Assembly: GCA_937974645.1 (NCBI GenBank) | Contig: CALJVH010000010.1 | Coordinates: 1,771 to 65,770, forward strand | Direction of reading: 5' to 3' | DNA from: an uncultured archaeon | Lineage (GTDB): Archaea; Thermoproteota; Nitrososphaeria_A; Caldarchaeales; Wolframiiraptoraceae | Length of the DNA stretch: 64,000 bases | Part shown: positions 1 through 64,000 of the stretch, one piece after another | Layout of the letters: each line of letters opens with the position of its first letter | Numbering within the stretch: the first letter of the stretch is position 1 | Position numbers and translations under genes: made by a program | Notes under the pieces: model-generated | The model's database searches: none | Told to the model about the DNA's origin: nothing | What the model saw: only the letters and a program-made list of their open reading frames with translations

Positions 1-1
1 T

Positions 2-331
2 ATCCTAAAGACTCTCCTTCTGCTTTATGGATCTGCATGGGAGAGCGATTTGATGGGCACCTTGACCTGTCTATGGAGCATTAGAGGCATGAGCTTGGAG
101 GAAATGGGCGAAGCCGAGTCGGCTATCTCCGCAGCAGAAAAACTTCTAATCGAGAAGGGAGTGATAAGGGTGGAGACTAGGCATAAGGCTGATCTTGGGA
201 AAAACGAGCCAGCCATAGAAAAACTCATCTCAGCAGATCACTTACTTATCTTAATGAAGGTATTCAGCGGAGACATTGAGCTGGATAAATTTAGGTTCCA
301 AATACAACATGGCTATTATGGAGATCAGTAG
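2..331 (+). CDS. 3' end of a gene entering from upstream of the window; hypothetical protein
   Basis: The frame of the listed 50..331 ORF stays open back to base 2 (ILKTLLLLYGSAWESDLMGT...), so the listed Met is probably internal. No motif I can name. Confidence 0.3.
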   Translation: MLKTLLLLYGSAWESDLMGTLTCLWSIRGMSLEEMGEAESAISAAEKLLIEKGVIRVETRHKADLGKNEPAIEKLISADHLLILMKVFSGDIELDKFRFQIQHGYYGDQ

Positions 332-606
332 GATTCTTTATTACGAGAGAATTATGGCCGCCTCAGATTACGATGTGCATGCAAGTTATTTAGAGCCTCG
401 ATGGTATTGAGCGTCTGAGCGCCTAACCTATCGCAAACCACCATTTTCTGAGCCCGGAAAGTTTAAGAGGTAAATGTATATTCGATGCGCGCCGCCGGAG
501 GGCCTGAGCTTCAAATCACGAGTTCCAATATAACTAGTTGCGATCTCAAGAGAAGAGCTAATGGATTATGGGCATTTTATTGATTATTAGGCTGAATATT
601 CTTTAT

Positions 607-1656
607 TCATTTCTCAGCTCTCAGTCGAATGCGACGAGCACCTCTATCTGCGCATAGTCCCTTCATGGGGCATTCATTACATCTCGGCCTCACGGATTTG
701 CAATAATCCTTCCCATGAAGGTAAATGAGCGTTTGTAACCATCCTCCAAGGTCGCCGAGAGGTCGAAGGACCGCGCGTAAACATTTCGAGTTATGACAAG
801 GATTTAGTCCCCACATAACTTCGGTTCCGCACAGGAACTTTTTACAAAGGGTTTTGTTAGGCATCGTGAAATATTCAGTCAATGAAAGCCTCGTAACAAA
901 TTTTTTGAGATGGACATCGCATGGTATAAAATGTGATGCCTTGAAGGTCGATAATATGACAGAGTCTGCAACCTTGGGCCCAATGCCCCAAGCCGAGAGT
1001 AGGACAGGCCGCGCGATCTCTGGCGGTAGACTCAGAATATATGTTGAGAGAGGCTCTTTAGGGCTCCCAAACTTTTCGACAATTTTTTCAAGAATTCCTT
1101 TGGGCTCTATGAGTATTCTTTTTAGATCCCTTATAGATCTTGCAGCATCTTTAAGCTGATAGCTTGGAGTAATTTCCCTCAGAATTGATGATTTGGTTGA
1201 GGCAATTATGCTCGGATTGTCAGGAAATCTTTTCCAAATTTCCCTGCACCATCTTCTAACCATCCTGTAATTCGCTCTCTTAGATAAGAGAACGGCTATG
1301 AGAATGTAGTCAAAATCCCTCGGAGCTATTGGTATTCTGACTCCTGGGTAAGCCTCCGCTAACACCTCGGCCGCATCCCTAACTCCAAGTGGAAGCTTAC
1401 TAATGCCTCGCTCGAACTCATCGTGCCATAAACCGGTCTCAAGAAGAGCTAATTGCTCTAGTTTTTCCTTGGGGATTTTAGCCGTTGAAGTAATAATGAG
1501 ACTTCTTCCCATTTGTTCGATCCTCAGACTACCGCCGAGATAGCCGGCCACCTTAATCCAGACATCAGGTTTCTGGTTCTCATAAAGGCTCGAGACGAAA
1601 GATGGTACGAGCGAGCTCCTCAAGCTATAATTCCCAGAATCCAGTGTCAGCTCCAA
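607..1656 (-). CDS. HhH-GPD family DNA glycosylase/lyase with EndoIII-type [4Fe-4S] loop and N-terminal extension
   Basis: HhH-GPD core LLSAWGIGPKVADSVILSTF...IPCDVHLKKF has the HhH Lys and the catalytic Asp. C-terminal CKSVRPRCNECPMKGLC is C-x6-C-x2-C-x5-C. Confidence 0.75.
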   Translation of the reverse strand: MELTLDSGNYSLRSSLVPSFVSSLYENQKPDVWIKVAGYLGGSLRIEQMGRSLIITSTAKIPKEKLEQLALLETGLWHDEFERGISKLPLGVRDAAEVLAEAYPGVRIPIAPRDFDYILIAVLLSKRANYRMVRRWCREIWKRFPDNPSIIASTKSSILREITPSYQLKDAARSIRDLKRILIEPKGILEKIVEKFGSPKEPLSTYILSLPPEIARPVLLSAWGIGPKVADSVILSTFKASHFIPCDVHLKKFVTRLSLTEYFTMPNKTLCKKFLCGTEVMWGLNPCHNSKCLRAVLRPLGDLGGWLQTLIYLHGKDYCKSVRPRCNECPMKGLCADRGARRIRLRAEK

Positions 1657-1711
1657 CGATACTCCACATTATAGCTTAAAAACGGTTTTGAAAGCTTAAC
1701 TATCTATAGGG

Positions 1712-2512
1712 TTGAGAAAAGATAAATATCATGCATACCCACTAAGCTTCTTTGTGGGTTATGATCCAGTAAAGACGCATTTAATGCTTGAGAAGCAGGT
1801 TTCTAGGGATTATGAGAGGAAGTATTATCGATTTCGCATCGATCGATGGTATGGGGGGATAGCTACTGCTGACTGCGTTGGATGCGGCCTTTTCTGTAAA
1901 TTCTGCTGGGTATCGGATAAAGTCAGGCGGAATCCCGTTAAAGTTGGAAGTTTCTATAAGCCCGAAGATGTGGTGGTAAGACTGCTTAATCTCGCTAAAG
2001 ACAGAGGAATTAACCAAGTAAGAATTAGTGGCGGAGAGCCGACGATAGGTAGAGGACACCTATTAAGAGTCCTCGACCACTTCGCTGGAAAGGGCATGCT
2101 CTTCATACTTGAGACGAATGGCATATTGATAGGCCATGATGAGAGCTATGCAGCCCAGTTATCCAGCTACGACTTCCTCCACGTCAGAGTATCGCTGAAG
2201 GGATGTAATGAGGGTGAGTTCCACATGCTCACTGGAGCAAATCCAGATGGGTTCAAACTTCAGCTAAATGCTCTCAAGAATCTGCTTAAGGCTGGCGTGA
2301 GTTGCCACCCATCGATAATGACCTCGTTCTCGACCGAGGAAAGCTTAAGGGAGCTGACGATAAGACTCGCCAAAATATGCGAAAAACTAGTGGAAGAGGT
2401 TGAGGTTGAAGAGCTGATACTTTACCCACATGTGATTGAGAGATTGAAGAGGCATGGGCTAAAGTATGGGGTGGCTCACACACCAGATAAGGTTCCCCCA
2501 GACCAAATTTAA
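1712..2512 (+). CDS. Radical SAM domain protein
   Basis: CGLFCKFC is the CxxxCxxC cluster motif. ISGGEPT is a glycine-rich SAM motif. Non-ATG (TTG) start in the ORF track. Confidence 0.75.
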   Translation: MRKDKYHAYPLSFFVGYDPVKTHLMLEKQVSRDYERKYYRFRIDRWYGGIATADCVGCGLFCKFCWVSDKVRRNPVKVGSFYKPEDVVVRLLNLAKDRGINQVRISGGEPTIGRGHLLRVLDHFAGKGMLFILETNGILIGHDESYAAQLSSYDFLHVRVSLKGCNEGEFHMLTGANPDGFKLQLNALKNLLKAGVSCHPSIMTSFSTEESLRELTIRLAKICEKLVEEVEVEELILYPHVIERLKRHGLKYGVAHTPDKVPPDQI

Positions 2513-2543
2513 GGCGAGGATGCTCTGCCTAAAAACAGTTAAT

Positions 2544-3023
2544 CTAATTCCACTTACATGCTTTCCCCGATTTTGCATGTGACAACCTCAGCTTCGCCCT
2601 AGCAAGTGCGGATAAATTAATTCTTCGCCCGCTCTTCTGCACAATATACTCGCCACAAGCGATCTTTTCAACAAGACCATTGAGTAATTTTTCCAATCCT
2701 AGTTCATCGTAGATTATCCTATATCCGGCTATTAGGCCTGATGCTAAGGCGCCAGGCTCCAAATTCTCTCTGAATGACTCATCATCAAATACTATGATGT
2801 CAAAGAGTATTTTAGATTGAGTTGTTCTTAATGCTCTAGCAATTTCTATTTCGAGGTTAAATTTCTCAAGCGCGTCTGAAAGTCTATCAACGACTATGAG
2901 TATGTCTATATCCCTCGCCTTCAACGGATTGGAAATGCTACTTCCAAATATCGCAAGGGATTTTAAGCGCTTACCCCTTGCATCCAATATTTTCTTAACT
3001 GTCAATAACACCTCTTCTTGCAA
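2544..3023 (-). CDS. Minimal nucleotidyltransferase (MNT) domain protein, partner of the HEPN gene
   Basis: FGSSISNPLKARDIDILIVVD is the GS...DxD nucleotidyltransferase motif. The 5' end overlaps the upstream HEPN gene by 29 nt. Confidence 0.7.
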   Translation of the reverse strand: MQEEVLLTVKKILDARGKRLKSLAIFGSSISNPLKARDIDILIVVDRLSDALEKFNLEIEIARALRTTQSKILFDIIVFDDESFRENLEPGALASGLIAGYRIIYDELGLEKLLNGLVEKIACGEYIVQKSGRRINLSALARAKLRLSHAKSGKACKWN

Positions 3024-3534
3024 GATAATCTCGTACCACCTCCAATGATTTCTCCGCTAGCAAAACCCCCTTCTCAGCGATCTCCTTCGTCACGATGTCA
3101 TCGGGGCTCAGCACATCCCCCCTCATCAGGAATGGGTACCTAGCCCTAGTATAGTACTCCATAAGGTATTCGAGAGATTCTAGGATGTGGTTGAATTCCT
3201 GCTGCCACTCACCCTCAAACGCCTCGACAAATATGCCTACCAGCTCTGGCCCATGATTGTATACTATGCGCCTCCTAAGCTCGAGCATAGCCTTAACGCC
3301 CTTCTCCAGCGATTGTTGAGCATAGAAAACTGCCTGGGGATAGTCCTCAACTCTAAGCGCCCTTTTAGCCCTCTCAAGATCCTTCAAGGATTCCTCAAAA
3401 TACTTCCTAGCAAATTTCTCAAAAATGCTCACGTTTCCCCATGAGAGCCTATAGCCATCATTTAAAAACCTTGCCGCGTAGCCGTCGGTCCAACGAGATA
3501 ATGCTGGAGGGTTGGAAAAACAGATCCATTTCAA
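2995..3534 (-). CDS. HEPN domain protein
   Basis: All-helical sequence. EYLMEYYTRARYP resembles the YY..RYP motif of classic HEPN domains. Translationally overlapped with the MNT gene. Confidence 0.6.
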   Translation of the reverse strand: MKWICFSNPPALSRWTDGYAARFLNDGYRLSWGNVSIFEKFARKYFEESLKDLERAKRALRVEDYPQAVFYAQQSLEKGVKAMLELRRRIVYNHGPELVGIFVEAFEGEWQQEFNHILESLEYLMEYYTRARYPFLMRGDVLSPDDIVTKEIAEKGVLLAEKSLEVVRDYLARRGVIDS

Positions 3535-3593
3535 TTGAAAGTGTTAATTCTTAGTAAAAATTTTATCTCGGCTATAATCTTGGTTTACATCGT

Positions 3594-4637
3594 ATGAGCT
3601 GGGTAGGTGGTGTGAGAGAGCTTACTGAGGTAATCAACCGATATTCTAAGAGCGCGGTTCTCCAAGACAAAAATTGTAAAGTAGTTGTATGCGAGAGGGG
3701 GGCTAGGGTGCTAGGAGCCTTCCTGAACGCTTCACCCAACCTTCTCTGGGTTAATCCTAAGCTTGATGAAGTATTCTCGAGGGGCGAATGGAATATTGGT
3801 GGGCTTAGGTTTTGGATCGCTCCTGAAAGGAACTTTTTCTATAAAAGGCCTGAAGTTTTCGAGGAGTGGTTCTGCCCTGAGGGAATAGATCCTGGAGAGT
3901 ATAGCATTGTTGAAGCTGATTCGAGGAGGGTTCTGCTTGAAGGTAAGATCCATGCCGATGATAATCTCCTGGGAGCGCGGTTTGAGGCCCAGGTTCGCCG
4001 GGATGTTAGGCTTCTCGAGTCCAGAAAAGGGTTCCTGAGGCTTAGAGTTATTGATGCCCTTATCGGCGAGTATCCTGTTAGGGTGAATCCGTGGGCTTTA
4101 GCCCAAGTCCCGGTAAGCGATACCGGTGCTGGGACGGTTCTAGTTCCCGTAAGGAGAGGGGTTGAGCCAGTGCACTATTTTGTCGAGATCCCCAATGATA
4201 GGTTAAGGATTTCGAAAGATCATGTTTCATTCAAGATTGATGGGCAGTATGTTTCGAAGCTTGGAATAAAGCCCGAGGATCTAAAGGATCCAGGGTCAGG
4301 CGCAATAGCTTATATCGCGAGAATTGGGAAGAGGAATTGGTCAGCACTCGTGCTCAGAAGCCACGACCTTCCATTGGCTCAGGAGGATTGCCTGGATGTG
4401 CCGAAGCGGGATCCGAATCTACCTAAAGCCGCGATACAATCATATAACTCGGGGCCTGAAGCCTTCCCGGACATAAAATTTGGTGAGATAGAACTACAGC
4501 TTGCGCCGACGATAAACATCTCTGGTAAAGTCTTCGCGAGGATAGAATACGATTTAATGGCCTTTATCGGGGGGAAGAATGAGATATTAGCGAGGATCCG
4601 GAGATACCTAAGGATATCCAAGCCAAAGCTCTATTAA
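3594..4637 (+). CDS. Hypothetical protein, 347 aa
   Basis: Long ORF with balanced composition. NIGGLRFWIAPE is reminiscent of mutarotase-like/DUF4380-type beta-sandwich proteins, from weak recollection only. Confidence 0.45.
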   Translation: MSWVGGVRELTEVINRYSKSAVLQDKNCKVVVCERGARVLGAFLNASPNLLWVNPKLDEVFSRGEWNIGGLRFWIAPERNFFYKRPEVFEEWFCPEGIDPGEYSIVEADSRRVLLEGKIHADDNLLGARFEAQVRRDVRLLESRKGFLRLRVIDALIGEYPVRVNPWALAQVPVSDTGAGTVLVPVRRGVEPVHYFVEIPNDRLRISKDHVSFKIDGQYVSKLGIKPEDLKDPGSGAIAYIARIGKRNWSALVLRSHDLPLAQEDCLDVPKRDPNLPKAAIQSYNSGPEAFPDIKFGEIELQLAPTINISGKVFARIEYDLMAFIGGKNEILARIRRYLRISKPKLY

Positions 4638-4671
4638 GATCCCACTCTGCTTCTTATTTTCGACCCTAAAT

Positions 4672-5706
4672 TTAGCTTATCTCCCTATATCCAAGCGTAG
4701 ATGATAATATCTCCTTGAGCCAGCTCGACTTAAGGATCTCTTCAAGCCTCCTGATTCCCTCATTTCTGGCTCTAGATTTTAGTGCATAGTATTCATAGCG
4801 CTCCCAAGTTGCGTGAATCCATCGCAGATCATATTCCTCCGCCACATGCCTCAGCACCAGCCCAACATCCGCATTTCCAGATGAAATGCTTCTCGCAACT
4901 TCTTCATGGGTGTAATGTTCTCTCTCATAGCCCCTGACTTGTCTGGGCTCTGCACCAATTTTCCTCCCAGCTTCCCTGAGGATGTGGTCAAGATAGATTC
5001 TTGTCCCGGATCCCCTGTTCCTGTTCGCGAGCCTTAATCTCCCTACGAGGAGCCCCTCCAAAATATCCCCTAAAACTTCTTCCTTCACGCGATCACCGCA
5101 CGCCATGACGAGCTGCCTCTCATATCCGCCAAGCCTCATAACCCTATCCCCAAGCCAGAATCTCTCAAGATAAGGCTCATTGTAAGATCTGGTCGATGGG
5201 TCATAAAGGTGGATGCATGCGGTATCGACTTCCTCCAGCGAGAGCATGGCTAACGATAAACCTGAACCTATACAGAAACCTCTAACTAAGCAACCATTTT
5301 GTGAGAGCCTCTCCACAATCTTATCGAGAAGTGGATCGCTGCTGTAAGCTATTGATAAATGTGGTTTATTAGTTATTGGATGAAGGGACGCGGATAACCC
5401 CGCACTTTCAAGCAGTCTGATTCCTTCCTCATATAGTTGAAGAAGCTTTTTGCCGAGAGCCGTTAACTTGGCTCCCCCACCGCCTCTTCCACCACGCCTA
5501 GCTATGAGCACCGGACCGCCCGCAAGCTTCTCGATTCGAGAGATCGTTTTCCATATGTTCGCATAAGGGATGCCAAGAATTCTTGAAGACGCGACTATCG
5601 ACCTCCTCTCTTCTATGGATCTGAGAATCCGCGCAGAAAATTCGTCGAGAATGGGATCTCCACCGAGCTCAACCACACATTTGAATCTGATCACAAACTT
5701 CGTCAT
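4672..5706 (-). CDS. ModE-like molybdate/tungstate-responsive regulator fused to a periplasmic-binding-protein-like domain
   Basis: N-terminal wHTH ILGIPYANIWKTISRIEKLAGGPVLIARRGGRGGGGAKLTALG is ModE N-domain-like. About 230 aa of PBP-like sequence follow. Divergent from tupABC. Confidence 0.7.
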   Translation of the reverse strand: MTKFVIRFKCVVELGGDPILDEFSARILRSIEERRSIVASSRILGIPYANIWKTISRIEKLAGGPVLIARRGGRGGGGAKLTALGKKLLQLYEEGIRLLESAGLSASLHPITNKPHLSIAYSSDPLLDKIVERLSQNGCLVRGFCIGSGLSLAMLSLEEVDTACIHLYDPSTRSYNEPYLERFWLGDRVMRLGGYERQLVMACGDRVKEEVLGDILEGLLVGRLRLANRNRGSGTRIYLDHILREAGRKIGAEPRQVRGYEREHYTHEEVARSISSGNADVGLVLRHVAEEYDLRWIHATWERYEYYALKSRARNEGIRRLEEILKSSWLKEILSSTLGYREIS

Positions 5707-5728
5707 CGCGTGGAGTGTTTATTAGCGG

Positions 5729-5763
5729 TTGATAAGCGTTATTGATTTTAGAATAACGATCAA
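5729..5763. promoter_or_regulatory. Imperfect palindrome in the modE-like/tupA divergent region; candidate operator
   Basis: TTGATaagCGTTATTgattttagAATAACGATCAA. The core is CGTTATT-N8-AATAACG, flanked by TTGAT/ATCAA. It resembles CGTTATAT...ATAACG ModE operators of bacteria. Confidence 0.4.
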
Positions 5764-5805
5764 AATTTTCTAATAGCCCCCTCAGGAGGATCTGCGAGAT
5801 AGCAA

Positions 5806-6705
5806 ATGTCTTCTCAGAAACTTGTCATAATCATCGCGGTCATAGTCGTAATGGTGGCAGTAGCATCAGCGTATACGCTCCTCCCAAGCCATGTGATTGT
5901 TAGGATCGCGACAACGACATCGCTTTACGCGACGGGGCTACTTGACTATTTGGCTGAGCAATTCGAGAAAGAGAATCCAGGAGCTAAGCTCGAGTTCATA
6001 GCCGCCGGAACTGGAGCGGCCCTGAAATATGCTGAGCGGGGTGATGCATGTGCAGTCCTAGTCCATGCACCAAGCCTTGAAAGGGAGTATATCGAGAAGG
6101 GAGTGTTTGAGGCTGGACTAATATTCGCTTACAATTATTTCATCATTGTTGGGCCTAAAGATGACCCGGCCGGCATCTCAGGCTCGGATAGCGCGATCGA
6201 GGCTTTTAAGAGAATATATTCGGCTGGCGAGTCAGGTGAGGCGATCTTTGTTAGTAGGGGTGATCTCTCAGGAACCCATCTCAGGGAGATGGCCATCTGG
6301 AGGAAGGCTGGGATAGATCCTGCTGGTAAAAGCTGGTATAAGGAGGCGGCGGCTGGGATGGAGCAGACACTCATCATCGCAAATGAGCTCTTAGCATACT
6401 CGCTGAGCGATGCCGGGACGTATCTAAAATTTAAGCGTGAAGGAAGACTGTCAGCTTTTGAGGCCCTTTACGCGAACCCCGAAGATCTTGAGACGATCAA
6501 CATTTACTCAGTATATGTGGCTAGAGGTTGCTTTGGCGATGAGAGGAGATATACTGAGCTTTTCCTAAAATATCTCCGAGACCGCCAAGACGTACTCAGA
6601 AGCTTTTGCGAGAACGAATATGGGCTGCCATTGTTTTACCCAGCTGAAGGAAGGTTGAAAGAACTCAGGAATCTATGGAGTCGGCTTGCATCCAGCCAAG
6701 GGTGA
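5806..6705 (+). CDS. tupA: Tungstate/molybdate ABC transporter substrate-binding protein (TupA-like)
   Basis: N-terminal hydrophobic anchor, then RIATTTSLYATGLLDYL with the TTTS motif typical of TupA-type binders. Followed by permease and ATPase genes. Confidence 0.7.
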   Translation: MSSQKLVIIIAVIVVMVAVASAYTLLPSHVIVRIATTTSLYATGLLDYLAEQFEKENPGAKLEFIAAGTGAALKYAERGDACAVLVHAPSLEREYIEKGVFEAGLIFAYNYFIIVGPKDDPAGISGSDSAIEAFKRIYSAGESGEAIFVSRGDLSGTHLREMAIWRKAGIDPAGKSWYKEAAAGMEQTLIIANELLAYSLSDAGTYLKFKREGRLSAFEALYANPEDLETINIYSVYVARGCFGDERRYTELFLKYLRDRQDVLRSFCENEYGLPLFYPAEGRLKELRNLWSRLASSQG

Positions 6706-7360
6706 TGCATTCTTGGTCCAAGCATTCTCTGAGATTCTCGATATAACTCTCAGATCGCTTTACGTTTCAGGATTCGCAACTCTCCTATCCGCATCTTGGA
6801 GCATCCCGACCTCCTATCTTCTAGCCTTCAGGCGGAGGGTGAAAGTTCTTGAAGCTTTGATGGAATCGCTCGTAGGAATACCGACAGTACTGCTAGGTCT
6901 ACTCCTCTTCCTGCTCCTTAGCAGCTCTGGGCTCCTCGGCTTTCTTAAGCTCCTCTACACGCCTCAAGCGATTATCATCGGCCAGGCAATACTTATCACG
7001 CCGCTAATAATCTCGACAAGCTATAGGACCCTGAGAATTGTCGCACCGCCTTACTCAGAGCTCGCTTTAAGCCTGGGCGCTACTAGGGGCCAAGCCATGA
7101 TGCTTGTCTTGAGGGAATCTGCGCCCGGAGTCGCGGCCTCGATAATAATGGGGTTCTCTAGGACCATCGGGGAGCTTGGTATCGCGATGATGATTGGTGG
7201 GAACATTAAAGGGTTCACGAGGGTATTGACCACCGCGATAGCCCTTGGCGTAGCCAAGGGAGAGTTCGAGAGCGCCATAATCCTTGGCATCATACTCCTA
7301 GCCCTCACAATCTCAACGGCGTTATCGGTGAAGATTCTGATGGAGGCGAAGGCGCCGTGA
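6686..7360 (+). CDS. tupB: Tungstate ABC transporter permease (TupB-like)
   Basis: Multi-pass hydrophobic protein with an EAA-like loop LSLGATRGQAMMLVLRESAPG. TTG start overlaps the tupA end; an alternative TTG lies at 6713. Confidence 0.7.
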   Translation: MHPAKGDAFLVQAFSEILDITLRSLYVSGFATLLSASWSIPTSYLLAFRRRVKVLEALMESLVGIPTVLLGLLLFLLLSSSGLLGFLKLLYTPQAIIIGQAILITPLIISTSYRTLRIVAPPYSELALSLGATRGQAMMLVLRESAPGVAASIIMGFSRTIGELGIAMMIGGNIKGFTRVLTTAIALGVAKGEFESAIILGIILLALTISTALSVKILMEAKAP

Positions 7361-8022
7361 TCACTGTGAAGCTGAGACACGTGTGGCACCGCTACCCCGG
7401 AATGATCGGATGGGCGCTAAAAGACATCTCGACAGAGTTCGGCTCAAGGAGAATTATCCTCGTCTCAGGGCGCAATGGTAGCGGGAAGACCACACTCTTG
7501 AAGATAGCGGCCCTACTCTATAAGCCTTGGCGTGGAGAGGTTACTGTAGATGGTCAAAGCTTTTGGGAAATGGATGAAGCGGAGAAGATAATGTCTAGGA
7601 GGAGGATCGCGTACGTCCATGAAAAGCCGATTCTTCTTCGCGGAAGTGTTCTCGAGAACGTGGCATATCCTTTAAGGCTTCGGGGGCTCAAGTGGGGCAA
7701 TGCAGCCAGTAAGGCTGAGGAGATCATGAGGGAGCTTGAGCTCGTGGAGCTCGCGGATAAGGACGTTAAAGAGCTATCAGCGGGTCAATCCCAGCTCGCG
7801 GCCGTCGCCCGCGCCTTAGTAGCCGACCCGGAGCTAATCTTCCTTGATGGGCCCTTCGCCCACCTTGATAGCCGGAAGTCGGAACTGGTGGGCCAAGTCC
7901 TTCGAGCGAGGGAAAGAAATGGAGCTGGAATTGTGATAGCATCCCATGGCAGGGGAGAGCTGCCGAAAGGGCTAGAGCCTGACAAGATAATAGCGCTGGA
8001 AGAAGGACAAGTCAAGCTGTAG
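7357..8022 (+). CDS. tupC: ABC transporter ATP-binding protein (TupC-like) with atypical catalytic motifs
   Basis: Walker A GRNGSGKTT, signature LSAGQSQ, H-loop IASHG. Walker B reads LIFLDGP (Gly where the catalytic Glu is expected). The Q-loop position reads YVHEKP. Confidence 0.7.
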   Translation: MITVKLRHVWHRYPGMIGWALKDISTEFGSRRIILVSGRNGSGKTTLLKIAALLYKPWRGEVTVDGQSFWEMDEAEKIMSRRRIAYVHEKPILLRGSVLENVAYPLRLRGLKWGNAASKAEEIMRELELVELADKDVKELSAGQSQLAAVARALVADPELIFLDGPFAHLDSRKSELVGQVLRARERNGAGIVIASHGRGELPKGLEPDKIIALEEGQVKL

Positions 8023-8114
8023 AACGGGCTCTAAAATGATCGGGAGGAGCGAAGAACTAAAATATTGTATTAGGGGCATCTCTCTGCCTGCTTGGGGGTT
8101 GGTGCGAGTGAGAG

Positions 8115-9377
8115 GTGACCACCTTCCACGATTTGGACAAAAAGTATTCAGAGGTTATTGAGCTTGAGGGACATCTGATAGATTCCCACATACTCCCGAA
8201 GATTTTTGATAGAATTATGGATCTAGGAGGAGAGTTCGAGGTTCTCGAATTCAGGATTGGAAGGAAAAAGGATGAGCCAAGTTATGCAAAGATGCTGGTG
8301 ATTGGAAGGAATGCGGCCCACCTTGAGCTGATTCTAAGAGAGCTTAGATCGCTTGGCGCCGTGACCGAAAGGATCTTTGACGTAAGGCTTGAGCTGGCAC
8401 CCGGTGACATGATTCTCCCAGACGGGTTCTATGTTACATCGAATCATCCAACTTGGATACACTACAAGGGCAGGTGGATCGAGGTCAAAGACGTCGTGAT
8501 GGACAAGGTGATTGTCGTCGACCTCTTATCTGAGAGAGCTTACTGCAAGTCAATCAGGGAGGTCAAGAAAGGGGACTTAATAGTAGTCGGTGAAGAAGGT
8601 ATTCGTGTCAGGCCTCCTGAATATCCGAGGACAGGCGCTGGAATCTTTGAGTTCATGAGTGGCAGGGCTTCTTCAGAGAGGCCCACACCTACAATCGTCA
8701 AAAAGGTCGCCTCGGAAATTGTTAAGACGAAAGAGGAAGGCGGTAAGATAGTTGTGGTCGCAGGACCCGCAGTCGTTCATACAGGAGCCGCGGATCATTT
8801 AGCGAAAATAATAAGAATGGGCTTCGTTGATGCGCTTCTCTCAGGAAACGCGCTCGCAGTTCATGATGTGGAGTACGCTCTATTTGGAACATCTCTAGGA
8901 TTCAAGGTTGATGAAGGTGTGAGAATGCCGGGTGGGAATAGAAATCACCTCGTAGCCATAAACGAGATCATGAAATGCGGCGGCCTCAGGGGGGCTGTGG
9001 AAAAGGGCGTCTTGAGAAAGGGGGTTTTCTACGAATGCATCGTTCATGGCATCCCATACGTGCTTGCGGGTTCCATACGGGATGATGGCCCAATACCTGA
9101 CGTAATAACCGACGCAGTTGAGGCCCAGAAAGAATATAGAAAGCACCTCAAGGATGCGAGCATGGTATTGATGCTGGCATCAATGCTACATTCAATCGCC
9201 GTCGGGAATATGCTTCCATCAACCGTGAAAGTAGTATGTGTTGACATCAATCCATCTGTAGTCCTCAAGCTCGTCGATAGAGGTACTGCTCAATCTATCG
9301 GTGTCGTATCGGATGTCGGGGCCTTCTTACCGATACTTGCTGACGAACTTTCGCGGTTAAAGATCTTAAGAGGGTAG
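8115..9377 (+). CDS. LOR/SDH-domain, TIGR00300-like protein (arginine dihydrolase/ornithine cyclodeaminase-type family)
   Basis: N-terminus LEGHLIDSHILPKIFDRIMDLGGEFEVLEFRIGRKKDEPSYAKMLV and C-terminal SGNALAVHD, IRDDGPIPDV match my recollection of this archaeal/cyanobacterial family. GTG start. Confidence 0.5.
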   Translation: MTTFHDLDKKYSEVIELEGHLIDSHILPKIFDRIMDLGGEFEVLEFRIGRKKDEPSYAKMLVIGRNAAHLELILRELRSLGAVTERIFDVRLELAPGDMILPDGFYVTSNHPTWIHYKGRWIEVKDVVMDKVIVVDLLSERAYCKSIREVKKGDLIVVGEEGIRVRPPEYPRTGAGIFEFMSGRASSERPTPTIVKKVASEIVKTKEEGGKIVVVAGPAVVHTGAADHLAKIIRMGFVDALLSGNALAVHDVEYALFGTSLGFKVDEGVRMPGGNRNHLVAINEIMKCGGLRGAVEKGVLRKGVFYECIVHGIPYVLAGSIRDDGPIPDVITDAVEAQKEYRKHLKDASMVLMLASMLHSIAVGNMLPSTVKVVCVDINPSVVLKLVDRGTAQSIGVVSDVGAFLPILADELSRLKILRG

Positions 9378-9475
9378 AAGTGTTGAAAGAAATGGGGAGA
9401 AATGCTTTCTCAGCTATTTCATGTAAGCATGATCAATTATGGGACTCTGATTCTTCAGAATTTCAAATTAGGGTT

Positions 9476-9760
9476 TCATTTCTTCAATTCTTTTTCAGTA
9501 TCGCGTCGCTTGATGGCCTTATCAAATATTATCCAGTTCCTATACCACTCCTCATTCTCCTTTCTGAGAAGTTCCAGTATCCATTTTGTCAGCTCAAGAG
9601 CGTTCACTTTATCTAATTCCTTCTCCAAAATCCTGCCCTCAATTATTTTCGCTATTTTCCTCGCAGCTTCTATTGTAGCACCTGATTTCAGACAGCTCAC
9701 CACAATCTTCTCTGGAATAAATTCTTCTTCACTTCCATCTCTCTTAATTACCTTGATCAC
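9476..9760 (-). CDS. Stand-alone ATP-cone domain protein
   Basis: MIKVIKRDGSEEEFIPEKI... is the classic ATP-cone opening found in NrdR and RNR N-domains. The protein is only 94 aa. Confidence 0.7.
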   Translation of the reverse strand: MIKVIKRDGSEEEFIPEKIVVSCLKSGATIEAARKIAKIIEGRILEKELDKVNALELTKWILELLRKENEEWYRNWIIFDKAIKRRDTEKELKK

Positions 9761-9793
9761 GCCGATTATAATGTTGGAGGGGGTAATATCTGT

Positions 9794-10495
9794 TTAGTCG
9801 GCCTTCTGCCTTAATATCTCCAGCATGAGCCTCGCATTTTCCAGCATCCAATGATCGTTGTTAAAGAATACATAAACAATCTTAGGCTTGGGTGACAATA
9901 TCATCTCCGCGAGCTCTGAAAGCTCCTCCAGGGAGTAGTCGTGAGCGTACCAGCTTGACCTGCCGTGCATCCTCAAATATACTATACCATCGTTGGGATG
10001 GATGAAAGTTTCCATTGGCGAGTCAACGGAGACGTAGGTGGCACCCATGCTCGAGATAATCTCGGCGAGCTCGCGGCTGAACCAGCTCTCGTGCCTGAAC
10101 TCTATCGCAAACCTCCTACCAAGCCCGGACTCTGTGAAAAACTTTCGCACTTTTGTGAAGTTCGCTTCAGACGCGGAGAAGTTCGGCGGCATCTGGAAGA
10201 GATAGAAGTCCACGCGCTCGTCCAGCGGCTGGAATAGCTTATAAAATCTCCTCCAAGTCTCCAGGACAGGGTCCGAGAGCTTCCTCAGGTGTGTTATGGA
10301 TTTATTGACCTTGACCGCCCACCTGATCTTAGCCGTCTTCTTCGCCCATCTCGAGACCTGCGAGGGGGATGGAAACCTGTAGAAGGAGGCGTTGAGCTCG
10401 ACGGCATTAAGCCCAGAGTTCGCGAGGTACCAGTCCAACGTTCCACTAGAATTCCAGTCATACACCCAGCCTGAGGTTCCCACAAAGACCTCCAA
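9794..10495 (-). CDS. DUF72 family protein
   Basis: VGTSGWVYDWN...FYRFP and overall TIM-barrel-like DUF72 pattern. Confidence 0.7.
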   Translation of the reverse strand: MEVFVGTSGWVYDWNSSGTLDWYLANSGLNAVELNASFYRFPSPSQVSRWAKKTAKIRWAVKVNKSITHLRKLSDPVLETWRRFYKLFQPLDERVDFYLFQMPPNFSASEANFTKVRKFFTESGLGRRFAIEFRHESWFSRELAEIISSMGATYVSVDSPMETFIHPNDGIVYLRMHGRSSWYAHDYSLEELSELAEMILSPKPKIVYVFFNNDHWMLENARLMLEILRQKAD

Positions 10496-10631
10496 CAGAA
10501 CCCACCCCTAAATCATATCTAATCTCAAAAGACATGATCCAGCTCATGCTTTTAAGCAAATCTCCAAGCCTCTGAATCAAGCCGCTGACACCACTAGTTA
10601 ATATTATAGGCTCTCTTCGAAATCGCTTGGG

Positions 10632-11510
10632 ATGTTTGGAGAGACACTAGCCCTTTTAGCAGCCTTCTGCTGGGCAGCTGGAGCGGGTTTCTATAAGAGA
10701 AGTATGAGAAGCGTTAATCCCATCGGCCTGAACTTCATTCGTAGCATTCCAGCCACATTTTTCTTGTTCTTAATGGCTCTCATTTTTGGAAAACTTAACT
10801 CTTTCACAAGCCTGGAGCCGGTGGTTATAGGTCAAGTTATTGGAGCCTCTATCATATCATGGCTTTTCGGCGACACATTTTATTTTCTCGGGCTGAAGAG
10901 CATAGGCGTATCGCGCACAGTTCCAATAGCCTATTCCTATCCCCTCTTCCTCCTACCAATAAGTATCTGGTTTCTTGTGGAGCCGTTCAGCTACGAGACC
11001 CTACTTGGGACACTGTTGATCGTAGCAGCGATCTGGCTGATCTCCAGATCCCTAAGCTCAGAGGATTCTGGAAGAACTGGAAGGATCGGCTTCATGGCAT
11101 CACTTCTAGCCTCTATATGCTGGGCGATAGGCGTCGCTTCATTCAAGTACCTGATGACTTCTATTGATCCAATCTTCCTAGCCTTCTTCAGAATGCTAGT
11201 TCTTCTTCCATTCCTCGGCCTCTACAGCATGCTTTCCAGCGACACTAGAAAATCAATTCTCGGGATGCGGAAGGAAGAAATGCTTCTAGCAACCATCGGC
11301 GGCGTATTAGCGGTCGGTTTCGGCGATATGATCTACCTAATCGGTCTAGATTTAGCGAGGGCTAATATAGTCGGCCCCTTATCCGCCACAACGCCAATCT
11401 TCGCCGGGATCATCGCCGCAATCAGGCTAAGGGAAAAGCCCAGCTTCGAAACAATCCTCGGAATAATATTGATAACAATTGGCGCAGCACTCCTATCGCC
11501 GCATGGATAA
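10632..11510 (+). CDS. EamA/DMT-superfamily transporter
   Basis: Hydrophobic multi-pass protein with two similar halves typical of EamA repeats. Confidence 0.65.
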   Translation: MFGETLALLAAFCWAAGAGFYKRSMRSVNPIGLNFIRSIPATFFLFLMALIFGKLNSFTSLEPVVIGQVIGASIISWLFGDTFYFLGLKSIGVSRTVPIAYSYPLFLLPISIWFLVEPFSYETLLGTLLIVAAIWLISRSLSSEDSGRTGRIGFMASLLASICWAIGVASFKYLMTSIDPIFLAFFRMLVLLPFLGLYSMLSSDTRKSILGMRKEEMLLATIGGVLAVGFGDMIYLIGLDLARANIVGPLSATTPIFAGIIAAIRLREKPSFETILGIILITIGAALLSPHG

Positions 11511-11576
11511 AGTTTGTCAAAAGCTCTGGAGGGGCTCAAGATTTATAGGTTGGACGCCAATCACCATTCTACGAGC

Positions 11577-12059
11577 ATGAGAAGGGGTGGGGAGAGAATA
11601 CCTTTCGTGCCCTCACCCATCGGCGTCGTAAAGAAGATGTTATCACTGGCAGATCCCAAACCCGATGAGCTGCTCGTGGATCTCGGATCCGGCGATGGGA
11701 GGATAATAATTGCCGCGGCCGAGAATTACCGATGCAGAGCCTTCGGCATCGAGCTCGATGAAAAGCTCTTCAGAAAATCGATGAGCGCTATTTCCACGAA
11801 ACTACTAAAGGATAGAGCTAGAATCATACATGGGAACCTATACAACTTTGACTTCTCGAACGCTGATATAGTTACATTATATCTACTTCCAGAAACCCTG
11901 AAAGTGCTTAAGCCAAAGCTTCTCTCGCTCAAGAGAGGCTCAAGAATAGTTTGTCACGACTTCCCAATCCCAGGTATAAAACCTTCCGAGATAGCTACTA
12001 TAAAGTCGAGCTCCACGGGAAACAAGCTCCACAGGATATACTTGTATGAAATCTTCTGA
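11577..12059 (+). CDS. Class I SAM-dependent methyltransferase
   Basis: FVPSPIGVVKKML...LVDLGSGDGRIIIAAA is a motif I SAM-binding loop. The ATG at 11577 is preferred over the TTG at 11514 in the ORF track. Confidence 0.6.
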   Translation: MRRGGERIPFVPSPIGVVKKMLSLADPKPDELLVDLGSGDGRIIIAAAENYRCRAFGIELDEKLFRKSMSAISTKLLKDRARIIHGNLYNFDFSNADIVTLYLLPETLKVLKPKLLSLKRGSRIVCHDFPIPGIKPSEIATIKSSSTGNKLHRIYLYEIF

Positions 12060-12111
12060 AGCTGGGCGGCTTGAAGGTTAAATAGAGATTATGTGATACT
12101 GAAATGCCGTT

Positions 12112-13092
12112 ATGGTGTTACTAAGAAGGAAAGCATCCCTTACAATTCCCTTGATAATGCTCTGTCTACTCAGCCTATCAGCAGCTGTTCAACCAGCTGT
12201 TGGCGAGAAGCCGCTGGTAGTCGCGACTACCAGCGTGCTTGGTAGCGTAGCCGAGGATCTTGCTGGAGACCAAGTTGAGGTAATCATCCTAGTTAATCCA
12301 ACAATTTGTCCGGCGCATTATGATGTAAAGCCTAGTGATGTATATGTCATCTCAAGGGCCAGAATAATCTTTTATCATGGGGTGGAGGGATGGCTTAACC
12401 AGCTTTATGAGACCTCTGGATCTAGTGCGGAGTTGATAAAGATTTCCGGAGGGTGGTCAACGCCTGATGGGGCAAGGCACTATTACGAGGAGGTCGCGAG
12501 CGCGCTTAGCTCGAGGCTGGGACTGAGCGTGTCCACTAAGCTTGAGCAGCGGCTTAAGGAGCTTGAGGAAGTCGCGCAGCAGATTCTAGAAGAAGCTGAG
12601 AGCAGGCATGTTTCCTCAATTAACGTCATCGCAATGGAGTGGCAGAAGGATTTTGTTGAGTGGCTCGGCTTCAAGATTGTGGGAACATTTGGCCCGCCTG
12701 AGAAAGTCTCCTCCGCGGATATCGAGAAATTGGTGAAAATGGGTAAGGAGAATAACGTCGATGTAATCGTGAGCAACCTCCAAAGCGGAACGGAGCTCGG
12801 GGAAACTCTCGCGAGAGAGGTTGGGGCCATTCACGTGATCCTATCAAACTTTCCCAGAGGCGGTCCAGAGGCTAAGACTTTAGTGGACCTGATAAAGAAA
12901 AATTCTGAGGATTTATTGAGCTCTTTGGACATGCTTGCCCTGAAGAAGGATTTATCAAGGGCTAAGAGTGAGGTGGAGTATTATCGAGCATTGAGCTATT
13001 GCCTTGCGATCATAATCTTAGTTGAATCTATAATCTTAGCTTATCTCTTGGCGGTGAGAAAATGGAAGAAGGGCCGAATCGTTATGCCGTAG
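12112..13092 (+). CDS. Metal (Zn/Mn-type) ABC transporter substrate-binding protein, ZnuA/TroA family, C-terminally membrane-anchored
   Basis: VVATTSVLGSVAEDLAGDQVEV...ICPAHYDVKPSDV is cluster-9 SBP-like. C-terminal hydrophobic helix LAIIILVESIILAYLLAV. Confidence 0.7.
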   Translation: MVLLRRKASLTIPLIMLCLLSLSAAVQPAVGEKPLVVATTSVLGSVAEDLAGDQVEVIILVNPTICPAHYDVKPSDVYVISRARIIFYHGVEGWLNQLYETSGSSAELIKISGGWSTPDGARHYYEEVASALSSRLGLSVSTKLEQRLKELEEVAQQILEEAESRHVSSINVIAMEWQKDFVEWLGFKIVGTFGPPEKVSSADIEKLVKMGKENNVDVIVSNLQSGTELGETLAREVGAIHVILSNFPRGGPEAKTLVDLIKKNSEDLLSSLDMLALKKDLSRAKSEVEYYRALSYCLAIIILVESIILAYLLAVRKWKKGRIVMP

Positions 13093-13778
13093 AGCTCGAG
13101 TCCGTGTCAACTTACTATTACGGCGAGAAGAGGCCAGCGATACAGAACATCAATCTCAAGATTGATGTTGGATCACTGGCTCTTATTATCGGCCCAAATG
13201 GAGCCGGTAAGACCACGCTCCTCGAGACAGTCCTAGGATTATTGAGGCCGCGTGAGGGTAGGATCAAGGTTCTGGGATATCGTATTCCAAAAGAGGTCTT
13301 GAAAGCTAGGGCCTTATGCGCTTACCTTCCGCAGGATTTTATGAAGCCCCCGATGGAGCCATTCACGGCCAGAGAGGTCGTTGCCATGGGGCTCGCGTCA
13401 AACAGCTTCATGGGCATGCTATCGGATGACGATTGGAGAAAGGTTGACCGCTCACTTGAATTACTCGGTATGCTCGAGTATGCCAATAAGCCATTTGGCA
13501 AGCTCAGCGGAGGGCAGCAGCAGAAGATCCTGCTAGCTCGAGCGCTTGTCCGGGAACCCAAGCTCCTTCTACTTGATGAGCCCTTCAGCGCAATAGATCA
13601 AAAGACACGTTCGTACATAGTTAGTGAAGTCTTCCCGGACCTTCTAAGAAAGGGTTGCACAATATTACTGGTCAGCCATGATTCTGAGTCCTTGTTAATA
13701 AATCCCAGCGTGATCATTAGGATGCGGGATGGATTTGTGGAGCAGGTTATTATAAGAAATGTTCATGTTGCTCATTAA
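13062..13778 (+). CDS. Metal ABC transporter ATP-binding protein (ZnuC-like)
   Basis: Walker A GPNGAGKTT, Q-loop YLPQD, signature LSGGQQQ, Walker B LLLLDEP, H-loop VSHD. Confidence 0.8.
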   Translation: MEEGPNRYAVELESVSTYYYGEKRPAIQNINLKIDVGSLALIIGPNGAGKTTLLETVLGLLRPREGRIKVLGYRIPKEVLKARALCAYLPQDFMKPPMEPFTAREVVAMGLASNSFMGMLSDDDWRKVDRSLELLGMLEYANKPFGKLSGGQQQKILLARALVREPKLLLLDEPFSAIDQKTRSYIVSEVFPDLLRKGCTILLVSHDSESLLINPSVIIRMRDGFVEQVIIRNVHVAH

Positions 13779-14583
13779 CTCCATTATTAGCGGAATATTG
13801 GCCGGGGGCTTATGCGGCGCGGTCGGAGCAATGTGCAATAGGCTCAGGCTTACGACGATAGCGTTCTCGATTGCTCATGCTGCGCTGGCTGGCTCGGCTT
13901 TAGCCCTCACATTAGGCGCCGACATGATTTCGCTCGCAATACTTTTCGCGCTTATATCGGCGACGATACTGGGGCCGTTGGCCGATCAGCTCAGAATACC
14001 CCTTGACCTAGTCTCAATGATCCTCTTCTCGATGTATAACGCCCTCACGTTTATCTTCATACTCTCGGCGCCAGGCCAGGTGTTGATGACTGAGAGTGTC
14101 GGCCAGCTTCTTTGGGGGAGCGTACTCGCTATCAGGCCGACATACATAGCCTATCTCCTCCTCACATTCGTAATAATCCTAGCTTTCCTAACACTCTTCT
14201 GGGGAAAAATAAACTCACTACTTTTCGACATCAAGCTCGCTGAGGCGGAGGGAGTCAATGTCAGGATCTACAAGTACGTAATCCTGATAATTGCGGGCGC
14301 GGCGATAACCTTAGCTCTTAGGATGACAGGAGGATTTCTAGTTTTCTCGCTATTATATATTCCAGCCGCGGCTTCACTTCAGCTACAGGCAAATATGAAG
14401 TGGATTATAGCCGCCTCATGGCTTCTCGGCTCCACTTCGGCTTCCATGGGTCTCTTAATGAGCTTTCTATACGACCTCCCAGCGGGATCGTGCATAACAA
14501 TTGCGGCGCTCATAATTCTCGCAGGCGCATCCGTTTATTCTAGGCTGAGGGTGAGTCTAGCCGTGGAGGGGCGGCCACGATGA
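13759..14583 (+). CDS. Metal ABC transporter permease (ZnuB-like)
   Basis: Multi-pass membrane protein directly following and overlapping the ATPase gene; ABC-3 family-like. Confidence 0.7.
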   Translation: MFMLLINSIISGILAGGLCGAVGAMCNRLRLTTIAFSIAHAALAGSALALTLGADMISLAILFALISATILGPLADQLRIPLDLVSMILFSMYNALTFIFILSAPGQVLMTESVGQLLWGSVLAIRPTYIAYLLLTFVIILAFLTLFWGKINSLLFDIKLAEAEGVNVRIYKYVILIIAGAAITLALRMTGGFLVFSLLYIPAAASLQLQANMKWIIAASWLLGSTSASMGLLMSFLYDLPAGSCITIAALIILAGASVYSRLRVSLAVEGRPR

Positions 14584-14816
14584 AAGCCTCAAGCATTCTA
14601 GACAAACTCTTGGAGGGGGCATCCACGCTTCATTGCCGCATCGGGCCATTTTTAGCTCTGGGCGTCAAGGCTGGGCTTAGAGCCATAGAGGTGCTCGGGT
14701 ACGATCCCTTCAGGATGAATGTGAGGATTTTCGCCCCCAGAAATCTCAACGCCTTACACTTGTCTCACGGATGGCCTTCCAATGGCATATATCGAGGTGA
14801 CAGGCCGATTGGTTAG
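14580..14816 (+). pseudogene. Decayed FmdE-domain-like gene
   Basis: LHCRIGPFLALGVKAGLRAIEVLG resembles the FmdE HGHxCPGLALGYR motif. The family-like continuation PYTCLTDGL... lies in the +1 frame after a C5 run at 14734-14738. Further fragments in other frames extend to about 15080. Confidence 0.35.
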
Positions 14817-15096
14817 GAGATTAATAAAATAATCTACTACCGGATTTGTGGTCCTGTTTGATATCAGCGTTGGAAAAGTCTTGAAGAAAAGAGAAGAATG
14901 AGTTCGGGGGCTGATTCTCATTAAAGAAGTTAGAGAGCGCCTTGGACTCTGCAAAGCTGAATTGGTAATGAAAGACTATTGCCGACAAAGGGTAAATACC
15001 GTCCTTAACGAGCTGGTGAAAATGTTTATCTGCGGCTTAGCACGTGACGAGACGCCAAGATTGCTTATTGCTGACACATATTATTAGTTAGGTTGA

Positions 15097-15534
15097 TTAT
15101 TCGTTATTATGTAATAGCCCTTTAATTTCTGAGGCCACGGACGCGCATGCACTTTCTACGTTTTCGGAGAGGCCTAGACCCTCCTCAAAGCGCTCACCTT
15201 CTATACCGTAGACCAGTATCTTGGCCGGGAGGAGCCCAAGGGAGTCAGCCAATTCAATGATCTCAGGCAAGGTCATGGTATGAGTTGATCTCCATGCCGT
15301 GATTTTAGATAATTTCTCTGCGGAGTTGAACCTATGAATAGCTCCGGCCTTCGAGATTTTCTCCATGGCATCCACAATGATCAGAAAGTCTACATCATCC
15401 ATTAGATGGTTTAGAAGCTCGGCGGGGGTCTGGAGTCTGACAACATCTACACTAGTCTCCTCCGAAAGTAAGTCAGCGACCCTGTGCCCAGCCCCATCAT
15501 CGCCCCTATACTTGTTACCGATGCATGCCACCAT
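15097..15534 (-). CDS. [NiFe] hydrogenase maturation endopeptidase (HycI/FrhD-type) for the group 3b enzyme
   Basis: MVACIGNKYRGDDGAGHRVADLL is the GNxxxGDDGxG motif. The internal ATG at 15534 avoids overlap with the large subunit gene. Confidence 0.8.
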   Translation of the reverse strand: MVACIGNKYRGDDGAGHRVADLLSEETSVDVVRLQTPAELLNHLMDDVDFLIIVDAMEKISKAGAIHRFNSAEKLSKITAWRSTHTMTLPEIIELADSLGLLPAKILVYGIEGERFEEGLGLSENVESACASVASEIKGLLHNNE

Positions 15535-15550
15535 TATCCTCTTCCTGCCG

Positions 15551-16846
15551 CTACTCTTCTTCAATCTCCAGTTTAAGGAAATGTACGGAACAAGAGATGC
15601 ATGGGTCATAGTTTCTTACCGCCTGCTCAAACCTCCAGATTGCTTGGCTACGGGGGAGCCTCATTATTTCAGGCGCTAAAGCCTTGAGATCCTCCTCGAT
15701 CCTCTTCTGGTTTTGGGCGGTCGGGGGAACTATCTTAGCCGAGAGTATGCGGCCCTCGTCATCCACATCATATCTATGGTAGAGTATGCCTCTTGGAGCC
15801 TCTGTGCAACCATGGGCCCTCCCAGCCCTAACCTGCGGCTCTACCCTGGGACTCGGTGGCTCGACGTATTCGTCGATAATCCTGAGGGACTCCTCAACTG
15901 CGTAATGCGTCTCCGCCACCCGCGCAATTATACTCTTGAATGGGTTCCTGCAGGGCACTTTGAAGCCGATCGCCCTCAGAACTTCCTTTGTGCGGTCATG
16001 GAGCTTGTCGTAGTTAAGGTTGATTCTAGAGAGGGGGCCGACCATGTATGCACCTCTGCCAATGATGTAGGAGTGTAACGCGTTCGAGTGTGGCATCTGC
16101 TCCTCCGCAAAATAGTCCTCATACTGCTCAACCGCGATGTCCAGCCCCTTGTTCGAGACTATTCTTCCCTCGTTCATCGGATACTCGTCTGGGTGCCTGA
16201 GGGCCACGAACTCGTAATCCTGCTCGAAGTCGGGGAAGTCTAAGTCTGCGACCCACTCCAGCAGTCTTCCGGCAATCTCCAAACCCTCGACAAGCCTCTC
16301 CTTCATTCCAGCTAAAACGCGTTTAGATGGCACGCGGTAGAATCCCCCCACACAGGCAGCGACCGGGTGGATTTCCCTGCCACCCAGCAGCGCGACTATA
16401 TCATTGCCCAGCTTCTTCAACTTGAGCGCGTTCTTCACTACTTCGGGATGCTTCTTAGCCATCTTGACGGCATCATCGTACCCTAAGAAATCTGGTGCGT
16501 GGAGGAGGAAGGCATGGAGCATGTGGCTCTCTATCCACTCCCCGGAGTAGTAGAGCCTCCTTAGACTCCTGACGGCCGGGTCTATGGCCACTCTGAAGAG
16601 TTTCTCAAAAGCGTGGATCGAGCTCATCTGATAAGCTATTGGACAAATCCCGCAGATCCTAGCCGTTATGTCGGGCACGTCATAGTACATTCGGCCCACC
16701 AGTAGTGCCTCGAAGAGCCTGGGAGGCTCGAATATTCTGAACTTGACGTCTACTACCTCGCGGCCCATGAGTTTGATGTAAAGGGCGCCTTCACCTTCGA
16801 CTCTAGCGAGATAGTCTACGCGGTATTCTCTCTCCCTAGCGGTCAA
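15551..16846 (-). CDS. hydA: Cytoplasmic [NiFe] hydrogenase large subunit (group 3b sulfhydrogenase alpha-like)
   Basis: N-terminal [10 protein letters not shown] and C-terminal DPCISCSVH followed by a 9-aa tail. Sits in beta-gamma-delta-alpha operon order. Confidence 0.9.
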
Positions 16847-17613
16847 TCCTCAGCCTTCACCTCCCTGAAGCCTGGAGCCCAAGCGTTGAAGAGCCTGAAA
16901 GCCATGACGGCTTCCTCCTGCGGCTTACCCAGCTCTATGAAGCGCTTCATCAGCGGCCTCGAGTTCGGAGACTCCCTTGGCCCATAGCAGCCGTAGCACC
17001 CTCTCCCGTAAGCTGGGCAAATAGCGCCGCAACCGGCATGAGTTACTGGGCCGAGACAAGGGATGCCCTTAGCAACCATTATACAGACATTACCCTTCAG
17101 CTTACACTCATTACATACGCTCTGGTTCGGGATGTTCGGCGCCCTTCCAGCGAGGTATGCCGACATTACCTCGAGCAGCTGGTACTTGTTTATCGGGCAG
17201 CCTCGGAGCTCGAAATCCACCGGCACGTGGTCTGAGACGGGTGTCGACTTGTCCAGAATCTCGATGTACTCCGGCTTTGGATAGACATATTTCATAAACT
17301 CGGCCGACCTACCCCAATTCCTGAGTGCCTGTATCCCTCCCGCGGTTGCACACGCGCCTATAGTTATGAGCACCTTGCAATTCTTTCTGATCTCCTTGAT
17401 GAGCTCGGCCTCATGGGGTGTTGTGATGCTCCCTTCGACCAGACCGATGTCGTATGGCCCCTTTACGACAGCGCGGCTGGCCTCTAAGAAGTACGCGATC
17501 TCAAAGTTCTCGGTAATGGTTAGTAGCTCATCCTCAAGGTCGAGGATGCTCAACTGGCAGCCGTCGCAGGATGCGAATTTATAGACGGCTATCCTAGGCC
17601 TCCTCGCCATCAC
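16843..17613 (-). CDS. hydD: [NiFe] hydrogenase small subunit (sulfhydrogenase delta-like)
   Basis: [10 protein letters not shown]..., GACATAGG and multiple Cys clusters of a group 3 small subunit. 4-nt overlaps with both neighbours. Confidence 0.85.
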
Positions 17614-18467
17614 ATCTCCCTCCTCTCGAAGAAGTTTGAGATCTCTGAAAGGCTGAAGACTGGGCCGTCTTTACAGACGAAGACTGGGCCGAACTGGCAA
17701 CGCCAACACAACCCAACACCACACTTCATATTTCTCTCCATGGAGATGAAGATCCTCTCATCGGGCAGCCCCTGATTCCTCAGCTCCTGCACAGTAAACT
17801 TCATCATTATCTCAGGGCCGCAGACAAAAGCATAGGTGCTATTCGGCTCGAGTCTTATGTATTTGAACAGCGTCGTGACCACGCCGACGTATCCACGCCA
17901 CTTTTCATCACCTCTATCCACCGTGACGAGGAGCTGGATATCCAGCCTGCCCCTCCAGACCCGTAGGTCTCCCTTATAGAGAAGGTCTGCTGGTGTGCGG
18001 GCCCCATAGAGAATGTAAAACTTCCCATATTTCCCTCTGTTGTTTATGATATATTGGATTGCAGGGCGTAATGGTGCCAGACCTATCCCGCCTCCCACAA
18101 TAATTATATCTTGACCCTCAGCTTCTCTAAGCGGCCATCCCCTCCCGAAGGGCCCCCTCAGCCCCAACCTAGAGCCTATCCTTGCCGAGGCTATAGCCCT
18201 AGTCACCGGACCCACTCCCCTCACTGTGTACTCCAGCATCCCCTCGGTTGGAAGGGCCCCGCTTATGGAGATAGGAACCTCACCTACACCGTATGCGTAG
18301 ATCATGTTGAACTGGCCTGGCTCGAAGGCTATCTCGCCTCGGCGGCGCGGTCTGACTCTAATAGTATAGGTATCCGGCGTCTCTTTAACCCGCCCGACGA
18401 CGCGGCACCATTCGATCTTGAACGTCTCTAGACCCGTCGCTACCCCAAGGCTCTGCTCGGTCATCAC
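17610..18467 (-). CDS. hydG: Sulfhydrogenase gamma-like subunit (FAD/NAD(P)-binding, [2Fe-2S])
   Basis: Ferredoxin-reductase-type fold ([13 protein letters not shown]) with a C-terminal [10 protein letters not shown] cluster motif. AsrB-like. Confidence 0.85.
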
Positions 18468-18561
18468 GCCACATCAACCCCCGATCCCTCATTACCCATG
18501 GTTTCAATCCTAAATTCTCCCTTGGGTGGAGCGTAAAAAAGCGCTATAAGACCGTGGCTAC

Positions 18562-19701
18562 TCATGTCGCACTCACCTCCACTTCCCTCTGCCTGATCTT
18601 CGCCGCCACCTCTGTAACGTCTATCCCCACGGGACACCAAGTGATACACCTACCACAACCTACACAGCCCATAACGCCGAACTGGTCAACCCACGTAGCA
18701 AACTTGTGGGTAAACCACTGGCGATACCTGCTCAATATACTAGACCTGATGGGCCCACCATGGATGTAGGAGAAGTCGATATTGAAGCAGGAGTCCCACC
18801 TCCTCCAACGCTCAGCAGCATCGCCTGAGAGACCAGTGACCTCCTCAACTGTCGTGCAGAAACAAGTCGGGCACACTAATGTGCAGTTGGCACAAGCAAG
18901 ACACTTCTCAGCAATCTCTTCGTATACCGGGCTCTCGAGATTCTTGTACAACAAGTCTTTCAGACCATCTGTGTCCAGCTTTTTCCTGAACAGCGTATGA
19001 CTCCTCTCCATCCGGACGGCGGCCTCTGATATCTCCTCGCTCGTCGCTCCACGCGCGCCAATATGCTCGAGGAGGCTTTTACCCCTACTTGATCCCACCT
19101 TCGCAACGAAGTAGTGCGCATCGTCGCTCACCACCTCTGTGAGGCTTATGTCGTAGCCCGAGCTCACCTCAGGACCGGTGCCGGTGGACAGGCAAAAGCA
19201 GTTCTCACCGGGCTCGGTGCAGTTGACCGCAATTATGAATATGTTACGCCTCATGGCGGAATAGACCGGGTCTACGTATGGGCCGCCCAGCATCACCCTA
19301 TCGAAAATGGAGATTGCGGCGAGCTCGCAGGCCCTGACCCCAAGGAAGGCCATCTTTTTTCCTTCATCCACGTTATGAATGGAGACTTCGCCGTTTTTCG
19401 CGACTGTAAGAAGCTTGACGCGGGGCGGGTATAAAAACTTCTTCCAAGAGAATGGCCCCACCACAAAGCCGAAGAACGCCTCATCGCCCCTCTTTTCGAG
19501 CCTGTAGTAACCGGGTCCCTGTTTATCCTTCACTCCCACCGGTAACTGAGATGCTGACTCAATTTCATCGTACACTATAGTATCTTCCCTAACAACAGGC
19601 CCAATTACGGAATACCCGAGCCCGCGAAGAGCGCTGATTAACTTATCGATAAGCAGAGAGTCGAGGAAATAGTGACTATTCTGACCAGCTGATTCCTCCA
19701 T
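18562..19701 (-). CDS. hydB: Sulfhydrogenase beta-like subunit (4Fe-4S, AsrA-like)
   Basis: CLACANCTLVCPTCFC and CVGCGRCITWCPVGIDV ferredoxin-type motifs. First gene of the four-gene operon. Confidence 0.8.
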   Translation of the reverse strand: MEESAGQNSHYFLDSLLIDKLISALRGLGYSVIGPVVREDTIVYDEIESASQLPVGVKDKQGPGYYRLEKRGDEAFFGFVVGPFSWKKFLYPPRVKLLTVAKNGEVSIHNVDEGKKMAFLGVRACELAAISIFDRVMLGGPYVDPVYSAMRRNIFIIAVNCTEPGENCFCLSTGTGPEVSSGYDISLTEVVSDDAHYFVAKVGSSRGKSLLEHIGARGATSEEISEAAVRMERSHTLFRKKLDTDGLKDLLYKNLESPVYEEIAEKCLACANCTLVCPTCFCTTVEEVTGLSGDAAERWRRWDSCFNIDFSYIHGGPIRSSILSRYRQWFTHKFATWVDQFGVMGCVGCGRCITWCPVGIDVTEVAAKIRQREVEVSAT

Positions 19702-19948
19702 AACACATCCGTGTTAGGTTGACAAAAACGGTTGATTAATAAGTATTTATTCTCTTTTTCATTGTATATTACTCTGGTGATGCCCAGAATACGTAAACGA
19801 GATGTGATAGCCATAAAGTTACTCTATTCTTGACTCAGCATTCTTGAGAGAGCATTGAGACTTCAATAAAGCTCGCCGAGAGAGACTTATCTCATCCTTG
19901 GCCTGACACTTCGCGAGTCCATCTAGTGATGGGCTTGGGAGGTCTTAT

Positions 19949-20012
19949 TCAGAAAGCCTGCGCGATCACTTTTAGAGTATATGGAGCTCAGATATACGCG
20001 CAGGCTTTCTGA
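19949..20012. repeat. Perfect 16-bp inverted repeat with 32-nt spacer between the divergent hydB and nikR genes
   Basis: TCAGAAAGCCTGCGCG (19949-19964) and CGCGCAGGCTTTCTGA (19997-20012) are exact reverse complements. Confidence 0.8.
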
Positions 20013-20207
20013 GCCGTTTAGAATTTTTCAGCGACGATTGTTCTCTTATTCTACTCCCGGATCACCCTCATAGTGCCTCTCTGCTCTTTAAGTAATGTAG
20101 AGCCTCATGATTCTCCATTGTTATTCATCTTTATCTAAATCCATCCGGGAAGCTGCTGAGGGTTGCTGGAATACCGTTATAAGCGCCGAACATCACAATT
20201 CAATATC

Positions 20208-20615
20208 ATGGGGAGGATTATCAGGACGGGCGTCTCATTTCCCGAGGATCTTTTGAAGGCCTTTGACAAAATTATCAGAGATCTTGGGATAAGGTCTAGG
20301 TCCCAAGCGATTCAGGAGGCCGTGAGGGACTTCATTGCTATGAACTCTTGGAGGATTGCCGATGGGGAAGTAGCGGGCACGATCTTAGTCCGCTATTCGC
20401 ACGAAAAATACGGTATCGAGGAAAAGCTGACCGACGCGCAGCACGAATTTCTAAAATTAATACCATCAGCCCTTCACATTCATATTTCGAAGGAGGACTG
20501 CTTGCTCGTCATAGCCGTCAGGGGCATGGCCTCTGAGATCAAGGAACTTGTAAAGAAGCTTAGGGAGGCTGGCAGGGTAAAGCAGCTAACCTATGTGATG
20601 ATGCCCATTTGCTAG
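20208..20615 (+). CDS. nikR: Nickel-responsive transcriptional regulator NikR
   Basis: Ribbon-helix-helix N-terminus MGRIIRTGVSFPEDLLKAFDKII. C-terminal metal-binding region includes LHIHISKEDCLLV. The ATG at 20208 is preferred over the TTG at 20163. Confidence 0.85.
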   Translation: MGRIIRTGVSFPEDLLKAFDKIIRDLGIRSRSQAIQEAVRDFIAMNSWRIADGEVAGTILVRYSHEKYGIEEKLTDAQHEFLKLIPSALHIHISKEDCLLVIAVRGMASEIKELVKKLREAGRVKQLTYVMMPIC

Positions 20616-21061
20616 GCCTTATCCGGCATAACACCGATTTTTGTCTGGTTACTGCCGCGATTAAGTTGAGACTCAGCCCGAAAAACACCCCTCTTTCGAA
20701 GTAATATTAACAGCGGCAGTGCGATGCCCCTGTTTTAACGCTATCATCACTAAGGAGGATTGATGTCACAGTGAAATTAGAAAATCATCAAGAGCGTAAG
20801 ACCGTCGGGGTTCAACATGATTCTTTGCCTCATATTGTGGATTCGTGCTTGATGGCGAGATGAATCCGCAACTTCGTATCCTGCGATACCATCTCGATAG
20901 GCTTTTACGGGGGAAAGTGGGCGAGAATGAAGTATGATATGTGCCCCAAGCTACGGATCCGGGTGCTTAGTCCACCAGAGCGAGCGCCACAATCAAGTGA
21001 TGTATCTCGATTGCAGATGATCTTTGTGCTCACTATAGCGATCAATTTTTGTTAAGACAGT

Positions 21062-21300
21062 ATGGGCCTGAAAGGCTTAAGTGATCTGCTTACACCGGGG
21101 AAACTGACGGAGGAGATGCTTGGGTTGGGCGAGAAAGCGGCGAAGCTTAAAGCGCTGACCGAGATTTATAGGGAGGGCTTCGCCGAGCTGAGGAGGAAAT
21201 TGAAGCCCTGAGAACATGGCTTAGAGACAAGGTCGATAGGCTCGAAGAGGTAATCAATAAGCTTGAGGCAAAAGTGGATTGGTACTACCTGGCTCAATAG
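21062..21300 (+). pseudogene. Frameshifted paralogue of the downstream coiled-coil/C-terminal-TM gene
   Basis: MGLKGLSDLLTPGKLTEEMLGLGEKAAKLKAL... stops at 21211. The continuation EIEALRTWLRDKVDRLEEVINKLEAKVDWYYLAQ is in another frame. It shares the TP..LTE...GL.E..AKL.AL pattern with the 21342 ORF. Confidence 0.4.
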
Positions 21301-21341
21301 CGGTTGGAATAATTTTTAAGGATGAGGGGCCGATATGAAAA

Positions 21342-21656
21342 ATGTCCGCTACAGTTGAGGATGAGGAAATGAAGGCCTCAAATCCGTTCACGCCAGAAGA
21401 ATTAACGGAAAAAGTCATTGGGTTGAGCGAGAGGATAGCAAAGCTAGAGGCACTAATGGAGAGGTATGGAGAGACGCTCGCCGAGATCAAGGCTAGAGTA
21501 GGCAAGATCGAGGCAAAATTCGATGAAGATGAGGATGAATCGAATGAGATCAGGGCTATAACCGGAAGACTTGAGATCAAGCTCGACATATACTTCTGGC
21601 TATGGCTCGGAACAATCGCCGCTTGGATAATATTGAGGGTGATGAGGTTGATATAA
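21342..21656 (+). CDS. Small coiled-coil protein with C-terminal transmembrane helix
   Basis: Heptad-like acidic region, then YFWLWLGTIAAWIILRVM. Architecture reminiscent of DUF1640-type proteins, from uncertain recollection. Confidence 0.5.
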   Translation: MSATVEDEEMKASNPFTPEELTEKVIGLSERIAKLEALMERYGETLAEIKARVGKIEAKFDEDEDESNEIRAITGRLEIKLDIYFWLWLGTIAAWIILRVMRLI

Positions 21657-21848
21657 AGGTGATGGCCTTCAAAGAAGGCATCAGGCTTCCGCCGAGGTTA
21701 AGGAATATCTTCCCATGTAAGGTGTCTAAAGGAAGATTTAGGTAGATCTGGTAATTCAGCTGTACGGCCACTAGCAAATGGCTAGAGAATGATGGTCGTT
21801 GAGAGTCAGATGAGGCGGAGTGATGAGGTCAAAGGGCTCGCCAGAATC

Positions 21849-21858
21849 TTTTTAAATA
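21849..21858 (+). promoter_or_regulatory. TATA-box-like element upstream of hypC
   Basis: TTTTTAAATA ends about 30 nt upstream of the hypC ATG. This is consistent with an archaeal promoter and a short or absent leader. Confidence 0.35.
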
Positions 21859-21887
21859 GATAGACGACCATCACTTATCGTAATAGA

Positions 21888-22121
21888 ATGTGCTATGCAA
21901 TCCCCGCCAAAGTCGTCGAAATCCGAGGAGATGTTGGAGTCGTAGACTTCGGTAATGGCGTTAGGAGGGAGGTTATCCTAGCAATGGTTGACGCTAAGGT
22001 AGGCGATTATGTACTAGTTCACGCAGGATACGCGATAAGGGTCTTGGATGGGGAGAGCGCTCTTGAGATGCTGCGTGCAATCGAGGAAGTCATCGGCCTA
22101 GCCGGGGAGGAGAGGAGCTAA
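21888..22121 (+). CDS. hypC: Hydrogenase assembly chaperone HypC/HupF
   Basis: MCYAIPAKVVEI... is the invariant N-terminal Cys2 HypC signature. 77 aa. Confidence 0.85.
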   Translation: MCYAIPAKVVEIRGDVGVVDFGNGVRREVILAMVDAKVGDYVLVHAGYAIRVLDGESALEMLRAIEEVIGLAGEERS

Positions 22122-23594
22122 AGTCCTTAGAAGGATGGTTAACGTTGTCGGGTATATTCCCAGTACCACTAATAGTATTGCTGAGACGATTATTGGCACT
22201 AACATGAGCCTCGGCTCCGGCTGGGCTCTTCTCACGGCCTCAGACTCCTCCCCGAATAAGCTTCTCCTTATCGTCCAGAGCCCGTATCCGGCTGTGATCA
22301 GCGAGAAGATTATTGCAATGATTGTTAGCGCGAGCCTCGGGATATCGAGGGAGGAGTGGAGTGCGGTGTATATTGAGCCAGCGAATATGAAGAGCTCCCC
22401 CCAGAATCCGAGGAGGGGTGGGTAGCCCATCAAGCTCAGGAAGCCTATCATGAAGGCTATGCTCATGGTCCGCATTCTACCAGCTAGGCCGCCGAGTTCA
22501 TCCAGATTATCGGTGCCGACGGTTCTCGAGAGCATTCCGGATATCATGAAGAGCATCGCCTTCGAGAGGCTGTGCGCCACATACATTAGCATGGCTCCAG
22601 CCAGCCCGATGACGGAGGCCGAGGCGACCCCGAACAGCATGTAGCCCATCTGGCTTATGCTCGAGTATGCTAGAAGCTTCTTCAGCCTATTCTGCGCGAG
22701 GGCCACGTAGCCGCCATAAATCATGGTTATCAGAGCGAGGGCGAGTAGCGCGATCATGAAGTCATTCTGTCCGATCATTTGCGGGAACGCTATGTAGAGT
22801 ATCCTGAGGGCCACGTAGCCGCCTATGCCTGTCACGACCGGGAGTATCGCGCTTATCGGCGTTGGCGCGGCCGAGTAGGCGTCTGGGAGCCAGGAATGGA
22901 GCGGAAAGATCGCCATCTTCACAAAGAGCCCTACGAGCATTAGCGAGGCTATTAGGGAGAGAGTGGTTGGGCTTAGGCCCGCGGCTCTAGAGGCGAGCTC
23001 GAGGATGTTCAGCGTCCCCATGATGGAATATGTTAGCCCTATGCCAACTAGGAACATCAGGGCTCCAGTCTCGGTATAGAGGAAGTACTTGAGAGCTGCG
23101 CGCCACCTATCCTTCTCGCCCCACACGACTATCAGGGACCACGACGCTATCAGTATAAGCTCGAGAAAGAGGAAGAAGCTCGCGAGGTTCGTAGAGAGCA
23201 CTGTTCCGAGCATGCCAGCGTTGAATAGAAGGTATAGGGAGAAGTATCCTCCCCATCCATCGCGGAGATCCATGTATGCGATCGAGTAAATGCATGCCAG
23301 CAGCCCAACCACCGCGGTCACCAAGGCGACAGGCCCGCTTAAACCATCAAGATAAAGGATGAAGTCCCCGAGAAGCTGGGCCCATGGATAGGATGCTTGG
23401 AGCGGCGAGCCGGACCTGTGGACAAAGTATCCAGCGACAACGAGGCATATCATGGAATAGGCCAGTGAGGTCAGTGCGATCCATCCAACTCTCTTTCCGA
23501 GCAACTTACCCATGGCAAAGATTATTGCCGATGCGATGATTGGCACGATCAGGGATTGGAGAAGTAGGTGGCTTGCATCAATCATTTTAGGCAC
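22098..23594 (-). CDS. Antiporter-like membrane subunit (NuoN/MrpD-like), last gene of the membrane-bound hydrogenase operon
   Basis: 498-aa polytopic protein of the NuoLMN/Mrp family (LAYSSISQMGYML, WLPDAYSAAPTPISA). Confidence 0.8.
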   Translation of the reverse strand: MPKMIDASHLLLQSLIVPIIASAIIFAMGKLLGKRVGWIALTSLAYSMICLVVAGYFVHRSGSPLQASYPWAQLLGDFILYLDGLSGPVALVTAVVGLLACIYSIAYMDLRDGWGGYFSLYLLFNAGMLGTVLSTNLASFFLFLELILIASWSLIVVWGEKDRWRAALKYFLYTETGALMFLVGIGLTYSIMGTLNILELASRAAGLSPTTLSLIASLMLVGLFVKMAIFPLHSWLPDAYSAAPTPISAILPVVTGIGGYVALRILYIAFPQMIGQNDFMIALLALALITMIYGGYVALAQNRLKKLLAYSSISQMGYMLFGVASASVIGLAGAMLMYVAHSLSKAMLFMISGMLSRTVGTDNLDELGGLAGRMRTMSIAFMIGFLSLMGYPPLLGFWGELFIFAGSIYTALHSSLDIPRLALTIIAIIFSLITAGYGLWTIRRSLFGEESEAVRRAQPEPRLMLVPIIVSAILLVVLGIYPTTLTILLRTLAPLLPG

Positions 23595-25587
23595 CTCCAG
23601 TTAGAATTAGCATTATGAGTATGAGGGCGCCGAGGATCAGCCCGATAACGTAGTGGTTTAATACGCCCGTATGTGCCTTTCTAATGAGGTCTGAGAATCT
23701 TCTCGCGCCGATCGACAGCGCATTGTTGATTCCTTCTATTACCTTTAACTCTAATACCTTAGAGGCTATTTGGCTGAGCCTTATCGAGGGATGTGCAATG
23801 GCCTTATAATAGAATGCATTGATGTAATATCTCCTGATGAGAAGCGTCCTGAGAGCCTTCATGTATCCGCGCCTCTCGACTATCTCACCCTGACCCTTCA
23901 CCCTCCTCACGTAGAGCGCGTACGCCGGAGCCGCTCCAATAACGATCGCGATGATTGATGCCAGTGGGACAATGAGCTGAGGGCCTAGTGCCCCGCTAGC
24001 TGAATGCGCGTGGACCGGGAGAATGCGCGCAAGGACCTTTTCGAGGCCGCCCTCGAGCAATGGGGCGACAAGCCCTAGAATAAGGCTGAGAACCGCCAAG
24101 ATTAGGTATGGTACCCACATGACTCTCGGTGCCTCATGCGCTTCCTCTGATTTTCCGCCACCGTAGAAGACTAGGCCCATCATCCTGATGCTGTAGAAGG
24201 CCGTTAAGATCGCGGTGACTAAGCCAAGTATGAAGGCGGCGTATTCTCCGGAGGATAGCGTCATGGAGAGGACTAGATCCTTGCTCCAGAATCCCCCAAA
24301 GGGCGGCATACCCATGAGCGCGAAGGCCGCGAGGAGCGTGCTATAGAATGTTATCGGCATGTGCTTCCGGAGCCCGCCCATATCCCTCAGGAATCTAGAC
24401 CCGGCCGCGTGAATTATGGAACCCGCGGCGAGGAATAGGGCCGCCTTGAAGACAGCATGGTTCATCAGGTGAAAGATCGAGGCGACATATCCGCCGATTA
24501 TCTCCGTCGAGAGACCTGCTGCCCCGAGAGCCATCATCATGTATCCTATCTGGCTGACTGTTGAGTAGGCTAGAATCTTCTTGAGCTCCGTGGAGGCAAC
24601 TGCTTGGCTCGCTGCGATGAAGGCCGTCAAGGCCCCGATCCACATGACAGCGTAGAAAAAGCTGGTGGTCGTGGGCACGCTCGCGCTCCAGCTGAGGGCA
24701 ATCGGGAAAAGTCTCGCGACGAGGTATACCCCTGCCTTGACCATCGTGGCGGCGTGGATCAGAGCGCTGACCGATGAGGGGCCTGCCATGGCGTCCGGAA
24801 GCCACTCCATCAGCGGGAGCTGAGCAGACTTCCCCACCGCGCCGCTGAGAATCAATATCAGGGAGATTGGAAGGAGCCACTTGAGATTCGCCGGGGCCAG
24901 CGAGTCGGCGTGTAAGAGCTCAGGAAAGCTCACGGTCTTAACGGTGGCGGCGAGCATCAGGGTTCCCGCGATCATGAATAGGTCTCCGAACCTAGTCACC
25001 ATGAATGCCTTCATTCCGCAGTGGGATGGTGGATATGCTTCCGGGGGCTCTCCAACCCAGTAATGTAGCCAGCCCTCTCTTGAATCTCGATACCAATAAC
25101 CTATGAGCGCGTAGCTGCAGAGGCCGACTCCCTCCCAGCCGACCAGCATGAGGATCAGATTATCCGCGAGCACTAGGAGGAGCATGTTCGCGATGAAGAA
25201 GTTCATGAAGAACCAATATCTAGTGAGGCCTGGGTCTCCGCGCATATAACCCAGTGAGTAGACCATGATTAGAAAGCTGACAACCGAGACTATATTGACC
25301 ATTATTATGCTGAGCGGATCCAAGAGCACCCCAGCTTTTATTTCTGAGAGAATCGGCGCGCCTGGCAGTAGCACCCACGAGATCTGGCTCCTCAGCGGCC
25401 ACTTAACTTCCTCAAACAACAGCGGTATCAGGCTCAGAGTCGTCAGCATCGCGAAAAACGAGAAGATCACAGCGCCATAGTCCCTCGCCCTCCCGCCGAT
25501 CCTAGCGAGCAATGGAGTCAATAATGCTCCGACCAGCGGCATCATCCAACTCGTCCAAGCATAAATCGCCCAGAGCTCGAGGCTCAT
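23587..25587 (-). CDS. Antiporter-like membrane subunit, NuoL/MrpA-like, with long C-terminal lateral-helix extension
   Basis: NuoL-type core (WEGVGLCSYALIGYW, LAYSTVSQIGYMM). About 130-aa C-terminal amphipathic segment ending in a terminal TM helix. The ATG at 25587 forms an ATGA overlap with the upstream gene. Confidence 0.8.
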   Translation of the reverse strand: MSLELWAIYAWTSWMMPLVGALLTPLLARIGGRARDYGAVIFSFFAMLTTLSLIPLLFEEVKWPLRSQISWVLLPGAPILSEIKAGVLLDPLSIIMVNIVSVVSFLIMVYSLGYMRGDPGLTRYWFFMNFFIANMLLLVLADNLILMLVGWEGVGLCSYALIGYWYRDSREGWLHYWVGEPPEAYPPSHCGMKAFMVTRFGDLFMIAGTLMLAATVKTVSFPELLHADSLAPANLKWLLPISLILILSGAVGKSAQLPLMEWLPDAMAGPSSVSALIHAATMVKAGVYLVARLFPIALSWSASVPTTTSFFYAVMWIGALTAFIAASQAVASTELKKILAYSTVSQIGYMMMALGAAGLSTEIIGGYVASIFHLMNHAVFKAALFLAAGSIIHAAGSRFLRDMGGLRKHMPITFYSTLLAAFALMGMPPFGGFWSKDLVLSMTLSSGEYAAFILGLVTAILTAFYSIRMMGLVFYGGGKSEEAHEAPRVMWVPYLILAVLSLILGLVAPLLEGGLEKVLARILPVHAHSASGALGPQLIVPLASIIAIVIGAAPAYALYVRRVKGQGEIVERRGYMKALRTLLIRRYYINAFYYKAIAHPSIRLSQIASKVLELKVIEGINNALSIGARRFSDLIRKAHTGVLNHYVIGLILGALILIMLILTGGA

Positions 25588-27155
25588 CCCAAGATCACCT
25601 CCAAGGCTGATCGTATGAATTGAAGAACTGGGTTCAACATAATCGTGACCAGTATGCAAGCGGCTGCGAGGATTACTAAGGGCGCAAGCATGAGTGCAGG
25701 CGCCTCCCCAGCCTCCTCATACTTCTCATTTGATCCCGCTTTCTTGAAGGCAAGTCTCTGGAAGAGCCAGAGGTAGTAACCCGCTGCTAGGATGCTGTTC
25801 AGGATGAAGATTATGGATGCCGCGAGCATCAGGTTGTCCGAGGGAATTCCAAGGCTTGCCGAGATTATGAAGAGCTTGCTCCAGAATCCGCTTAGCGGCG
25901 GGACCCCGGCGAGGTTCAGCAGCCCGACCCCGAGGGATGCCGTCGTGATGGGCATTCTCGATCCGATCCCCTCGAGCTTCTCAACCTCTCTAGACCCCAC
26001 CCTGACTATGTAGCATCCGACTGAGAGGAATGAGAGTCCCTTCCCGAGCGCGTGGTTGAGTACATGGAGCAATGCCCCAGTCAGTGCGAGGGCGGCTAAC
26101 CCAATCTCTGATGGATGTGTTTTGAGGACGTGGGCGGCCAGCCCTATGCCCGTGATTATGTAGCCTATATTAGCTATGCTCGAGTATGCTAGGAATCTCT
26201 TGACGTCCGACTGCATCACGGCGCCGATGTTCGCGAATGTCATAGTTAGGATACCTAAGCCGATCAGGATCGGGCCAAAACCATATGCCAAGGGGCTGAA
26301 TATCTTGAACAGGGGCCAGAGAATCGCATAGACGCCAGTCTTGATTACAATCCCGGATAGGACCGCGCTTATCGGCGTCGGCGCGGCCGGGTGGGCGTCT
26401 GGGAGCCAAGAATGGAATGGCACGATCGCGGCAGTCACACCAAAGCCTATCAGGATCATCATAAGGGATAGTGTGGCCGCCATGTTGCCGCCGCCGAAGA
26501 CCGCGGCCCTTACAGCGTCGAATCGGAGCGATCCGGCAAGCCCGTAGAGGAGAGCTATCCCAAGGAGGGCGACGAGTGATCCGAGGGTGCTCATTATGAG
26601 GTACTTGAAGCCCGCCTCAACAGCCTCCCAAGACCATTTCCTGAAGGCGACGAGCGAGTATGAGGAAATGGCCATGAGCTCCCAGAAGACGTAGAGCGTG
26701 AAGAAGTCGTTCGCGATCGTGACGCCGATCATCCCAGCGATCAGGGTCAGGAGGAGGGCATAGTACCTGTCGAGGCCCAGTTCCCTCCGCCTGATCCAAA
26801 GGAGGTCGTCGGTTGGCAGATGCTCGACGTCGAACAGCATGTATCTCGTCGAGTAGATTGATGCCACTAAGCCGAGGCCGGAGAAGATCATTGAGAAGTA
26901 AATGCTCAGCATGTCGAGCTTGAGTGAGGCTGTTAGGGGCGAGTCAGGACCCCATACAATCGTTCGAGGGATCACGGCCCCGGCAACCGCTTCAAGCGAT
27001 AGGAAGATTAGCGTGGAGAGGAACGCTAAGCTTGCGACTATGCCTCCGAACTCTATGAGCCCAACTCTTCTGAAGACCGGATCTAGGATCACGGTGATTA
27101 TCGCGGCTCCAACTAGGATGAGGATCAAATTGAGGGGATCCGCAATCATCACCAC
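25584..27155 (-). CDS. Antiporter-like membrane subunit (NuoM/MrpD-like)
   Basis: 523-aa polytopic protein (WLPDAHPAAPTPISA, LAYSSIANIGYII). Confidence 0.8.
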   Translation of the reverse strand: MVMIADPLNLILILVGAAIITVILDPVFRRVGLIEFGGIVASLAFLSTLIFLSLEAVAGAVIPRTIVWGPDSPLTASLKLDMLSIYFSMIFSGLGLVASIYSTRYMLFDVEHLPTDDLLWIRRRELGLDRYYALLLTLIAGMIGVTIANDFFTLYVFWELMAISSYSLVAFRKWSWEAVEAGFKYLIMSTLGSLVALLGIALLYGLAGSLRFDAVRAAVFGGGNMAATLSLMMILIGFGVTAAIVPFHSWLPDAHPAAPTPISAVLSGIVIKTGVYAILWPLFKIFSPLAYGFGPILIGLGILTMTFANIGAVMQSDVKRFLAYSSIANIGYIITGIGLAAHVLKTHPSEIGLAALALTGALLHVLNHALGKGLSFLSVGCYIVRVGSREVEKLEGIGSRMPITTASLGVGLLNLAGVPPLSGFWSKLFIISASLGIPSDNLMLAASIIFILNSILAAGYYLWLFQRLAFKKAGSNEKYEEAGEAPALMLAPLVILAAACILVTIMLNPVLQFIRSALEVILG

Positions 27156-27469
27156 CTCAACCTCCTAAGCTTCCTAACGTCAAATGTTCCGTAATGCCTG
27201 TAGATGTTTAGTGCTATGGACAACGCTAGCGCGGTGATTGCCGCGGCCACCGCTGTCGAAATCGCGATCATGCTCTGGGCTAGGGCGTCCATCATGACAA
27301 CGTCATCCACGATCCTTATACCCATCGAGGCTATCGCGAGGTTCACGCCGAGAGTCACGGCCTCCAATCCAATCACCACTCTGACGAGATGCCTCTTGGA
27401 CGCGATTATATAGAGCCCGACGACGATCAGGAGCAACGACCCCCCGAAGTAGATCTCGTAAAGGCTCAT
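27149..27469 (-). CDS. NuoK/MbhG-like small membrane subunit
   Basis: MSLYEIYFGGSLLLIVVGLYIIASKRHLVRVVIGLEAVTLGVNLA is NuoK-like. The internal ATG at 27469 is preceded by GGTGAGGAG. Confidence 0.7.
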   Translation of the reverse strand: MSLYEIYFGGSLLLIVVGLYIIASKRHLVRVVIGLEAVTLGVNLAIASMGIRIVDDVVMMDALAQSMIAISTAVAAAITALALSIALNIYRHYGTFDVRKLRRLRW

Positions 27470-27489
27470 TCTCTCCTCACCACCGAGAT

Positions 27490-27732
27490 CTACCATTCCC
27501 TCCTGAGCTGGGCGGAGACTGCCGCGATGACTGCGAAGAGTATGAATGCTTGGATTAGGAGGTCGAGCCATCTGTTAGCCCAGAGGAACTGAGGGGTCTC
27601 CTCAATGCTCGTCGGCTCGAGGCTCGGCGCCTTGATGCTCTGAACTATTCTTGGCGAGTATGCTAGGAGCGTTACCGCAAGAATCATCGTCAGTATCACG
27701 GCAGTCATTCTCGTGGCCTCCATTCTAGTCAC
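27490..27732 (-). CDS. Small two-TM subunit, candidate C-terminal half of a split NuoJ (MbhE-like)
   Basis: Two hydrophobic helices separated by a polar loop. The position between the NuoJ-N-like and NuoK-like genes supports the call. Confidence 0.5.
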   Translation of the reverse strand: MTRMEATRMTAVILTMILAVTLLAYSPRIVQSIKAPSLEPTSIEETPQFLWANRWLDLLIQAFILFAVIAAVSAQLRREW

Positions 27733-27967
27733 CTCTCTCCTCCCCGGCGTGTATCGTTGCTAGAAGGAGTATTGTGACCGCGCCCGCATAGATTAGTAGC
27801 TGGAAGGCACTGAGGTATGGCGCTCCCAAGAGGTAGAATATGGCGGCCACAGCGATGTTCGCACACATTAATGCAAGTATCGCCTTCATCACGTCCTTCA
27901 GCTCCGCGGCTAGGATCGTGAAGACGAGCGTGAGTATTATCATGGCGATGTGTATGGCGGCCTCCAT
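27725..27967 (-). CDS. NuoJ N-terminal-half-like subunit (MbhD-like)
   Basis: Three TM helices. LGAPYLSAFQLLIYAGAVTILLL resembles the NuoJ TM3 motif (Q..VY.GA..VL). Confidence 0.6.
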   Translation of the reverse strand: MEAAIHIAMIILTLVFTILAAELKDVMKAILALMCANIAVAAIFYLLGAPYLSAFQLLIYAGAVTILLLATIHAGEERGD

Positions 27968-28317
27968 TATCTCACCACCAGATCCTCCTTTCTGAGAGCA
28001 ATGTTCTCAAAAGTCTTGCTCATGCTTATCGCCTTGGTTGGACAGACCTCGGCGCACTGGGCGCAGTATATGCACTTGTAAATGTAGAAGATAGGCCTCT
28101 TGCCCTTCTCATCCTCGATCATTTCGATCGCCCTGGCGGGGCAGACCCTGAAGCAGAGCTGGCATCCAATGCATTTCGCTCGATCGAACTCTATCCTACC
28201 CCTGAACCCCTCGGGGAGATGGATTTTATCGAGCTCCCTGTATGGGTAGAGTATCGTGGCCCTTCTCCTGAACAGGCTTCTCAAGGCCTCTGCCAAAAGG
28301 CGTCCAGGAATTCTCAT
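27967..28317 (-). CDS. NuoI/MbhN-like 2x[4Fe-4S] ferredoxin subunit
   Basis: [12 protein letters not shown] and [12 protein letters not shown]. The ATG at 28317 lies 2 nt after the NuoH-like stop. Confidence 0.85.
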
Positions 28318-28319
28318 CC

Positions 28320-29285
28320 CTAAACGATCACCTCCGTCAGGATCATGAGTATCATGGCCGGAGGCATGAGATACCTCCAAGAGAAGGAGACCATCTGATC
28401 TATCCTTAGCCTCGCGAATAATGCTCTAATCAAGGTGAAGATTGCGAGAACAATTATAGATTTCAGGAGGAAGTAGATCACGTATAGAATCGGCTCGAGC
28501 CCCGGAATTACTGGACCCAGGGGGCCTCCGAGGAATATGGCAGCGCCGAGGCCAGAGAGGAGGAAGAGTTCGAGGTCCTTTGAGAGCCTAAATAACGCGA
28601 GCCTCCTGCCGCCGTATTCGACCTCCCATCCGGAGACTATCTCCTGCTCGGCCTCCGGTATGTCAAATGGTATCTTCTCCATCTCTGCCTGCGATGCTAT
28701 GACAAAGATCATGAAGCCTATCAGCTGGATGCCGGCGATGAGCCAGAGGCCCTTCTCGGCCTGAACCTCAACTATTCCCCGAATGCTCAGTGAGCCGGCG
28801 GCTACTGCGGCACTTAGCAGGCTGAGCGTCAACGGTATCTCATAGCCTATTAGCTGGAGAGATGCTCTCACCGCGCCTATCGAGGCAAACCTATTATTCG
28901 AGCCCTCGCCAGCGAGATACACTGTTATTGTGTAAAGTGATAGAAGCGCGATCACGACTATCAGATCTCCCTCGAACGAGAGCACCCCGGATGGCCCGGC
29001 TATCGGCAGAAACATGCAAGCGAAAAGCATCAGGGCTGGAGCGAGCATCGGCGTCAGCGTGAAGAGGAGTCTGTCCGCAGCCATTGGTACAATGTCCTCC
29101 TTGGAGAGGAGCTTGATGAGGTCGGCGATGGGTTGGAAGAGCCCAAAGGGACCCGTGAGATGCGGGCCAATTCTATTTTGGAACCTAGCATATAGCTTCC
29201 GGTCGATCCACTCGTAAAAGAGCGAGACCGCCAGCACGAAGATTACTCCTGGGAAGAATATTGTAGCAAGTATCATCTCGATCAT
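28320..29285 (-). CDS. NuoH/HycD/MbhM-like membrane subunit
   Basis: 321-aa polytopic protein with a NuoH-like N-terminus ([31 protein letters not shown]). Confidence 0.8.
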
Positions 29286-30475
29286 CTCTTCTCAACCCTC
29301 CTCTCACGCGAGAGCCTTATGATGTCATCAAGCGTCATGGTCATCCGCCTTCTCCTCGCCTCGTCGGTGATCACGATCCTCGCGCTACAGCATATGCATG
29401 GATCTATTCCGCCGAGGATCGCTGGGACATCGGCTATATAGACTTCGTAATCGCCCCTGCTTCTCAGCATCTCCGTGACTGAGAGGAGGTTCGCGAGGGT
29501 CGGCGTCCTGACTCTATACCTGTATGGTTTCTCCCCGCCATCCGAGATCGAGTAGTGCACAAGCTCACCTCTCGGCGCCTCAACCCTCGCCAAAGACTCA
29601 CCCGGAGGAGTCTTGAAGAATGACGGTATCTTCAACCTATAGTCGCCGGATGGTATGTGGTCGAGGGCGTAGCGAATCATGTTCACGCACTCGTAGACCT
29701 CCCTAACCCTGACCTTTATCCTAGCATAGCAGTCGCACGTATCCCAAGTGACTACATTGAACGGGACCTCGTCGTGGCCGCTGTACGGATCATCAAGCCT
29801 GATATCATGCTTTATTCTCGACGCTCTCAGGTGCGGGCCGACCGCGCCCATCTTCACAGCGTCTTCGGGCTTAAGTATTCCCACTCCTTGGGTTCTCGCG
29901 AGGATCGTCGGCTCAGAGTCTATCACTTTCTCATAGTAGCGCATCCTCTCCTCGATGTAATCCAGCGCCCTCCTTAGATTCTGCTCAGCCTCGGGCGCTA
30001 GATCTCTCCTTACACCGCCTATCGTGTTGTAGGATGTGATGACCCTGTTTCCCGTGATGAGCTCAAGCATGTCCATGACCCTTTCCCTATCTCTCCAGAA
30101 GTACATGAAGAGGGTCTCGAATCCTAGCGTGTGGAAATAGTGGCCGAGCCAGAGGAGGTGGCTGTGAATCCTGCTAAGCTCCTCCACTATGATTCTGAGG
30201 TACTTCGCTCTAGGAGGAGCCTCCTTGCCGAGAAGCTGCTCGATATTGAGGCAGTAGCAGAGTGAGTGAGCGGCATTACATATTCCGCATATTCTCTCCA
30301 CAAGGTAGAGCCCCTGAATATACGGCCTCGTCTCCAGAGCCTTCTCGATGCCCTTGTGAATGTAGCTGACGTCCACATCAACATCAACTATGAGCTCACC
30401 CTCAACTGTCAGCCTAAGCATGAGGGGCTCAACATGTATCGGGTGCTGGGGACCTATTGGGATCTCGAAGCTCAT
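29282..30475 (-). CDS. Group 4 [NiFe] hydrogenase large subunit at the NuoD position
   Basis: ERICGICNAAH (Cys63, Cys66) and DPCICCSAR (Cys360, Cys363), followed by a 31-aa C-terminal tail. 4-nt overlaps with NuoC-like and NuoH-like genes. Confidence 0.9.
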   Translation of the reverse strand: MSFEIPIGPQHPIHVEPLMLRLTVEGELIVDVDVDVSYIHKGIEKALETRPYIQGLYLVERICGICNAAHSLCYCLNIEQLLGKEAPPRAKYLRIIVEELSRIHSHLLWLGHYFHTLGFETLFMYFWRDRERVMDMLELITGNRVITSYNTIGGVRRDLAPEAEQNLRRALDYIEERMRYYEKVIDSEPTILARTQGVGILKPEDAVKMGAVGPHLRASRIKHDIRLDDPYSGHDEVPFNVVTWDTCDCYARIKVRVREVYECVNMIRYALDHIPSGDYRLKIPSFFKTPPGESLARVEAPRGELVHYSISDGGEKPYRYRVRTPTLANLLSVTEMLRSRGDYEVYIADVPAILGGIDPCICCSARIVITDEARRRRMTMTLDDIIRLSRERRVEKR

Positions 30476-30981
30476 CCATTTTCACCTCTTTCACCTCCTC
30501 TAAGCGGTTTGGGCTGCTCTGGCGCGTAATCCTTTCTTAGCGGGTGGACTCCCTCTGGCCAATCTTCGGGCAAGAAGAGCCTCTTGAGATTTGGATGACC
30601 ACCGAATACGATGCCCAGCAGGTCGTGTGTCTCCCGCTCATAGAAGCTCGCGGCTGGAAGAATATCGGTTATCGAGTCTATGATCGGGCTATCTTTTGGA
30701 ACATGCGTCTTAATGAGTACGCATGTCGAGTATCCTAAGTGAGCCACGATCTCTAGGTTATCTCCCCGGTCCACTCCGCTCAGGCAGCTAAGGAACTCCA
30801 GCCCGAGATCCTGTGCGACATATCTCACGACATCCTTGTAAGCGTCGGTGGAAACTAGAACCGAGATTCGCCTCTTCCCGAGAGCCTTCGCCTCGAGCAC
30901 TTTCTCGCCAAACTTCTCGGATATCTTCCTAAGAAGTTCCTCCTCGCTCAACCTAGACCTCCCCCCTCTCAATCTTCTCAA
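30472..30981 (-). CDS. NuoC/MbhK-like subunit
   Basis: 30-kDa-subunit-like sequence (ERETHDLLGIVFGGHPNLKRLFLPEDWPEGVHPLRKDY). The start may be the in-frame TTG just after the NuoB-like stop. Confidence 0.8.
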   Translation of the reverse strand: MRRLRGGRSRLSEEELLRKISEKFGEKVLEAKALGKRRISVLVSTDAYKDVVRYVAQDLGLEFLSCLSGVDRGDNLEIVAHLGYSTCVLIKTHVPKDSPIIDSITDILPAASFYERETHDLLGIVFGGHPNLKRLFLPEDWPEGVHPLRKDYAPEQPKPLRGGERGENG

Positions 30982-31393
30982 CCAATATGCTGATCGCCTT
31001 CAGGATGGCCTCCGGCTTAACTGGGCAGCCCGAGACATACGCGTGAACAGGTATAATAGAGTCGAGGCTCGGATACGTGTTATAGCATCCCCAGTATACC
31101 CCGCCGCTCGTCGCGCAGGTTCCAGCAGCAACCACGTACTTCGGCTCCGGCATCTGCTCATATATCCTAATGAGCCTATCCCTCGCCTGCCGGGTAACCG
31201 GACCCGTCACGACTAGAATATCTGCGTGCCTTGGGCTCCCCCGGGCGAGAACTCCAAACCTCTCAACATCATAGCGCGGGGTTAAGCATGCGGCTATCTC
31301 GAGATCACATGCATTGCATGCTCCGGTGTCAAATAGGAGTATCCACGGGCTTCTCGCTCTGCATTTCCTTACCAGCTTCTCAGCAATACCCAT
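30953..31393 (-). CDS. Hydrogenase small subunit at the NuoB position (MbhJ/HycG-like)
   Basis: Cluster ligands GACNACDLE, GTCATSGG and SGCPVKPE. The first motif is the hydrogenase-type CxxC rather than the complex I tandem CC. Confidence 0.85.
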   Translation of the reverse strand: MGIAEKLVRKCRARSPWILLFDTGACNACDLEIAACLTPRYDVERFGVLARGSPRHADILVVTGPVTRQARDRLIRIYEQMPEPKYVVAAGTCATSGGVYWGCYNTYPSLDSIIPVHAYVSGCPVKPEAILKAISILVEKIERGEV

Positions 31394-31399
31394 CCACGC

Positions 31400-31729
31400 T
31401 CATCTCCTTCTCCCAAGTAGCTGGATCGCGATCCCTAGCACGAGACCATAAATGATGAGGAGGCTGATGATGCCGGGCTTATATGCTGGCGGAACATTTA
31501 TCGTGAATGCCAAGAAGAGCGCGATAACATCGAACACCATGAATAGTGCGGCGAAATTGAAGAGCAACAATCTTATCGGACTCCTAGCTGGGGGGAAGCT
31601 CTCCCCACAGGCATAGGGCTCAAGCTTCATCTTGCTCTTAGGAGCCTTAACAGATAACCTTCCACCCAGAAGGTAGATGAAGAGTATTGTGAGAAACGTT
31701 ACGATAAGCGCAGTAACGAGCTCTTCCAT
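31400..31729 (-). CDS. NuoA-like small membrane subunit
   Basis: Three TM helices with PYACGESFP and FMVFDVIALFLAF, resembling the NuoA YECG and FDVE regions. First gene of the operon. Confidence 0.6.
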   Translation of the reverse strand: MEELVTALIVTFLTILFIYLLGGRLSVKAPKSKMKLEPYACGESFPPARSPIRLLLFNFAALFMVFDVIALFLAFTINVPPAYKPGIISLLIIYGLVLGIAIQLLGRRR

Positions 31730-31806
31730 GAAAGATCAACACTACAATCTGGTAACTCAAATTTAAGTTTGGTCTCCGCATGTGCAGAATCTGTAACACA
31801 GTAATA

Positions 31807-32298
31807 TCACAGCCTCATCAAGAGGCTTAATAAGAAGCTCGTAACCACCTCCTCCGCCGCCCTAACTGCGGGGCTTATGCCTCTTCCAAATTCTAAGGTT
31901 TCCACCTGTATTCCTAAGACATATGCTGGCACGCTTATCTCTGAGAGCTTCATGATTAAATCTAGCGGCATTCCATGCGTTGAGATTGTCTTTCCTGACG
32001 CTTCCTCTAACTTCATAAGCCTAATTTCTCCGGATCTGCCACCGAAATCCGCGGCATCAAAGAATATAATGGCCCCAGGGGCCATGGGCTTCAGCATTCT
32101 TGGAATCAGGTCAACCCTATCCTCCACAATAACCACTTTTATCTTCTCATTTTTCAGGAGCCGCTTTAGAGTTTTCGCGAGCTCGACTCCTACGCCATCA
32201 TCTCCTCGAAGCGGATTGCCAACGCCGACTAGCACTAAGTCTCCACCCCTCATCAACAAATCATCAATGATCTGCTTGAGCTCCTTCCTCCAGTTCAT
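31807..32298 (-). CDS. [NiFe] hydrogenase maturation endopeptidase (HycI-like) for the membrane-bound enzyme
   Basis: LVLVGVGNPLRGDDGVGVELAKTL. Directly upstream of the 12-gene operon on the same strand. Confidence 0.8.
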   Translation of the reverse strand: MNWRKELKQIIDDLLMRGGDLVLVGVGNPLRGDDGVGVELAKTLKRLLKNEKIKVVIVEDRVDLIPRMLKPMAPGAIIFFDAADFGGRSGEIRLMKLEEASGKTISTHGMPLDLIMKLSEISVPAYVLGIQVETLEFGRGISPAVRAAEEVVTSFLLSLLMRL

Positions 32299-32375
32299 AT
32301 CAGGGCCAGTAATATCGTGGAAAAACCGAGGTTAAACCTTTATTATCGTTGCGCCGGGATCCACACGACCGTGTG

Positions 32376-33560
32376 ATGGGAGGTATGGATTCCGCCGATC
32401 TGATGAAGAAAATTCTCTCAAGGTACAGGGATTCGGCGCTGGCGAGAAGCCTAGTTAATAAGATCTGGGAGGTTGCCAGAGATCTTCCGAGAGTTAGGAT
32501 AATGCACGTATGCGGGACCCATGAATGGACCATAACCCACTGGGGCATTAGGGCCCTTCTTCCGGATAATGTTGAGGTTAGGGCTGGTCCCGGATGTCCG
32601 GTCTGTATAACCCCAGCATCCGATATAGATGTGGCTGTCAAGCTCGCGCTCGATGGGATTAATGTCCTCACATATGGCGATATGTCGAGAGCGAAGGGCT
32701 CTAGAATGATCTCACTCGAAGACTGCGCCGTTGATGGCGGCAAGGTTAGAATAGCATATAGCTTCATGGACGCAGTGAAGATCGCTAGCAATAACCCGGA
32801 TAGAGAATACATCTTTCTCGGGGCGGGATTCGAGACAACAGCACCTACAGTAGCATACTACGTCCTGAAAGGTCTTCCAAGAAATCTTAAGATCCTCTCA
32901 GCCCACAGATATGTTCCGCCAGCAGTTGGATCTCTAGCGGAATCCGAAGATCTCGAAATAGACGGCTTCATAAATCCGGGGCATGCCTCGACCGTGAGCG
33001 GGATGAAAGCATATAAGCCGTATTTTGATAGGTGTGGGAGGCCAATGGTTTTCGCTGGCTTCGAGCCAATAGACGTTTTGATGGCGATCTACATGATCCT
33101 TAAGCAGTTGAAAGAACGAGCCCCAAGAATGGAGAATGAGTACGTGAGGTCTGTGACGTGGGAAGGGAATCTGAGAGCGCAACAAGCACTTCAAGAAGTC
33201 TTCGACTTCGAGGAGGGCTACTGGAGGGGAGTCGCGATCATACCGGCGAGCGCGATGAACTTTAAAGAAAAGTTTTCGCAAGTTGATGCTAGGAGAATTT
33301 ACGGCCTAGAGTATGGGAGGGGAGACTACTTTCCATCAGAAGCCAGATGCGCTGAGATAATAAAGGGGATTATTGACCCGCCCGACTGCCCTCTCTACAT
33401 GAAGATATGCACGCCCTTAACACCGGTCGGTCCAGCAATGGTCGGACTTGAAGGAACATGCAGGATCTGGGCGCAGAACAGGATCCTCGTCAAGGACATT
33501 AAGTGCATGAGCGGCGCATGTGGAATAAGCCGGGAGGCGAAGCCCGTGAAAAGATCGTGA
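32376..33560 (+). CDS. hypD: Hydrogenase maturation protein HypD
   Basis: MHVCGTHEW and GPGCPVCITP motifs. The ATG at 32376 is preferred over the TTG at 32349. Confidence 0.9.
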   Translation: MGGMDSADLMKKILSRYRDSALARSLVNKIWEVARDLPRVRIMHVCGTHEWTITHWGIRALLPDNVEVRAGPGCPVCITPASDIDVAVKLALDGINVLTYGDMSRAKGSRMISLEDCAVDGGKVRIAYSFMDAVKIASNNPDREYIFLGAGFETTAPTVAYYVLKGLPRNLKILSAHRYVPPAVGSLAESEDLEIDGFINPGHASTVSGMKAYKPYFDRCGRPMVFAGFEPIDVLMAIYMILKQLKERAPRMENEYVRSVTWEGNLRAQQALQEVFDFEEGYWRGVAIIPASAMNFKEKFSQVDARRIYGLEYGRGDYFPSEARCAEIIKGIIDPPDCPLYMKICTPLTPVGPAMVGLEGTCRIWAQNRILVKDIKCMSGACGISREAKPVKRS

Positions 33561-33581
33561 AGAAGGGAGCGGATTCCATTA

Positions 33582-34646
33582 ATGAAGGCGGATGAGAGGA
33601 TAAGCATTGCGCATGGTGCTGGCGGACTACAAATGCACAAGCTCATCAAGGAGCATATACTGCCAAAGTTCAAGCAGAGGAGGAAACTCGAGATCCCCCT
33701 CTCGCTTCTCATCGACTCTGCCGTAATTGATGGTATAGCTTTCACAACGGATTCGTATACAGTTAAGCCCCTTTTCTTCCCGGGAGGCAATATTGGGAGG
33801 CTGAGCGTCTCCGGAACTGTGAATGACCTTTCAGTTATTGGAAGCGAGCCTCTGGCAATTTCGTGCGCTTTAGTAATCGAAGAAGGGTTCGAGATCGAGA
33901 AGCTGGACGAGATCCTGTTAAGCATGGAGGAGACGGCCGAGGAGGCTGGAATCGAAATCGTGACCGGCGACACAAAAGTCGTCGAGAAGGGCAAGCTTGA
34001 CGAGATGATAATTAATACAGCCGGCATAGGCAGGAGAAGCCCATACCTAGACAGGAATCTAGAGAGAGCGGCTTCTGATGGAAGATCCCTGAAATCAAGA
34101 TGGCTTGACCCCCGCAATGTAAGGCCTGGTGATAGGCTAATAGTTTCAGGGCCCATCGGGGACCACGCCATGACGATAATAGCTGCTAGAGGTGAGCTCG
34201 GCTTCGAGGCACCGGATTTAAGATCCGACACCGCGCCATTAAACCGCTTGATGGAAAGAGCCCTCGAGGTGGGAGGAATATTGGCCGCGAAGGATCCCAC
34301 AAGAGGCGGACTAGCGGCGCTTCTAAACGAGTGGAGCGAAATTACGGGGTTCGGTATCCTAGTGAAGGAGATGCTCATACCGGTACGTGAAGAAGTGAGG
34401 ACAGGATGTGAGATACTCGGCATCGACCCGCTGGAGTTAGCATGCGAGGGGAGAGTAGTCCTAGCGGTTTCCGAGAAATTTGCTGGAGAAGTTCTAGAAG
34501 CCCTGCGCTCTCACCCGCTAGGCCGTGAAGCCGAGGTCGTAGGATGGTTCTCTGATGAGCATGAGGGGGTAGTAGTCGAGACCGAGATAGGGGGACTAAG
34601 ATATCTGCCGATGCCTCTCGGAGATCCCGCCCCCAGAATATGCTAA
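33582..34646 (+). CDS. hypE: Hydrogenase maturation protein HypE
   Basis: AIR-synthase-like fold (ISIAHGAGG, TTDSYTVKPLFFPGGNIG) with the C-terminal PRIC motif. Confidence 0.9.
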   Translation: MKADERISIAHGAGGLQMHKLIKEHILPKFKQRRKLEIPLSLLIDSAVIDGIAFTTDSYTVKPLFFPGGNIGRLSVSGTVNDLSVIGSEPLAISCALVIEEGFEIEKLDEILLSMEETAEEAGIEIVTGDTKVVEKGKLDEMIINTAGIGRRSPYLDRNLERAASDGRSLKSRWLDPRNVRPGDRLIVSGPIGDHAMTIIAARGELGFEAPDLRSDTAPLNRLMERALEVGGILAAKDPTRGGLAALLNEWSEITGFGILVKEMLIPVREEVRTGCEILGIDPLELACEGRVVLAVSEKFAGEVLEALRSHPLGREAEVVGWFSDEHEGVVVETEIGGLRYLPMPLGDPAPRIC

Positions 34647-34943
34647 GCATTAAAGCAGTAATTCAGCGCGTAACGAGCATCTCGCATAGCATCCTCGAAC
34701 CATGCGCGCAACCATTCGGGCATAGCTGTAAGATTAGCGCCTGTTGCCGGGAAGCCGCTGAAGGAATCTTCTAGCGATAATTTTAGCCACTATCTTCTCC
34801 TAGGAAGCGGTGTAATTGAGTCGGCTTAGATTGATGCACAACATAACAGGTAAGAATGAACGTGACTGACAATTTATATTGTGGATGGCTGCGGGAAAAT
34901 TCATATTTCGGAAACCCGGTCTAGTGTTCTCAGATCGGCTTCC

Positions 34944-37268
34944 ATGAAAGCTGTTAAGATATACGTTACAGGAGTTGTTCAAGGGGTTGGCTTCAGGCCC
35001 TTTATAAGGAGAATTGCACATCTCGCCGACGTATCCGGCTATGTTAAAAACCTTGGTGGGGGAGAGGTGGAGATTCACGTAGAGGCGAACGATGAAGCAA
35101 AAATCGAGCTCTTCTTTAAACTTTTCAAGGAAAAAAGGCCGCCGTCCGCAAGGATGGATTGTGTGAAAAGCATAGAAGTTAATCCATTAGGCATTCAGGG
35201 ATTTAGGATTCTGGAGAGCAGCGGAGAGAGATTACTCGCCTCAGAGATTCCCCAGGATCTTGCAATGTGCGAAGAGTGTCTCAAGGAGATTTTGAACCCA
35301 CACTCGAGGTGGTATAAATATCCATTCAATAGCTGTGCGTGGTGTGGGCCCAGGTACTCGATGATTTACAAGCTTCCTTATGATAGGGAGAATACGGCGA
35401 TGCGGGATTTCCCGTTGTGCGACGAGTGCTTGGGCGAATACGACGATCTCTGGAATGAGAGAAGGCATCACGCTCAAGGAATAAGTTGCCCGAGATGCGG
35501 CCCCAGCGTATTCCTTCTGGATAGGGGTTTGGAAAGGGTCGAGGTTGATGACCCCGTGAGAGAGGCTGCCAAGTTGATTAATGATGGTATGATTATCGCG
35601 GTTAAGGGGGTTGGCGGATACCATATAGCATGCCTCGCGAGTGATGATGAAGTCGTGTTCGAGCTCAGAAAAAGGAAGGGGCGGCCTAGGAAGCCTTTCG
35701 CCATAATGGCGCTGAACTTAGAGGTCGCGGAAAGGCTCGTCGAGATTCCCAAGGAGTTCCTCGAGCTGTTCACCAGCTTCATCAAGCCCATAATAATCCT
35801 TCCAAAGAAAGAGGGCTGCCCGGTTTCAGACTACGTGGCCCCCTCGCTCCGGAGTCTTGGGATAATGCTCGCGTACACTCCGCTTCACTATCTGCTCCTG
35901 ATGGAGAGCAGGGATAAGTTCATGGTGATGACCAGTGGAAACGTTCACGGAGATCCGATGATAAGCGATGAGTCTAGGCTGAAGGAGCTCACGAGTATAG
36001 TTGATTACATCTTGGCGCATAACAGGAGGATAGTTCACAGGGTTGATGACTCGGTTGTTAGGTCGACTCATGGGGGCACCGTGATCCTAAGATATGGGAG
36101 GGGATATGCTCCAAGGATTCTCAAGCTTAAGCATGTCCTCAGAAAGCCGGTAATAGCCTTTGGGGGGGATCTCGAGACCAATGGCGCGGTTGGGTTCGAC
36201 GATAACGTGATTTTAGCGCCTTACTCCGGTGACATGGATAGCCCGAGAGTGCTTGAGGAGCATATCAGCAACATAGAGTTTCTCACGAGCTGCTATGGCT
36301 TGAAGGAAAGAAATCCGGTTGTCGCCGCGGATCTTCACCCAGCCTATCACTCGAGGAGGGCCGCGGAGAGATATGCCTCCAGCAATGATTTTGAGCTTAA
36401 GCTTGTTCAGCATCATCTCGCCCATTTCGCCTCAATCATGGCAGAGATAGGCCATGACCCGGAGGAGCCCGCCGTGGGGATAGCCATTGATGGAGCTGGC
36501 TATGGACTTGATGGAGCGATCTGGGGAGGCGAGATTCTAGCATGGTTGGATGGAGTGTTCGAGCGCGTGGGATTTCTGGACTACTCGCTCATGCCTGGCG
36601 GCGACCTTGCCTCATATAGGCCTGCTAGAATGCTCATGTCAATATTATCTAAGTTCATGAGCCTCGAGGAGGTTGAATCCTACGTCTATAGACATGGTCT
36701 CCTAAAGGGGCTCAAGCATGGAATGAGAGAGCTTAAAGCAGTTTTAGCCCAGATTAAGCAGGGGAAGGGACCAGTTACCTCAAGCACTGGAAGATTCTTA
36801 GATAGCATTTCAGCTCTCCTGAATCTCTGCCTCGAGAGAACATATGAGGGGGAGCCAGCAATAATGCTCGAAGAAGCATCTCATGGCGGAGCGCTAATAG
36901 TTAGGAGTTCAGATGATTTCATCTCCAAAAAAGGAGATGCGCATCTCGTAATGACTGGAGGAATCATGAAAGCTCTCGTGGAGAATCTTGACAACAACTC
37001 TAGACGTGACTTAGCTTACACGGCACAGTACCTCTTAGGAGAGTGTCTTGGAATAATTGCCGCAGAAAAAGCCCAAGAGCTAGGAGTTAAGGCTATATAC
37101 GTCTCGGGTGGAGCCGCAGTTAACCACGTAATACTCTCAGCTATAGAGCATGCTTCAAGACTCAAAGTTCATGTGAATAGGATGATACCAGCGGGAGACG
37201 GCGGAGTCGCTGTAGGACAGGTTTATCTCGCTGGGCTTTTGGGGGCGGAAAAACTCTTCGAGAAATAG
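34944..37268 (+). CDS. hypF: Carbamoyltransferase HypF
   Basis: Acylphosphatase domain VKIYVTGVVQGVGFRPFI, two zinc-finger pairs (CEECLKE...CAWCGPRYS; CDECLGE...CPRCGP), then YrdC-like and Kae1-like domains. ATG at 34944. Confidence 0.9.
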   Translation: MKAVKIYVTGVVQGVGFRPFIRRIAHLADVSGYVKNLGGGEVEIHVEANDEAKIELFFKLFKEKRPPSARMDCVKSIEVNPLGIQGFRILESSGERLLASEIPQDLAMCEECLKEILNPHSRWYKYPFNSCAWCGPRYSMIYKLPYDRENTAMRDFPLCDECLGEYDDLWNERRHHAQGISCPRCGPSVFLLDRGLERVEVDDPVREAAKLINDGMIIAVKGVGGYHIACLASDDEVVFELRKRKGRPRKPFAIMALNLEVAERLVEIPKEFLELFTSFIKPIIILPKKEGCPVSDYVAPSLRSLGIMLAYTPLHYLLLMESRDKFMVMTSGNVHGDPMISDESRLKELTSIVDYILAHNRRIVHRVDDSVVRSTHGGTVILRYGRGYAPRILKLKHVLRKPVIAFGGDLETNGAVGFDDNVILAPYSGDMDSPRVLEEHISNIEFLTSCYGLKERNPVVAADLHPAYHSRRAAERYASSNDFELKLVQHHLAHFASIMAEIGHDPEEPAVGIAIDGAGYGLDGAIWGGEILAWLDGVFERVGFLDYSLMPGGDLASYRPARMLMSILSKFMSLEEVESYVYRHGLLKGLKHGMRELKAVLAQIKQGKGPVTSSTGRFLDSISALLNLCLERTYEGEPAIMLEEASHGGALIVRSSDDFISKKGDAHLVMTGGIMKALVENLDNNSRRDLAYTAQYLLGECLGIIAAEKAQELGVKAIYVSGGAAVNHVILSAIEHASRLKVHVNRMIPAGDGGVAVGQVYLAGLLGAEKLFEK

Positions 37269-37480
37269 GCCATGAAAACTATTCAGGTGATGAAATAAGG
37301 ACGCTGCTGATGCAATTGTTCCGATCCCGGAAGGGCATGATGAATCCCAAGAGCTATTATGCATGCCGTCAAGGACATGCGTAGCTTGAAACCTAAAGAT
37401 TCCATTCTTTGGAAGGCCTATTCCTGGAGGTTCTAGAATAGTCAAAGCCATAAGGGGGCTTGCCGAACAAACTGGGAACA

Positions 37481-39301
37481 ATGTGCGGGATTATAGGATG
37501 CGTCTTAAAGGCTGGAAGCGTTGCCCCCATACTCCATAAGGGCCTTAAGAGACTTGAGTATAGGGGATATGACTCGGCCGGGATCGCCACAGTCTATAAT
37601 GGCGCTATTTATCTCAAGAAAGATTCTGGAAAGATTAATGAAATACATGCCCGACTGAACTTGGATAATCTTCCGGGATCGATTGGGATAGCTCATACTA
37701 GGTGGGCGACCCATGGGGCTCCGAGCCAAGTTAATGCTCACCCCCACCTCGACTGTGATGAAAGGATAGCCATCGTTCATAATGGTGTGATAGAGAACTT
37801 TCTTGAGCTCAAGGAGGAGCTCATGGATAGGAGACACACTTTTAGATCCAAGACGGATACTGAGGTTATCGCTCACTTGATAGAGGAGAACCTGAAGTCC
37901 GGCAAGAATCTTCTAGAGGCTACTATAGCTGCGGTTAGGAGACTTAAGGGGAGCTACGCGCTTGCGGTCATATCATCTCTCGAGCCTGATAAGATAGTCT
38001 TCGCGAGAAATGAATCTCCGCTTATCATCGGGTTTAGCGATAGCGCGAACTTCGTCGCGAGCGATGTCGCGGCATTCATAGAGCATACTCGCAAAGCCGT
38101 ATTTCTCGATAATGGTGAGGCCGGATATATGACGCCCTCCGAATTCAGGATATTCAGGATCGATTCCGGCGTCGAGGTGGAGAAGAGGGTAATAGAGCTG
38201 ACTTGGACTGTAGAGGAGGCGGAGAAGTCCGGTTACCCGCATTTCACACTGAAGGAGATATATGAGCAACCTCACACTATCAGTGAGGCTCTCAAGGCTC
38301 AGGAGAAATATCTTGACCTCTTGACAGAATTCCTAGACCGGGGTAGGGAGGTATTCCTCCTCGCGGCCGGAACATCCCATAACGCGTGCGTTGCGGCCTC
38401 CTATATGTTCTCAAAGATCGCTAGGCTTAACACGATCCCCGTGATAGCATCGGAGTTTATCGAGAACTATGGTAGATCGATCGGCATTGATTCGATAATA
38501 CTGGCCGTGAGCCAGTCGGGCGAGACCGCGGACGTCTTGACAGCAGTAGAGAATGCAAGGATGACGGCGGCGACAATACTCGCTGTTACAAACGTCGTGG
38601 GCTCAACCTTGACGAGGGTGTCGAGGGCATATGTTCTTCAGAACTCCGGGCCCGAGATCGGGGTCGCCGCTACCAAGACCTTCACGGCTCAGCTCACCGT
38701 CTTGGCCCAGCTAGCCCTCCGCCTAGCTAGGCGGAGGGGGAAACTCGCGCAATATGAGATAGATGAGCTGAGGGAAGAGCTCAGAAAACTTCCAGAGCTC
38801 GTCGAGAAGACGCTGATGATTTCGGATAAGCCGATGCGGGAGCTGGCCAAGGGGCTTGCGAATGCGCGGAGCATCTTCTTTCTAGGGAGGGGAATAAGCT
38901 ACGCAACTGCTCTTGAGGCAAGACTCAAGGTCATGGAGCTCAGCTACATACCCTGCATAGCTTATCCAGCTGGAGAGAGCAAGCATGGGCCGATAAGCGT
39001 GATCGAAAACGGCTACCCGGTATTCTTCATAGCTCCATATGATCCAACCCGAAAACACGTGCTAGGAAATATTATGGAGATGAAGGCCAGGGGCGCCAAG
39101 ATCTACTGCGTCGGAACCGAGGGCGATAATGAGTTGAGGGAAAATTCAGATTGGTGGCTCGGCCTCCCCAAAGTGCATGAGATCCTAAGCCCGATAATTT
39201 ACGTCATCCCATTCCAGTTCCTGGCATACTACTTGGCTCTAGAGAGGGGGTTTGATCCTGACAAACCCAGAAACCTCGCCAAGAGCGTGACGGTCCTCTA
39301 A
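37481..39301 (+). CDS. glmS: Glutamine--fructose-6-phosphate aminotransferase
   Basis: MCGIIGCV N-terminal nucleophile Cys, two SIS domains and a C-terminal KSVTV-type end. The ATG at 37481 gives Cys2. Confidence 0.9.
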   Translation: MCGIIGCVLKAGSVAPILHKGLKRLEYRGYDSAGIATVYNGAIYLKKDSGKINEIHARLNLDNLPGSIGIAHTRWATHGAPSQVNAHPHLDCDERIAIVHNGVIENFLELKEELMDRRHTFRSKTDTEVIAHLIEENLKSGKNLLEATIAAVRRLKGSYALAVISSLEPDKIVFARNESPLIIGFSDSANFVASDVAAFIEHTRKAVFLDNGEAGYMTPSEFRIFRIDSGVEVEKRVIELTWTVEEAEKSGYPHFTLKEIYEQPHTISEALKAQEKYLDLLTEFLDRGREVFLLAAGTSHNACVAASYMFSKIARLNTIPVIASEFIENYGRSIGIDSIILAVSQSGETADVLTAVENARMTAATILAVTNVVGSTLTRVSRAYVLQNSGPEIGVAATKTFTAQLTVLAQLALRLARRRGKLAQYEIDELREELRKLPELVEKTLMISDKPMRELAKGLANARSIFFLGRGISYATALEARLKVMELSYIPCIAYPAGESKHGPISVIENGYPVFFIAPYDPTRKHVLGNIMEMKARGAKIYCVGTEGDNELRENSDWWLGLPKVHEILSPIIYVIPFQFLAYYLALERGFDPDKPRNLAKSVTVL

Positions 39302-39355
39302 TGACGAGGCGAAAGATAATAATTGGTTATCACTATCTAGATCTGGCTAGAAGTC

Positions 39356-40045
39356 ATGGTGGAGTTAATCTCGCATGAGAAGTTCGAGGGGGTCTACTGG
39401 ATAAGGGATGAGGATGAAAGGGTGCTCGCGACCAGAAACCTAGTTCCAGGCGTCCAAGTTTATGGTGAGAAGCTTTACAGGGTCAAGGGCGAGGAGTATA
39501 GGAGCTGGATACCATACCGGAGCAAGCTGGCGGCATCCATAATGAAGGGCATGAAGAGCATGTTCATTAAGCCTGGCTCGAGGATCCTCTACCTCGGGAC
39601 AGCGACTGGAACCACCTCAAGTCATGTCTCAGATATAATAGGAGAACAGGGCGTGCTTTATGGTGTCGAGTTCGCAGCTAGGGTCATGATACAGTTCAAG
39701 CGAAACGTCTCGGATAAGAGGATGAATGTGATCCCGATCTTCGGCGATGCTAGGAGGCCGGAGGCTTACGCGCCGATCGTGGGAGAGGTTGACGTGATCT
39801 ACTGCGATGTAGCACAGCCGGAGCAGGCGAAGCTATTCTCGGATAACGTGAGGCTCATGCTCAAGAGCCGGGGCCATGGGTACCTAGCCGTAAAGGCTAG
39901 AAGCATAGACAGCGTCCAGGAGCCGGAGGTAATATACAAGAGGGAGGTCGAGATACTCGAGAGGAATGGACTTAAGCCTATTGAGGTAATCTCCCTTGAG
40001 CCCTATGAGCGTGATCACGTCATGGTAGTACTTGAATACCGCTAG
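39356..40045 (+). CDS. flpA: Fibrillarin-like rRNA/tRNA 2'-O-methyltransferase
   Basis: FEGVYWI..., YRSWIPYRSKLAA, ILYLGTATGTTSSHVSDI and VIYCDVAQPEQA are typical archaeal fibrillarin. Confidence 0.9.
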   Translation: MVELISHEKFEGVYWIRDEDERVLATRNLVPGVQVYGEKLYRVKGEEYRSWIPYRSKLAASIMKGMKSMFIKPGSRILYLGTATGTTSSHVSDIIGEQGVLYGVEFAARVMIQFKRNVSDKRMNVIPIFGDARRPEAYAPIVGEVDVIYCDVAQPEQAKLFSDNVRLMLKSRGHGYLAVKARSIDSVQEPEVIYKREVEILERNGLKPIEVISLEPYERDHVMVVLEYR

Positions 40046-41625
40046 GGGGACAGACTCCTCAAGTATCTGTCAATTTCCTTAGCAGCTTTTATCCCATCAG
40101 CTGACGCGATGCTGTAAAGTGACGGCCCTCTAACAACGTCTCCGCCGGCGAAGACCCCGCGCCTACTGGTCTCCAGTCTTTCATCAACCTTTATTCTTCC
40201 ATCCTCCGTTAGCTCTATCCCATCCTTTTCTGAAAGCCATCTCGTTGAGGGAATTTCACCCGTCGCAAATATCACGTGGTCTGCCTCAACCTCGAACTCG
40301 GAGCCCTCTATTGGCACGGGCTTTCTCCTGCCATCGGGCCCCGGCTCCCCAAGCTTCATCTTGATGCATCTTATCCTCCGAAGCTTTCCATTATCGCCTA
40401 TCAACTCTACGGGTTGAGTAAGGAACAGTATCTCTATCCCTTCATTAATGGCTTCCTCGACCTCCTCCTTCTTGGCGGGCATCTCCTCCGCGCTCCTCCG
40501 ATACATTATCTTGACGTGCTCAGCGCCCAGCCTCAGGGCCGTTCGAGCGGCATCCATTGCCACGTTGCCCCCTCCCACAACCCAAACTTTACCTGAAATA
40601 GATTTGATCTTTCTCATTTTAACGAGCTTCAGGAATTTTAATGCGGCGTGAACGCCTTCCAGCTCGACTCCCTTCATCTGAGGAACATTTGAGTCGCTCG
40701 CACCCGTTGCTATAAAAATCGCTTTATAGCCTTCTTTGAAGAGGTCGTCGATCGTCAGGTCGCGCCCAATCTCGACCCCCATCTTAAACTCCACACCAAA
40801 CATTTCCAATATCCCAATTTCTTTTTCAACGATATGTGAGGGTAGCCTGAATTCGGGTATCGAGTCAATGAGCCTACCCCCCAACTTCTCTCCGGCCTCG
40901 AATATTGTGACATCGTGACCCATGAGCCTCAGATGATATGCGGCCGTAATCCCAGCTGGGCCCGAGCCTATGATGGCCACCTTAAACCCGGAGCGCGGCT
41001 TGGGCTTAGGCAGATTATTCTCGATTGTCGCGGCGTCGGCGACCGCGCGCTTAACCGCCCTGATCTTAACCGGGTTCCCACATATCTGGCCGAGAGTGCA
41101 GGCAGACTCGCAGAAGCCTATGCATATTCTCCCACATATTCCAAGAGTCGGATATATGCTCGAAGATAGCCTATACGCTATGTCGTGTTTCCCGCCCGCA
41201 GTAGCTTTCAAGAATGCCGGAACGGGAAAACTCACCGGGCAAGCGTTAACGCATCTGGGAATTCTGCATCTAAGGCATCTATCCGCCTCGAGCTCGGCAC
41301 TTCTCAAGTCAACCCCTGAAACAACTTCATGAAACCCTACCCGATCCCCTGACCTCTCTAAAATTACCTTAGGCTCGAAAATTCCATAAAGTTCATGGGC
41401 CTCTTCGCTTAGAAGCTTAGCAAGAATCTCGAAAAATCGCTTTCGCTCATCAGGCCCAAGCTCCTCAATCGAAAAATTCGCGAGGATCTCAAGATGCTCC
41501 TTTAGGAGGCCTCGAAGTTCGAGATCGGGCGGTAACCCAGCTCTTCGGAAAATCTCCTTAACCTTATCATAAAACTCTAGGCGTGATAGTGGGCCTTCGG
41601 GAGAGATCAGCTCCGAGATCTTCAT
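40042..41625 (-). CDS. GltD/SudA-like NAD(P)H-dependent Fe-S flavoprotein oxidoreductase with about 100-aa N-terminal extension
   Basis: CLRCRIPRCVNACP and GRICIGFCESAC cluster motifs. VAIIGSGPAGITAAYHL and VWVVGGGNVAMD dinucleotide folds. Confidence 0.8.
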   Translation of the reverse strand: MKISELISPEGPLSRLEFYDKVKEIFRRAGLPPDLELRGLLKEHLEILANFSIEELGPDERKRFFEILAKLLSEEAHELYGIFEPKVILERSGDRVGFHEVVSGVDLRSAELEADRCLRCRIPRCVNACPVSFPVPAFLKATAGGKHDIAYRLSSSIYPTLGICGRICIGFCESACTLGQICGNPVKIRAVKRAVADAATIENNLPKPKPRSGFKVAIIGSGPAGITAAYHLRLMGHDVTIFEAGEKLGGRLIDSIPEFRLPSHIVEKEIGILEMFGVEFKMGVEIGRDLTIDDLFKEGYKAIFIATGASDSNVPQMKGVELEGVHAALKFLKLVKMRKIKSISGKVWVVGGGNVAMDAARTALRLGAEHVKIMYRRSAEEMPAKKEEVEEAINEGIEILFLTQPVELIGDNGKLRRIRCIKMKLGEPGPDGRRKPVPIEGSEFEVEADHVIFATGEIPSTRWLSEKDGIELTEDGRIKVDERLETSRRGVFAGGDVVRGPSLYSIASADGIKAAKEIDRYLRSLSP

Positions 41626-41782
41626 AACGCACCTCGCCCGAGAGTTTTAGCTTAAAAGTCTCTCCTAAAAATCAATCGCTTAAAGAGACTTACTAAGAGT
41701 TTTGCGGCCTAATTCAAAGATTAAATAGAGGTCTCCAGATGAGCTTGCAGAAGGGGCCGGAAGAAAGCTGAGGGTGCTTGAG

Positions 41783-42241
41783 ATGCCTCATTGGGACTAC
41801 TCGGTCAAGGAGCTGGACGAGGCTAGGACCGTCAAAGCTAGCCTGAGAGAGGTCGATGTATCTCCGAAATGGTCTAGGGAGGTTTGCAGGGCGATCGTAG
41901 GGTTGACGATACCAGAGGCGAGGAAGCTTATGGAAGACGTTATTGCCATGAAGAGAATGATACCTTACCGCAGGTACAAGAAGAATAGGGCGCATCATAG
42001 CGAGACAAAGGGAGCTGGAGGATACCCGGTAAAGGTCGCTAAGCACATGATCAAGCTTCTGGAGAGCTTGGAGGCCAATGCTGACTTCAAGGGTCTAGAC
42101 CCGGATGACGTGGTCATAATACATGCGGCCGCCCATAAGGCTAGGAGGATCGAGAAGTTCATGCCTAGAGCATTTGGAAGAGCCACACCATACGATAAGC
42201 AGCTAGTTCATATTGAGGTAATAGGGGAGGTGAGAAGCTGA
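41783..42241 (+). CDS. rpl22: Ribosomal protein uL22
   Basis: Archaeal L22 sequence (VSPKWSREVCRAIVG..., YPVKVAKHMIKLLESLEANA). Confidence 0.85.
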   Translation: MPHWDYSVKELDEARTVKASLREVDVSPKWSREVCRAIVGLTIPEARKLMEDVIAMKRMIPYRRYKKNRAHHSETKGAGGYPVKVAKHMIKLLESLEANADFKGLDPDDVVIIHAAAHKARRIEKFMPRAFGRATPYDKQLVHIEVIGEVRS

Positions 42242-42242
42242 G

Positions 42243-42902
42243 ATGTCAGCTGTCAAGAATATTCTTTCTAGCAAGATCAAGAAAGCCGAGATCTACGAGT
42301 ATCTGGCTGAGAAGCTTAAGGATACGGGCTTCGGAGGAGTAGATATAACCTTCACGCCCATGGGGACTAGAGTAACGATCTACGCGATGAAACCTGGCAG
42401 GGTTATCGGCCCAAGGGGGAGGGTGATTAAAGAGATAACAGAGGATCTTGAGAAGAGGTTTGGCGTGGAAAACCCGAATGTCACCGTTGCCGAGATAGAG
42501 GTCCCGGAGCTCAATCCCCAAGTTATGGCCTACCGTATCGCGCAGGCGATGGAGAGAGGAGTAAGGCATAGGAGGGTGGCCTTCTGGGCTCTAAGGAGAA
42601 TAATGGAAGCTGGAGCTCGGGGGGTTGAGATAGAGATAAGCGGCAAGCTGACTTCAGCCAGGCATAGAACCGAGAAGTATACTGCTGGGATAATGCCGAA
42701 ATCCGGCGATCCCGCGCTCAAATATATTAGGGTTGGAAAAGCCTCACTATTGCTAAAGCCCGGAATATACGGAATAAAAGTAAAAATCTTCCCGCCCGAC
42801 GCGCCGATGCCCGAAGAGATAAGGGTGGCCGCACGAGAGCCCAGCAAAGCGGAGGTGGTTGAGATCGGTGAGGGAGTTAAGGGAGCTGAGAGAAAAGAAT
42901 AA
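42243..42902 (+). CDS. rps3: Ribosomal protein uS3
   Basis: KH-domain uS3 (VIGPRGRVIKEITEDLEKRFG, GVEIEISGKLTSARHRTEKY). Confidence 0.9.
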   Translation: MSAVKNILSSKIKKAEIYEYLAEKLKDTGFGGVDITFTPMGTRVTIYAMKPGRVIGPRGRVIKEITEDLEKRFGVENPNVTVAEIEVPELNPQVMAYRIAQAMERGVRHRRVAFWALRRIMEAGARGVEIEISGKLTSARHRTEKYTAGIMPKSGDPALKYIRVGKASLLLKPGIYGIKVKIFPPDAPMPEEIRVAAREPSKAEVVEIGEGVKGAERKE

Positions 42903-43068
42903 CGAGGAGCTGATAAGCGAGCTTGACAGGCTCCGGGCGGAGCTCGTGCTAATCAGAAGCAAGACTGTTGCAGGCGGAGGGCTGGAGAAGACTGCTCAGA
43001 TAAGAAACATGAGGAGGAGAATTGCGAGAATCTTGACTATACTTAGAGAGCGGGGGATAGAGCTTTAG
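42859..43068 (+). CDS. rpl29: Ribosomal protein uL29
   Basis: ELRELREKNNEELISELDRLRAELVLIRSK. Non-ATG start (TTG at 42859 or GTG at 42868). Confidence 0.8.
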   Translation: MRSVRELRELREKNNEELISELDRLRAELVLIRSKTVAGGGLEKTAQIRNMRRRIARILTILRERGIEL

Positions 43069-43095
43069 AATCTTTCCAAGGAGCCTTAACCCTGG

Positions 43096-43518
43096 CTACT
43101 TGAGCTTCTCCAAGACTATCGCCGGGCAGACTCTCCTAACGCCCTCCCTAGACTCGAGGCTTTTAACGAAGTTCGAGAGCTCCTGAGAGCTCTTGAGCCA
43201 GCATTCGGCTATGAGCATGTGGTCGCCGCTCGTCAGATACAGCTTCATTACCTCCTCACATCTTCTCAATCCCTCCATTACCCTGAGTAGGTGCTCCGGA
43301 TCCACGTCCAACCCTATTATTGCTACTAGCTCGTAGCCCAGCTTCTTGAGATCCACTTCGATGGTGTATCCTTTAATGATTCCGAGGTCCTCGAGCCTCT
43401 TAACCCTCTTTCTCACAGCTGCCTCCGAGACGCTCAGGATCCTCGCTATCTCGACGTAGGATCTTCGGGCATTTTCCATTAAGAGCTTGACGAGGTCATA
43501 GTCCGATATTCGAACCAT
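43096..43518 (-). CDS. Lrp/AsnC family transcriptional regulator
   Basis: MVRISDYDLVKLLMENARRSYVEIARILSVSEAAVRKRVKRLEDLGIIKGYT. The internal ATG at 43518 is preferred. Confidence 0.85.
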   Translation of the reverse strand: MVRISDYDLVKLLMENARRSYVEIARILSVSEAAVRKRVKRLEDLGIIKGYTIEVDLKKLGYELVAIIGLDVDPEHLLRVMEGLRRCEEVMKLYLTSGDHMLIAECWLKSSQELSNFVKSLESREGVRRVCPAIVLEKLK

Positions 43519-43564
43519 AATATTTATGATCTCGGCGATAATATATACATAATGTGGAAGTGAG

Positions 43565-44233
43565 GTGGTGGAAGTGGAACATTCAAGCATTCCGTTATTA
43601 GGAGAAAAGGTTCCAAGTTTCGAAGCCCAAACAACCCACGGCAAAATAAAGTTCCCAGACGATTATAAGGGCAGATGGGTGGTATTGTTCTCGCATCCAG
43701 CCGACTTCACACCTGTCTGCACCACAGAGTTCGTCGCTTTCCAAAAGAGGTATGAGGAGTTCAAGAAACTGAACTGCGAGCTCATAGGCCTCAGCATAGA
43801 CCAGGTGTTCAGCCACATCAAGTGGGTCGAATGGATTAAGGAGAAGATCGGCGTCGAGATTCAGTTCCCGGTAATCGCCGATGATCAGGGGAAGATAGCG
43901 TGCATGCTGGGCATGATACATCCCGGGAAGGGGACGAACACCGTTAGAGCAGTCTTCATAGTTGACGCCGATGGAGTCGTGAGGGCGATACTCTACTATC
44001 CGCAGGAGGTTGGCCGGAACATGGATGAGATACTTAGAGTGGTTAAAGCCCTGCAGGTATCGGATGCAGATAAGGTGGCTCTGCCCGCCAACTGGCCAAA
44101 CAATGAATTAATTGGGGACAAGGTGATAATCCCGCCGCCGAGAGACGAGAAGTCCGCTAGGGAAAGGCTTGAGAAGGCGAAGGTCGGGGAATTTGAGTGC
44201 TACGATTGGTGGTTCTGCTACAAGAAACTTTAA
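43565..44233 (+). CDS. Peroxiredoxin (archaeal Prx6-type thiol peroxidase)
   Basis: [19 protein letters not shown] peroxidatic-Cys motif and a C-terminal CYDWWFC pair. GTG start. Confidence 0.9.
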
Positions 44234-44254
44234 ATCCATTGAGGCGAGAGAGTT

Positions 44255-44683
44255 ATGTGTGCTATGTCCTCTAAAGAGCTTATCGAGTTGTTGAACCAGG
44301 CTATTGCTAGAGAGCTTCAAGTCTCGATACAGTACATGTGGCAGCATGTCCAGTGGAGGGGCGTTAGAGGGTTCGCTGTAAGTGATGAGTTGAGAAAGAT
44401 CGCGATAACAGAGATGAAGCATGCCGAGATGATCGCAGAGAGATTAAATTACCTTGGGGGTATCCCGACAACCCAGCCGGCGCCAATAAACGTCGGGAAA
44501 ACGCTCAAGGAGATGATTGAGCAGGACATGAAAGATGAGGAGAACGCGATAAAATTGTATAAGCAGATAATTCAGAAAGCCCGCGAGCTAGGCGACATAA
44601 CCACGGCCACGCTATTCGAGAAGATACTCGCGGACGAGGAGGAGCATCACGACTTCTTCACTAGTCTCCTCGAGGAAATCTAA
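44255..44683 (+). CDS. Bacterioferritin-like/ferritin-like diiron protein
   Basis: Four-helix-bundle ExxH pairs (EMKHAE, EEEHHD). Confidence 0.7.
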
Positions 44684-44693
44684 GGGGCGCGCC

Positions 44694-45071
44694 ATGACCC
44701 AGAGGTTCCAAGTCTATAAGTGCAATGTCTGCGGTAACATAGTTATGGTGATGCACGCGGGCGTCGGCAAGCTAGTCTGCTGCGGCCAGCCAATGCGGTT
44801 GATGGAAGAAAAGTCCGAGGATGTCGGAATGGAGAAGCATGTCCCAGTAATAGAGAAGACGGCGACGGGAATTAAGGTCAAAGTGGGATCGATACCGCAC
44901 CCGATGGAGGAGGCCCATTACATCGAGTGGATAGAGCTGACCGCCGATGATAAGGTTTGCATGAAGTTCCTAAAGCCGGGCGATGCGCCGGAAGCGGAAT
45001 TCGATGTAAGGGCCGAAAAGCTGTCAGCGAGAGAATACTGCAACATTCACGGGCTTTGGAAAACCAAGTAA
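44694..45071 (+). CDS. Desulfoferrodoxin-type superoxide reductase (2Fe-SOR)
   Basis: N-terminal desulforedoxin-like CNVCGN...CCGQPM and a SOR domain ([22 protein letters not shown]). Confidence 0.85.
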
Positions 45072-45073
45072 AC

Positions 45074-45096
45074 TTTTTTACCCAAAATTTTTATTT
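45074..45096 (+). terminator. Oligo-T tract after the SOR gene; possible archaeal terminator
   Basis: CTTTTTTACCCAAAATTTTTATTT immediately after the stop codon. Confidence 0.3.
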
Positions 45097-45142
45097 CCAC
45101 TTGATCAAACTCTTCCTTTCAACTGAAGGGGTCTAGAGGGAT

Positions 45143-46348
45143 ATGGCTCCAAGGATCTTATCTCAAGAGATTGCACGTGAATTCTACTTGCTAAGAATTG
45201 ATGATGAGAAAGTTAAGTATTTCGAAGCTCTTTGGGGTATCCCGGAGAAGGTGACTTACAACGCGTATCTGTTGGTAGGAGATGATGTTGTTTTATTTGA
45301 TTGTTGGAAGGACGTCTATGCCGATGATCTTGTTGAGGCGGTTAAGGAAGTCGTTGATCCCCAAGATATAACGCATATAATTGTTCACCATATTGAGCCC
45401 GATCACTCAGGTTCCCTTCCGAAAGTTCTGGAGGTGAATAGGTTCAGAGCTGAGGTCGTGGCCCACGTCATGGCTAAACCTATGATCGAGGCCTTCTACA
45501 GGATATCCCCCAAGTTCAGGATAGTGAAGGATGGCGAGGAGCTTGTATTAGCTGGAGAGAGAATCAGAATCCTCCACACGCCGTGGCTGCATTGGCCCGA
45601 GACAATGATGAGCTATCTCTCGAGCCGAAGAATACTAGTTTCATGCGATGCTTTCGGGGGATACTCTATCCCGAGAGCCGTATTCGACGACGAAGAAGAT
45701 GTTGTCCAGGGGTATCTGCCGAGCGTCAGGAAATACGTTGCGACGATAATAGGATTCTACAGACAACATATAATCCGGAATATAGAGAAAATTCAAAGCC
45801 TTGGATTAAGCATCAATATGATAGCCCCGGCTCATGGGCTCATTTGGAAAAAGAACCCGCAACTGATCATAGATTACTACAGGGATTTGGCTAATGGGGT
45901 TCCTGACGATAATAAGATTCTGGTTGTCTCCGGCTCGATGTATGGCTTGATGGAGGTGGCCGCGAGGGCCGCCGTGGAGGAGGTGGAGAAGCTTGGAGGC
46001 CGAGTAGTCTTCTACCGGTTCAACGACTCCGAGCAGCCTCCGTTTTCAGAGATCATAGGCGATGCCATAGACTCGAGGGCAATCATCCTCGCTGCGCCGA
46101 CCTACGAGGCCGGGATCTATCCGCCGCTAGACCAACTGGTGGATCTGATCTCTAGGAAGATCCCGCCGAAGCCGATGCTTATAATAGGATCTTATGGCTG
46201 GGCTGGCGTTGCGGCCAAGAAGATCTCGGAGAAGCTTGAGGGCTCGGGCTTCAAGGTGATTGAGGTTATCGAATTTCGGGGCTCCGCGGATGAGAAGGAT
46301 GTTCAGAGGATTAGAGAGAGCACAAGAAAACTTCTCGAATCCTCATAA
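45143..46348 (+). CDS. Flavodiiron protein (metallo-beta-lactamase plus flavodoxin; O2/NO reductase)
   Basis: HHIEPDHSG diiron motif and a C-terminal flavodoxin-like domain. Confidence 0.85.
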   Translation: MAPRILSQEIAREFYLLRIDDEKVKYFEALWGIPEKVTYNAYLLVGDDVVLFDCWKDVYADDLVEAVKEVVDPQDITHIIVHHIEPDHSGSLPKVLEVNRFRAEVVAHVMAKPMIEAFYRISPKFRIVKDGEELVLAGERIRILHTPWLHWPETMMSYLSSRRILVSCDAFGGYSIPRAVFDDEEDVVQGYLPSVRKYVATIIGFYRQHIIRNIEKIQSLGLSINMIAPAHGLIWKKNPQLIIDYYRDLANGVPDDNKILVVSGSMYGLMEVAARAAVEEVEKLGGRVVFYRFNDSEQPPFSEIIGDAIDSRAIILAAPTYEAGIYPPLDQLVDLISRKIPPKPMLIIGSYGWAGVAAKKISEKLEGSGFKVIEVIEFRGSADEKDVQRIRESTRKLLESS

Positions 46349-46382
46349 AAGCGAGGGTTACAGTCTGCTGCCTCTCCGAGGC

Positions 46383-47060
46383 GTGGGGGAGTGCCTGATA
46401 CTAGAGAGGGTGAACAGGTTTACCGTGAAGGTGGAGATTGAGGGCCGTGAGGGCCTCGCATTCCTACAGAACACTGGAAGACTTCTAGGATACATCGTGC
46501 GCGGGAGAACGGGCTTCTGCGTGCCGGTCGCGAGTCCCAAGAAGCTTGGAAGAAGGCTTTTCGCGATCCACGATAATGGGCTCGCCGCCGTAGTGGATAC
46601 ACTCCTCCACTCAAAGGTATTCGAGGAAGCAGTTAGTCACGGCCTCATCTGCTGGCTTGAGGGTTATCGAATCTTGAGGAGGGATGTCCCGCTCGCCAAT
46701 TCGAGGATTGATTATCTCATGACCGGTGGGGGCGGGGATGCACTTGTAGAGCTTAAGAGCGCAGTTCTCAGGTTGGGCTATTATGCCTCCTACCCCGACT
46801 GCCCTTCCAGTAGGGCCGTAAGGCAGGTAACGGATCTCCTTAAGCTCGTCGAGCACGGCGCCCGAGCCATTCTCGTATTCATCGCAGCTATTCCCTATAT
46901 TAGAGGTTTCAAGCTCAATTATGAGGCAGATCCAGTTTTATGCGATCTCATAGTGAGGGCTCATGGAGCTGGGCTTGAGGTTAAGGGGGTTCAGATAGCA
47001 TATGAGCCTGTTAGTTCCTCGATAATCCTCTTGAACCCTGATCTCCCGATTGAGATTTAA
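46383..47060 (+). CDS. sfsA: SfsA family protein
   Basis: ERVNRFTVKVEIEGREGLAFLQNTGRL is SfsA N-domain-like. The GTG at 46383 avoids the overlap implied by the 46260 ORF. Confidence 0.65.
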   Translation: MGECLILERVNRFTVKVEIEGREGLAFLQNTGRLLGYIVRGRTGFCVPVASPKKLGRRLFAIHDNGLAAVVDTLLHSKVFEEAVSHGLICWLEGYRILRRDVPLANSRIDYLMTGGGGDALVELKSAVLRLGYYASYPDCPSSRAVRQVTDLLKLVEHGARAILVFIAAIPYIRGFKLNYEADPVLCDLIVRAHGAGLEVKGVQIAYEPVSSSIILLNPDLPIEI

Positions 47061-47083
47061 GCCGCCAAAACCTCCTTCCGGCG

Positions 47084-47371
47084 ATGAAGATTAAGACGCT
47101 GACGCCGAGGAATCTGGTAAGGCATGAGCTTCTGGGCCTCAGGGCTAAGGCTAAGCCATTTAAGGGGAGCTTTATCCACATTGGCGAAATTGTTGGTGAG
47201 ACGAGGAACATGCTTAAGATGCTGAGGGATGATGGCAGAGTCGTGAGCTTGCCGAAGAGCGCTTACAGGTTCGTGTTCGAGCTCCCCTCGGGTGATAGAG
47301 TCTTGGTGGATGGGAGAATTCTGGTCGGCAGGCCGGAGGAGAGGCTGAAGAAAAGGTTAAGGAGGTGGTAG
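47084..47371 (+). CDS. rnp1: RNase P protein component 1 (Rpp29/Pop4)
   Basis: LVRHELLGLRAKA...GEIVGETRNMLKM...VDGRILVGRPEERLKK. Conserved position upstream of uS17. Confidence 0.75.
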   Translation: MKIKTLTPRNLVRHELLGLRAKAKPFKGSFIHIGEIVGETRNMLKMLRDDGRVVSLPKSAYRFVFELPSGDRVLVDGRILVGRPEERLKKRLRRW

Positions 47372-47444
47372 GGGCTGGAAACGTTATTTAGGAGGCGGCT
47401 TTGAGTCAACTCTAATAACAGCGACTCAAGAAAGAGGGTGACGC

Positions 47445-47783
47445 TTGAGCATGCCTACTAAGGATATAGGAATACCGGTTAAGCCCCCAGAGAAGGAGTG
47501 TGAAGACCCGAAGTGCCCTTTCCACGGCCACCTTAAGGTAAGAGGGATAATTCTCACGGGGATCGTCTACAAGAGGAAAATGACTAGGACAGTTATAGTT
47601 AGGAGGGAGTACCTTCATTACGTGAGGAAATATAAGCGTTATGAGCATAGAAGGAGCAATATACCCGCTCACCTCCCTTCATGCATGGATGTCAAGGAGG
47701 GAGATAAAGTAAGAATTGCGGAGTGCAGGCCATTGAGCAAGACCGTCCATTTCGTGGTCATCGAGAAGCTTGAGAAAAAGTGA
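47445..47783 (+). CDS. rps17: Ribosomal protein uS17
   Basis: CEDPKCPFHGHLKVRG...VRIAECRPLSKTVHFVV. Confidence 0.85.
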   Translation: MSMPTKDIGIPVKPPEKECEDPKCPFHGHLKVRGIILTGIVYKRKMTRTVIVRREYLHYVRKYKRYEHRRSNIPAHLPSCMDVKEGDKVRIAECRPLSKTVHFVVIEKLEKK

Positions 47784-47825
47784 TCCTTAAAAACTTCCCT
47801 GAAAACCTAGAGCAGGTGGCATGGT

Positions 47826-48260
47826 ATGTCCAAGAGGAGCAGGGCCGTCGCGGCCATAGGGATCCTCGAGAGAAGGCCCGATATACCGAGAACAATTAAT
47901 GTAGGCTCTCTCATTCCATGCGCCGATAACTCGGGAGCCCAGCTCCTCAAAATAATCCAAGTACACGGGATTAAGACTAGGAGGCGGCGACACCCCTGCG
48001 CCGGTGTCGGGGATCTCATATCCGTTACCGTGAAGAAAGGACCGATAGACCTGAGAAAGAAGCCGATGCACGCCGTGATAATAAGGCAGAGAAAGCCGTA
48101 TAGGAGGCCTGATGGAAGCTGGATAATGTTCGAGGAAACGGCGGCAGTTCTAGTCACGCCTGAGGGCGATCTTAAGGCGACGGAGATTAAGGGACCCGTG
48201 GCAAGAGAGGCCGCTGAGCGCTGGCCTAGAATAGCAAACGCCGCGAGTATAATCATCTAG
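47826..48260 (+). CDS. rpl14: Ribosomal protein uL14
   Basis: LIPCADNSGAQLLKIIQV...GDLISVTVKKG... Confidence 0.9.
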   Translation: MSKRSRAVAAIGILERRPDIPRTINVGSLIPCADNSGAQLLKIIQVHGIKTRRRRHPCAGVGDLISVTVKKGPIDLRKKPMHAVIIRQRKPYRRPDGSWIMFEETAAVLVTPEGDLKATEIKGPVAREAAERWPRIANAASIII

Positions 48261-48268
48261 GTTCTGAG

Positions 48269-48508
48269 CTAATAAGCCTTGTGCAGGCCATAGCTCTTGG
48301 GGTTTCTTCTCCTCCGGGCCATGGGGCCCTTCATCGTCATAGCCCCCAGTCGGGTCGAATCTGCCCCACCTTCATCGACGCCCCGCGTCGCGGGGGCCAT
48401 CGGGGTGGGGGAAGACCCCTCATCTAAAGGAGAAGGAGGGTGGTTGGGTGGAGTGTTTATCGGCCTCAGCTGACTCTCCGCAACCCTCTTCATCCTCGGC
48501 TTCTTCAA
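48269..48508 (-). CDS. Questionable small basic Pro/Gly-rich ORF
   Basis: TTG start preceded by AGGAGG. Low-complexity composition and no recognisable family. Confidence 0.2.
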   Translation of the reverse strand: MKKPRMKRVAESQLRPINTPPNHPPSPLDEGSSPTPMAPATRGVDEGGADSTRLGAMTMKGPMARRRRNPKSYGLHKAY

Positions 48509-48643
48509 CCTCCTTCTATGATCGATGATTATGTTCGGCTTATCTTTTTATCTTCCTCGCAAATTCCTTGAAAAGCTGCGGGCTCGGCTCCATACCCCTA
48601 GCCATCATGCATATGTTTATAGCGGCTGGAATCCGTCTATCCA

Positions 48644-48994
48644 TCATAGGGCCGCTCTGGATAGCTTGAGCCTTGGGGATCCGCTTCCATAATCCTCATG
48701 GATGATCCTGGCCCTATGCTCATGGAGATATGCGATGAACTCGTCCAGAGATGTCTGGCATAGATAGAGGTCTAGGGATGCTTGGATGGGCGTGGGCAAG
48801 CCGCGCTCACCCCTAAAAACAATCCAGTCAGGAGGAATATGAGCGAGGAGGGGTTGGGTTGAAAGTGGGAGTATTGTGGGGGCTGTGGCGGGTGTGGCTG
48901 TGGGGCGTGATACCCAGTCATCTAAATTTTCATGGCGAAGAAATCTATCACCACATGATTCCTCGTCTTCGAGTAGCTTTTCACCCTCTTCCAT
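48644..48994 (-). CDS. Hypothetical protein; start uncertain
   Basis: The C-terminal half (DWIVFRGERGLPTPIQASLDLYLCQTSLDEFIAYLHEHRARIIHEDYG) looks protein-like. The N-terminal 24 codons overlap the Trm5-like gene. The stop forms an ATGA overlap with a 35-codon ORF at 48540-48647. Confidence 0.25.
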   Translation of the reverse strand: MEEGEKLLEDEESCGDRFLRHENLDDWVSRPTATPATAPTILPLSTQPLLAHIPPDWIVFRGERGLPTPIQASLDLYLCQTSLDEFIAYLHEHRARIIHEDYGSGSPRLKLSRAAL

Positions 48995-49752
48995 TCTAGG
49001 AGCTCGACCCTGTATCCCAAATGCCTCGCCCTCCCCAAGACATGCTCGATGAACTCCCTCTCGCCTCCTCTCCTCGCGAGATCATGAAAATGTATTGTCC
49101 CACCCTCAGGCTTCAGAGCGCCTAGCGCTGGGCTAAGAGCTTCAATCGTCCCCCAGAAATAGCCCATAATAACCCGATCCGCAATGCCCTGCATATGCTC
49201 CTCCACGATCTTCCTACAATCTCCAAGAACTGGCTGAACCTTTCCCTCAACCCCGTTTAACCTTATGTTCTCAACCAAGTACGTATATGCCTCAGAGTTT
49301 ATCTCGATGGCATAGACCCTCTCCGGATTTGAGAGAACGGCTATGGGGATCGTGAACTGGCCTATTCCGGCGAACATGTCGATAACTACCTCGCCGTCGG
49401 ATGCGAGGGCGGCGAGCCTAAGCCTCTCGAAGCTGTTGCCGAGGCAGAACATCAGCCTAGTCAGATCAAGCTTGAACACGCATCCGTATTCGCGATGCAC
49501 TATCTCACGAATGGGCTCGCCGGCTATTAGCTCGAGGCGAGGCCGCCTTTCAACCCCCTCAACGCCCCGGATGAGGTATACGGCCCGAACTTTGTAGAAC
49601 TGGAGAGTGCGTGCGCCTATCTCATGCTTTAAGCCCTCAACTTCCCCTCTTAGCCTAATAAGGGCTACCTTGTCCATCAGCTTTGCGTGAGATGGAAGAT
49701 AATCTACAGGAACTCCTTGAATGCTCCGAGCTAGGTAGTCCCTTAGCTTCAC
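48922..49752 (-). CDS. Trm5/Taw22-family tRNA (m1G37) methyltransferase
   Basis: Met-10+ like pattern: YGCVFKLD..., ERLRLA..., VVIDMFAGIGQFTIPIAV, VYAIEINSEAY, NIRLNGVEG. Confidence 0.75.
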   Translation of the reverse strand: MKLRDYLARSIQGVPVDYLPSHAKLMDKVALIRLRGEVEGLKHEIGARTLQFYKVRAVYLIRGVEGVERRPRLELIAGEPIREIVHREYGCVFKLDLTRLMFCLGNSFERLRLAALASDGEVVIDMFAGIGQFTIPIAVLSNPERVYAIEINSEAYTYLVENIRLNGVEGKVQPVLGDCRKIVEEHMQGIADRVIMGYFWGTIEALSPALGALKPEGGTIHFHDLARRGGEREFIEHVLGRARHLGYRVELLEWKRVKSYSKTRNHVVIDFFAMKI

Positions 49753-49824
49753 ACCGATTAGATCGTTGCCACGAGCCTCTTAGAAAACATTTATGAGGGT
49801 GTTAGCTGGTTCCGATCAGGAGGT

Positions 49825-50175
49825 GTGGTCGTGCCCCCGAAGAAGCCGAGCCTAAGCCAGCTTGAAAAAAGGACTTTACGTGCGAGAGAGGGCGGAGCGG
49901 CCCCTGGATCCGAGATTAGAGAGAAAGTTGTTGCCGGCGTGATTCCGCCGCCCGTTGACGAGGTTCTAGAATTCGTGAGAGATCAGCCATATTTGACGCC
50001 AAACGCTCTTGCTGAGAAGTTCGGGGTGAGGGTCTCAATAGCTAGACAAGTTCTCCGCGATCTCGCAGAAAGAGGTTATGTCAGGCTCGTTGTTGGGGAT
50101 AAGAGGCTTAGAATCTATGCTCCGGTGAAAGAGGCTCTTGCCGAAGTGAAGCCGAAGAAAGCTAAGAAGAAGTAA
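49825..50175 (+). CDS. rps25e: Ribosomal protein eS25
   Basis: Basic N-terminus plus winged helix (YLTPNALAEKFGVRVSIARQVLRDLAERGYVRLV). GTG start. Confidence 0.7.
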   Translation: MVVPPKKPSLSQLEKRTLRAREGGAAPGSEIREKVVAGVIPPPVDEVLEFVRDQPYLTPNALAEKFGVRVSIARQVLRDLAERGYVRLVVGDKRLRIYAPVKEALAEVKPKKAKKK

Positions 50176-50180
50176 AGCGC

Positions 50181-50555
50181 TTAACTTCTTCTAATCGTTA
50201 TCCTCGTCCCAACTTGAACCATCTTAAGCTTCTCGTAATCCGCTTGATACCTGCCGATCTTGGTCATCTGGGCTGGTGGAATAGCATCTGCGAAAGCCAG
50301 CGCTATACAATTTCCGGGAGGCCAATAGAGTATGTCGCCCGCGGTTACGCGATCGACAGGCTTTTCCGCCCCTCTATCCAGGGGAACTTGAAAGTATATG
50401 GCATAATTCCACTTGGCTATTGCACCTCCGATCGGAAGCATAGTGGCTAAAGACCTAACAGTGAGTGGCGCATAAAACCTGATTAACTCTCCATGGAGTA
50501 ATCCAAATCCCTCTATCTCAATCTTTATGGGAATTCTCGCGAGCGACATACTCAA
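50181..50555 (-). CDS. Cyclophilin-like fold protein (TM1367-like family)
   Basis: TVRSLATMLP...AKWNYAIYFQVP...GDILYWPPGNCIALAFA matches the family pattern as I recall it. Confidence 0.55.
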   Translation of the reverse strand: MSMSLARIPIKIEIEGFGLLHGELIRFYAPLTVRSLATMLPIGGAIAKWNYAIYFQVPLDRGAEKPVDRVTAGDILYWPPGNCIALAFADAIPPAQMTKIGRYQADYEKLKMVQVGTRITIRRS

Positions 50556-50583
50556 TGATCTATGAAGTAGCCCGGGTTTAAGC

Positions 50584-51249
50584 TTAGCCTCTTATAGCCG
50601 TGAGCACATGTTCTATGAATAGTGCTTCAGGTAATGCTCCCTCGAAGCTGACCACATCATTAATCACGACCTTAGGCACGGCCATCACCTGGTATCTTTG
50701 GGCTAGGTGGGGAAACTCAAGAATCTCAATCATATCCGAGGTAATATTCAGGTTTTCTATAGCCATCTGATGGGCAGTTCTGACGGCTATCGGGCAGTAG
50801 GGGCATGTCGGTGTAACGAAAACCTGTATATGAGCGTGGCGATCTATCTGCCTAACTTTCTCCTTAAGGCTTGGTGGTAGGCTTGAGGATCCCTTCGAGA
50901 CCTGAATTATATCATCGACGAGTGTCACGAACTCATAGCCGCCGGGGATACCGAAGAACCTTACACCATACTCCTTCTCGCCGAAGACCAGTAGTGCTGG
51001 AATCTTATCCACTTTAAGTCTCTCCGCGAGGCTTTTATCAGACTTGAAGTCATGAACCTCGACACTTATTCGCAGATCAAGCTCCGCTATCTCTTCAGCG
51101 AGGCTTCTTACTTCGGCACAATAATCGCATTCAAACTCTTGGGTAAAGACTATGAGCCTAACCTTGTTTGAGAGTTCTCTCTCAAACCTCGATTTTAGGT
51201 ACCTTCTCTCCCTCTCGCCAAGAATGGTCATAGGATAAGTGATTAGCAA
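50584..51249 (-). CDS. Protein disulfide oxidoreductase (two thioredoxin-fold units)
   Basis: Two CxxC active sites (CDYC and CPYC), about 110 aa apart, as in archaeal PDO. Confidence 0.8.
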   Translation of the reverse strand: MLITYPMTILGERERRYLKSRFERELSNKVRLIVFTQEFECDYCAEVRSLAEEIAELDLRISVEVHDFKSDKSLAERLKVDKIPALLVFGEKEYGVRFFGIPGGYEFVTLVDDIIQVSKGSSSLPPSLKEKVRQIDRHAHIQVFVTPTCPYCPIAVRTAHQMAIENLNITSDMIEILEFPHLAQRYQVMAVPKVVINDVVSFEGALPEALFIEHVLTAIRG

Positions 51250-51316
51250 GCGTAATGTAAGTCTTTTGTACCTCGGCCTCGATCACTTATAAGCCTGCTG
51301 AGAAATATAATAATAT

Positions 51317-51724
51317 TTGGTTATGGAGGGGGCTAGCAGATCTGAGGAAAAGCAGATTCTGAGAACTGGGATCGTTCTCACAGGAGCTTATGCGAATAGG
51401 ATTAGGAGGATTCTCTTCGCCCAGCTCTCCCAGAAAGTGAAGTCCGGTGAGATAGATAGCAAGGAGATTGCGAGGGCGGCTGGTGAACTTAACATGATAC
51501 TCTACGAGGCCTTCGTCAAATACCTCGCCCTCTCGAAGGGCGACTTAGTCAGGATAGAGGCCCCATATGTCATTTCCGAGGGGAGAATAATCTGGGATCA
51601 CGCGAACCTAAGAGTGAGGGCTTTCAGGGAGATAGGAGAAGGAGTTGTCAAGAAGGCTGTTGAGGAAGCCCTTAAACTGAGGGGGGTGCAAGAGACCGTA
51701 GGCGAGGCTATGGAATCCTCGTAA
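51317..51724 (+). CDS. Conserved-looking hypothetical protein
   Basis: 135-aa ORF of ordinary composition. No motif I can name. Confidence 0.4.
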   Translation: MVMEGASRSEEKQILRTGIVLTGAYANRIRRILFAQLSQKVKSGEIDSKEIARAAGELNMILYEAFVKYLALSKGDLVRIEAPYVISEGRIIWDHANLRVRAFREIGEGVVKKAVEEALKLRGVQETVGEAMESS

Positions 51725-52415
51725 CAGTTATTCTTCTTATGAGATCGGCAACATCCTCAGCCCTATCTGACGCGTTTTCAATATTTTCTATAGCTTCCTT
51801 CACCATTAAGACGTCGCTAAGCCTTCCCGAGGAGTCGCCCCACTTCAGCACCTCATTTATCAGATCATGCCTGAACTCGTCTATCTCCTCTTCTTTCCGC
51901 TCAACTAGGTCGGTGAGCTTTAACGTATCCTCCGACTTCTCTATCAACGCGTTAAGAGCTTCTCCGAGCTTTTCGATGATCTCCATCATGAAGCCCGTGA
52001 GCCCTACGAGCTTTCCCCTAACGGGCTCGGGTACATTCCTTGAATCAGTATAGAGGAGCTTCCGGGAAGCGGATTTCAGGTTTGCCGCAATATCATCAAT
52101 CGTCAGGACGAGTCCGATTATGTCCTCGCGGTCAATTGGATGAAATGGTCCTCTCGAAATTTCTGAGATTATCTTCTCCTTCTCCTCATCTGCCTCCCTC
52201 TCAAGCTTGAAAATTAGCTGGTACTTGCTGGAATATTCCTCGGGCCTGCAATCGGAGTAAAGGTCGATATACTCCTTGAAGGTCTTCGTGAGCTCCATGA
52301 CCTTGTCGAAGTGGAGCTTGGAGAGCTTCAGCATCTCTCGCTCCCTTTTCCTCCCAAGCCAGATCATTGGATGACCCCTGAACGCCAAAACTACCTCCTC
52401 CGAGATCTTCTTCAA
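51708..52415 (-). CDS. DUF47/PhoU-like phosphate transport regulator
   Basis: Helical-repeat protein immediately downstream of the PiT transporter gene (typical pairing). HPIDREDI and ASDRAEDVAD repeats. Confidence 0.7.
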   Translation of the reverse strand: MKKISEEVVLAFRGHPMIWLGRKREREMLKLSKLHFDKVMELTKTFKEYIDLYSDCRPEEYSSKYQLIFKLEREADEEKEKIISEISRGPFHPIDREDIIGLVLTIDDIAANLKSASRKLLYTDSRNVPEPVRGKLVGLTGFMMEIIEKLGEALNALIEKSEDTLKLTDLVERKEEEIDEFRHDLINEVLKWGDSSGRLSDVLMVKEAIENIENASDRAEDVADLIRRITVTRIP

Positions 52416-52435
52416 AACTTCTATGTTGAGAATAA

Positions 52436-53473
52436 TTAAGCTTTTGGTTTGAGTATAGGGCCTGTTATCGGCGCGATGAGAGTGTAAAGGATGTAGCTCG
52501 CAACCGCCGTGACCGTAACTGTTCCAATCCAGGCCATGAAGAGCTTTAGGACTGTGCTTTTGTTCACGCCAGCTGACCTATACATCGCGAGACCAACACC
52601 TATCACAGCCCCTACACCCGCAATAGATGTGGAAATAGGTATCCCGTATCCGAAGATGAGATATGGTATAGTGGTGAACATGTGGACTACGAACGCGTTC
52701 GAGAGCTCGGCCGCGAAGCCGGAGATTGGGTCGAGCCTAGTTATCCTGAAGGCCACGGTTCCGATGACCTTAGGTCCTAAGAGGAATCCTCCGGCCATCA
52801 CCCCGACGCTCCCAAGTGCAGCGAGAATAAACATAACATTCTGCTCTGGTGTTCCCCCAAAGACTATCTGGCTCACGGTCACGTAGACGCCCGTAGCATT
52901 TGCTATATCATTGGTGCCGAAAGCGTACGCCGAATAGCAGAGAGCCGCTATAAGAAGAGCTGGCATAATCCTTGCTGCAAGCGAATTATTCTCTCTTACC
53001 ATATGCACTATAAGCTTGTAAACGGTGTAGGCCATAAGTAATGCAAAAAGGGGAGAGGTTATCCAGCTTATGATTATCTTATATAGAAGATTCAAGTTGA
53101 CTTGGCCGAGACCGTAAGCGGCGACACCATAACCTATAACCGCGCCTGTTATCGAGTGCGTGACAGAGATTTCAAGACCGTAATAGTTGCAGAACATAAT
53201 CCATGCGAACGCCACTGATATTGTTACCAGAACTCCAAGTAGGTCTACCGCAGGCACTATCCCTCTACCGATAGTCTTCATCACCATGTACCCCTGCGTT
53301 AATGCCCCTAAACTTGTGAAGGCCGCAAAAAGAATTAGCGCCTTCCTGACTGATATAACTCTAGCGCCCACAGAGGTATCGCACGGGGTTGCTGCATCAT
53401 TGCCTCCCAGCGCTACCGCCATTAGGAAAGTAAGAAGGAAGCCAATTCCAACCGCTATAGGAGCTGGGTCCAA
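52436..53473 (-). CDS. Inorganic phosphate transporter, PiT family
   Basis: Duplicated GGNDAA.../GTNDIANATG signature motifs in a polytopic protein. Confidence 0.85.
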   Translation of the reverse strand: MDPAPIAVGIGFLLTFLMAVALGGNDAATPCDTSVGARVISVRKALILFAAFTSLGALTQGYMVMKTIGRGIVPAVDLLGVLVTISVAFAWIMFCNYYGLEISVTHSITGAVIGYGVAAYGLGQVNLNLLYKIIISWITSPLFALLMAYTVYKLIVHMVRENNSLAARIMPALLIAALCYSAYAFGTNDIANATGVYVTVSQIVFGGTPEQNVMFILAALGSVGVMAGGFLLGPKVIGTVAFRITRLDPISGFAAELSNAFVVHMFTTIPYLIFGYGIPISTSIAGVGAVIGVGLAMYRSAGVNKSTVLKLFMAWIGTVTVTAVASYILYTLIAPITGPILKPKA

Positions 53474-54162
53474 ATCCTGTGAAAAGTCAGGATGCTCATG
53501 ATAAATATCATTCCCTTATAATCTATTGTTACATACATAGATTATTGAGATTTCTCATGCTAGCGATAATTCGCCCCTCCTCCCCATAAAAATGATTTGT
53601 TAGCATGGAATATAGTTTGGCCAAGCATGCCTCTGGATGGAATACAAGACCGGTTTTTCATGGACGACGTTCCGAGAAACTAATCCGCTTATCCCTTGTT
53701 AATGAGGAGTTAGCCTTAACTAGGCATTTGATCGAATACCATTCTCCGCATCTCATCAATTATCATTCTCATCGTCACATAATCACCCCATTCCTATAGG
53801 CAAATATGATCCTAGGATTCCTCTAATCGCGATGAGCTGGTTGAGATTTGACATGAAGATGATACATTGTGCGCACTTGTTTGCAACCTATCTCAAACCG
53901 GGTCGGTAGAGGGCGTTTTAGATCCAGAAATTGTATCGAGTTTATCTCCTATTTCACGGCTTAATGTTGTGCTACGAGTTGTCATTTATTGAGATTAGTG
54001 ATTGGAGGAAGAAAGTCTTGCAGGTCAAAATAAATTAAATAAAAAATCCGCGAGAGAAATTATGATAAGCGGGTCATAGCTAGGTTGTAACTACTTATGG
54101 CGAGCATTCTTTAAAGGAATGGTTTAAAAATCACAGATCCTCTTTTATAGAGGGTTATCTTC

Positions 54163-54570
54163 TTGGTTAAGAGGCTCGCCATACTTGATGCGAATAGATG
54201 TGTTGGGTGTCAGCTTTGTATGCTTGCCTGCTCCAGTAGGCTTGGCTTCGCGGGATATGATAAATCAGCAATCCGGAGCCGGAGCGTTGGAGGGGTTGAG
54301 AGAGGTTTCACCGTCGTCGTCTGTAGGGCGTGCAAGGATCCACCATGCGCTCGAGTATGCCCCGAAGAGGCGTTAATTCCTAGACCTGGGGGAGGAGTTC
54401 TTTTGAGACCCGAGCGGTGCAATGGATGCGGCCATTGTATTGAAGCATGCGATATAGCCGCGATAACGATGGATGAGGAGACTCAGAAGCCGATAATCTG
54501 CATTTACTGCGGCTATTGCGCTCAGTTCTGTCCTTATAATGTGATAGCTCTCCAAGAGGTGGAGAATTGA
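54163..54570 (+). CDS. 4Fe-4S multi-cluster ferredoxin-like protein, putative AOR electron-transfer partner
   Basis: CVGCQLCMLAC, CRACKDPPCARVCP, CNGCGHCIEAC and CIYCGYCAQFCP. TTG start. 4-nt overlap with the AOR gene. Confidence 0.8.
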   Translation: MVKRLAILDANRCVGCQLCMLACSSRLGFAGYDKSAIRSRSVGGVERGFTVVVCRACKDPPCARVCPEEALIPRPGGGVLLRPERCNGCGHCIEACDIAAITMDEETQKPIICIYCGYCAQFCPYNVIALQEVEN

Positions 54571-56342
54571 TGAGCGAGTGGGTAAAAACTCTCTCCAAGG
54601 TTTTATACATAGACCTAGCTAGAAAGAGATATTGGGTCGAAAGTCGAGAGGATCTCTTCGGGAGATGGCTTGGAGGGATTGGTGTTGCAACCCAGCTCTA
54701 CATGGAGGAGGTTCCGAAAGGCGTTGATCCATTAGGCCCGGAGAACGTGATAATTTTCGCGGTTGGCCCCTTTACAGGCATCTTCCCAATGGCATCAAAA
54801 ACTATAGCAGTCTTCAAGTCGCCTCTAAATGGCTATTTCGCCGAGTCCCATGCTGGTGGGAGGTCTGCTCTAGCGATAAGGTTTGCGGGATACGGTGCCA
54901 TGGTGATAAGGAATGTGAGCGAAAGACCGGTGTACCTGGTGATAGAGCCTGATCGTGTAAGGTTCAGAGATGCAAGTGCCCTCTGGGGCGTTAGAAGCGC
55001 AGAGACCGTTGGGAGGATACTTAGGGGAGTTACCCCCGGCGCCGGGACGAGGAGCATCTTCAGGATAGGTGGAGCTGGAGAGAAGCTTGTGAGATACTCG
55101 ATGGTCATGGTTGAGACCTTCCGGCATTTCGGGAGAATGGGTCTCGGCGCAGTCTTTGGTTCCAAGAAACTCAAGGCAATAGTCGTGGTTCCAAGAAAAA
55201 ATTACAGATTCCCCGACATGAAGCGCTATAGGGAAGTCTACCAGAGGATCTTTGAGCTAGCTAGGGGCCCGAAGACCAAGAAGTACCATGATCTCGGAAC
55301 TGCTGAGAATGTACTCGTGCTCAACACGATAGGTGCCTTGCCTACAAAAAACTTCAGTCTAGGTAGATTTGATGGAGCAGAGGAAATTAGTGGAGAAGCT
55401 CTAGTCGAGAACGTATTAGCGCGCAGGGTAGCCTGTTCAGCATGTCCGGTCGCCTGCATCCATCTCGCGGCAATAAGAGAAGAATATGAGGACGAGAAAT
55501 TCATGTATAAGACGGAGTTCATATCATACGACTATGAACCGATCTATGCCCTCGGTACAAACCTCGGAGTTAAAGATCGATTCGGCTTACTCAAGCTCCT
55601 GAAGGCTGTCGAAGATCTGGGTCTCGATGCGATCTCGACGGGAGTAGTCCTCGGTTGGGCTACAGAGGCTTTCGAGCGGGGGTTAATCAGCAGATCCGAG
55701 ACGCTCGTTGACCTGAGATGGGGTGATTGGAGGAATTATATGAAGGCCTTAGAGAACATCGTGAAACAGCCAAACGAGTTCTATAAGACCCTCGCAATGG
55801 GGGTCGAGGAGGCGGCAAGAAAATATGGTGGAGAAGATTTCGCCATGGCTTTTAACAAGGTTGAACCAGCAGGCTATCTGACCGGTCCACTGTATTTCAT
55901 CTCCCTCGCAATAGGGTTCAGGCATTCGCACCTAGATGCTGGCGCATACTCGCTAGACCAGAAGCTATTCTCATCAGGCGAGAAGCTACCGGAACCTCAA
56001 GAGGCTGTCCAGAAGATAATCGAAGAGGAGTCTTGGAGACAAGTCCTTATATCACTCGCGCTATGCCTTTTCGCTAGAGGAGTGTATGATGAGGAACTTG
56101 TTTCAGAAGCTTTAAGAAGCCTCGGCTACGAGTACTCTCCAGAGGATCTAAAAAAGCTAGGGCGGGAGATATACTTCGAGAAGCAGAGACTAAAGTCGGA
56201 GGAAGGCTTTAGGGCGAGTAGACTAAGAATACCAGAGAGAATAACCGAGACGCGCACACCATTGGGGAAGATCTCAAGAGAATATGTTGAGAGGGCGTTA
56301 AAGGAATTCGATAACCTCATCAAAGATAGGCGGGAAGCATAA
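54567..56342 (+). CDS. Aldehyde:ferredoxin oxidoreductase family (tungstopterin) enzyme
   Basis: AOR-family length and N-domain (LGGIGVATQLY, GPFTGIFPMASK). Central ACSACPVACIH cluster region. Confidence 0.8.
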   Translation: MMSEWVKTLSKVLYIDLARKRYWVESREDLFGRWLGGIGVATQLYMEEVPKGVDPLGPENVIIFAVGPFTGIFPMASKTIAVFKSPLNGYFAESHAGGRSALAIRFAGYGAMVIRNVSERPVYLVIEPDRVRFRDASALWGVRSAETVGRILRGVTPGAGTRSIFRIGGAGEKLVRYSMVMVETFRHFGRMGLGAVFGSKKLKAIVVVPRKNYRFPDMKRYREVYQRIFELARGPKTKKYHDLGTAENVLVLNTIGALPTKNFSLGRFDGAEEISGEALVENVLARRVACSACPVACIHLAAIREEYEDEKFMYKTEFISYDYEPIYALGTNLGVKDRFGLLKLLKAVEDLGLDAISTGVVLGWATEAFERGLISRSETLVDLRWGDWRNYMKALENIVKQPNEFYKTLAMGVEEAARKYGGEDFAMAFNKVEPAGYLTGPLYFISLAIGFRHSHLDAGAYSLDQKLFSSGEKLPEPQEAVQKIIEEESWRQVLISLALCLFARGVYDEELVSEALRSLGYEYSPEDLKKLGREIYFEKQRLKSEEGFRASRLRIPERITETRTPLGKISREYVERALKEFDNLIKDRREA

Positions 56343-56380
56343 TATTGCCGCCTGAGCTCCCATAAAATGTTTTTGAAAAC

Positions 56381-57757
56381 TTATGGTAGAACCTTATCTG
56401 GGTTGAGTATCCCGTTTGGATCAAAGATCCTCTTAATCTCCCTCATGAGCTCAAGAAGCCTTCCTCCGGCAAAGCTCTCCAAATACTTTTTCCTGACATA
56501 ACCAATGCCATGCTCGCCCGTTATCGTTCCACCCATACCGATCGCGATATCATAGATCGTTCTCCTAACAATCTCGTAATCCTCTTCACTCCAACAATTC
56601 CACCTCATTAAGTGTATATGCAGGTTTCCATCCCCCGCATGGCCGTACACTGGGATGTAGACGCCATATTTTGCCTCAATCTCGTTTATAGCGCGTATCA
56701 GGTCTATCAGCTTGCTCGGCGGAACTGTCACGTCAAGTATGTCAACCATGTCTGGCTTAAGGGTCGTGTAGATCTCGCTCCTGATCTTTAAAACCTCCTC
56801 TTGCTCTCTTCTCGCCTCAGCAGCCACGGAGCCCAGCGCTCCAAGCGATTCGCATATATTCAGTAGCCTCTCCGATGTACTTAGCAACGCTTCCTCCGAC
56901 GGTTCTGAGAGTATTATCATGAGCTGATACTCTCCTGAGTTGCAGGGCCACCGAAGACCAATCTCTCTTGCGACGCGCTCGACCAACCTCTTCTCAACAT
57001 ACTCCACCGCCAGCGGGATAATCCCTTCCTGAAAAATCTTGGGAACAGCCTTGAGAGCCTTTTCACGATTATCGAATGGAACGATTATCGTCATTGCTGC
57101 GGCATCTATCGGCTGGAGCCTGATCCAAGCCTTAGTAATTATTCCCAGCGTCCCTTCGCTCCCAATTATCAGCTGCATCAGGTCATATCCGGCATTATTC
57201 TTCAATATTTTTCCACCAAGCTTTGCTATCTCCCCTGTTGGCAGGACGACTTCTATTCCCTTGACGCAGTTTCTCATTATGCCGGTCTTTATAGCCCTAG
57301 CTCCGCCAGCATTGCATGCGATGAGCCCTCCGATCTGAGCGCCCTCATCGCCGGGATGCGGTTGGAATGAGAGGCCAGCCTTTTCAGCGGCATTCATTAG
57401 ATCTCTTAGGGTTGCTCCAGCTTCAGCTTCTGCAATCAGGTTTTCGACGTCAACCGTTACCCGATTCATGCGCTCTAGCGATAAGATTATTCCGCTTATA
57501 GTGGGTATGCATGCTCCAGCAAGCCCTGTTCCACCGCCTCTCGGGAAGACGGGTATCCTATACTTGTTTGCCAGAACAAGTATTCTCGAGACTTCTTCCG
57601 TGCTTCCCGGCTTAACAACCACCACATCATCACTTGCCCTCGGCCTAATGGGCACCGGCGTCTCATCGTAGAGATAGGGCTTGATCGCATCCTCAGAGGT
57701 TATGACCCAATCCATTCCAACTATTGATCTAAGCTCTCCTAGAACTTCTTCCCTCAC
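56381..57757 (-). CDS. FAD-linked oxidase, GlcD/D-lactate dehydrogenase-like
   Basis: PCMH-type FAD-binding domain (VVVKPGSTEEVSRILVLANKYRIPVFPRGGGTGLAG). C-terminal GGTITGEHGIG. Confidence 0.8.
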   Translation of the reverse strand: MREEVLGELRSIVGMDWVITSEDAIKPYLYDETPVPIRPRASDDVVVVKPGSTEEVSRILVLANKYRIPVFPRGGGTGLAGACIPTISGIILSLERMNRVTVDVENLIAEAEAGATLRDLMNAAEKAGLSFQPHPGDEGAQIGGLIACNAGGARAIKTGIMRNCVKGIEVVLPTGEIAKLGGKILKNNAGYDLMQLIIGSEGTLGIITKAWIRLQPIDAAAMTIIVPFDNREKALKAVPKIFQEGIIPLAVEYVEKRLVERVAREIGLRWPCNSGEYQLMIILSEPSEEALLSTSERLLNICESLGALGSVAAEARREQEEVLKIRSEIYTTLKPDMVDILDVTVPPSKLIDLIRAINEIEAKYGVYIPVYGHAGDGNLHIHLMRWNCWSEEDYEIVRRTIYDIAIGMGGTITGEHGIGYVRKKYLESFAGGRLLELMREIKRIFDPNGILNPDKVLP

Positions 57758-58730
57758 GGCTCATCGCCTCCGTTAAAGAGTGGATTAGCTTTGGTATGGC
57801 ATCATAAAGGTCTGCAACCACCCCGTAATCTGCATATCTGAATATTGGTGCTGAGGGGTCATTATTTATGGCTATGATCATATTTGAGTCCCTCATCCCG
57901 GCTAAATGCTGGGGTGAGCCGGAGATCCCGCAGGCAATATAAAGCTTTGGCTTGACTACGTTTCCGCTGAACCCAACTTGATGATCCTTTGAGATCCAGC
58001 CTTCCTCTACAAGCGGCCTGCTAACCCCAATAACTCCGCAGAGCAGGCCCGCCAGCTCCTCCAGGAGCCTTAGATCCTCTTTTCTCTTCAACCCCCTCCC
58101 ACCAGCGACTATAACCTCCGCATCCGCGAGACTCACCCTCTTTTCAGAGATCTTGCCCAGACACCTCACCCATTCCTCATCTATTCCCTCAGGCTTCCGG
58201 GCTATTATCTCACCCCTCCTATCTGGATCTCGAGGAGGCTTCTTCATCACCCTATATCTTATGGTCGCCATGATAGGCTTGCTGGTGGTCTCTATGTATG
58301 CGAGAATATTTCCTGTAAACGCTGGCCTTACCTGGATTAACCTGCCATCCTCGCTGATCTGGAGGTCTATGCAGTCAGCTGTTAGGCCTGTGTCCAGAGC
58401 CGCGGCGATCCTGGGGGCTAGGCTCCGGCCCCACGGGGTTGCACCGAGCAAAAAGATCTCAGGCTTAATTTCTCTCGCCAACCTTACGAGCACATTCTTA
58501 TAGGAGATGACATTTAAGTCGCGGAGCCGCTCATCATCATAGACGTAGACTTTATCTGCGCCATGATAGATTAACTCTGGAGCCTCGTCTGAAATGTTGT
58601 AGCCGAGAACGGCGCTTGAGACTTTTAGGCCGAGCCTTTCCGCCAACTCCCCAGCCTTGCCAAGAAGTTCGAAAGTTACTGGATGAATCGCTGACCCGGC
58701 AGTCTCGGCATAAACCAGGATATCGCTCAT
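57729..58730 (-). CDS. etfA: Electron transfer flavoprotein alpha subunit
   Basis: EtfA pattern including VAGGRGL and the C-terminal SGSPQHLAGM FAD motif. Confidence 0.85.
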   Translation of the reverse strand: MSDILVYAETAGSAIHPVTFELLGKAGELAERLGLKVSSAVLGYNISDEAPELIYHGADKVYVYDDERLRDLNVISYKNVLVRLAREIKPEIFLLGATPWGRSLAPRIAAALDTGLTADCIDLQISEDGRLIQVRPAFTGNILAYIETTSKPIMATIRYRVMKKPPRDPDRRGEIIARKPEGIDEEWVRCLGKISEKRVSLADAEVIVAGGRGLKRKEDLRLLEELAGLLCGVIGVSRPLVEEGWISKDHQVGFSGNVVKPKLYIACGISGSPQHLAGMRDSNMIIAINNDPSAPIFRYADYGVVADLYDAIPKLIHSLTEAMSREGRSSRRA

Positions 58731-59527
58731 CTTCTAAGCACCTCTCTTAAGATAACTTCGCTGATCTTTTTAACGGCATCATCGCCCCTTAAAATTATCC
58801 CTTTCCTATGCTCCACACCCGGTATTATGACCTTGGTAACTCTGGTCTTGGATCCCTGAAATCCAAGCTGATCAATTGAAGCGTACTCCAATAGATTATC
58901 GGCTGTCCAGATCTCTATCTCAGCGCGCTTAGCCCTGAGGAGGCCCTTCAGCGTTGGAAGCCTCGGCGAATTCAGCTCTCTGGTAACAGTTAATAGTGCT
59001 GGAAGCTTTAGCTCGTAGAGGTATTTGTCCCCCATATCCGACACGACTTTAATGCTCTCACGCGTAACCTCCCTGATCTCGCAGACATATGCTGCGTGGG
59101 GTATTTCAAGGAGCTCTGCTACTTCAGGGCCAACCTGTCCCGTATCACCGTCAACGGTCTTCTCGCCGCAGAGTATTAGATCAAATCTCCCAAGCTTTTT
59201 GATTGTTGCCGCGAGAGCCTTCGCCGTGGCTATCGTATCTGCTCCGGCTAGCCTCGGGTCCGTTAATAGTATTGCTCTATCGGCACCTCTGGCCAAAGCG
59301 TCTTTAAGCGAGGATTCTGCTTGCCTCGGCCCCATGCTGATAATGGTTATTGAGCCTCCAAATCTTTCCTTAATCTGTAAGCCAGCCTCTAAAGCATGAA
59401 GGTCAAAGGGGTTAGTCTCTCCGGGTGCTGAGCTTCTATCGACCCTCCCGGTATCGACGTCGAACCTAACTTTCTCGATATCTGGAACCTGCTTGATCAA
59501 GACAATAATCCTGAACTCTTGGCCCAT
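58727..59527 (-). CDS. etfB: Electron transfer flavoprotein beta subunit
   Basis: IIVLIKQVPD, NPFDLHALEAGL and VDGDTGQVGPEVAELL. The ATG at 59527 is preferred. Confidence 0.85.
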   Translation of the reverse strand: MGQEFRIIVLIKQVPDIEKVRFDVDTGRVDRSSAPGETNPFDLHALEAGLQIKERFGGSITIISMGPRQAESSLKDALARGADRAILLTDPRLAGADTIATAKALAATIKKLGRFDLILCGEKTVDGDTGQVGPEVAELLEIPHAAYVCEIREVTRESIKVVSDMGDKYLYELKLPALLTVTRELNSPRLPTLKGLLRAKRAEIEIWTADNLLEYASIDQLGFQGSKTRVTKVIIPGVEHRKGIILRGDDAVKKISEVILREVLRR

Positions 59528-59924
59528 GGTAGAAGTCACCGTATCTTTACGAAATTGAAGTTGCTTTTCAATCACCAAATGTACTCTGCTGGTATATTAG
59601 AATTACCCAGCCCAAGCGCGTAATCTCCCATGTCAGTAAAGCTGGAGCTCATCATGAATCGGAATAAAATTTGATTTAGAGCCAAAGAAGAGTGCCGATC
59701 AACTTAATTATCGTGACCGCGTTTCTCATTGCATTTCCAAGCAGATTAAAAATGCTCCACCATGAAAATCTCCAAAGCCGGTGGATCGGTGAGAGAAAGT
59801 TTATCTAGAGTACGGCTCATATTTTTCCTAAAGTTTCTAAAAATGGTATAGTTTAGCATTATCTGAAGAGGGTTGCCAATAGTTTTAAATCCACCTTAAC
59901 TATTATCTTAGCTTAGCTTTAGGG

Positions 59925-61151
59925 GTGACAATTTTGTCAAGAGAGAGACTTGCCAGGCAAGCATTGGAGTTTGGGGATGGTATTTTATGGCTTGCACCGA
60001 CCTGGGTTCCGCGACCACCGAGCATAGGAGAGCCGGGTGGAAGACTTAAACTGGATAAACGTGATCTATACATCCTTGGAGCTGAGAGAGGAGGTATTTG
60101 TGAGAGATGGATTGCTTCCACAGTTAGAGCTGATAATCCAGGCGCGCCTGAGGATGAGGGCCTCAGTTATGTTGTCTTCAAATCCAATTCAGAGGTCAAG
60201 AAGGTTTTACTCAGGGAAATGATAGAGGTCATGGGAGATGAAGTTCTGGGCAAAGATGTCATGAGAAAATATAATGGACTAAAAACCTATGCAAAGTTTT
60301 TTGACTATGCTGGCCCACTACCCTTCCATCTACATCAAAAAGACGAACATGTAATAAAGTATGGAAAGGAAGGAAAACCTGAGGCCTACTACTTCCCGCC
60401 CCAACTAAACTTTGATGAAGGAAAGTTTCCATATACTTTCTTTGGTCTACATCCATCTACAACAAAGCAAGAGATTATTGAGTGTCTGAAGAAATGGAAT
60501 GAGGGGGATAATGGGATCCTCGACCTATCAAGAGCATATAGAATAAGGCCTGGGACAAGCTGGCTGGTCCAAGCAGGAATACTTCACGCCCCAGGATCAC
60601 TCTTAACCTATGAACCCCAGAAATCCTCCGACGTCTTCGTGATGTACCAGTCCATGGTAAATGGCAGAACCATACCATGGGATTTGGCGACAAAAGACGT
60701 CCCTGAAGAGCATAAAAACGACCTTGAATACATAGTTAACCTCATAGACTGGGAGCTGAACACAGATCCAGACTTCAAGAAAAACCACTTCATAAAACAT
60801 GTTCCTGTGAGGGGGCCGGAGGAGATGAAGGAAGATGGATATTACGAGAAATGGATTGTATATGGAGCTGAAGACTTCAGCGCAAAAGAGCTAACAATAT
60901 ACCCAAAGAAATCCGTCATGATAAGGGATTCGGAAGCCTATGGGATGATAGTTGTCCAAGGAAGAGGTAAACTTGGGAGATTTGAAATCGAGTCGCCAAC
61001 CATAATTAGATTCGGGGAGCTAACACATGATGAATTCTTCATAACGAGAGAGGCCGCTAGAGAAGGGATCAAGATAGAGAACACAGGAAACGAGAATCTG
61101 GTAATTCTAAAAAACTTTGGGCCAGGGAATCAAGAGGCACCAAAATTCTAA
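59925..61151 (+). CDS. Cupin-fold protein resembling type I phosphomannose isomerase
   Basis: YAKFFDYAGPLPFHLHQ and VQAGILHAPGSLLTYEPQKSSDVFVMYQS resemble the PMI motifs (KxLD..LSxQVHP; aGxxHA...EiQqxSD). GTG start. Confidence 0.4.
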   Translation: MTILSRERLARQALEFGDGILWLAPTWVPRPPSIGEPGGRLKLDKRDLYILGAERGGICERWIASTVRADNPGAPEDEGLSYVVFKSNSEVKKVLLREMIEVMGDEVLGKDVMRKYNGLKTYAKFFDYAGPLPFHLHQKDEHVIKYGKEGKPEAYYFPPQLNFDEGKFPYTFFGLHPSTTKQEIIECLKKWNEGDNGILDLSRAYRIRPGTSWLVQAGILHAPGSLLTYEPQKSSDVFVMYQSMVNGRTIPWDLATKDVPEEHKNDLEYIVNLIDWELNTDPDFKKNHFIKHVPVRGPEEMKEDGYYEKWIVYGAEDFSAKELTIYPKKSVMIRDSEAYGMIVVQGRGKLGRFEIESPTIIRFGELTHDEFFITREAAREGIKIENTGNENLVILKNFGPGNQEAPKF

Positions 61152-61387
61152 AAGCTTCGCCCCGGCATTGGGGGTTCTTCACCTCCAAAAATTTTTAGGG
61201 CGTTCGGCGCGGTTATTAGCCTCGTCGAATAGGCGCTTATATGGGTTCGTATCTACCGCATAAAAAGCTAACCATCCCACAATGATAAGATTAATCAGGA
61301 CGGATATCTTTTATATAGATGGACGCATGATTAAGAAGAGATATATTGGCTTGATAAGAGATCATAGAACCAGGGTAGGTAGAATTA

Positions 61388-61840
61388 TTGGTGAGCGAGT
61401 TGGAGAGGGAAGACATGGTCGTGAGGGTGAAGTTAAGGGTTAAAACTGGAGAAAAGATCCTCGAAACTATCGCTTTGACAAATAGTGGATATGAAGCCGA
61501 AACCCCACAAATCCTAGCTCCCATAGATTTTGCGAGAGAACTAGGTTACTGGCCCCCGAGACCGGAGATCGAAACCGAGTTCGAGACTGCTGGAGGCCCC
61601 CTGAAGGTTTGGGTAGTGCCTAGGGGATGTGATGTCCAAGTAATAGCTGAAGATGCTGAATCACCCATAGTTGAGGCAGACTTAGTGATATCACCATTAG
61701 CGGATGAAGTTCTCTTAAGCGATAAGCTTATTGGAAAACTTCAAATCTCACTGGAAGATGTTGGAGAGGGCTTGTGGAGGTTCAGGTGGGAGCCGAAAGA
61801 AAAACTTAGGAGAACCTTGCCGCCAAAATACTGGAAATAA
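61388..61840 (+). CDS. Hypothetical protein with retropepsin-like pattern but Asn at the catalytic Asp position
   Basis: IALTNSGYEAETPQILAPIDFARELG parallels aLvDTGA....lP...A..LGL. VLLSDKLIGKLQISLE parallels the C-terminal LLG..L..L pattern. Confidence 0.3.
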   Translation: MVSELEREDMVVRVKLRVKTGEKILETIALTNSGYEAETPQILAPIDFARELGYWPPRPEIETEFETAGGPLKVWVVPRGCDVQVIAEDAESPIVEADLVISPLADEVLLSDKLIGKLQISLEDVGEGLWRFRWEPKEKLRRTLPPKYWK

Positions 61841-62009
61841 ACGAAGACTGCGCGCCCTCAAAATTTCTTCAAAATGTATCCCAACACCGTAAAACAGTCC
61901 ATTCTCAGGCTGAGAAGGCTTCAAATAATAAATCAAATAGAGTATAAGGATGGCTTACCTGTAATAAAGTATTTACCGTGAATGATGTAGGCTACCAACC
62001 TGTAATCTT

Positions 62010-62706
62010 AAGGCTGCGCTTAAGGAGGCCAAAGCTTTAGAGGACGGGGGAGTTGATGGAATCATGATATCAAATGAGGGCGATATACAATATCTTTTCA
62101 GGGTAGGTCCGGAGACTGTCGCATCCATGACCTACATCACCTCAGTAGTCAAGAAGGAAGTTGGTATCTCCGTTGGGGTAGACGTTCTTTGGGGGTGATG
62201 CGCGAGCTACGTTAGCGATAGCAAAGGCTATAGGGGCAAAGTCCGTTCGAACACTAATTTCTGGGGTTCATGCAAGAGACTTAGGCCTTATAAATACTGA
62301 GGGGGCAAAGGTGATGAGATATAAGAAATTCACCGGGGCTGATGATGTAAGAATATTCATATACATTAATCCTGAATTCGCATCACCTCTCTCATTACGG
62401 CCGCTTAGCATAATTGCGAAGACTTTGAGATAGCTGAGGATGGCCGATGCTTACTGCGTCTCCGGCCCAATGCCTGGCATGCCGCCGGACATAGAGGAGA
62501 TAAAGAGAATAAGGGAGGAGGTACCAGATATGCCAATTATTGCAAATACAGGCATGAAGAGGGATAATATTGCGAAGTACTTAGAGTACGTGGATGGTGC
62601 TATAGTTGGAACAGCATTCAAGATTGATGAAATTACATTAAACCCCGTTGATAAAGAGAGAGTAAGAGAGTTTATGAAAGTAGTTAAATCGATTAGAAAG
62701 AGTTAA
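62010..62706 (+). pseudogene. BtpA/SgcQ-family gene remnant
   Basis: ALEDGGVDGIMISNEGD...GPETVASMT...GVDVLWG, then TGA after a G5 run (62191-62195). The family sequence continues as GDARATLAIAKAIGAKSVR in the next frame. There is an in-frame TAG at 62431. The N-terminal 30-40 aa of the family are missing. Confidence 0.65.
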
Positions 62707-62973
62707 ATATGCAAAAAGTTATTATCAGAGGATTAAATCCCTTATTTTTCACCTATCATTTCAACCTGGTTCAGACTCTTCCTTAGGAGTTATAATTCCA
62801 TGCTTTGCCAATCTGAATAAAAACCATCACAAGCCTTGATGCCTCATGCATAACTCCATTCTCGCTTGAAGATCACATACTTATGCACGGCTAGGCCTTA
62901 GAAATAGAGTTATTTGTCACAAATATAAAAATTTAAGGATTAATTGAACTTATCAAATCTACAAAATTAATTA

Positions 62974-63060
62974 TGCCCCGGGTGGGACTCGAACCCACGC
63001 GTCCCGGTTTCTATCCGACTCGGTCTTCAGCCGGGCGCTCTCCCACTGAGCTACCGGGGC
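62974..63060 (-). tRNA. tRNA-Phe (GAA) with a 16-nt intron after position 37
   Basis: Hand-folded. Acceptor GCCCCGG/CCGGGGC, D arm GCUC-AGUGGGA-GAGC, anticodon stem CCCGG/CCGGG with loop CUGAAGA, T arm GUGGG-UUCGAGU-CCCAC, discriminator A. Intron at about 63009-63024. No encoded CCA. Confidence 0.85.
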
Positions 63061-63206
63061 CGTCTTTAAATAACTTCTTCCGGCTTCTTAAAAATCTTCT
63101 TCAGCGAATTTTACCCTCATAACCCATACTCGAATATTTCCAGGAAATATATTCTTCGCCCCCCTTGCTCGGGAATGGTTAAATGAAGCCTTGATGATTA
63201 TTCAAT

Positions 63207-64000
63207 ATGCCCTTAGTGAATAGAAGTTTTGCGGTGAGGGAAGTAGGTCTTCTCGCCATACTACTTTCGTTCTGCATAATTCTCGCGGGGTTATCTTTAG
63301 TATCCGTTGAAGGCCAAGAGGTTCACAAAAAGCTCATTGTCCGAGCAGTTTTCCAGACGCCTGTGAGCGAGCCATGGGATGGAGCGATACATCAGGCGAT
63401 CCTCTCGGTTGCTGAGGAGTATAGGATGAAGGGCATCGAGGTTGATTACCAGTTCGTGGATAGGAAGCAGGATCCGAAGGAGTTCGAGCTAGCGTTGAGA
63501 GATGCGGCTAAAGTCGCTGACATAGTCTTTCTCGATGCATTCTTGAAGGAAGATATCGCGAGAAGGGTTGCAAAGGATTTTCCGAATGTGGCGTTCGCGG
63601 CTGGCAGCGAGTATTCTCCGACCCCGCCGAACTTCGCGGTCTTCGATAACTGGCTTCATCAGCCGGCATTCCTTGCCGGGATAATCGCCGGAAAGATTAC
63701 GAAGACGAATATGATAGGCATCGTGGCGGCGATGCCGATAAACGAGGTCAATAGAATTGTTAACGCATTCATCCACGGCGCTAAGGTCGCTAACCCGGGT
63801 GTCGAGGCGAAGGTGGTTTACCTGCTCGGCAACATACCGCCCGGCGAGTCGCCGTGGTATCATCCAGCGACGGCGAAGAGGCTGGCGAAGACCCTGATAG
63901 ACAGCGGCGTGGACGTGATCTTCGCGGAGAGGGTTGGCGCCGAGGAGGCGGCAAGAGAGGCTTATGCCGAGGGAGAGGAGGTGTGGGTGGTAGGTAACAT
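63207..64000 (+). CDS. BMP-family (PnrA/Med-like) ABC transporter substrate-binding protein, 5' part, running out of the window
   Basis: MPLVNRSF... signal/anchor helix, then LIVRAVFQTPVSEPWDGAIHQA..., FDNWLHQPAFLAGIIAGKITKTNMIGIVAAMPINEVNRIVNAFIHGAK. Absent from the ORF track because no stop lies within the window. Confidence 0.7.
   Translation, partial: MPLVNRSFAVREVGLLAILLSFCIILAGLSLVSVEGQEVHKKLIVRAVFQTPVSEPWDGAIHQAILSVAEEYRMKGIEVDYQFVDRKQDPKEFELALRDAAKVADIVFLDAFLKEDIARRVAKDFPNVAFAAGSEYSPTPPNFAVFDNWLHQPAFLAGIIAGKITKTNMIGIVAAMPINEVNRIVNAFIHGAKVANPGVEAKVVYLLGNIPPGESPWYHPATAKRLAKTLIDSGVDVIFAERVGAEEAAREAYAEGEEVWVVGN

Follow-up and report, generated by a model that had tools for sequence, protein, structure and literature searches.

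Organization of the Locus

The ORF map of the window (the whole 64,000-nucleotide stretch of DNA that was analyzed) places a hydrogenase operon of 13 abutting or overlapping genes on the minus strand, from 32298 to 22098. These encode a HycI protease, NuoA-, NuoB- and NuoC-like subunits, a large subunit, NuoH- and NuoI-like subunits, a split NuoJ, a NuoK-like subunit and three antiporter-like subunits, and each lies where an earlier note on this DNA had put it. With families assigned by Pfam and NCBIfam profiles, the genes are as follows:

31807-32298, minus: HycI-type maturation endopeptidase for the large subunit (PF01750, E 3.9e-09)
31400-31729, minus: NuoA-like membrane subunit, 109 aa, about 3 TM helices (PF00507, 28.6 bits against a cut-off of 23.3)
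30953-31393, minus: hydrogenase small subunit (NuoB-like) with a CxxC...C...C cluster motif (PF01058, E 2.3e-30)
30472-30981 (maximal ORF), minus: NuoC/HycE-N-like 30-kDa subunit (PF00329, E 7.3e-33)
29282-30475, minus: [NiFe] large subunit, 397 aa (PF00346, E 9e-70; PF00374, E 4e-12)
28320-29285, minus: NuoH/HycD-like membrane anchor (PF00146, E 1.2e-92)
27967-28380, minus: NuoI-like 2x[4Fe-4S] subunit, presumed ferredoxin entry point (Fer4 families)
27725-27967, minus: N-terminal half of NuoJ (= MbhD), 80 aa (PF00499, E 9e-10; PF13244 (MbhD), E 2.7e-05)
27490-27732, minus: C-terminal half of NuoJ (= MbhE), 80 aa (alignment to unsplit NuoJ)
27149-27571, minus: NuoK/MrpC-like subunit (PF00420, E 3.6e-18)
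25584-27155, minus: first antiporter-like subunit, NuoN position, HyfB/MrpD-like (PF00361, E 8.7e-60)
23587-25587, minus: NuoL-type subunit with lateral helix HL and terminal TM helix (TIGR01974, 507 bits against a cut-off of 407.5)
22098-23594, minus: NuoM-type subunit, about 495 aa (TIGR01972, 303.6 bits against a cut-off of 263.8)

Junctions between these genes range from -29 to +23 nt, except for 77 nt after hycI, and all of the ORFs are intact and closely spaced. The C and D subunits are encoded by separate, unfused genes. Three antiporter genes had been predicted downstream of the NuoK-like gene and are present; their order, however, is N-like, L, M and not L, M, N. Three start sites probably lie inside the maximal ORFs: about 13 codons downstream for the NuoC-like subunit (its orthologues are 151-156 aa long), at the ATG at 28317 for the NuoI-like subunit (116 aa) and at the ATG at 27469 for the NuoK-like subunit (about 106 aa). 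Judged from its sequence, the operon is genuine and intact and encodes a membrane-bound [NiFe] hydrogenase built from the eleven core subunits of complex I.

Maturation and regulatory genes flank the operon on both sides:

20163-20615, plus: NikR nickel-responsive regulator (PF08753, PF01402)
21888-22121, plus: HypC maturation chaperone (PF01455, E 1.1e-24), convergent with the operon
32349-33560, plus: HypD (PF01924, E 7e-123)
33582-34646, plus: HypE (AIRS and AIRS_C domains)
34881-37268, plus: HypF (HypF domain set)

The hypDEF block (32349-37268) is divergent from hycI; the annotated ORFs of the window include neither HypA nor HypB. The endopeptidase that had been noticed directly upstream is indeed of HycI type, matching TIGR00072 (95 bits, above the cut-off) and TIGR00142 (hycI, E 2e-23) in addition to PF01750. 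Its gene occupies the same position in the orthologous loci L084, L086 and L087, and the NikR gene also adjoins the hydrogenase operon in L084 and L086.

Large Subunit and Redox Module

The large subunit carries the following features of a [NiFe] site:

30289-30278, minus: L1 cysteines C63 and C66 (ERICGICNAAH)
29398-29387, minus: L2 cysteines C360 and C363 (DPCICCSAR)
29380-29378, minus: processing arginine R366
29377-29285, minus: removable 31-aa C-terminal tail after R366

The four cysteines share alignment columns with C241, C244, C531 and C534 of Escherichia coli HycE, R366 aligns with HycE R537, and all five residues are invariant in the 80 related loci aligned (80/80). The retention of both Ni-Fe motifs in the NuoD-position protein is thereby confirmed column for column, as is the removable-looking tail, which is HycE-like. 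In addition, E16 aligns with HycE E193, the conserved proton-relay glutamate; the Ni-Fe ligands, the arginine and this glutamate also line up with MbhL, and the glutamate too is invariant in the 80 relatives. By sequence, the subunit has a complete Ni-Fe site and a tail that would be cut after Arg366 by the HycI-type protease.

A different reading would make this a quinone- or other acceptor-reducing complex I of Nuo/Fpo type, or a decaying relic, in which the cysteines are incidental. Public annotations name the subunits as NADH-quinone oxidoreductase subunits D and L, and the NCBIfam NuoD profile scores 343 bits on the large subunit, slightly below its cut-off of 360. However, conservation across 80 loci extends to the cysteines, arginine and tail as well as to the protease and Hyp genes. 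The ORFs of the operon are neither broken nor loosely spaced, and where NuoD has its quinone ligands (H224 and Y273 in E. coli NuoCD), this protein has Val15 and Gly64. True cysteine-less NuoD proteins of the TACK archaea, by contrast, stop at the arginine without a tail and are partnered by a CC-type NuoB. In a neighbor-joining tree, the Ni-free NuoD clade has 100% bootstrap support and every Cys-bearing sequence, including the present one with its correctly aligned cysteines, falls outside it. This reading is extremely improbable, and the sequence already contradicts it. As far as sequence can test it, the catalytic competence proposed in the earlier note is supported by the cysteines, protease, tail, Hyp genes and missing quinone ligands.

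The other subunits of the redox module agree with a hydrogenase. The small-subunit motif GACNACDLE resembles GGCNGCEIE of HycG and the corresponding motif of HyfI and differs from SCCYVEM (CC) of NuoB, so that the hydrogenase-type CNAC seen earlier in place of CC holds up in the alignment. NuoI, HyfH and HycF profiles match the NuoI-like subunit at E 1e-24 to 1e-29. The NuoH-like anchor keeps the acidic chain, with equivalents of E. coli NuoH R37, D63, E71, R148, E157 and D213, and also those of E216, E218, E220, E228, K274 and R293. The NuoA-like subunit gave no significant BLAST match to NuoA of the cysteine-less TACK Nuo clusters.

The best solved relatives of the large subunit are HycE (280 bits), MbhL (250 bits) and Nqo4 (244 bits). 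The first rank of HycE could point to a hydrogenlyase of the FHL-2/Hyf or Coo kind, coupled to formate or CO and with its input module encoded elsewhere, and the residue patterns of HyfB/HycC, HyfD and HyfF recur in the three antiporter-like subunits. However, identity to HycE is only 39%, C and D are unfused, and genes for FdhF, HycB, HyfA, CooS and CooF occur neither in or near the operon nor in the orthologous loci L084 and L086. More generally, the annotated genes of the window include no input module (NuoEFG, FpoF, FdhF, HycB, CooS or CooF). Such a coupling is very unlikely.

Membrane Arm

A complete complex I membrane arm had been proposed, and all eleven core subunits, a genuine NuoL included, are present. 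The split of NuoJ stands on two kinds of evidence: the N-terminal half is matched by NCBIfam NuoJ profiles as well as by Pfam, whereas the second piece (27732-27490) has zero Pfam or NCBIfam matches and is assigned solely by alignment: it pairs with the C-terminal halves of E. coli NuoJ and of the unsplit NuoJ homologues (158-200 aa) of related loci. This piece is positionally conserved in five loci (L001, L003, L007, L084 and L086). The NuoK-like label is borne out by PF00420, but NuoK is not the best-scoring family, as the MrpC-type PRK08388 scores higher among the NCBIfam profiles. E70 corresponds to E. coli NuoK E36, and Ile stands at the position equivalent to E72.

PF00361 occurs in three subunits of the operon. 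The first of them (about 521-523 aa) scores 307 bits with HyfB and 293 bits with MrpD, every NCBIfam score being under its cut-off, and has a TM5 Glu, a Thr replacing the TM7 Lys, a TM8 Lys and a TM12 Lys. Counted from the ATG at 25587, the NuoL-type subunit is 666 aa long (its maximal ORF, of 690 aa, reaches 25659); it keeps E. coli NuoL E144, K229, H254, K342 and K399, and is spanned by TIGR01974 over its full length. Its AlphaFold (AF2) model (pLDDT 80, pTM 0.82) shows two TM helices, at 539-560 and 643-665, on either side of an amphipathic stretch (566-641), and the top Foldseek matches are NuoL, NdhF and ND5, aligned end to end over 660-700 columns with target TM-scores of 0.81-0.84. The amphipathic extension and terminal TM helix inferred earlier are therefore upheld by profile, model and Foldseek, and this distal subunit is a true NuoL, with a lateral helix able to clamp the row of antiporter-like subunits. 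The NuoM-type subunit has the TM5 Glu, TM7 Lys and TM12 Glu of NuoM, with Gly in place of the TM8 Lys.

A canonical lysine is thus missing from two of the three antiporter-like subunits, and together with the loss of the second NuoK Glu this means that not every module need pump. These Lys and Glu substitutions are also found in cysteine-less TACK Nuo arms. The three antiporter-like subunits of cysteine-less TACK complex I are 45-54% identical to their counterparts in the window and 61-70% identical to those in a related hydrogenase locus; the corresponding figure for the redox module is 33-46%.

The orthologue in Wolframiiraptor was labeled a 10-subunit Mbh-Mrp complex (Buessecker et al., 2022; PMC9246946), which would make the present enzyme a sodium-translocating hydrogenase of Mbh-Mrp (group 4d-like) type. 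NuoJ is split like MbhD and MbhE, with PF13244 matching the N-terminal half, and MrpC and MrpD/HyfB profiles give the top scores for the NuoK-like and first antiporter-like subunits. However, the two further antiporter-like subunits exceed the NuoL and NuoM cut-offs, the L subunit bears the long lateral helix of complex I, and the large subunit is no nearer to MbhL (38%) than to HycE (39%). The absence of MrpE/F/G/B-like (MbhA-C,F-like) genes, as claimed earlier, is confirmed for both the operon and the other membrane ORFs of the window. Assignment to this type is very improbable.

Classification and Distribution

An Fpo-like 11-subunit hydrogenase was named Hfo and corresponds to HydDB subgroup 4g, in which no enzyme has been characterized (Loh et al., 2021; PMC7886697). 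Orthologues were noted in Aigarchaeota (Hua et al., 2018; PMC6053391) and in Wolframiiraptor (PMC9246946), and Asgard versions were modeled in 2024 (PMC11291895; bioRxiv 10.1101/2024.07.04.601786). The orthologue of these two studies comes from the same lineage as the present DNA and is 79% identical. A Wolframiiraptor MAG and hot-spring metagenomes contain this 13-gene cluster at 79-89% identity, and the same subunit composition is found in many TACK, Asgard and bacterial genomes. The operon is therefore a further member of a type described from genomes between 2018 and 2024, and its kind is not new. It does not belong to a well-characterized subgroup, as Hfo (4g) has been described and remains biochemically uncharacterized.

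Proposed Function

The operon probably encodes a dedicated protease and a 12-subunit, membrane-bound [NiFe] hydrogenase of group 4, of the complex I-like Hfo type, that would pass electrons from ferredoxin to protons and pump ions. The enzyme itself is most likely an ion-pumping ferredoxin:H+ oxidoreductase, with ferredoxin as the presumed donor and pumping as the presumed output. The NuoI-like subunit, with its two clusters, would accept electrons from reduced ferredoxin, which could come, for example, from the aldehyde:ferredoxin oxidoreductase (AOR) encoded with a polyferredoxin at 54163-56342 of the window. From these clusters the electrons would pass via the small-subunit cluster to the Ni-Fe site, where protons would be reduced to H2. 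Redox and protonation changes may start where the large, small and NuoH-like subunits meet, and the signal would then travel through the NuoH acidic chain and the NuoK Glu into the three antiporter-like subunits, along their Lys/Glu chain. The three subunits would expel H+ (the assumed ion), and the gradient would drive ATP synthase. The reaction should be reversible, and a cytosolic group 3b-like hydrogenase encoded adjacent to the operon could recover H2 as NAD(P)H.

The free energy of the ferredoxin-to-H2 step is small relative to four putative channels, which fits reverse operation equally well. In the forward direction, this low energy implies either an ion-to-electron ratio well below that of complex I or work at low H2 pressure only. 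The same enzyme might run the opposite way, with the membrane potential driving the uphill reduction of ferredoxin by H2, as Eha, Ehb and Ech are known to do in methanogens. With up to four ion paths, a long arm would, on thermodynamic grounds, give a high ion-to-electron ratio and suit reverse electron flow better, and the second, cytosolic hydrogenase next to the operon is compatible with it. Pyrodictium delaneyi carries a relative, and reverse flow was argued for the homologous Hfo of acetogenic Bathyarchaeia (Loh et al., 2021; PMC7886697). However, W. gerlachensis, the closest relative that has been studied, is a sugar fermenter in which the orthologue was inferred to be a ferredoxin-dependent, H2-evolving proton pump (PMC9246946) and proposed as the principal path for re-oxidizing ferredoxin; its MAG yielded no rnf genes. 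The annotated genes of the window include the ferredoxin-reducing AOR and none for CO2 fixation. Moreover, group 4 enzymes are generally reversible, so that direction may depend on conditions and not denote a distinct mechanism. We consider this opposite direction rather unlikely, and H2 evolution from ferredoxin is the preferred reading.

Comparison with Known Systems

The earlier note held that characterized group 4 hydrogenases have fewer antiporter-like subunits or use Mrp modules; this overlooks Hyf (FHL-2), which has three (PMC13645896) and whose residue patterns, as HyfB/HycC, HyfD and HyfF, are mirrored here. It also called the complex an architectural intermediate between energy-converting hydrogenases and complex I. 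A hydrogenase with a complex I arm is indeed present, but we prefer to describe it as a modular mosaic because cysteine-less TACK complex I shares the antiporter-like subunits but not the redox module; the three subunits behave as a cassette common to both. Compared with E. coli HycE, the large subunit has the same Cys columns, processing Arg and tail, and in contrast to complex I NuoD it lacks both the quinone-binding His and Tyr. The split NuoJ corresponds to MbhD/MbhE of Mbh, whose MbhABCF subunits are lacking here.

Organization of the Operon

The earlier note described a [NiFe] hydrogenase built on a complex I-type gene order, and profile searches bear out the observation on which this rests: 13 tightly packed, co-directional genes with complex I-type assignments occupy positions 22098-32298 of the minus strand. 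Junctions between genes lie within -29 to +23 nt, except for a 77-nt gap after the first gene. In operon order, the genes are as follows.

Genes of the operon (22098-32298, minus strand)
Gene 1: HycI-type endopeptidase
Gene 2: NuoA-like
Gene 3: NuoB-like small subunit
Gene 4: NuoC-like
Gene 5: 29282-30475, minus strand, 397-aa large subunit (NuoD-like)
Gene 6: NuoH-like
Gene 7: NuoI-like, with two 4Fe-4S motifs
Gene 8: 80-aa N-terminal half of NuoJ (J1), which also matches MbhD
Gene 9: 80-aa protein without a family match (J2)
Gene 10: 27149-27469, minus strand, NuoK-like
Gene 11: 25584-27155, minus strand, antiporter-like protein (PF00361), N-like
Gene 12: 23587-25587, minus strand, antiporter-like protein (PF00361), L
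Gene 13: 22098-23594, minus strand, antiporter-like protein (PF00361), M

The large subunit matches both the 49-kDa and the Ni-dependent hydrogenase families, J1 matches PF13244, and the NuoH-like anchor (PF00146, E 1e-92) is encoded in one operon with the three PF00361 proteins, as expected of a group 4 (energy-converting) [NiFe] hydrogenase. Unsplit NuoJ homologues align in their C-terminal half with the 80-aa protein without a family match, so NuoJ is split into two genes. All eleven core subunits of Nuo/Fpo (A, B, C, D, H, I, J, K, L, M, and N) are found in one cluster, from which NuoEFG and FpoFO are absent. The order J1, J2, K, N-like, L, M matches that of cysteine-less TACK Nuo clusters, that is, complex I clusters whose D subunit lacks the Ni-Fe CxxC motifs, and not that of Fpo or E. 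coli nuo. A decaying or misassembled locus is ruled out by the intact ORFs and by the same order in independent assemblies.

Mrp-type small subunits had been described as missing from the operon, and this holds, as every operon gene is assigned and none is MrpE/F/G/B-like. Screening of ORFs with two or more hydrophobic segments, which covered the 64-kb window of the genome, revealed no MrpE/F/G/B-like (MbhA, B, C, F) genes in either the operon or the window; the membrane ORFs outside the operon comprise ABC permeases, EamA, PHO4, and single ORFs without an assignment, and they do not form an Mrp cluster. No input module (NuoEFG, FpoF, FdhF, CooS, or Hdr) is found among the approximately 63 annotated ORFs of the window.

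The Catalytic Module

As judged from its sequence, the catalytic module is a hydrogenase with a complete Ni-Fe site, a maturation system, and a hydrogenase-type electron path, and not a quinone reductase. Compared with solved structures, the large subunit scores highest against E. coli HycE (280 bits), followed by P. furiosus MbhL (250 bits) and T. thermophilus Nqo4 (244 bits). It was aligned with E. coli HycE, HyfG, and NuoCD and with 80 relatives, which are the best 80 of at least 582 loci. All four of the Ni-Fe cysteines pointed out in the earlier note prove to be correctly aligned, with C63, C66, C360, and C363 corresponding to HycE C241, C244, C531, and C534, and they also align with the cysteines of MbhL. 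R366 aligns with HycE R537, behind which HycE is known to be processed, and is followed by the 31-aa C-terminal tail that had been described as removable-looking; this tail aligns with that of HycE. The four cysteines and R366 are invariant in all 80 relatives (best 80 of at least 582 loci), and Glu16, which aligns with HycE E193, is kept in 79 of them, the remaining one being gapped at that column. At the quinone-ligand positions, H224 and Y273 of E. coli NuoCD, the large subunit has Val15 and Gly64.

The small subunit likewise has the hydrogenase-type CNAC motif attributed to it, as in HycG and HyfI, at the site where NuoB has the tandem CC motif of cluster N2. Its CxxC...C...C motif for a single proximal 4Fe-4S cluster, GACNAC...GTCATSGG...SGCPVKP, aligns with HycG and HyfI, and the first site reads SCC in E. 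coli NuoB, GCC in both of the TACK Nuo clusters compared, and CNAC in the window. Besides the HycI-type endopeptidase, maturation genes and the NikR gene lie adjacent to the operon:

Just downstream of the operon: HypC and NikR
Upstream of the operon, divergent: HypD, HypE, and HypF

HypA and HypB were not found among the annotated ORFs of the window.

In a crude neighbor-joining tree of large subunits (Kimura distances, bootstraps), the bacterial and TACK NuoD proteins group together with 100% bootstrap support, to the exclusion of all cysteine-bearing sequences, so that the large subunit of the window falls outside the Ni-free clade. The references in this tree are HycE, HyfG, MbhL, Nqo4, E. 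coli NuoD, and two TACK NuoD proteins, without Ech, Coo, Fpo, Mbs, Eha, or Ehb, and with such a set it cannot tell which hydrogenase subgroup is sister to complex I.

The Membrane Arm

The arm was expected to be of the complex I type with three antiporter-like subunits, and indeed all eleven core subunits are found, including a full-length NuoL. The 666-aa protein (ATG at 25587) passes the NuoL model TIGR01974 along its entire length, with 507 bits against a cut-off of 407.5, and it keeps the equivalents of E. coli NuoL E144, K229, H254, K342, and K399. The NuoL-type lateral helix and terminal transmembrane segment ascribed to it are reproduced in an AlphaFold (AF2) model (pLDDT 80, pTM 0.82), in which a transmembrane segment at 539-560 is followed by an amphipathic 75-residue stretch at 566-641 and a last transmembrane segment at 643-665. 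Hydropathy and helical-moment profiles also bear out the lateral helix HL and the terminal TM16, and in Foldseek comparisons NuoL, NdhF, and ND5 chains match the model over its whole length.

The last operon gene passes the NuoM cut-off, and its product has the NuoM-type TM12 Glu. The first antiporter-like protein stays under all cut-offs, its nearest profiles being HyfB and MrpD, and the NuoK-like subunit is nearest to MrpC profiles. The acidic chain of NuoH is kept in the NuoH-like subunit. Three canonical charged residues are missing from the arm and are consistently absent in the closest relatives: the TM7 Lys of the first antiporter-like subunit is Thr (Leu in HycC), the TM8 Lys of the NuoM-like subunit is Gly (Asn in HyfF), and the second Glu of the NuoK-like subunit is Ile. 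Because the arms of cysteine-less TACK Nuo also have both the TM7 Thr and the TM8 Gly, these two are traits of the arm type and not of the hydrogenase.

Antiporter-Like Subunits Shared With Cysteine-Less Complex I

The closest non-hydrogenase relatives of the window NuoL belong to two cysteine-less TACK Nuo clusters, one in a Nitrososphaerales MAG (L088) and one in Hecatella orcuttiae (L089). Arm blocks were compared between the window (22098-27155), these two clusters (L088:8457-13658 and L089:8467-13603), and L007 (L007:13051-18512), a Bathyarchaeial hydrogenase locus with full Ni-Fe motifs.

Amino acid identity (%) of arm subunits (N-like, L, M) and of D, B, and H
Window vs. two TACK Nuo: N-like 45-48; L 53; M 51-54; D 39-41; B 42-43; H 37-41
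L007 vs. Hecatella Nuo: N-like 65; L 70; M 66; D 39; B 45; H 36
Hecatella vs. Nitrososphaerales Nuo: N-like 61; L 62; M 63; D 60; B 76; H 54

Between a related hydrogenase locus and cysteine-less Nuo, the antiporter-like subunits are 61-70% identical, as opposed to 33-46% for the redox module. Neighbor-joining trees built from the antiporter-like subunits place the Nuo arm proteins, with 90-100% support, inside a clade formed by the window, Wolframiiraptor, L007, and L003, a further locus of the same composition. The L007 cluster is colinear, with genes abutting across the break in similarity. An assembly chimera is for this reason judged an unlikely source of the L007 mosaic, which is seen on one MAG contig.

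The simplest reading of these distance trees, two Nuo clusters, and one MAG contig would be that a hydrogenase and a quinone-type complex have exchanged the block of N-like, L, and M. In its more general form, N-like, L, and M would constitute an exchangeable TACK cassette, swapped at least once between Ni-Fe hydrogenase and quinone-type, cysteine-less complex I redox modules, a proposal that we put forward tentatively and rate at somewhat less than an even chance. If it is true, this hydrogenase clade would represent the closest extant partner, or the donor, of the membrane arm of archaeal complex I, proton reduction would be able to drive a genuine complex I pumping arm, and a concrete recombination step in complex I assembly would be dated. 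We found no statement of such an exchange in the papers that we consulted, and the sharp contrast in identity between the arm subunits and the redox module is what the window may add to existing knowledge.

Distribution and Relatives

A scan of species-representative genomes yielded at least 582 loci with relatives, and the window proteins were mapped on the best 80 of them. Within these best 80 of at least 582 loci, the same composition and order recur in four loci (L001, L003, L007, and L027, from Nitrososphaeria, Thermofilaceae, and Bathyarchaeia), a version divided between two operons is present in two (L016 and L019), and rearranged versions are present in Asgard archaea and Thermoplasmata-like archaea. 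The same best 80 include bacterial versions with two or three antiporter-like subunits from Aminicenantes, Omnitrophota, Elusimicrobia, and Anaerolineae, the cultured Leptolinea tardivitalis being among the bacterial carriers; three antiporter-like genes adjoin the large subunit in 24 of the 80. An identical 13-gene cluster with HypC and NikR adjacent is found on contigs from a Wolframiiraptor sp. MAG and hot-spring metagenomes, with large subunits that are 79% and 89% identical.

The labels of the nearest database proteins disagree for both the large subunit and L. A 99%-identical fragment (MBS7621916.1) is labeled Candidatus Bathyarchaeota, and full-length relatives at 77-84% identity are labeled Aigarchaeota, Nitrososphaerota, Thaumarchaeota, or Wolframiiraptor. 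The L protein has a 100%-identical database protein, P0121.

Other Genes in the Window

Further genes in the window are as follows.

15097-19701, minus strand: second hydrogenase cluster, directly downstream of the operon
4672-8022 and 12112-14583: two ABC uptake systems
21342-21656, plus strand: 104-aa ORF between NikR and HypC
43565-46348: peroxiredoxin, ferritin/rubrerythrin-like protein, and flavodiiron-type protein (beta-lactamase fold and flavodoxin)
54163-56342: 135-aa polyferredoxin and aldehyde:ferredoxin oxidoreductase (AOR)
56381-59578, strand opposite to the AOR genes: FAD-linked oxidase with EtfA and EtfB
62974-63060, minus strand: tRNA-Phe(GAA), the only tRNA in the window

The second hydrogenase cluster encodes beta (Fer4_22) and gamma (NAD-binding) subunits, small and large subunits (the latter of 431 aa), and a maturation protease of its own. 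It matches sulfhydrogenase Shy and Hyd subunits best, with scores under the equivalog cut-offs, and is accordingly a group 3b-like cytosolic NAD(P)-linked hydrogenase. In L084, the locus of the Wolframiiraptor sp. MAG, and in the orthologous locus L086, the stretch from NikR to the ABC transporter lacks this cluster and contains an FmdE-like gene only; the cluster may therefore be an insertion in the window.

One of the two ABC systems, a PBP_like_2, permease, and ATPase set adjoining a PBP_like-domain protein, is possibly for tungstate or molybdate. The other, a ZnuA, ABC_tran, and ABC-3 set, may serve nickel supply, because in relatives it lies beside NikR, the FmdE-like gene, and the hydrogenase operon. 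The 104-aa ORF is charged, with a hydrophobic C-terminal segment (by eye), and has a weak, sub-threshold DUF1664 match alone; no gene is called at its place in L086, and it may not be a real gene. The FAD-linked oxidase/EtfA/EtfB set may be an electron-bifurcating dehydrogenase, and the genes at 43565-46348 are an oxygen-defense set typical of anaerobes. The tRNA spans 87 nt against a 71-position model, which suggests an intron or insertion.

Proposed Function and Significance

The Ni-Fe site, the maturation genes, and the complex I-type arm together support the interpretation offered in the earlier note, namely a catalytically competent, presumably ferredoxin-driven, ion-pumping hydrogenase. 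Ferredoxin would be the electron donor, since no other input module lies nearby, AOR and polyferredoxin are encoded in the window, and a relative is a fermenter. Protons would be reduced to H2 at the Ni-Fe site, and NuoH and NuoK would couple this reaction to the three antiporter-like subunits, which would export H+. The transfer of electrons from ferredoxin to H2 releases little energy, so that either the ion-to-electron ratio would be lower than that of complex I or the enzyme would depend on low H2.

The main alternative is reverse operation, in which H2 and the membrane potential would drive ferredoxin reduction, as proposed by Loh et al. for Hfo, an Fpo-like [NiFe] hydrogenase (PMC7886697). 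As the main role here, this appears unlikely, and a forward, H2-evolving pump is probably the main physiological role of the complex.

The origin of complex I from membrane hydrogenases is a long-standing question, and natural test objects for it are enzymes in which a functional Ni-Fe site occurs together with all of the complex I subunits. None of them has been purified or solved, and our full-text literature search found no structure of this hydrogenase type. The window contributes a complete and well-preserved representative, from a thermophilic TACK archaeon, and this kind of enzyme is experimentally reachable because laboratory cultures exist of a close relative, Wolframiiraptor gerlachensis (Buessecker et al., 2022; PMC9246946). 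The driving reaction of the enzyme releases far less energy than does that from NADH to quinone, and the ion-to-electron ratio would reveal how many of the four ion paths of the complex I type this reaction can drive. The direction of operation and the structure of the enzyme would be likewise informative.

Comparison With Known Systems

This hydrogenase type has already been described from genomes (2018-2024), including its architecture and evolutionary reading, and the operon is not new as a discovery. In Aigarchaeota bins, Hua et al. (2018; PMC6053391) found a near-complete nuo set in which mrpC and mrpD replace nuoK and nuoN, reported a CXXC motif in NuoD, and proposed a hydrogenase of group 4. 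Buessecker et al. (2022; PMC9246946) described in W. gerlachensis an "Mbh-Mrp" complex that is ferredoxin-dependent and proton-translocating, has conserved cysteine pairs, and is fed by tungsten-dependent oxidoreductases. The orthologue that these two studies named Nuo with mrpC/mrpD or Mbh-Mrp, without dissecting its membrane arm, shows no difference in kind from the window operon. The Wolframiiraptor sp. MAG locus is a direct orthologue, with the identical 13-gene order, HypC and NikR adjacent, and subunit identities of 61-88% (79% for the large subunit).

Loh, Herve and Brune (2021; PMC7886697) gave the name "Hfo" to a Bathyarchaeial [NiFe] hydrogenase with 11 Fpo-like subunits, assigned by HydDB to subgroup 4g, with similar clusters in Ca. 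Methanomethylicus and Pyrodictium delaneyi; it lacks MbhABCF and was said to close the gap between hydrogenases and complex I, and no subgroup 4g enzyme had been characterized. Like the window operon, Hfo has the same eleven Nuo/Fpo core subunits without a NuoEFG or FpoFO module, keeps the L1 and L2 Ni-Fe motifs in its D subunit, has no MbhABCF sodium module, and is predicted from genomes only (PMC7886697). A Methanomethylicus homologue is 56% identical to the window large subunit. Three Bathyarchaeial loci (L040, L041, and L053), with large subunits 47-48% identical to that of the window, have a fused CD, an unsplit J, and the order K, L, M, N-like, whereas in the window C and D are separate, NuoJ is split, and K is followed by N-like, L, and M. 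Relatives from Korarchaeia, Culexarchaeia, and Bathyarchaeota have been reported as 4g, the Korarchaeial ones with NuoLM-like subunits. Subgroup 4g as a whole is polyphyletic, and its members cluster loosely.

Complex I-like group 4 [NiFe] hydrogenases of Asgard archaea share with the window a Ni-Fe-competent NuoD, Nuo-like membrane subunits, and an L-like subunit with a lateral helix, and they have been modeled as ferredoxin-driven, H2-evolving pumps resembling complex I (Valentin-Alvarado et al., 2024, PMC11291895; Appler et al., 2024, bioRxiv 10.1101/2024.07.04.601786). Their hosts belong to a different phylum, and their large subunits (L011, L022, and L030) are 50-54% identical to that of the window. 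Heimdallarchaeial arms are shorter than that of complex I (Appler et al., 2024), whereas the window has all three antiporter-like subunits.

The Mbh of P. furiosus (group 4d; PDB 6CFW) resembles the window operon in its ferredoxin-driven, H2-evolving hydrogenase module (predicted in the window), NuoH-like anchor, NuoJ split as MbhD and MbhE, MrpC-like MbhG, and MrpD-like MbhH, and the large subunits are 38% identical (250 bits). Mbh differs in having a sodium module (MbhA, B, C, and F), and its single antiporter-like subunit carries a short lateral helix; in the window, NuoL- and NuoM-type subunits are added and the sodium module is absent.

The earlier note held that characterized group 4 hydrogenases have fewer antiporter-like subunits or use Mrp-type modules, and the first part of this needs qualification, as the genetically studied Hyf (formate hydrogenlyase-2, group 4a; E. 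coli and Pectobacterium atrosepticum) has three (PMC13645896). As in the window, these are accompanied by a NuoK-like protein, and there are parallels in the residue patterns of the three subunits: the TM7 Lys is missing from HycC, the NuoL-type set is found in HyfD, and HyfF combines a TM12 Glu with the absence of the TM8 Lys. Unlike the window operon, Hyf receives electrons from formate dehydrogenase via HyfA, has a fused C-D large subunit, and has no NuoA or NuoJ genes and, by gene size, no NuoL-length subunit; identities are 30-39%. No formate dehydrogenase or HyfA/HycB input genes are found in the window or the orthologous loci.

Finally, the two cysteine-less TACK Nuo clusters, L088 and L089, have the same subunit set as the window, with a split NuoJ and the J1-J2-K-N-like-L-M order. 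No protease gene is called within the 22-kb stretches around them, and, unlike the window large subunit, their D subunit lacks both CxxC motifs and the tail, ending at Arg, and their B subunit has CC. Complex I at large (Nuo, Nqo, Fpo, and NDH-1) also differs from the window operon in its NuoD, which is devoid of the Ni-Fe cysteines and carries the quinone His and Tyr.
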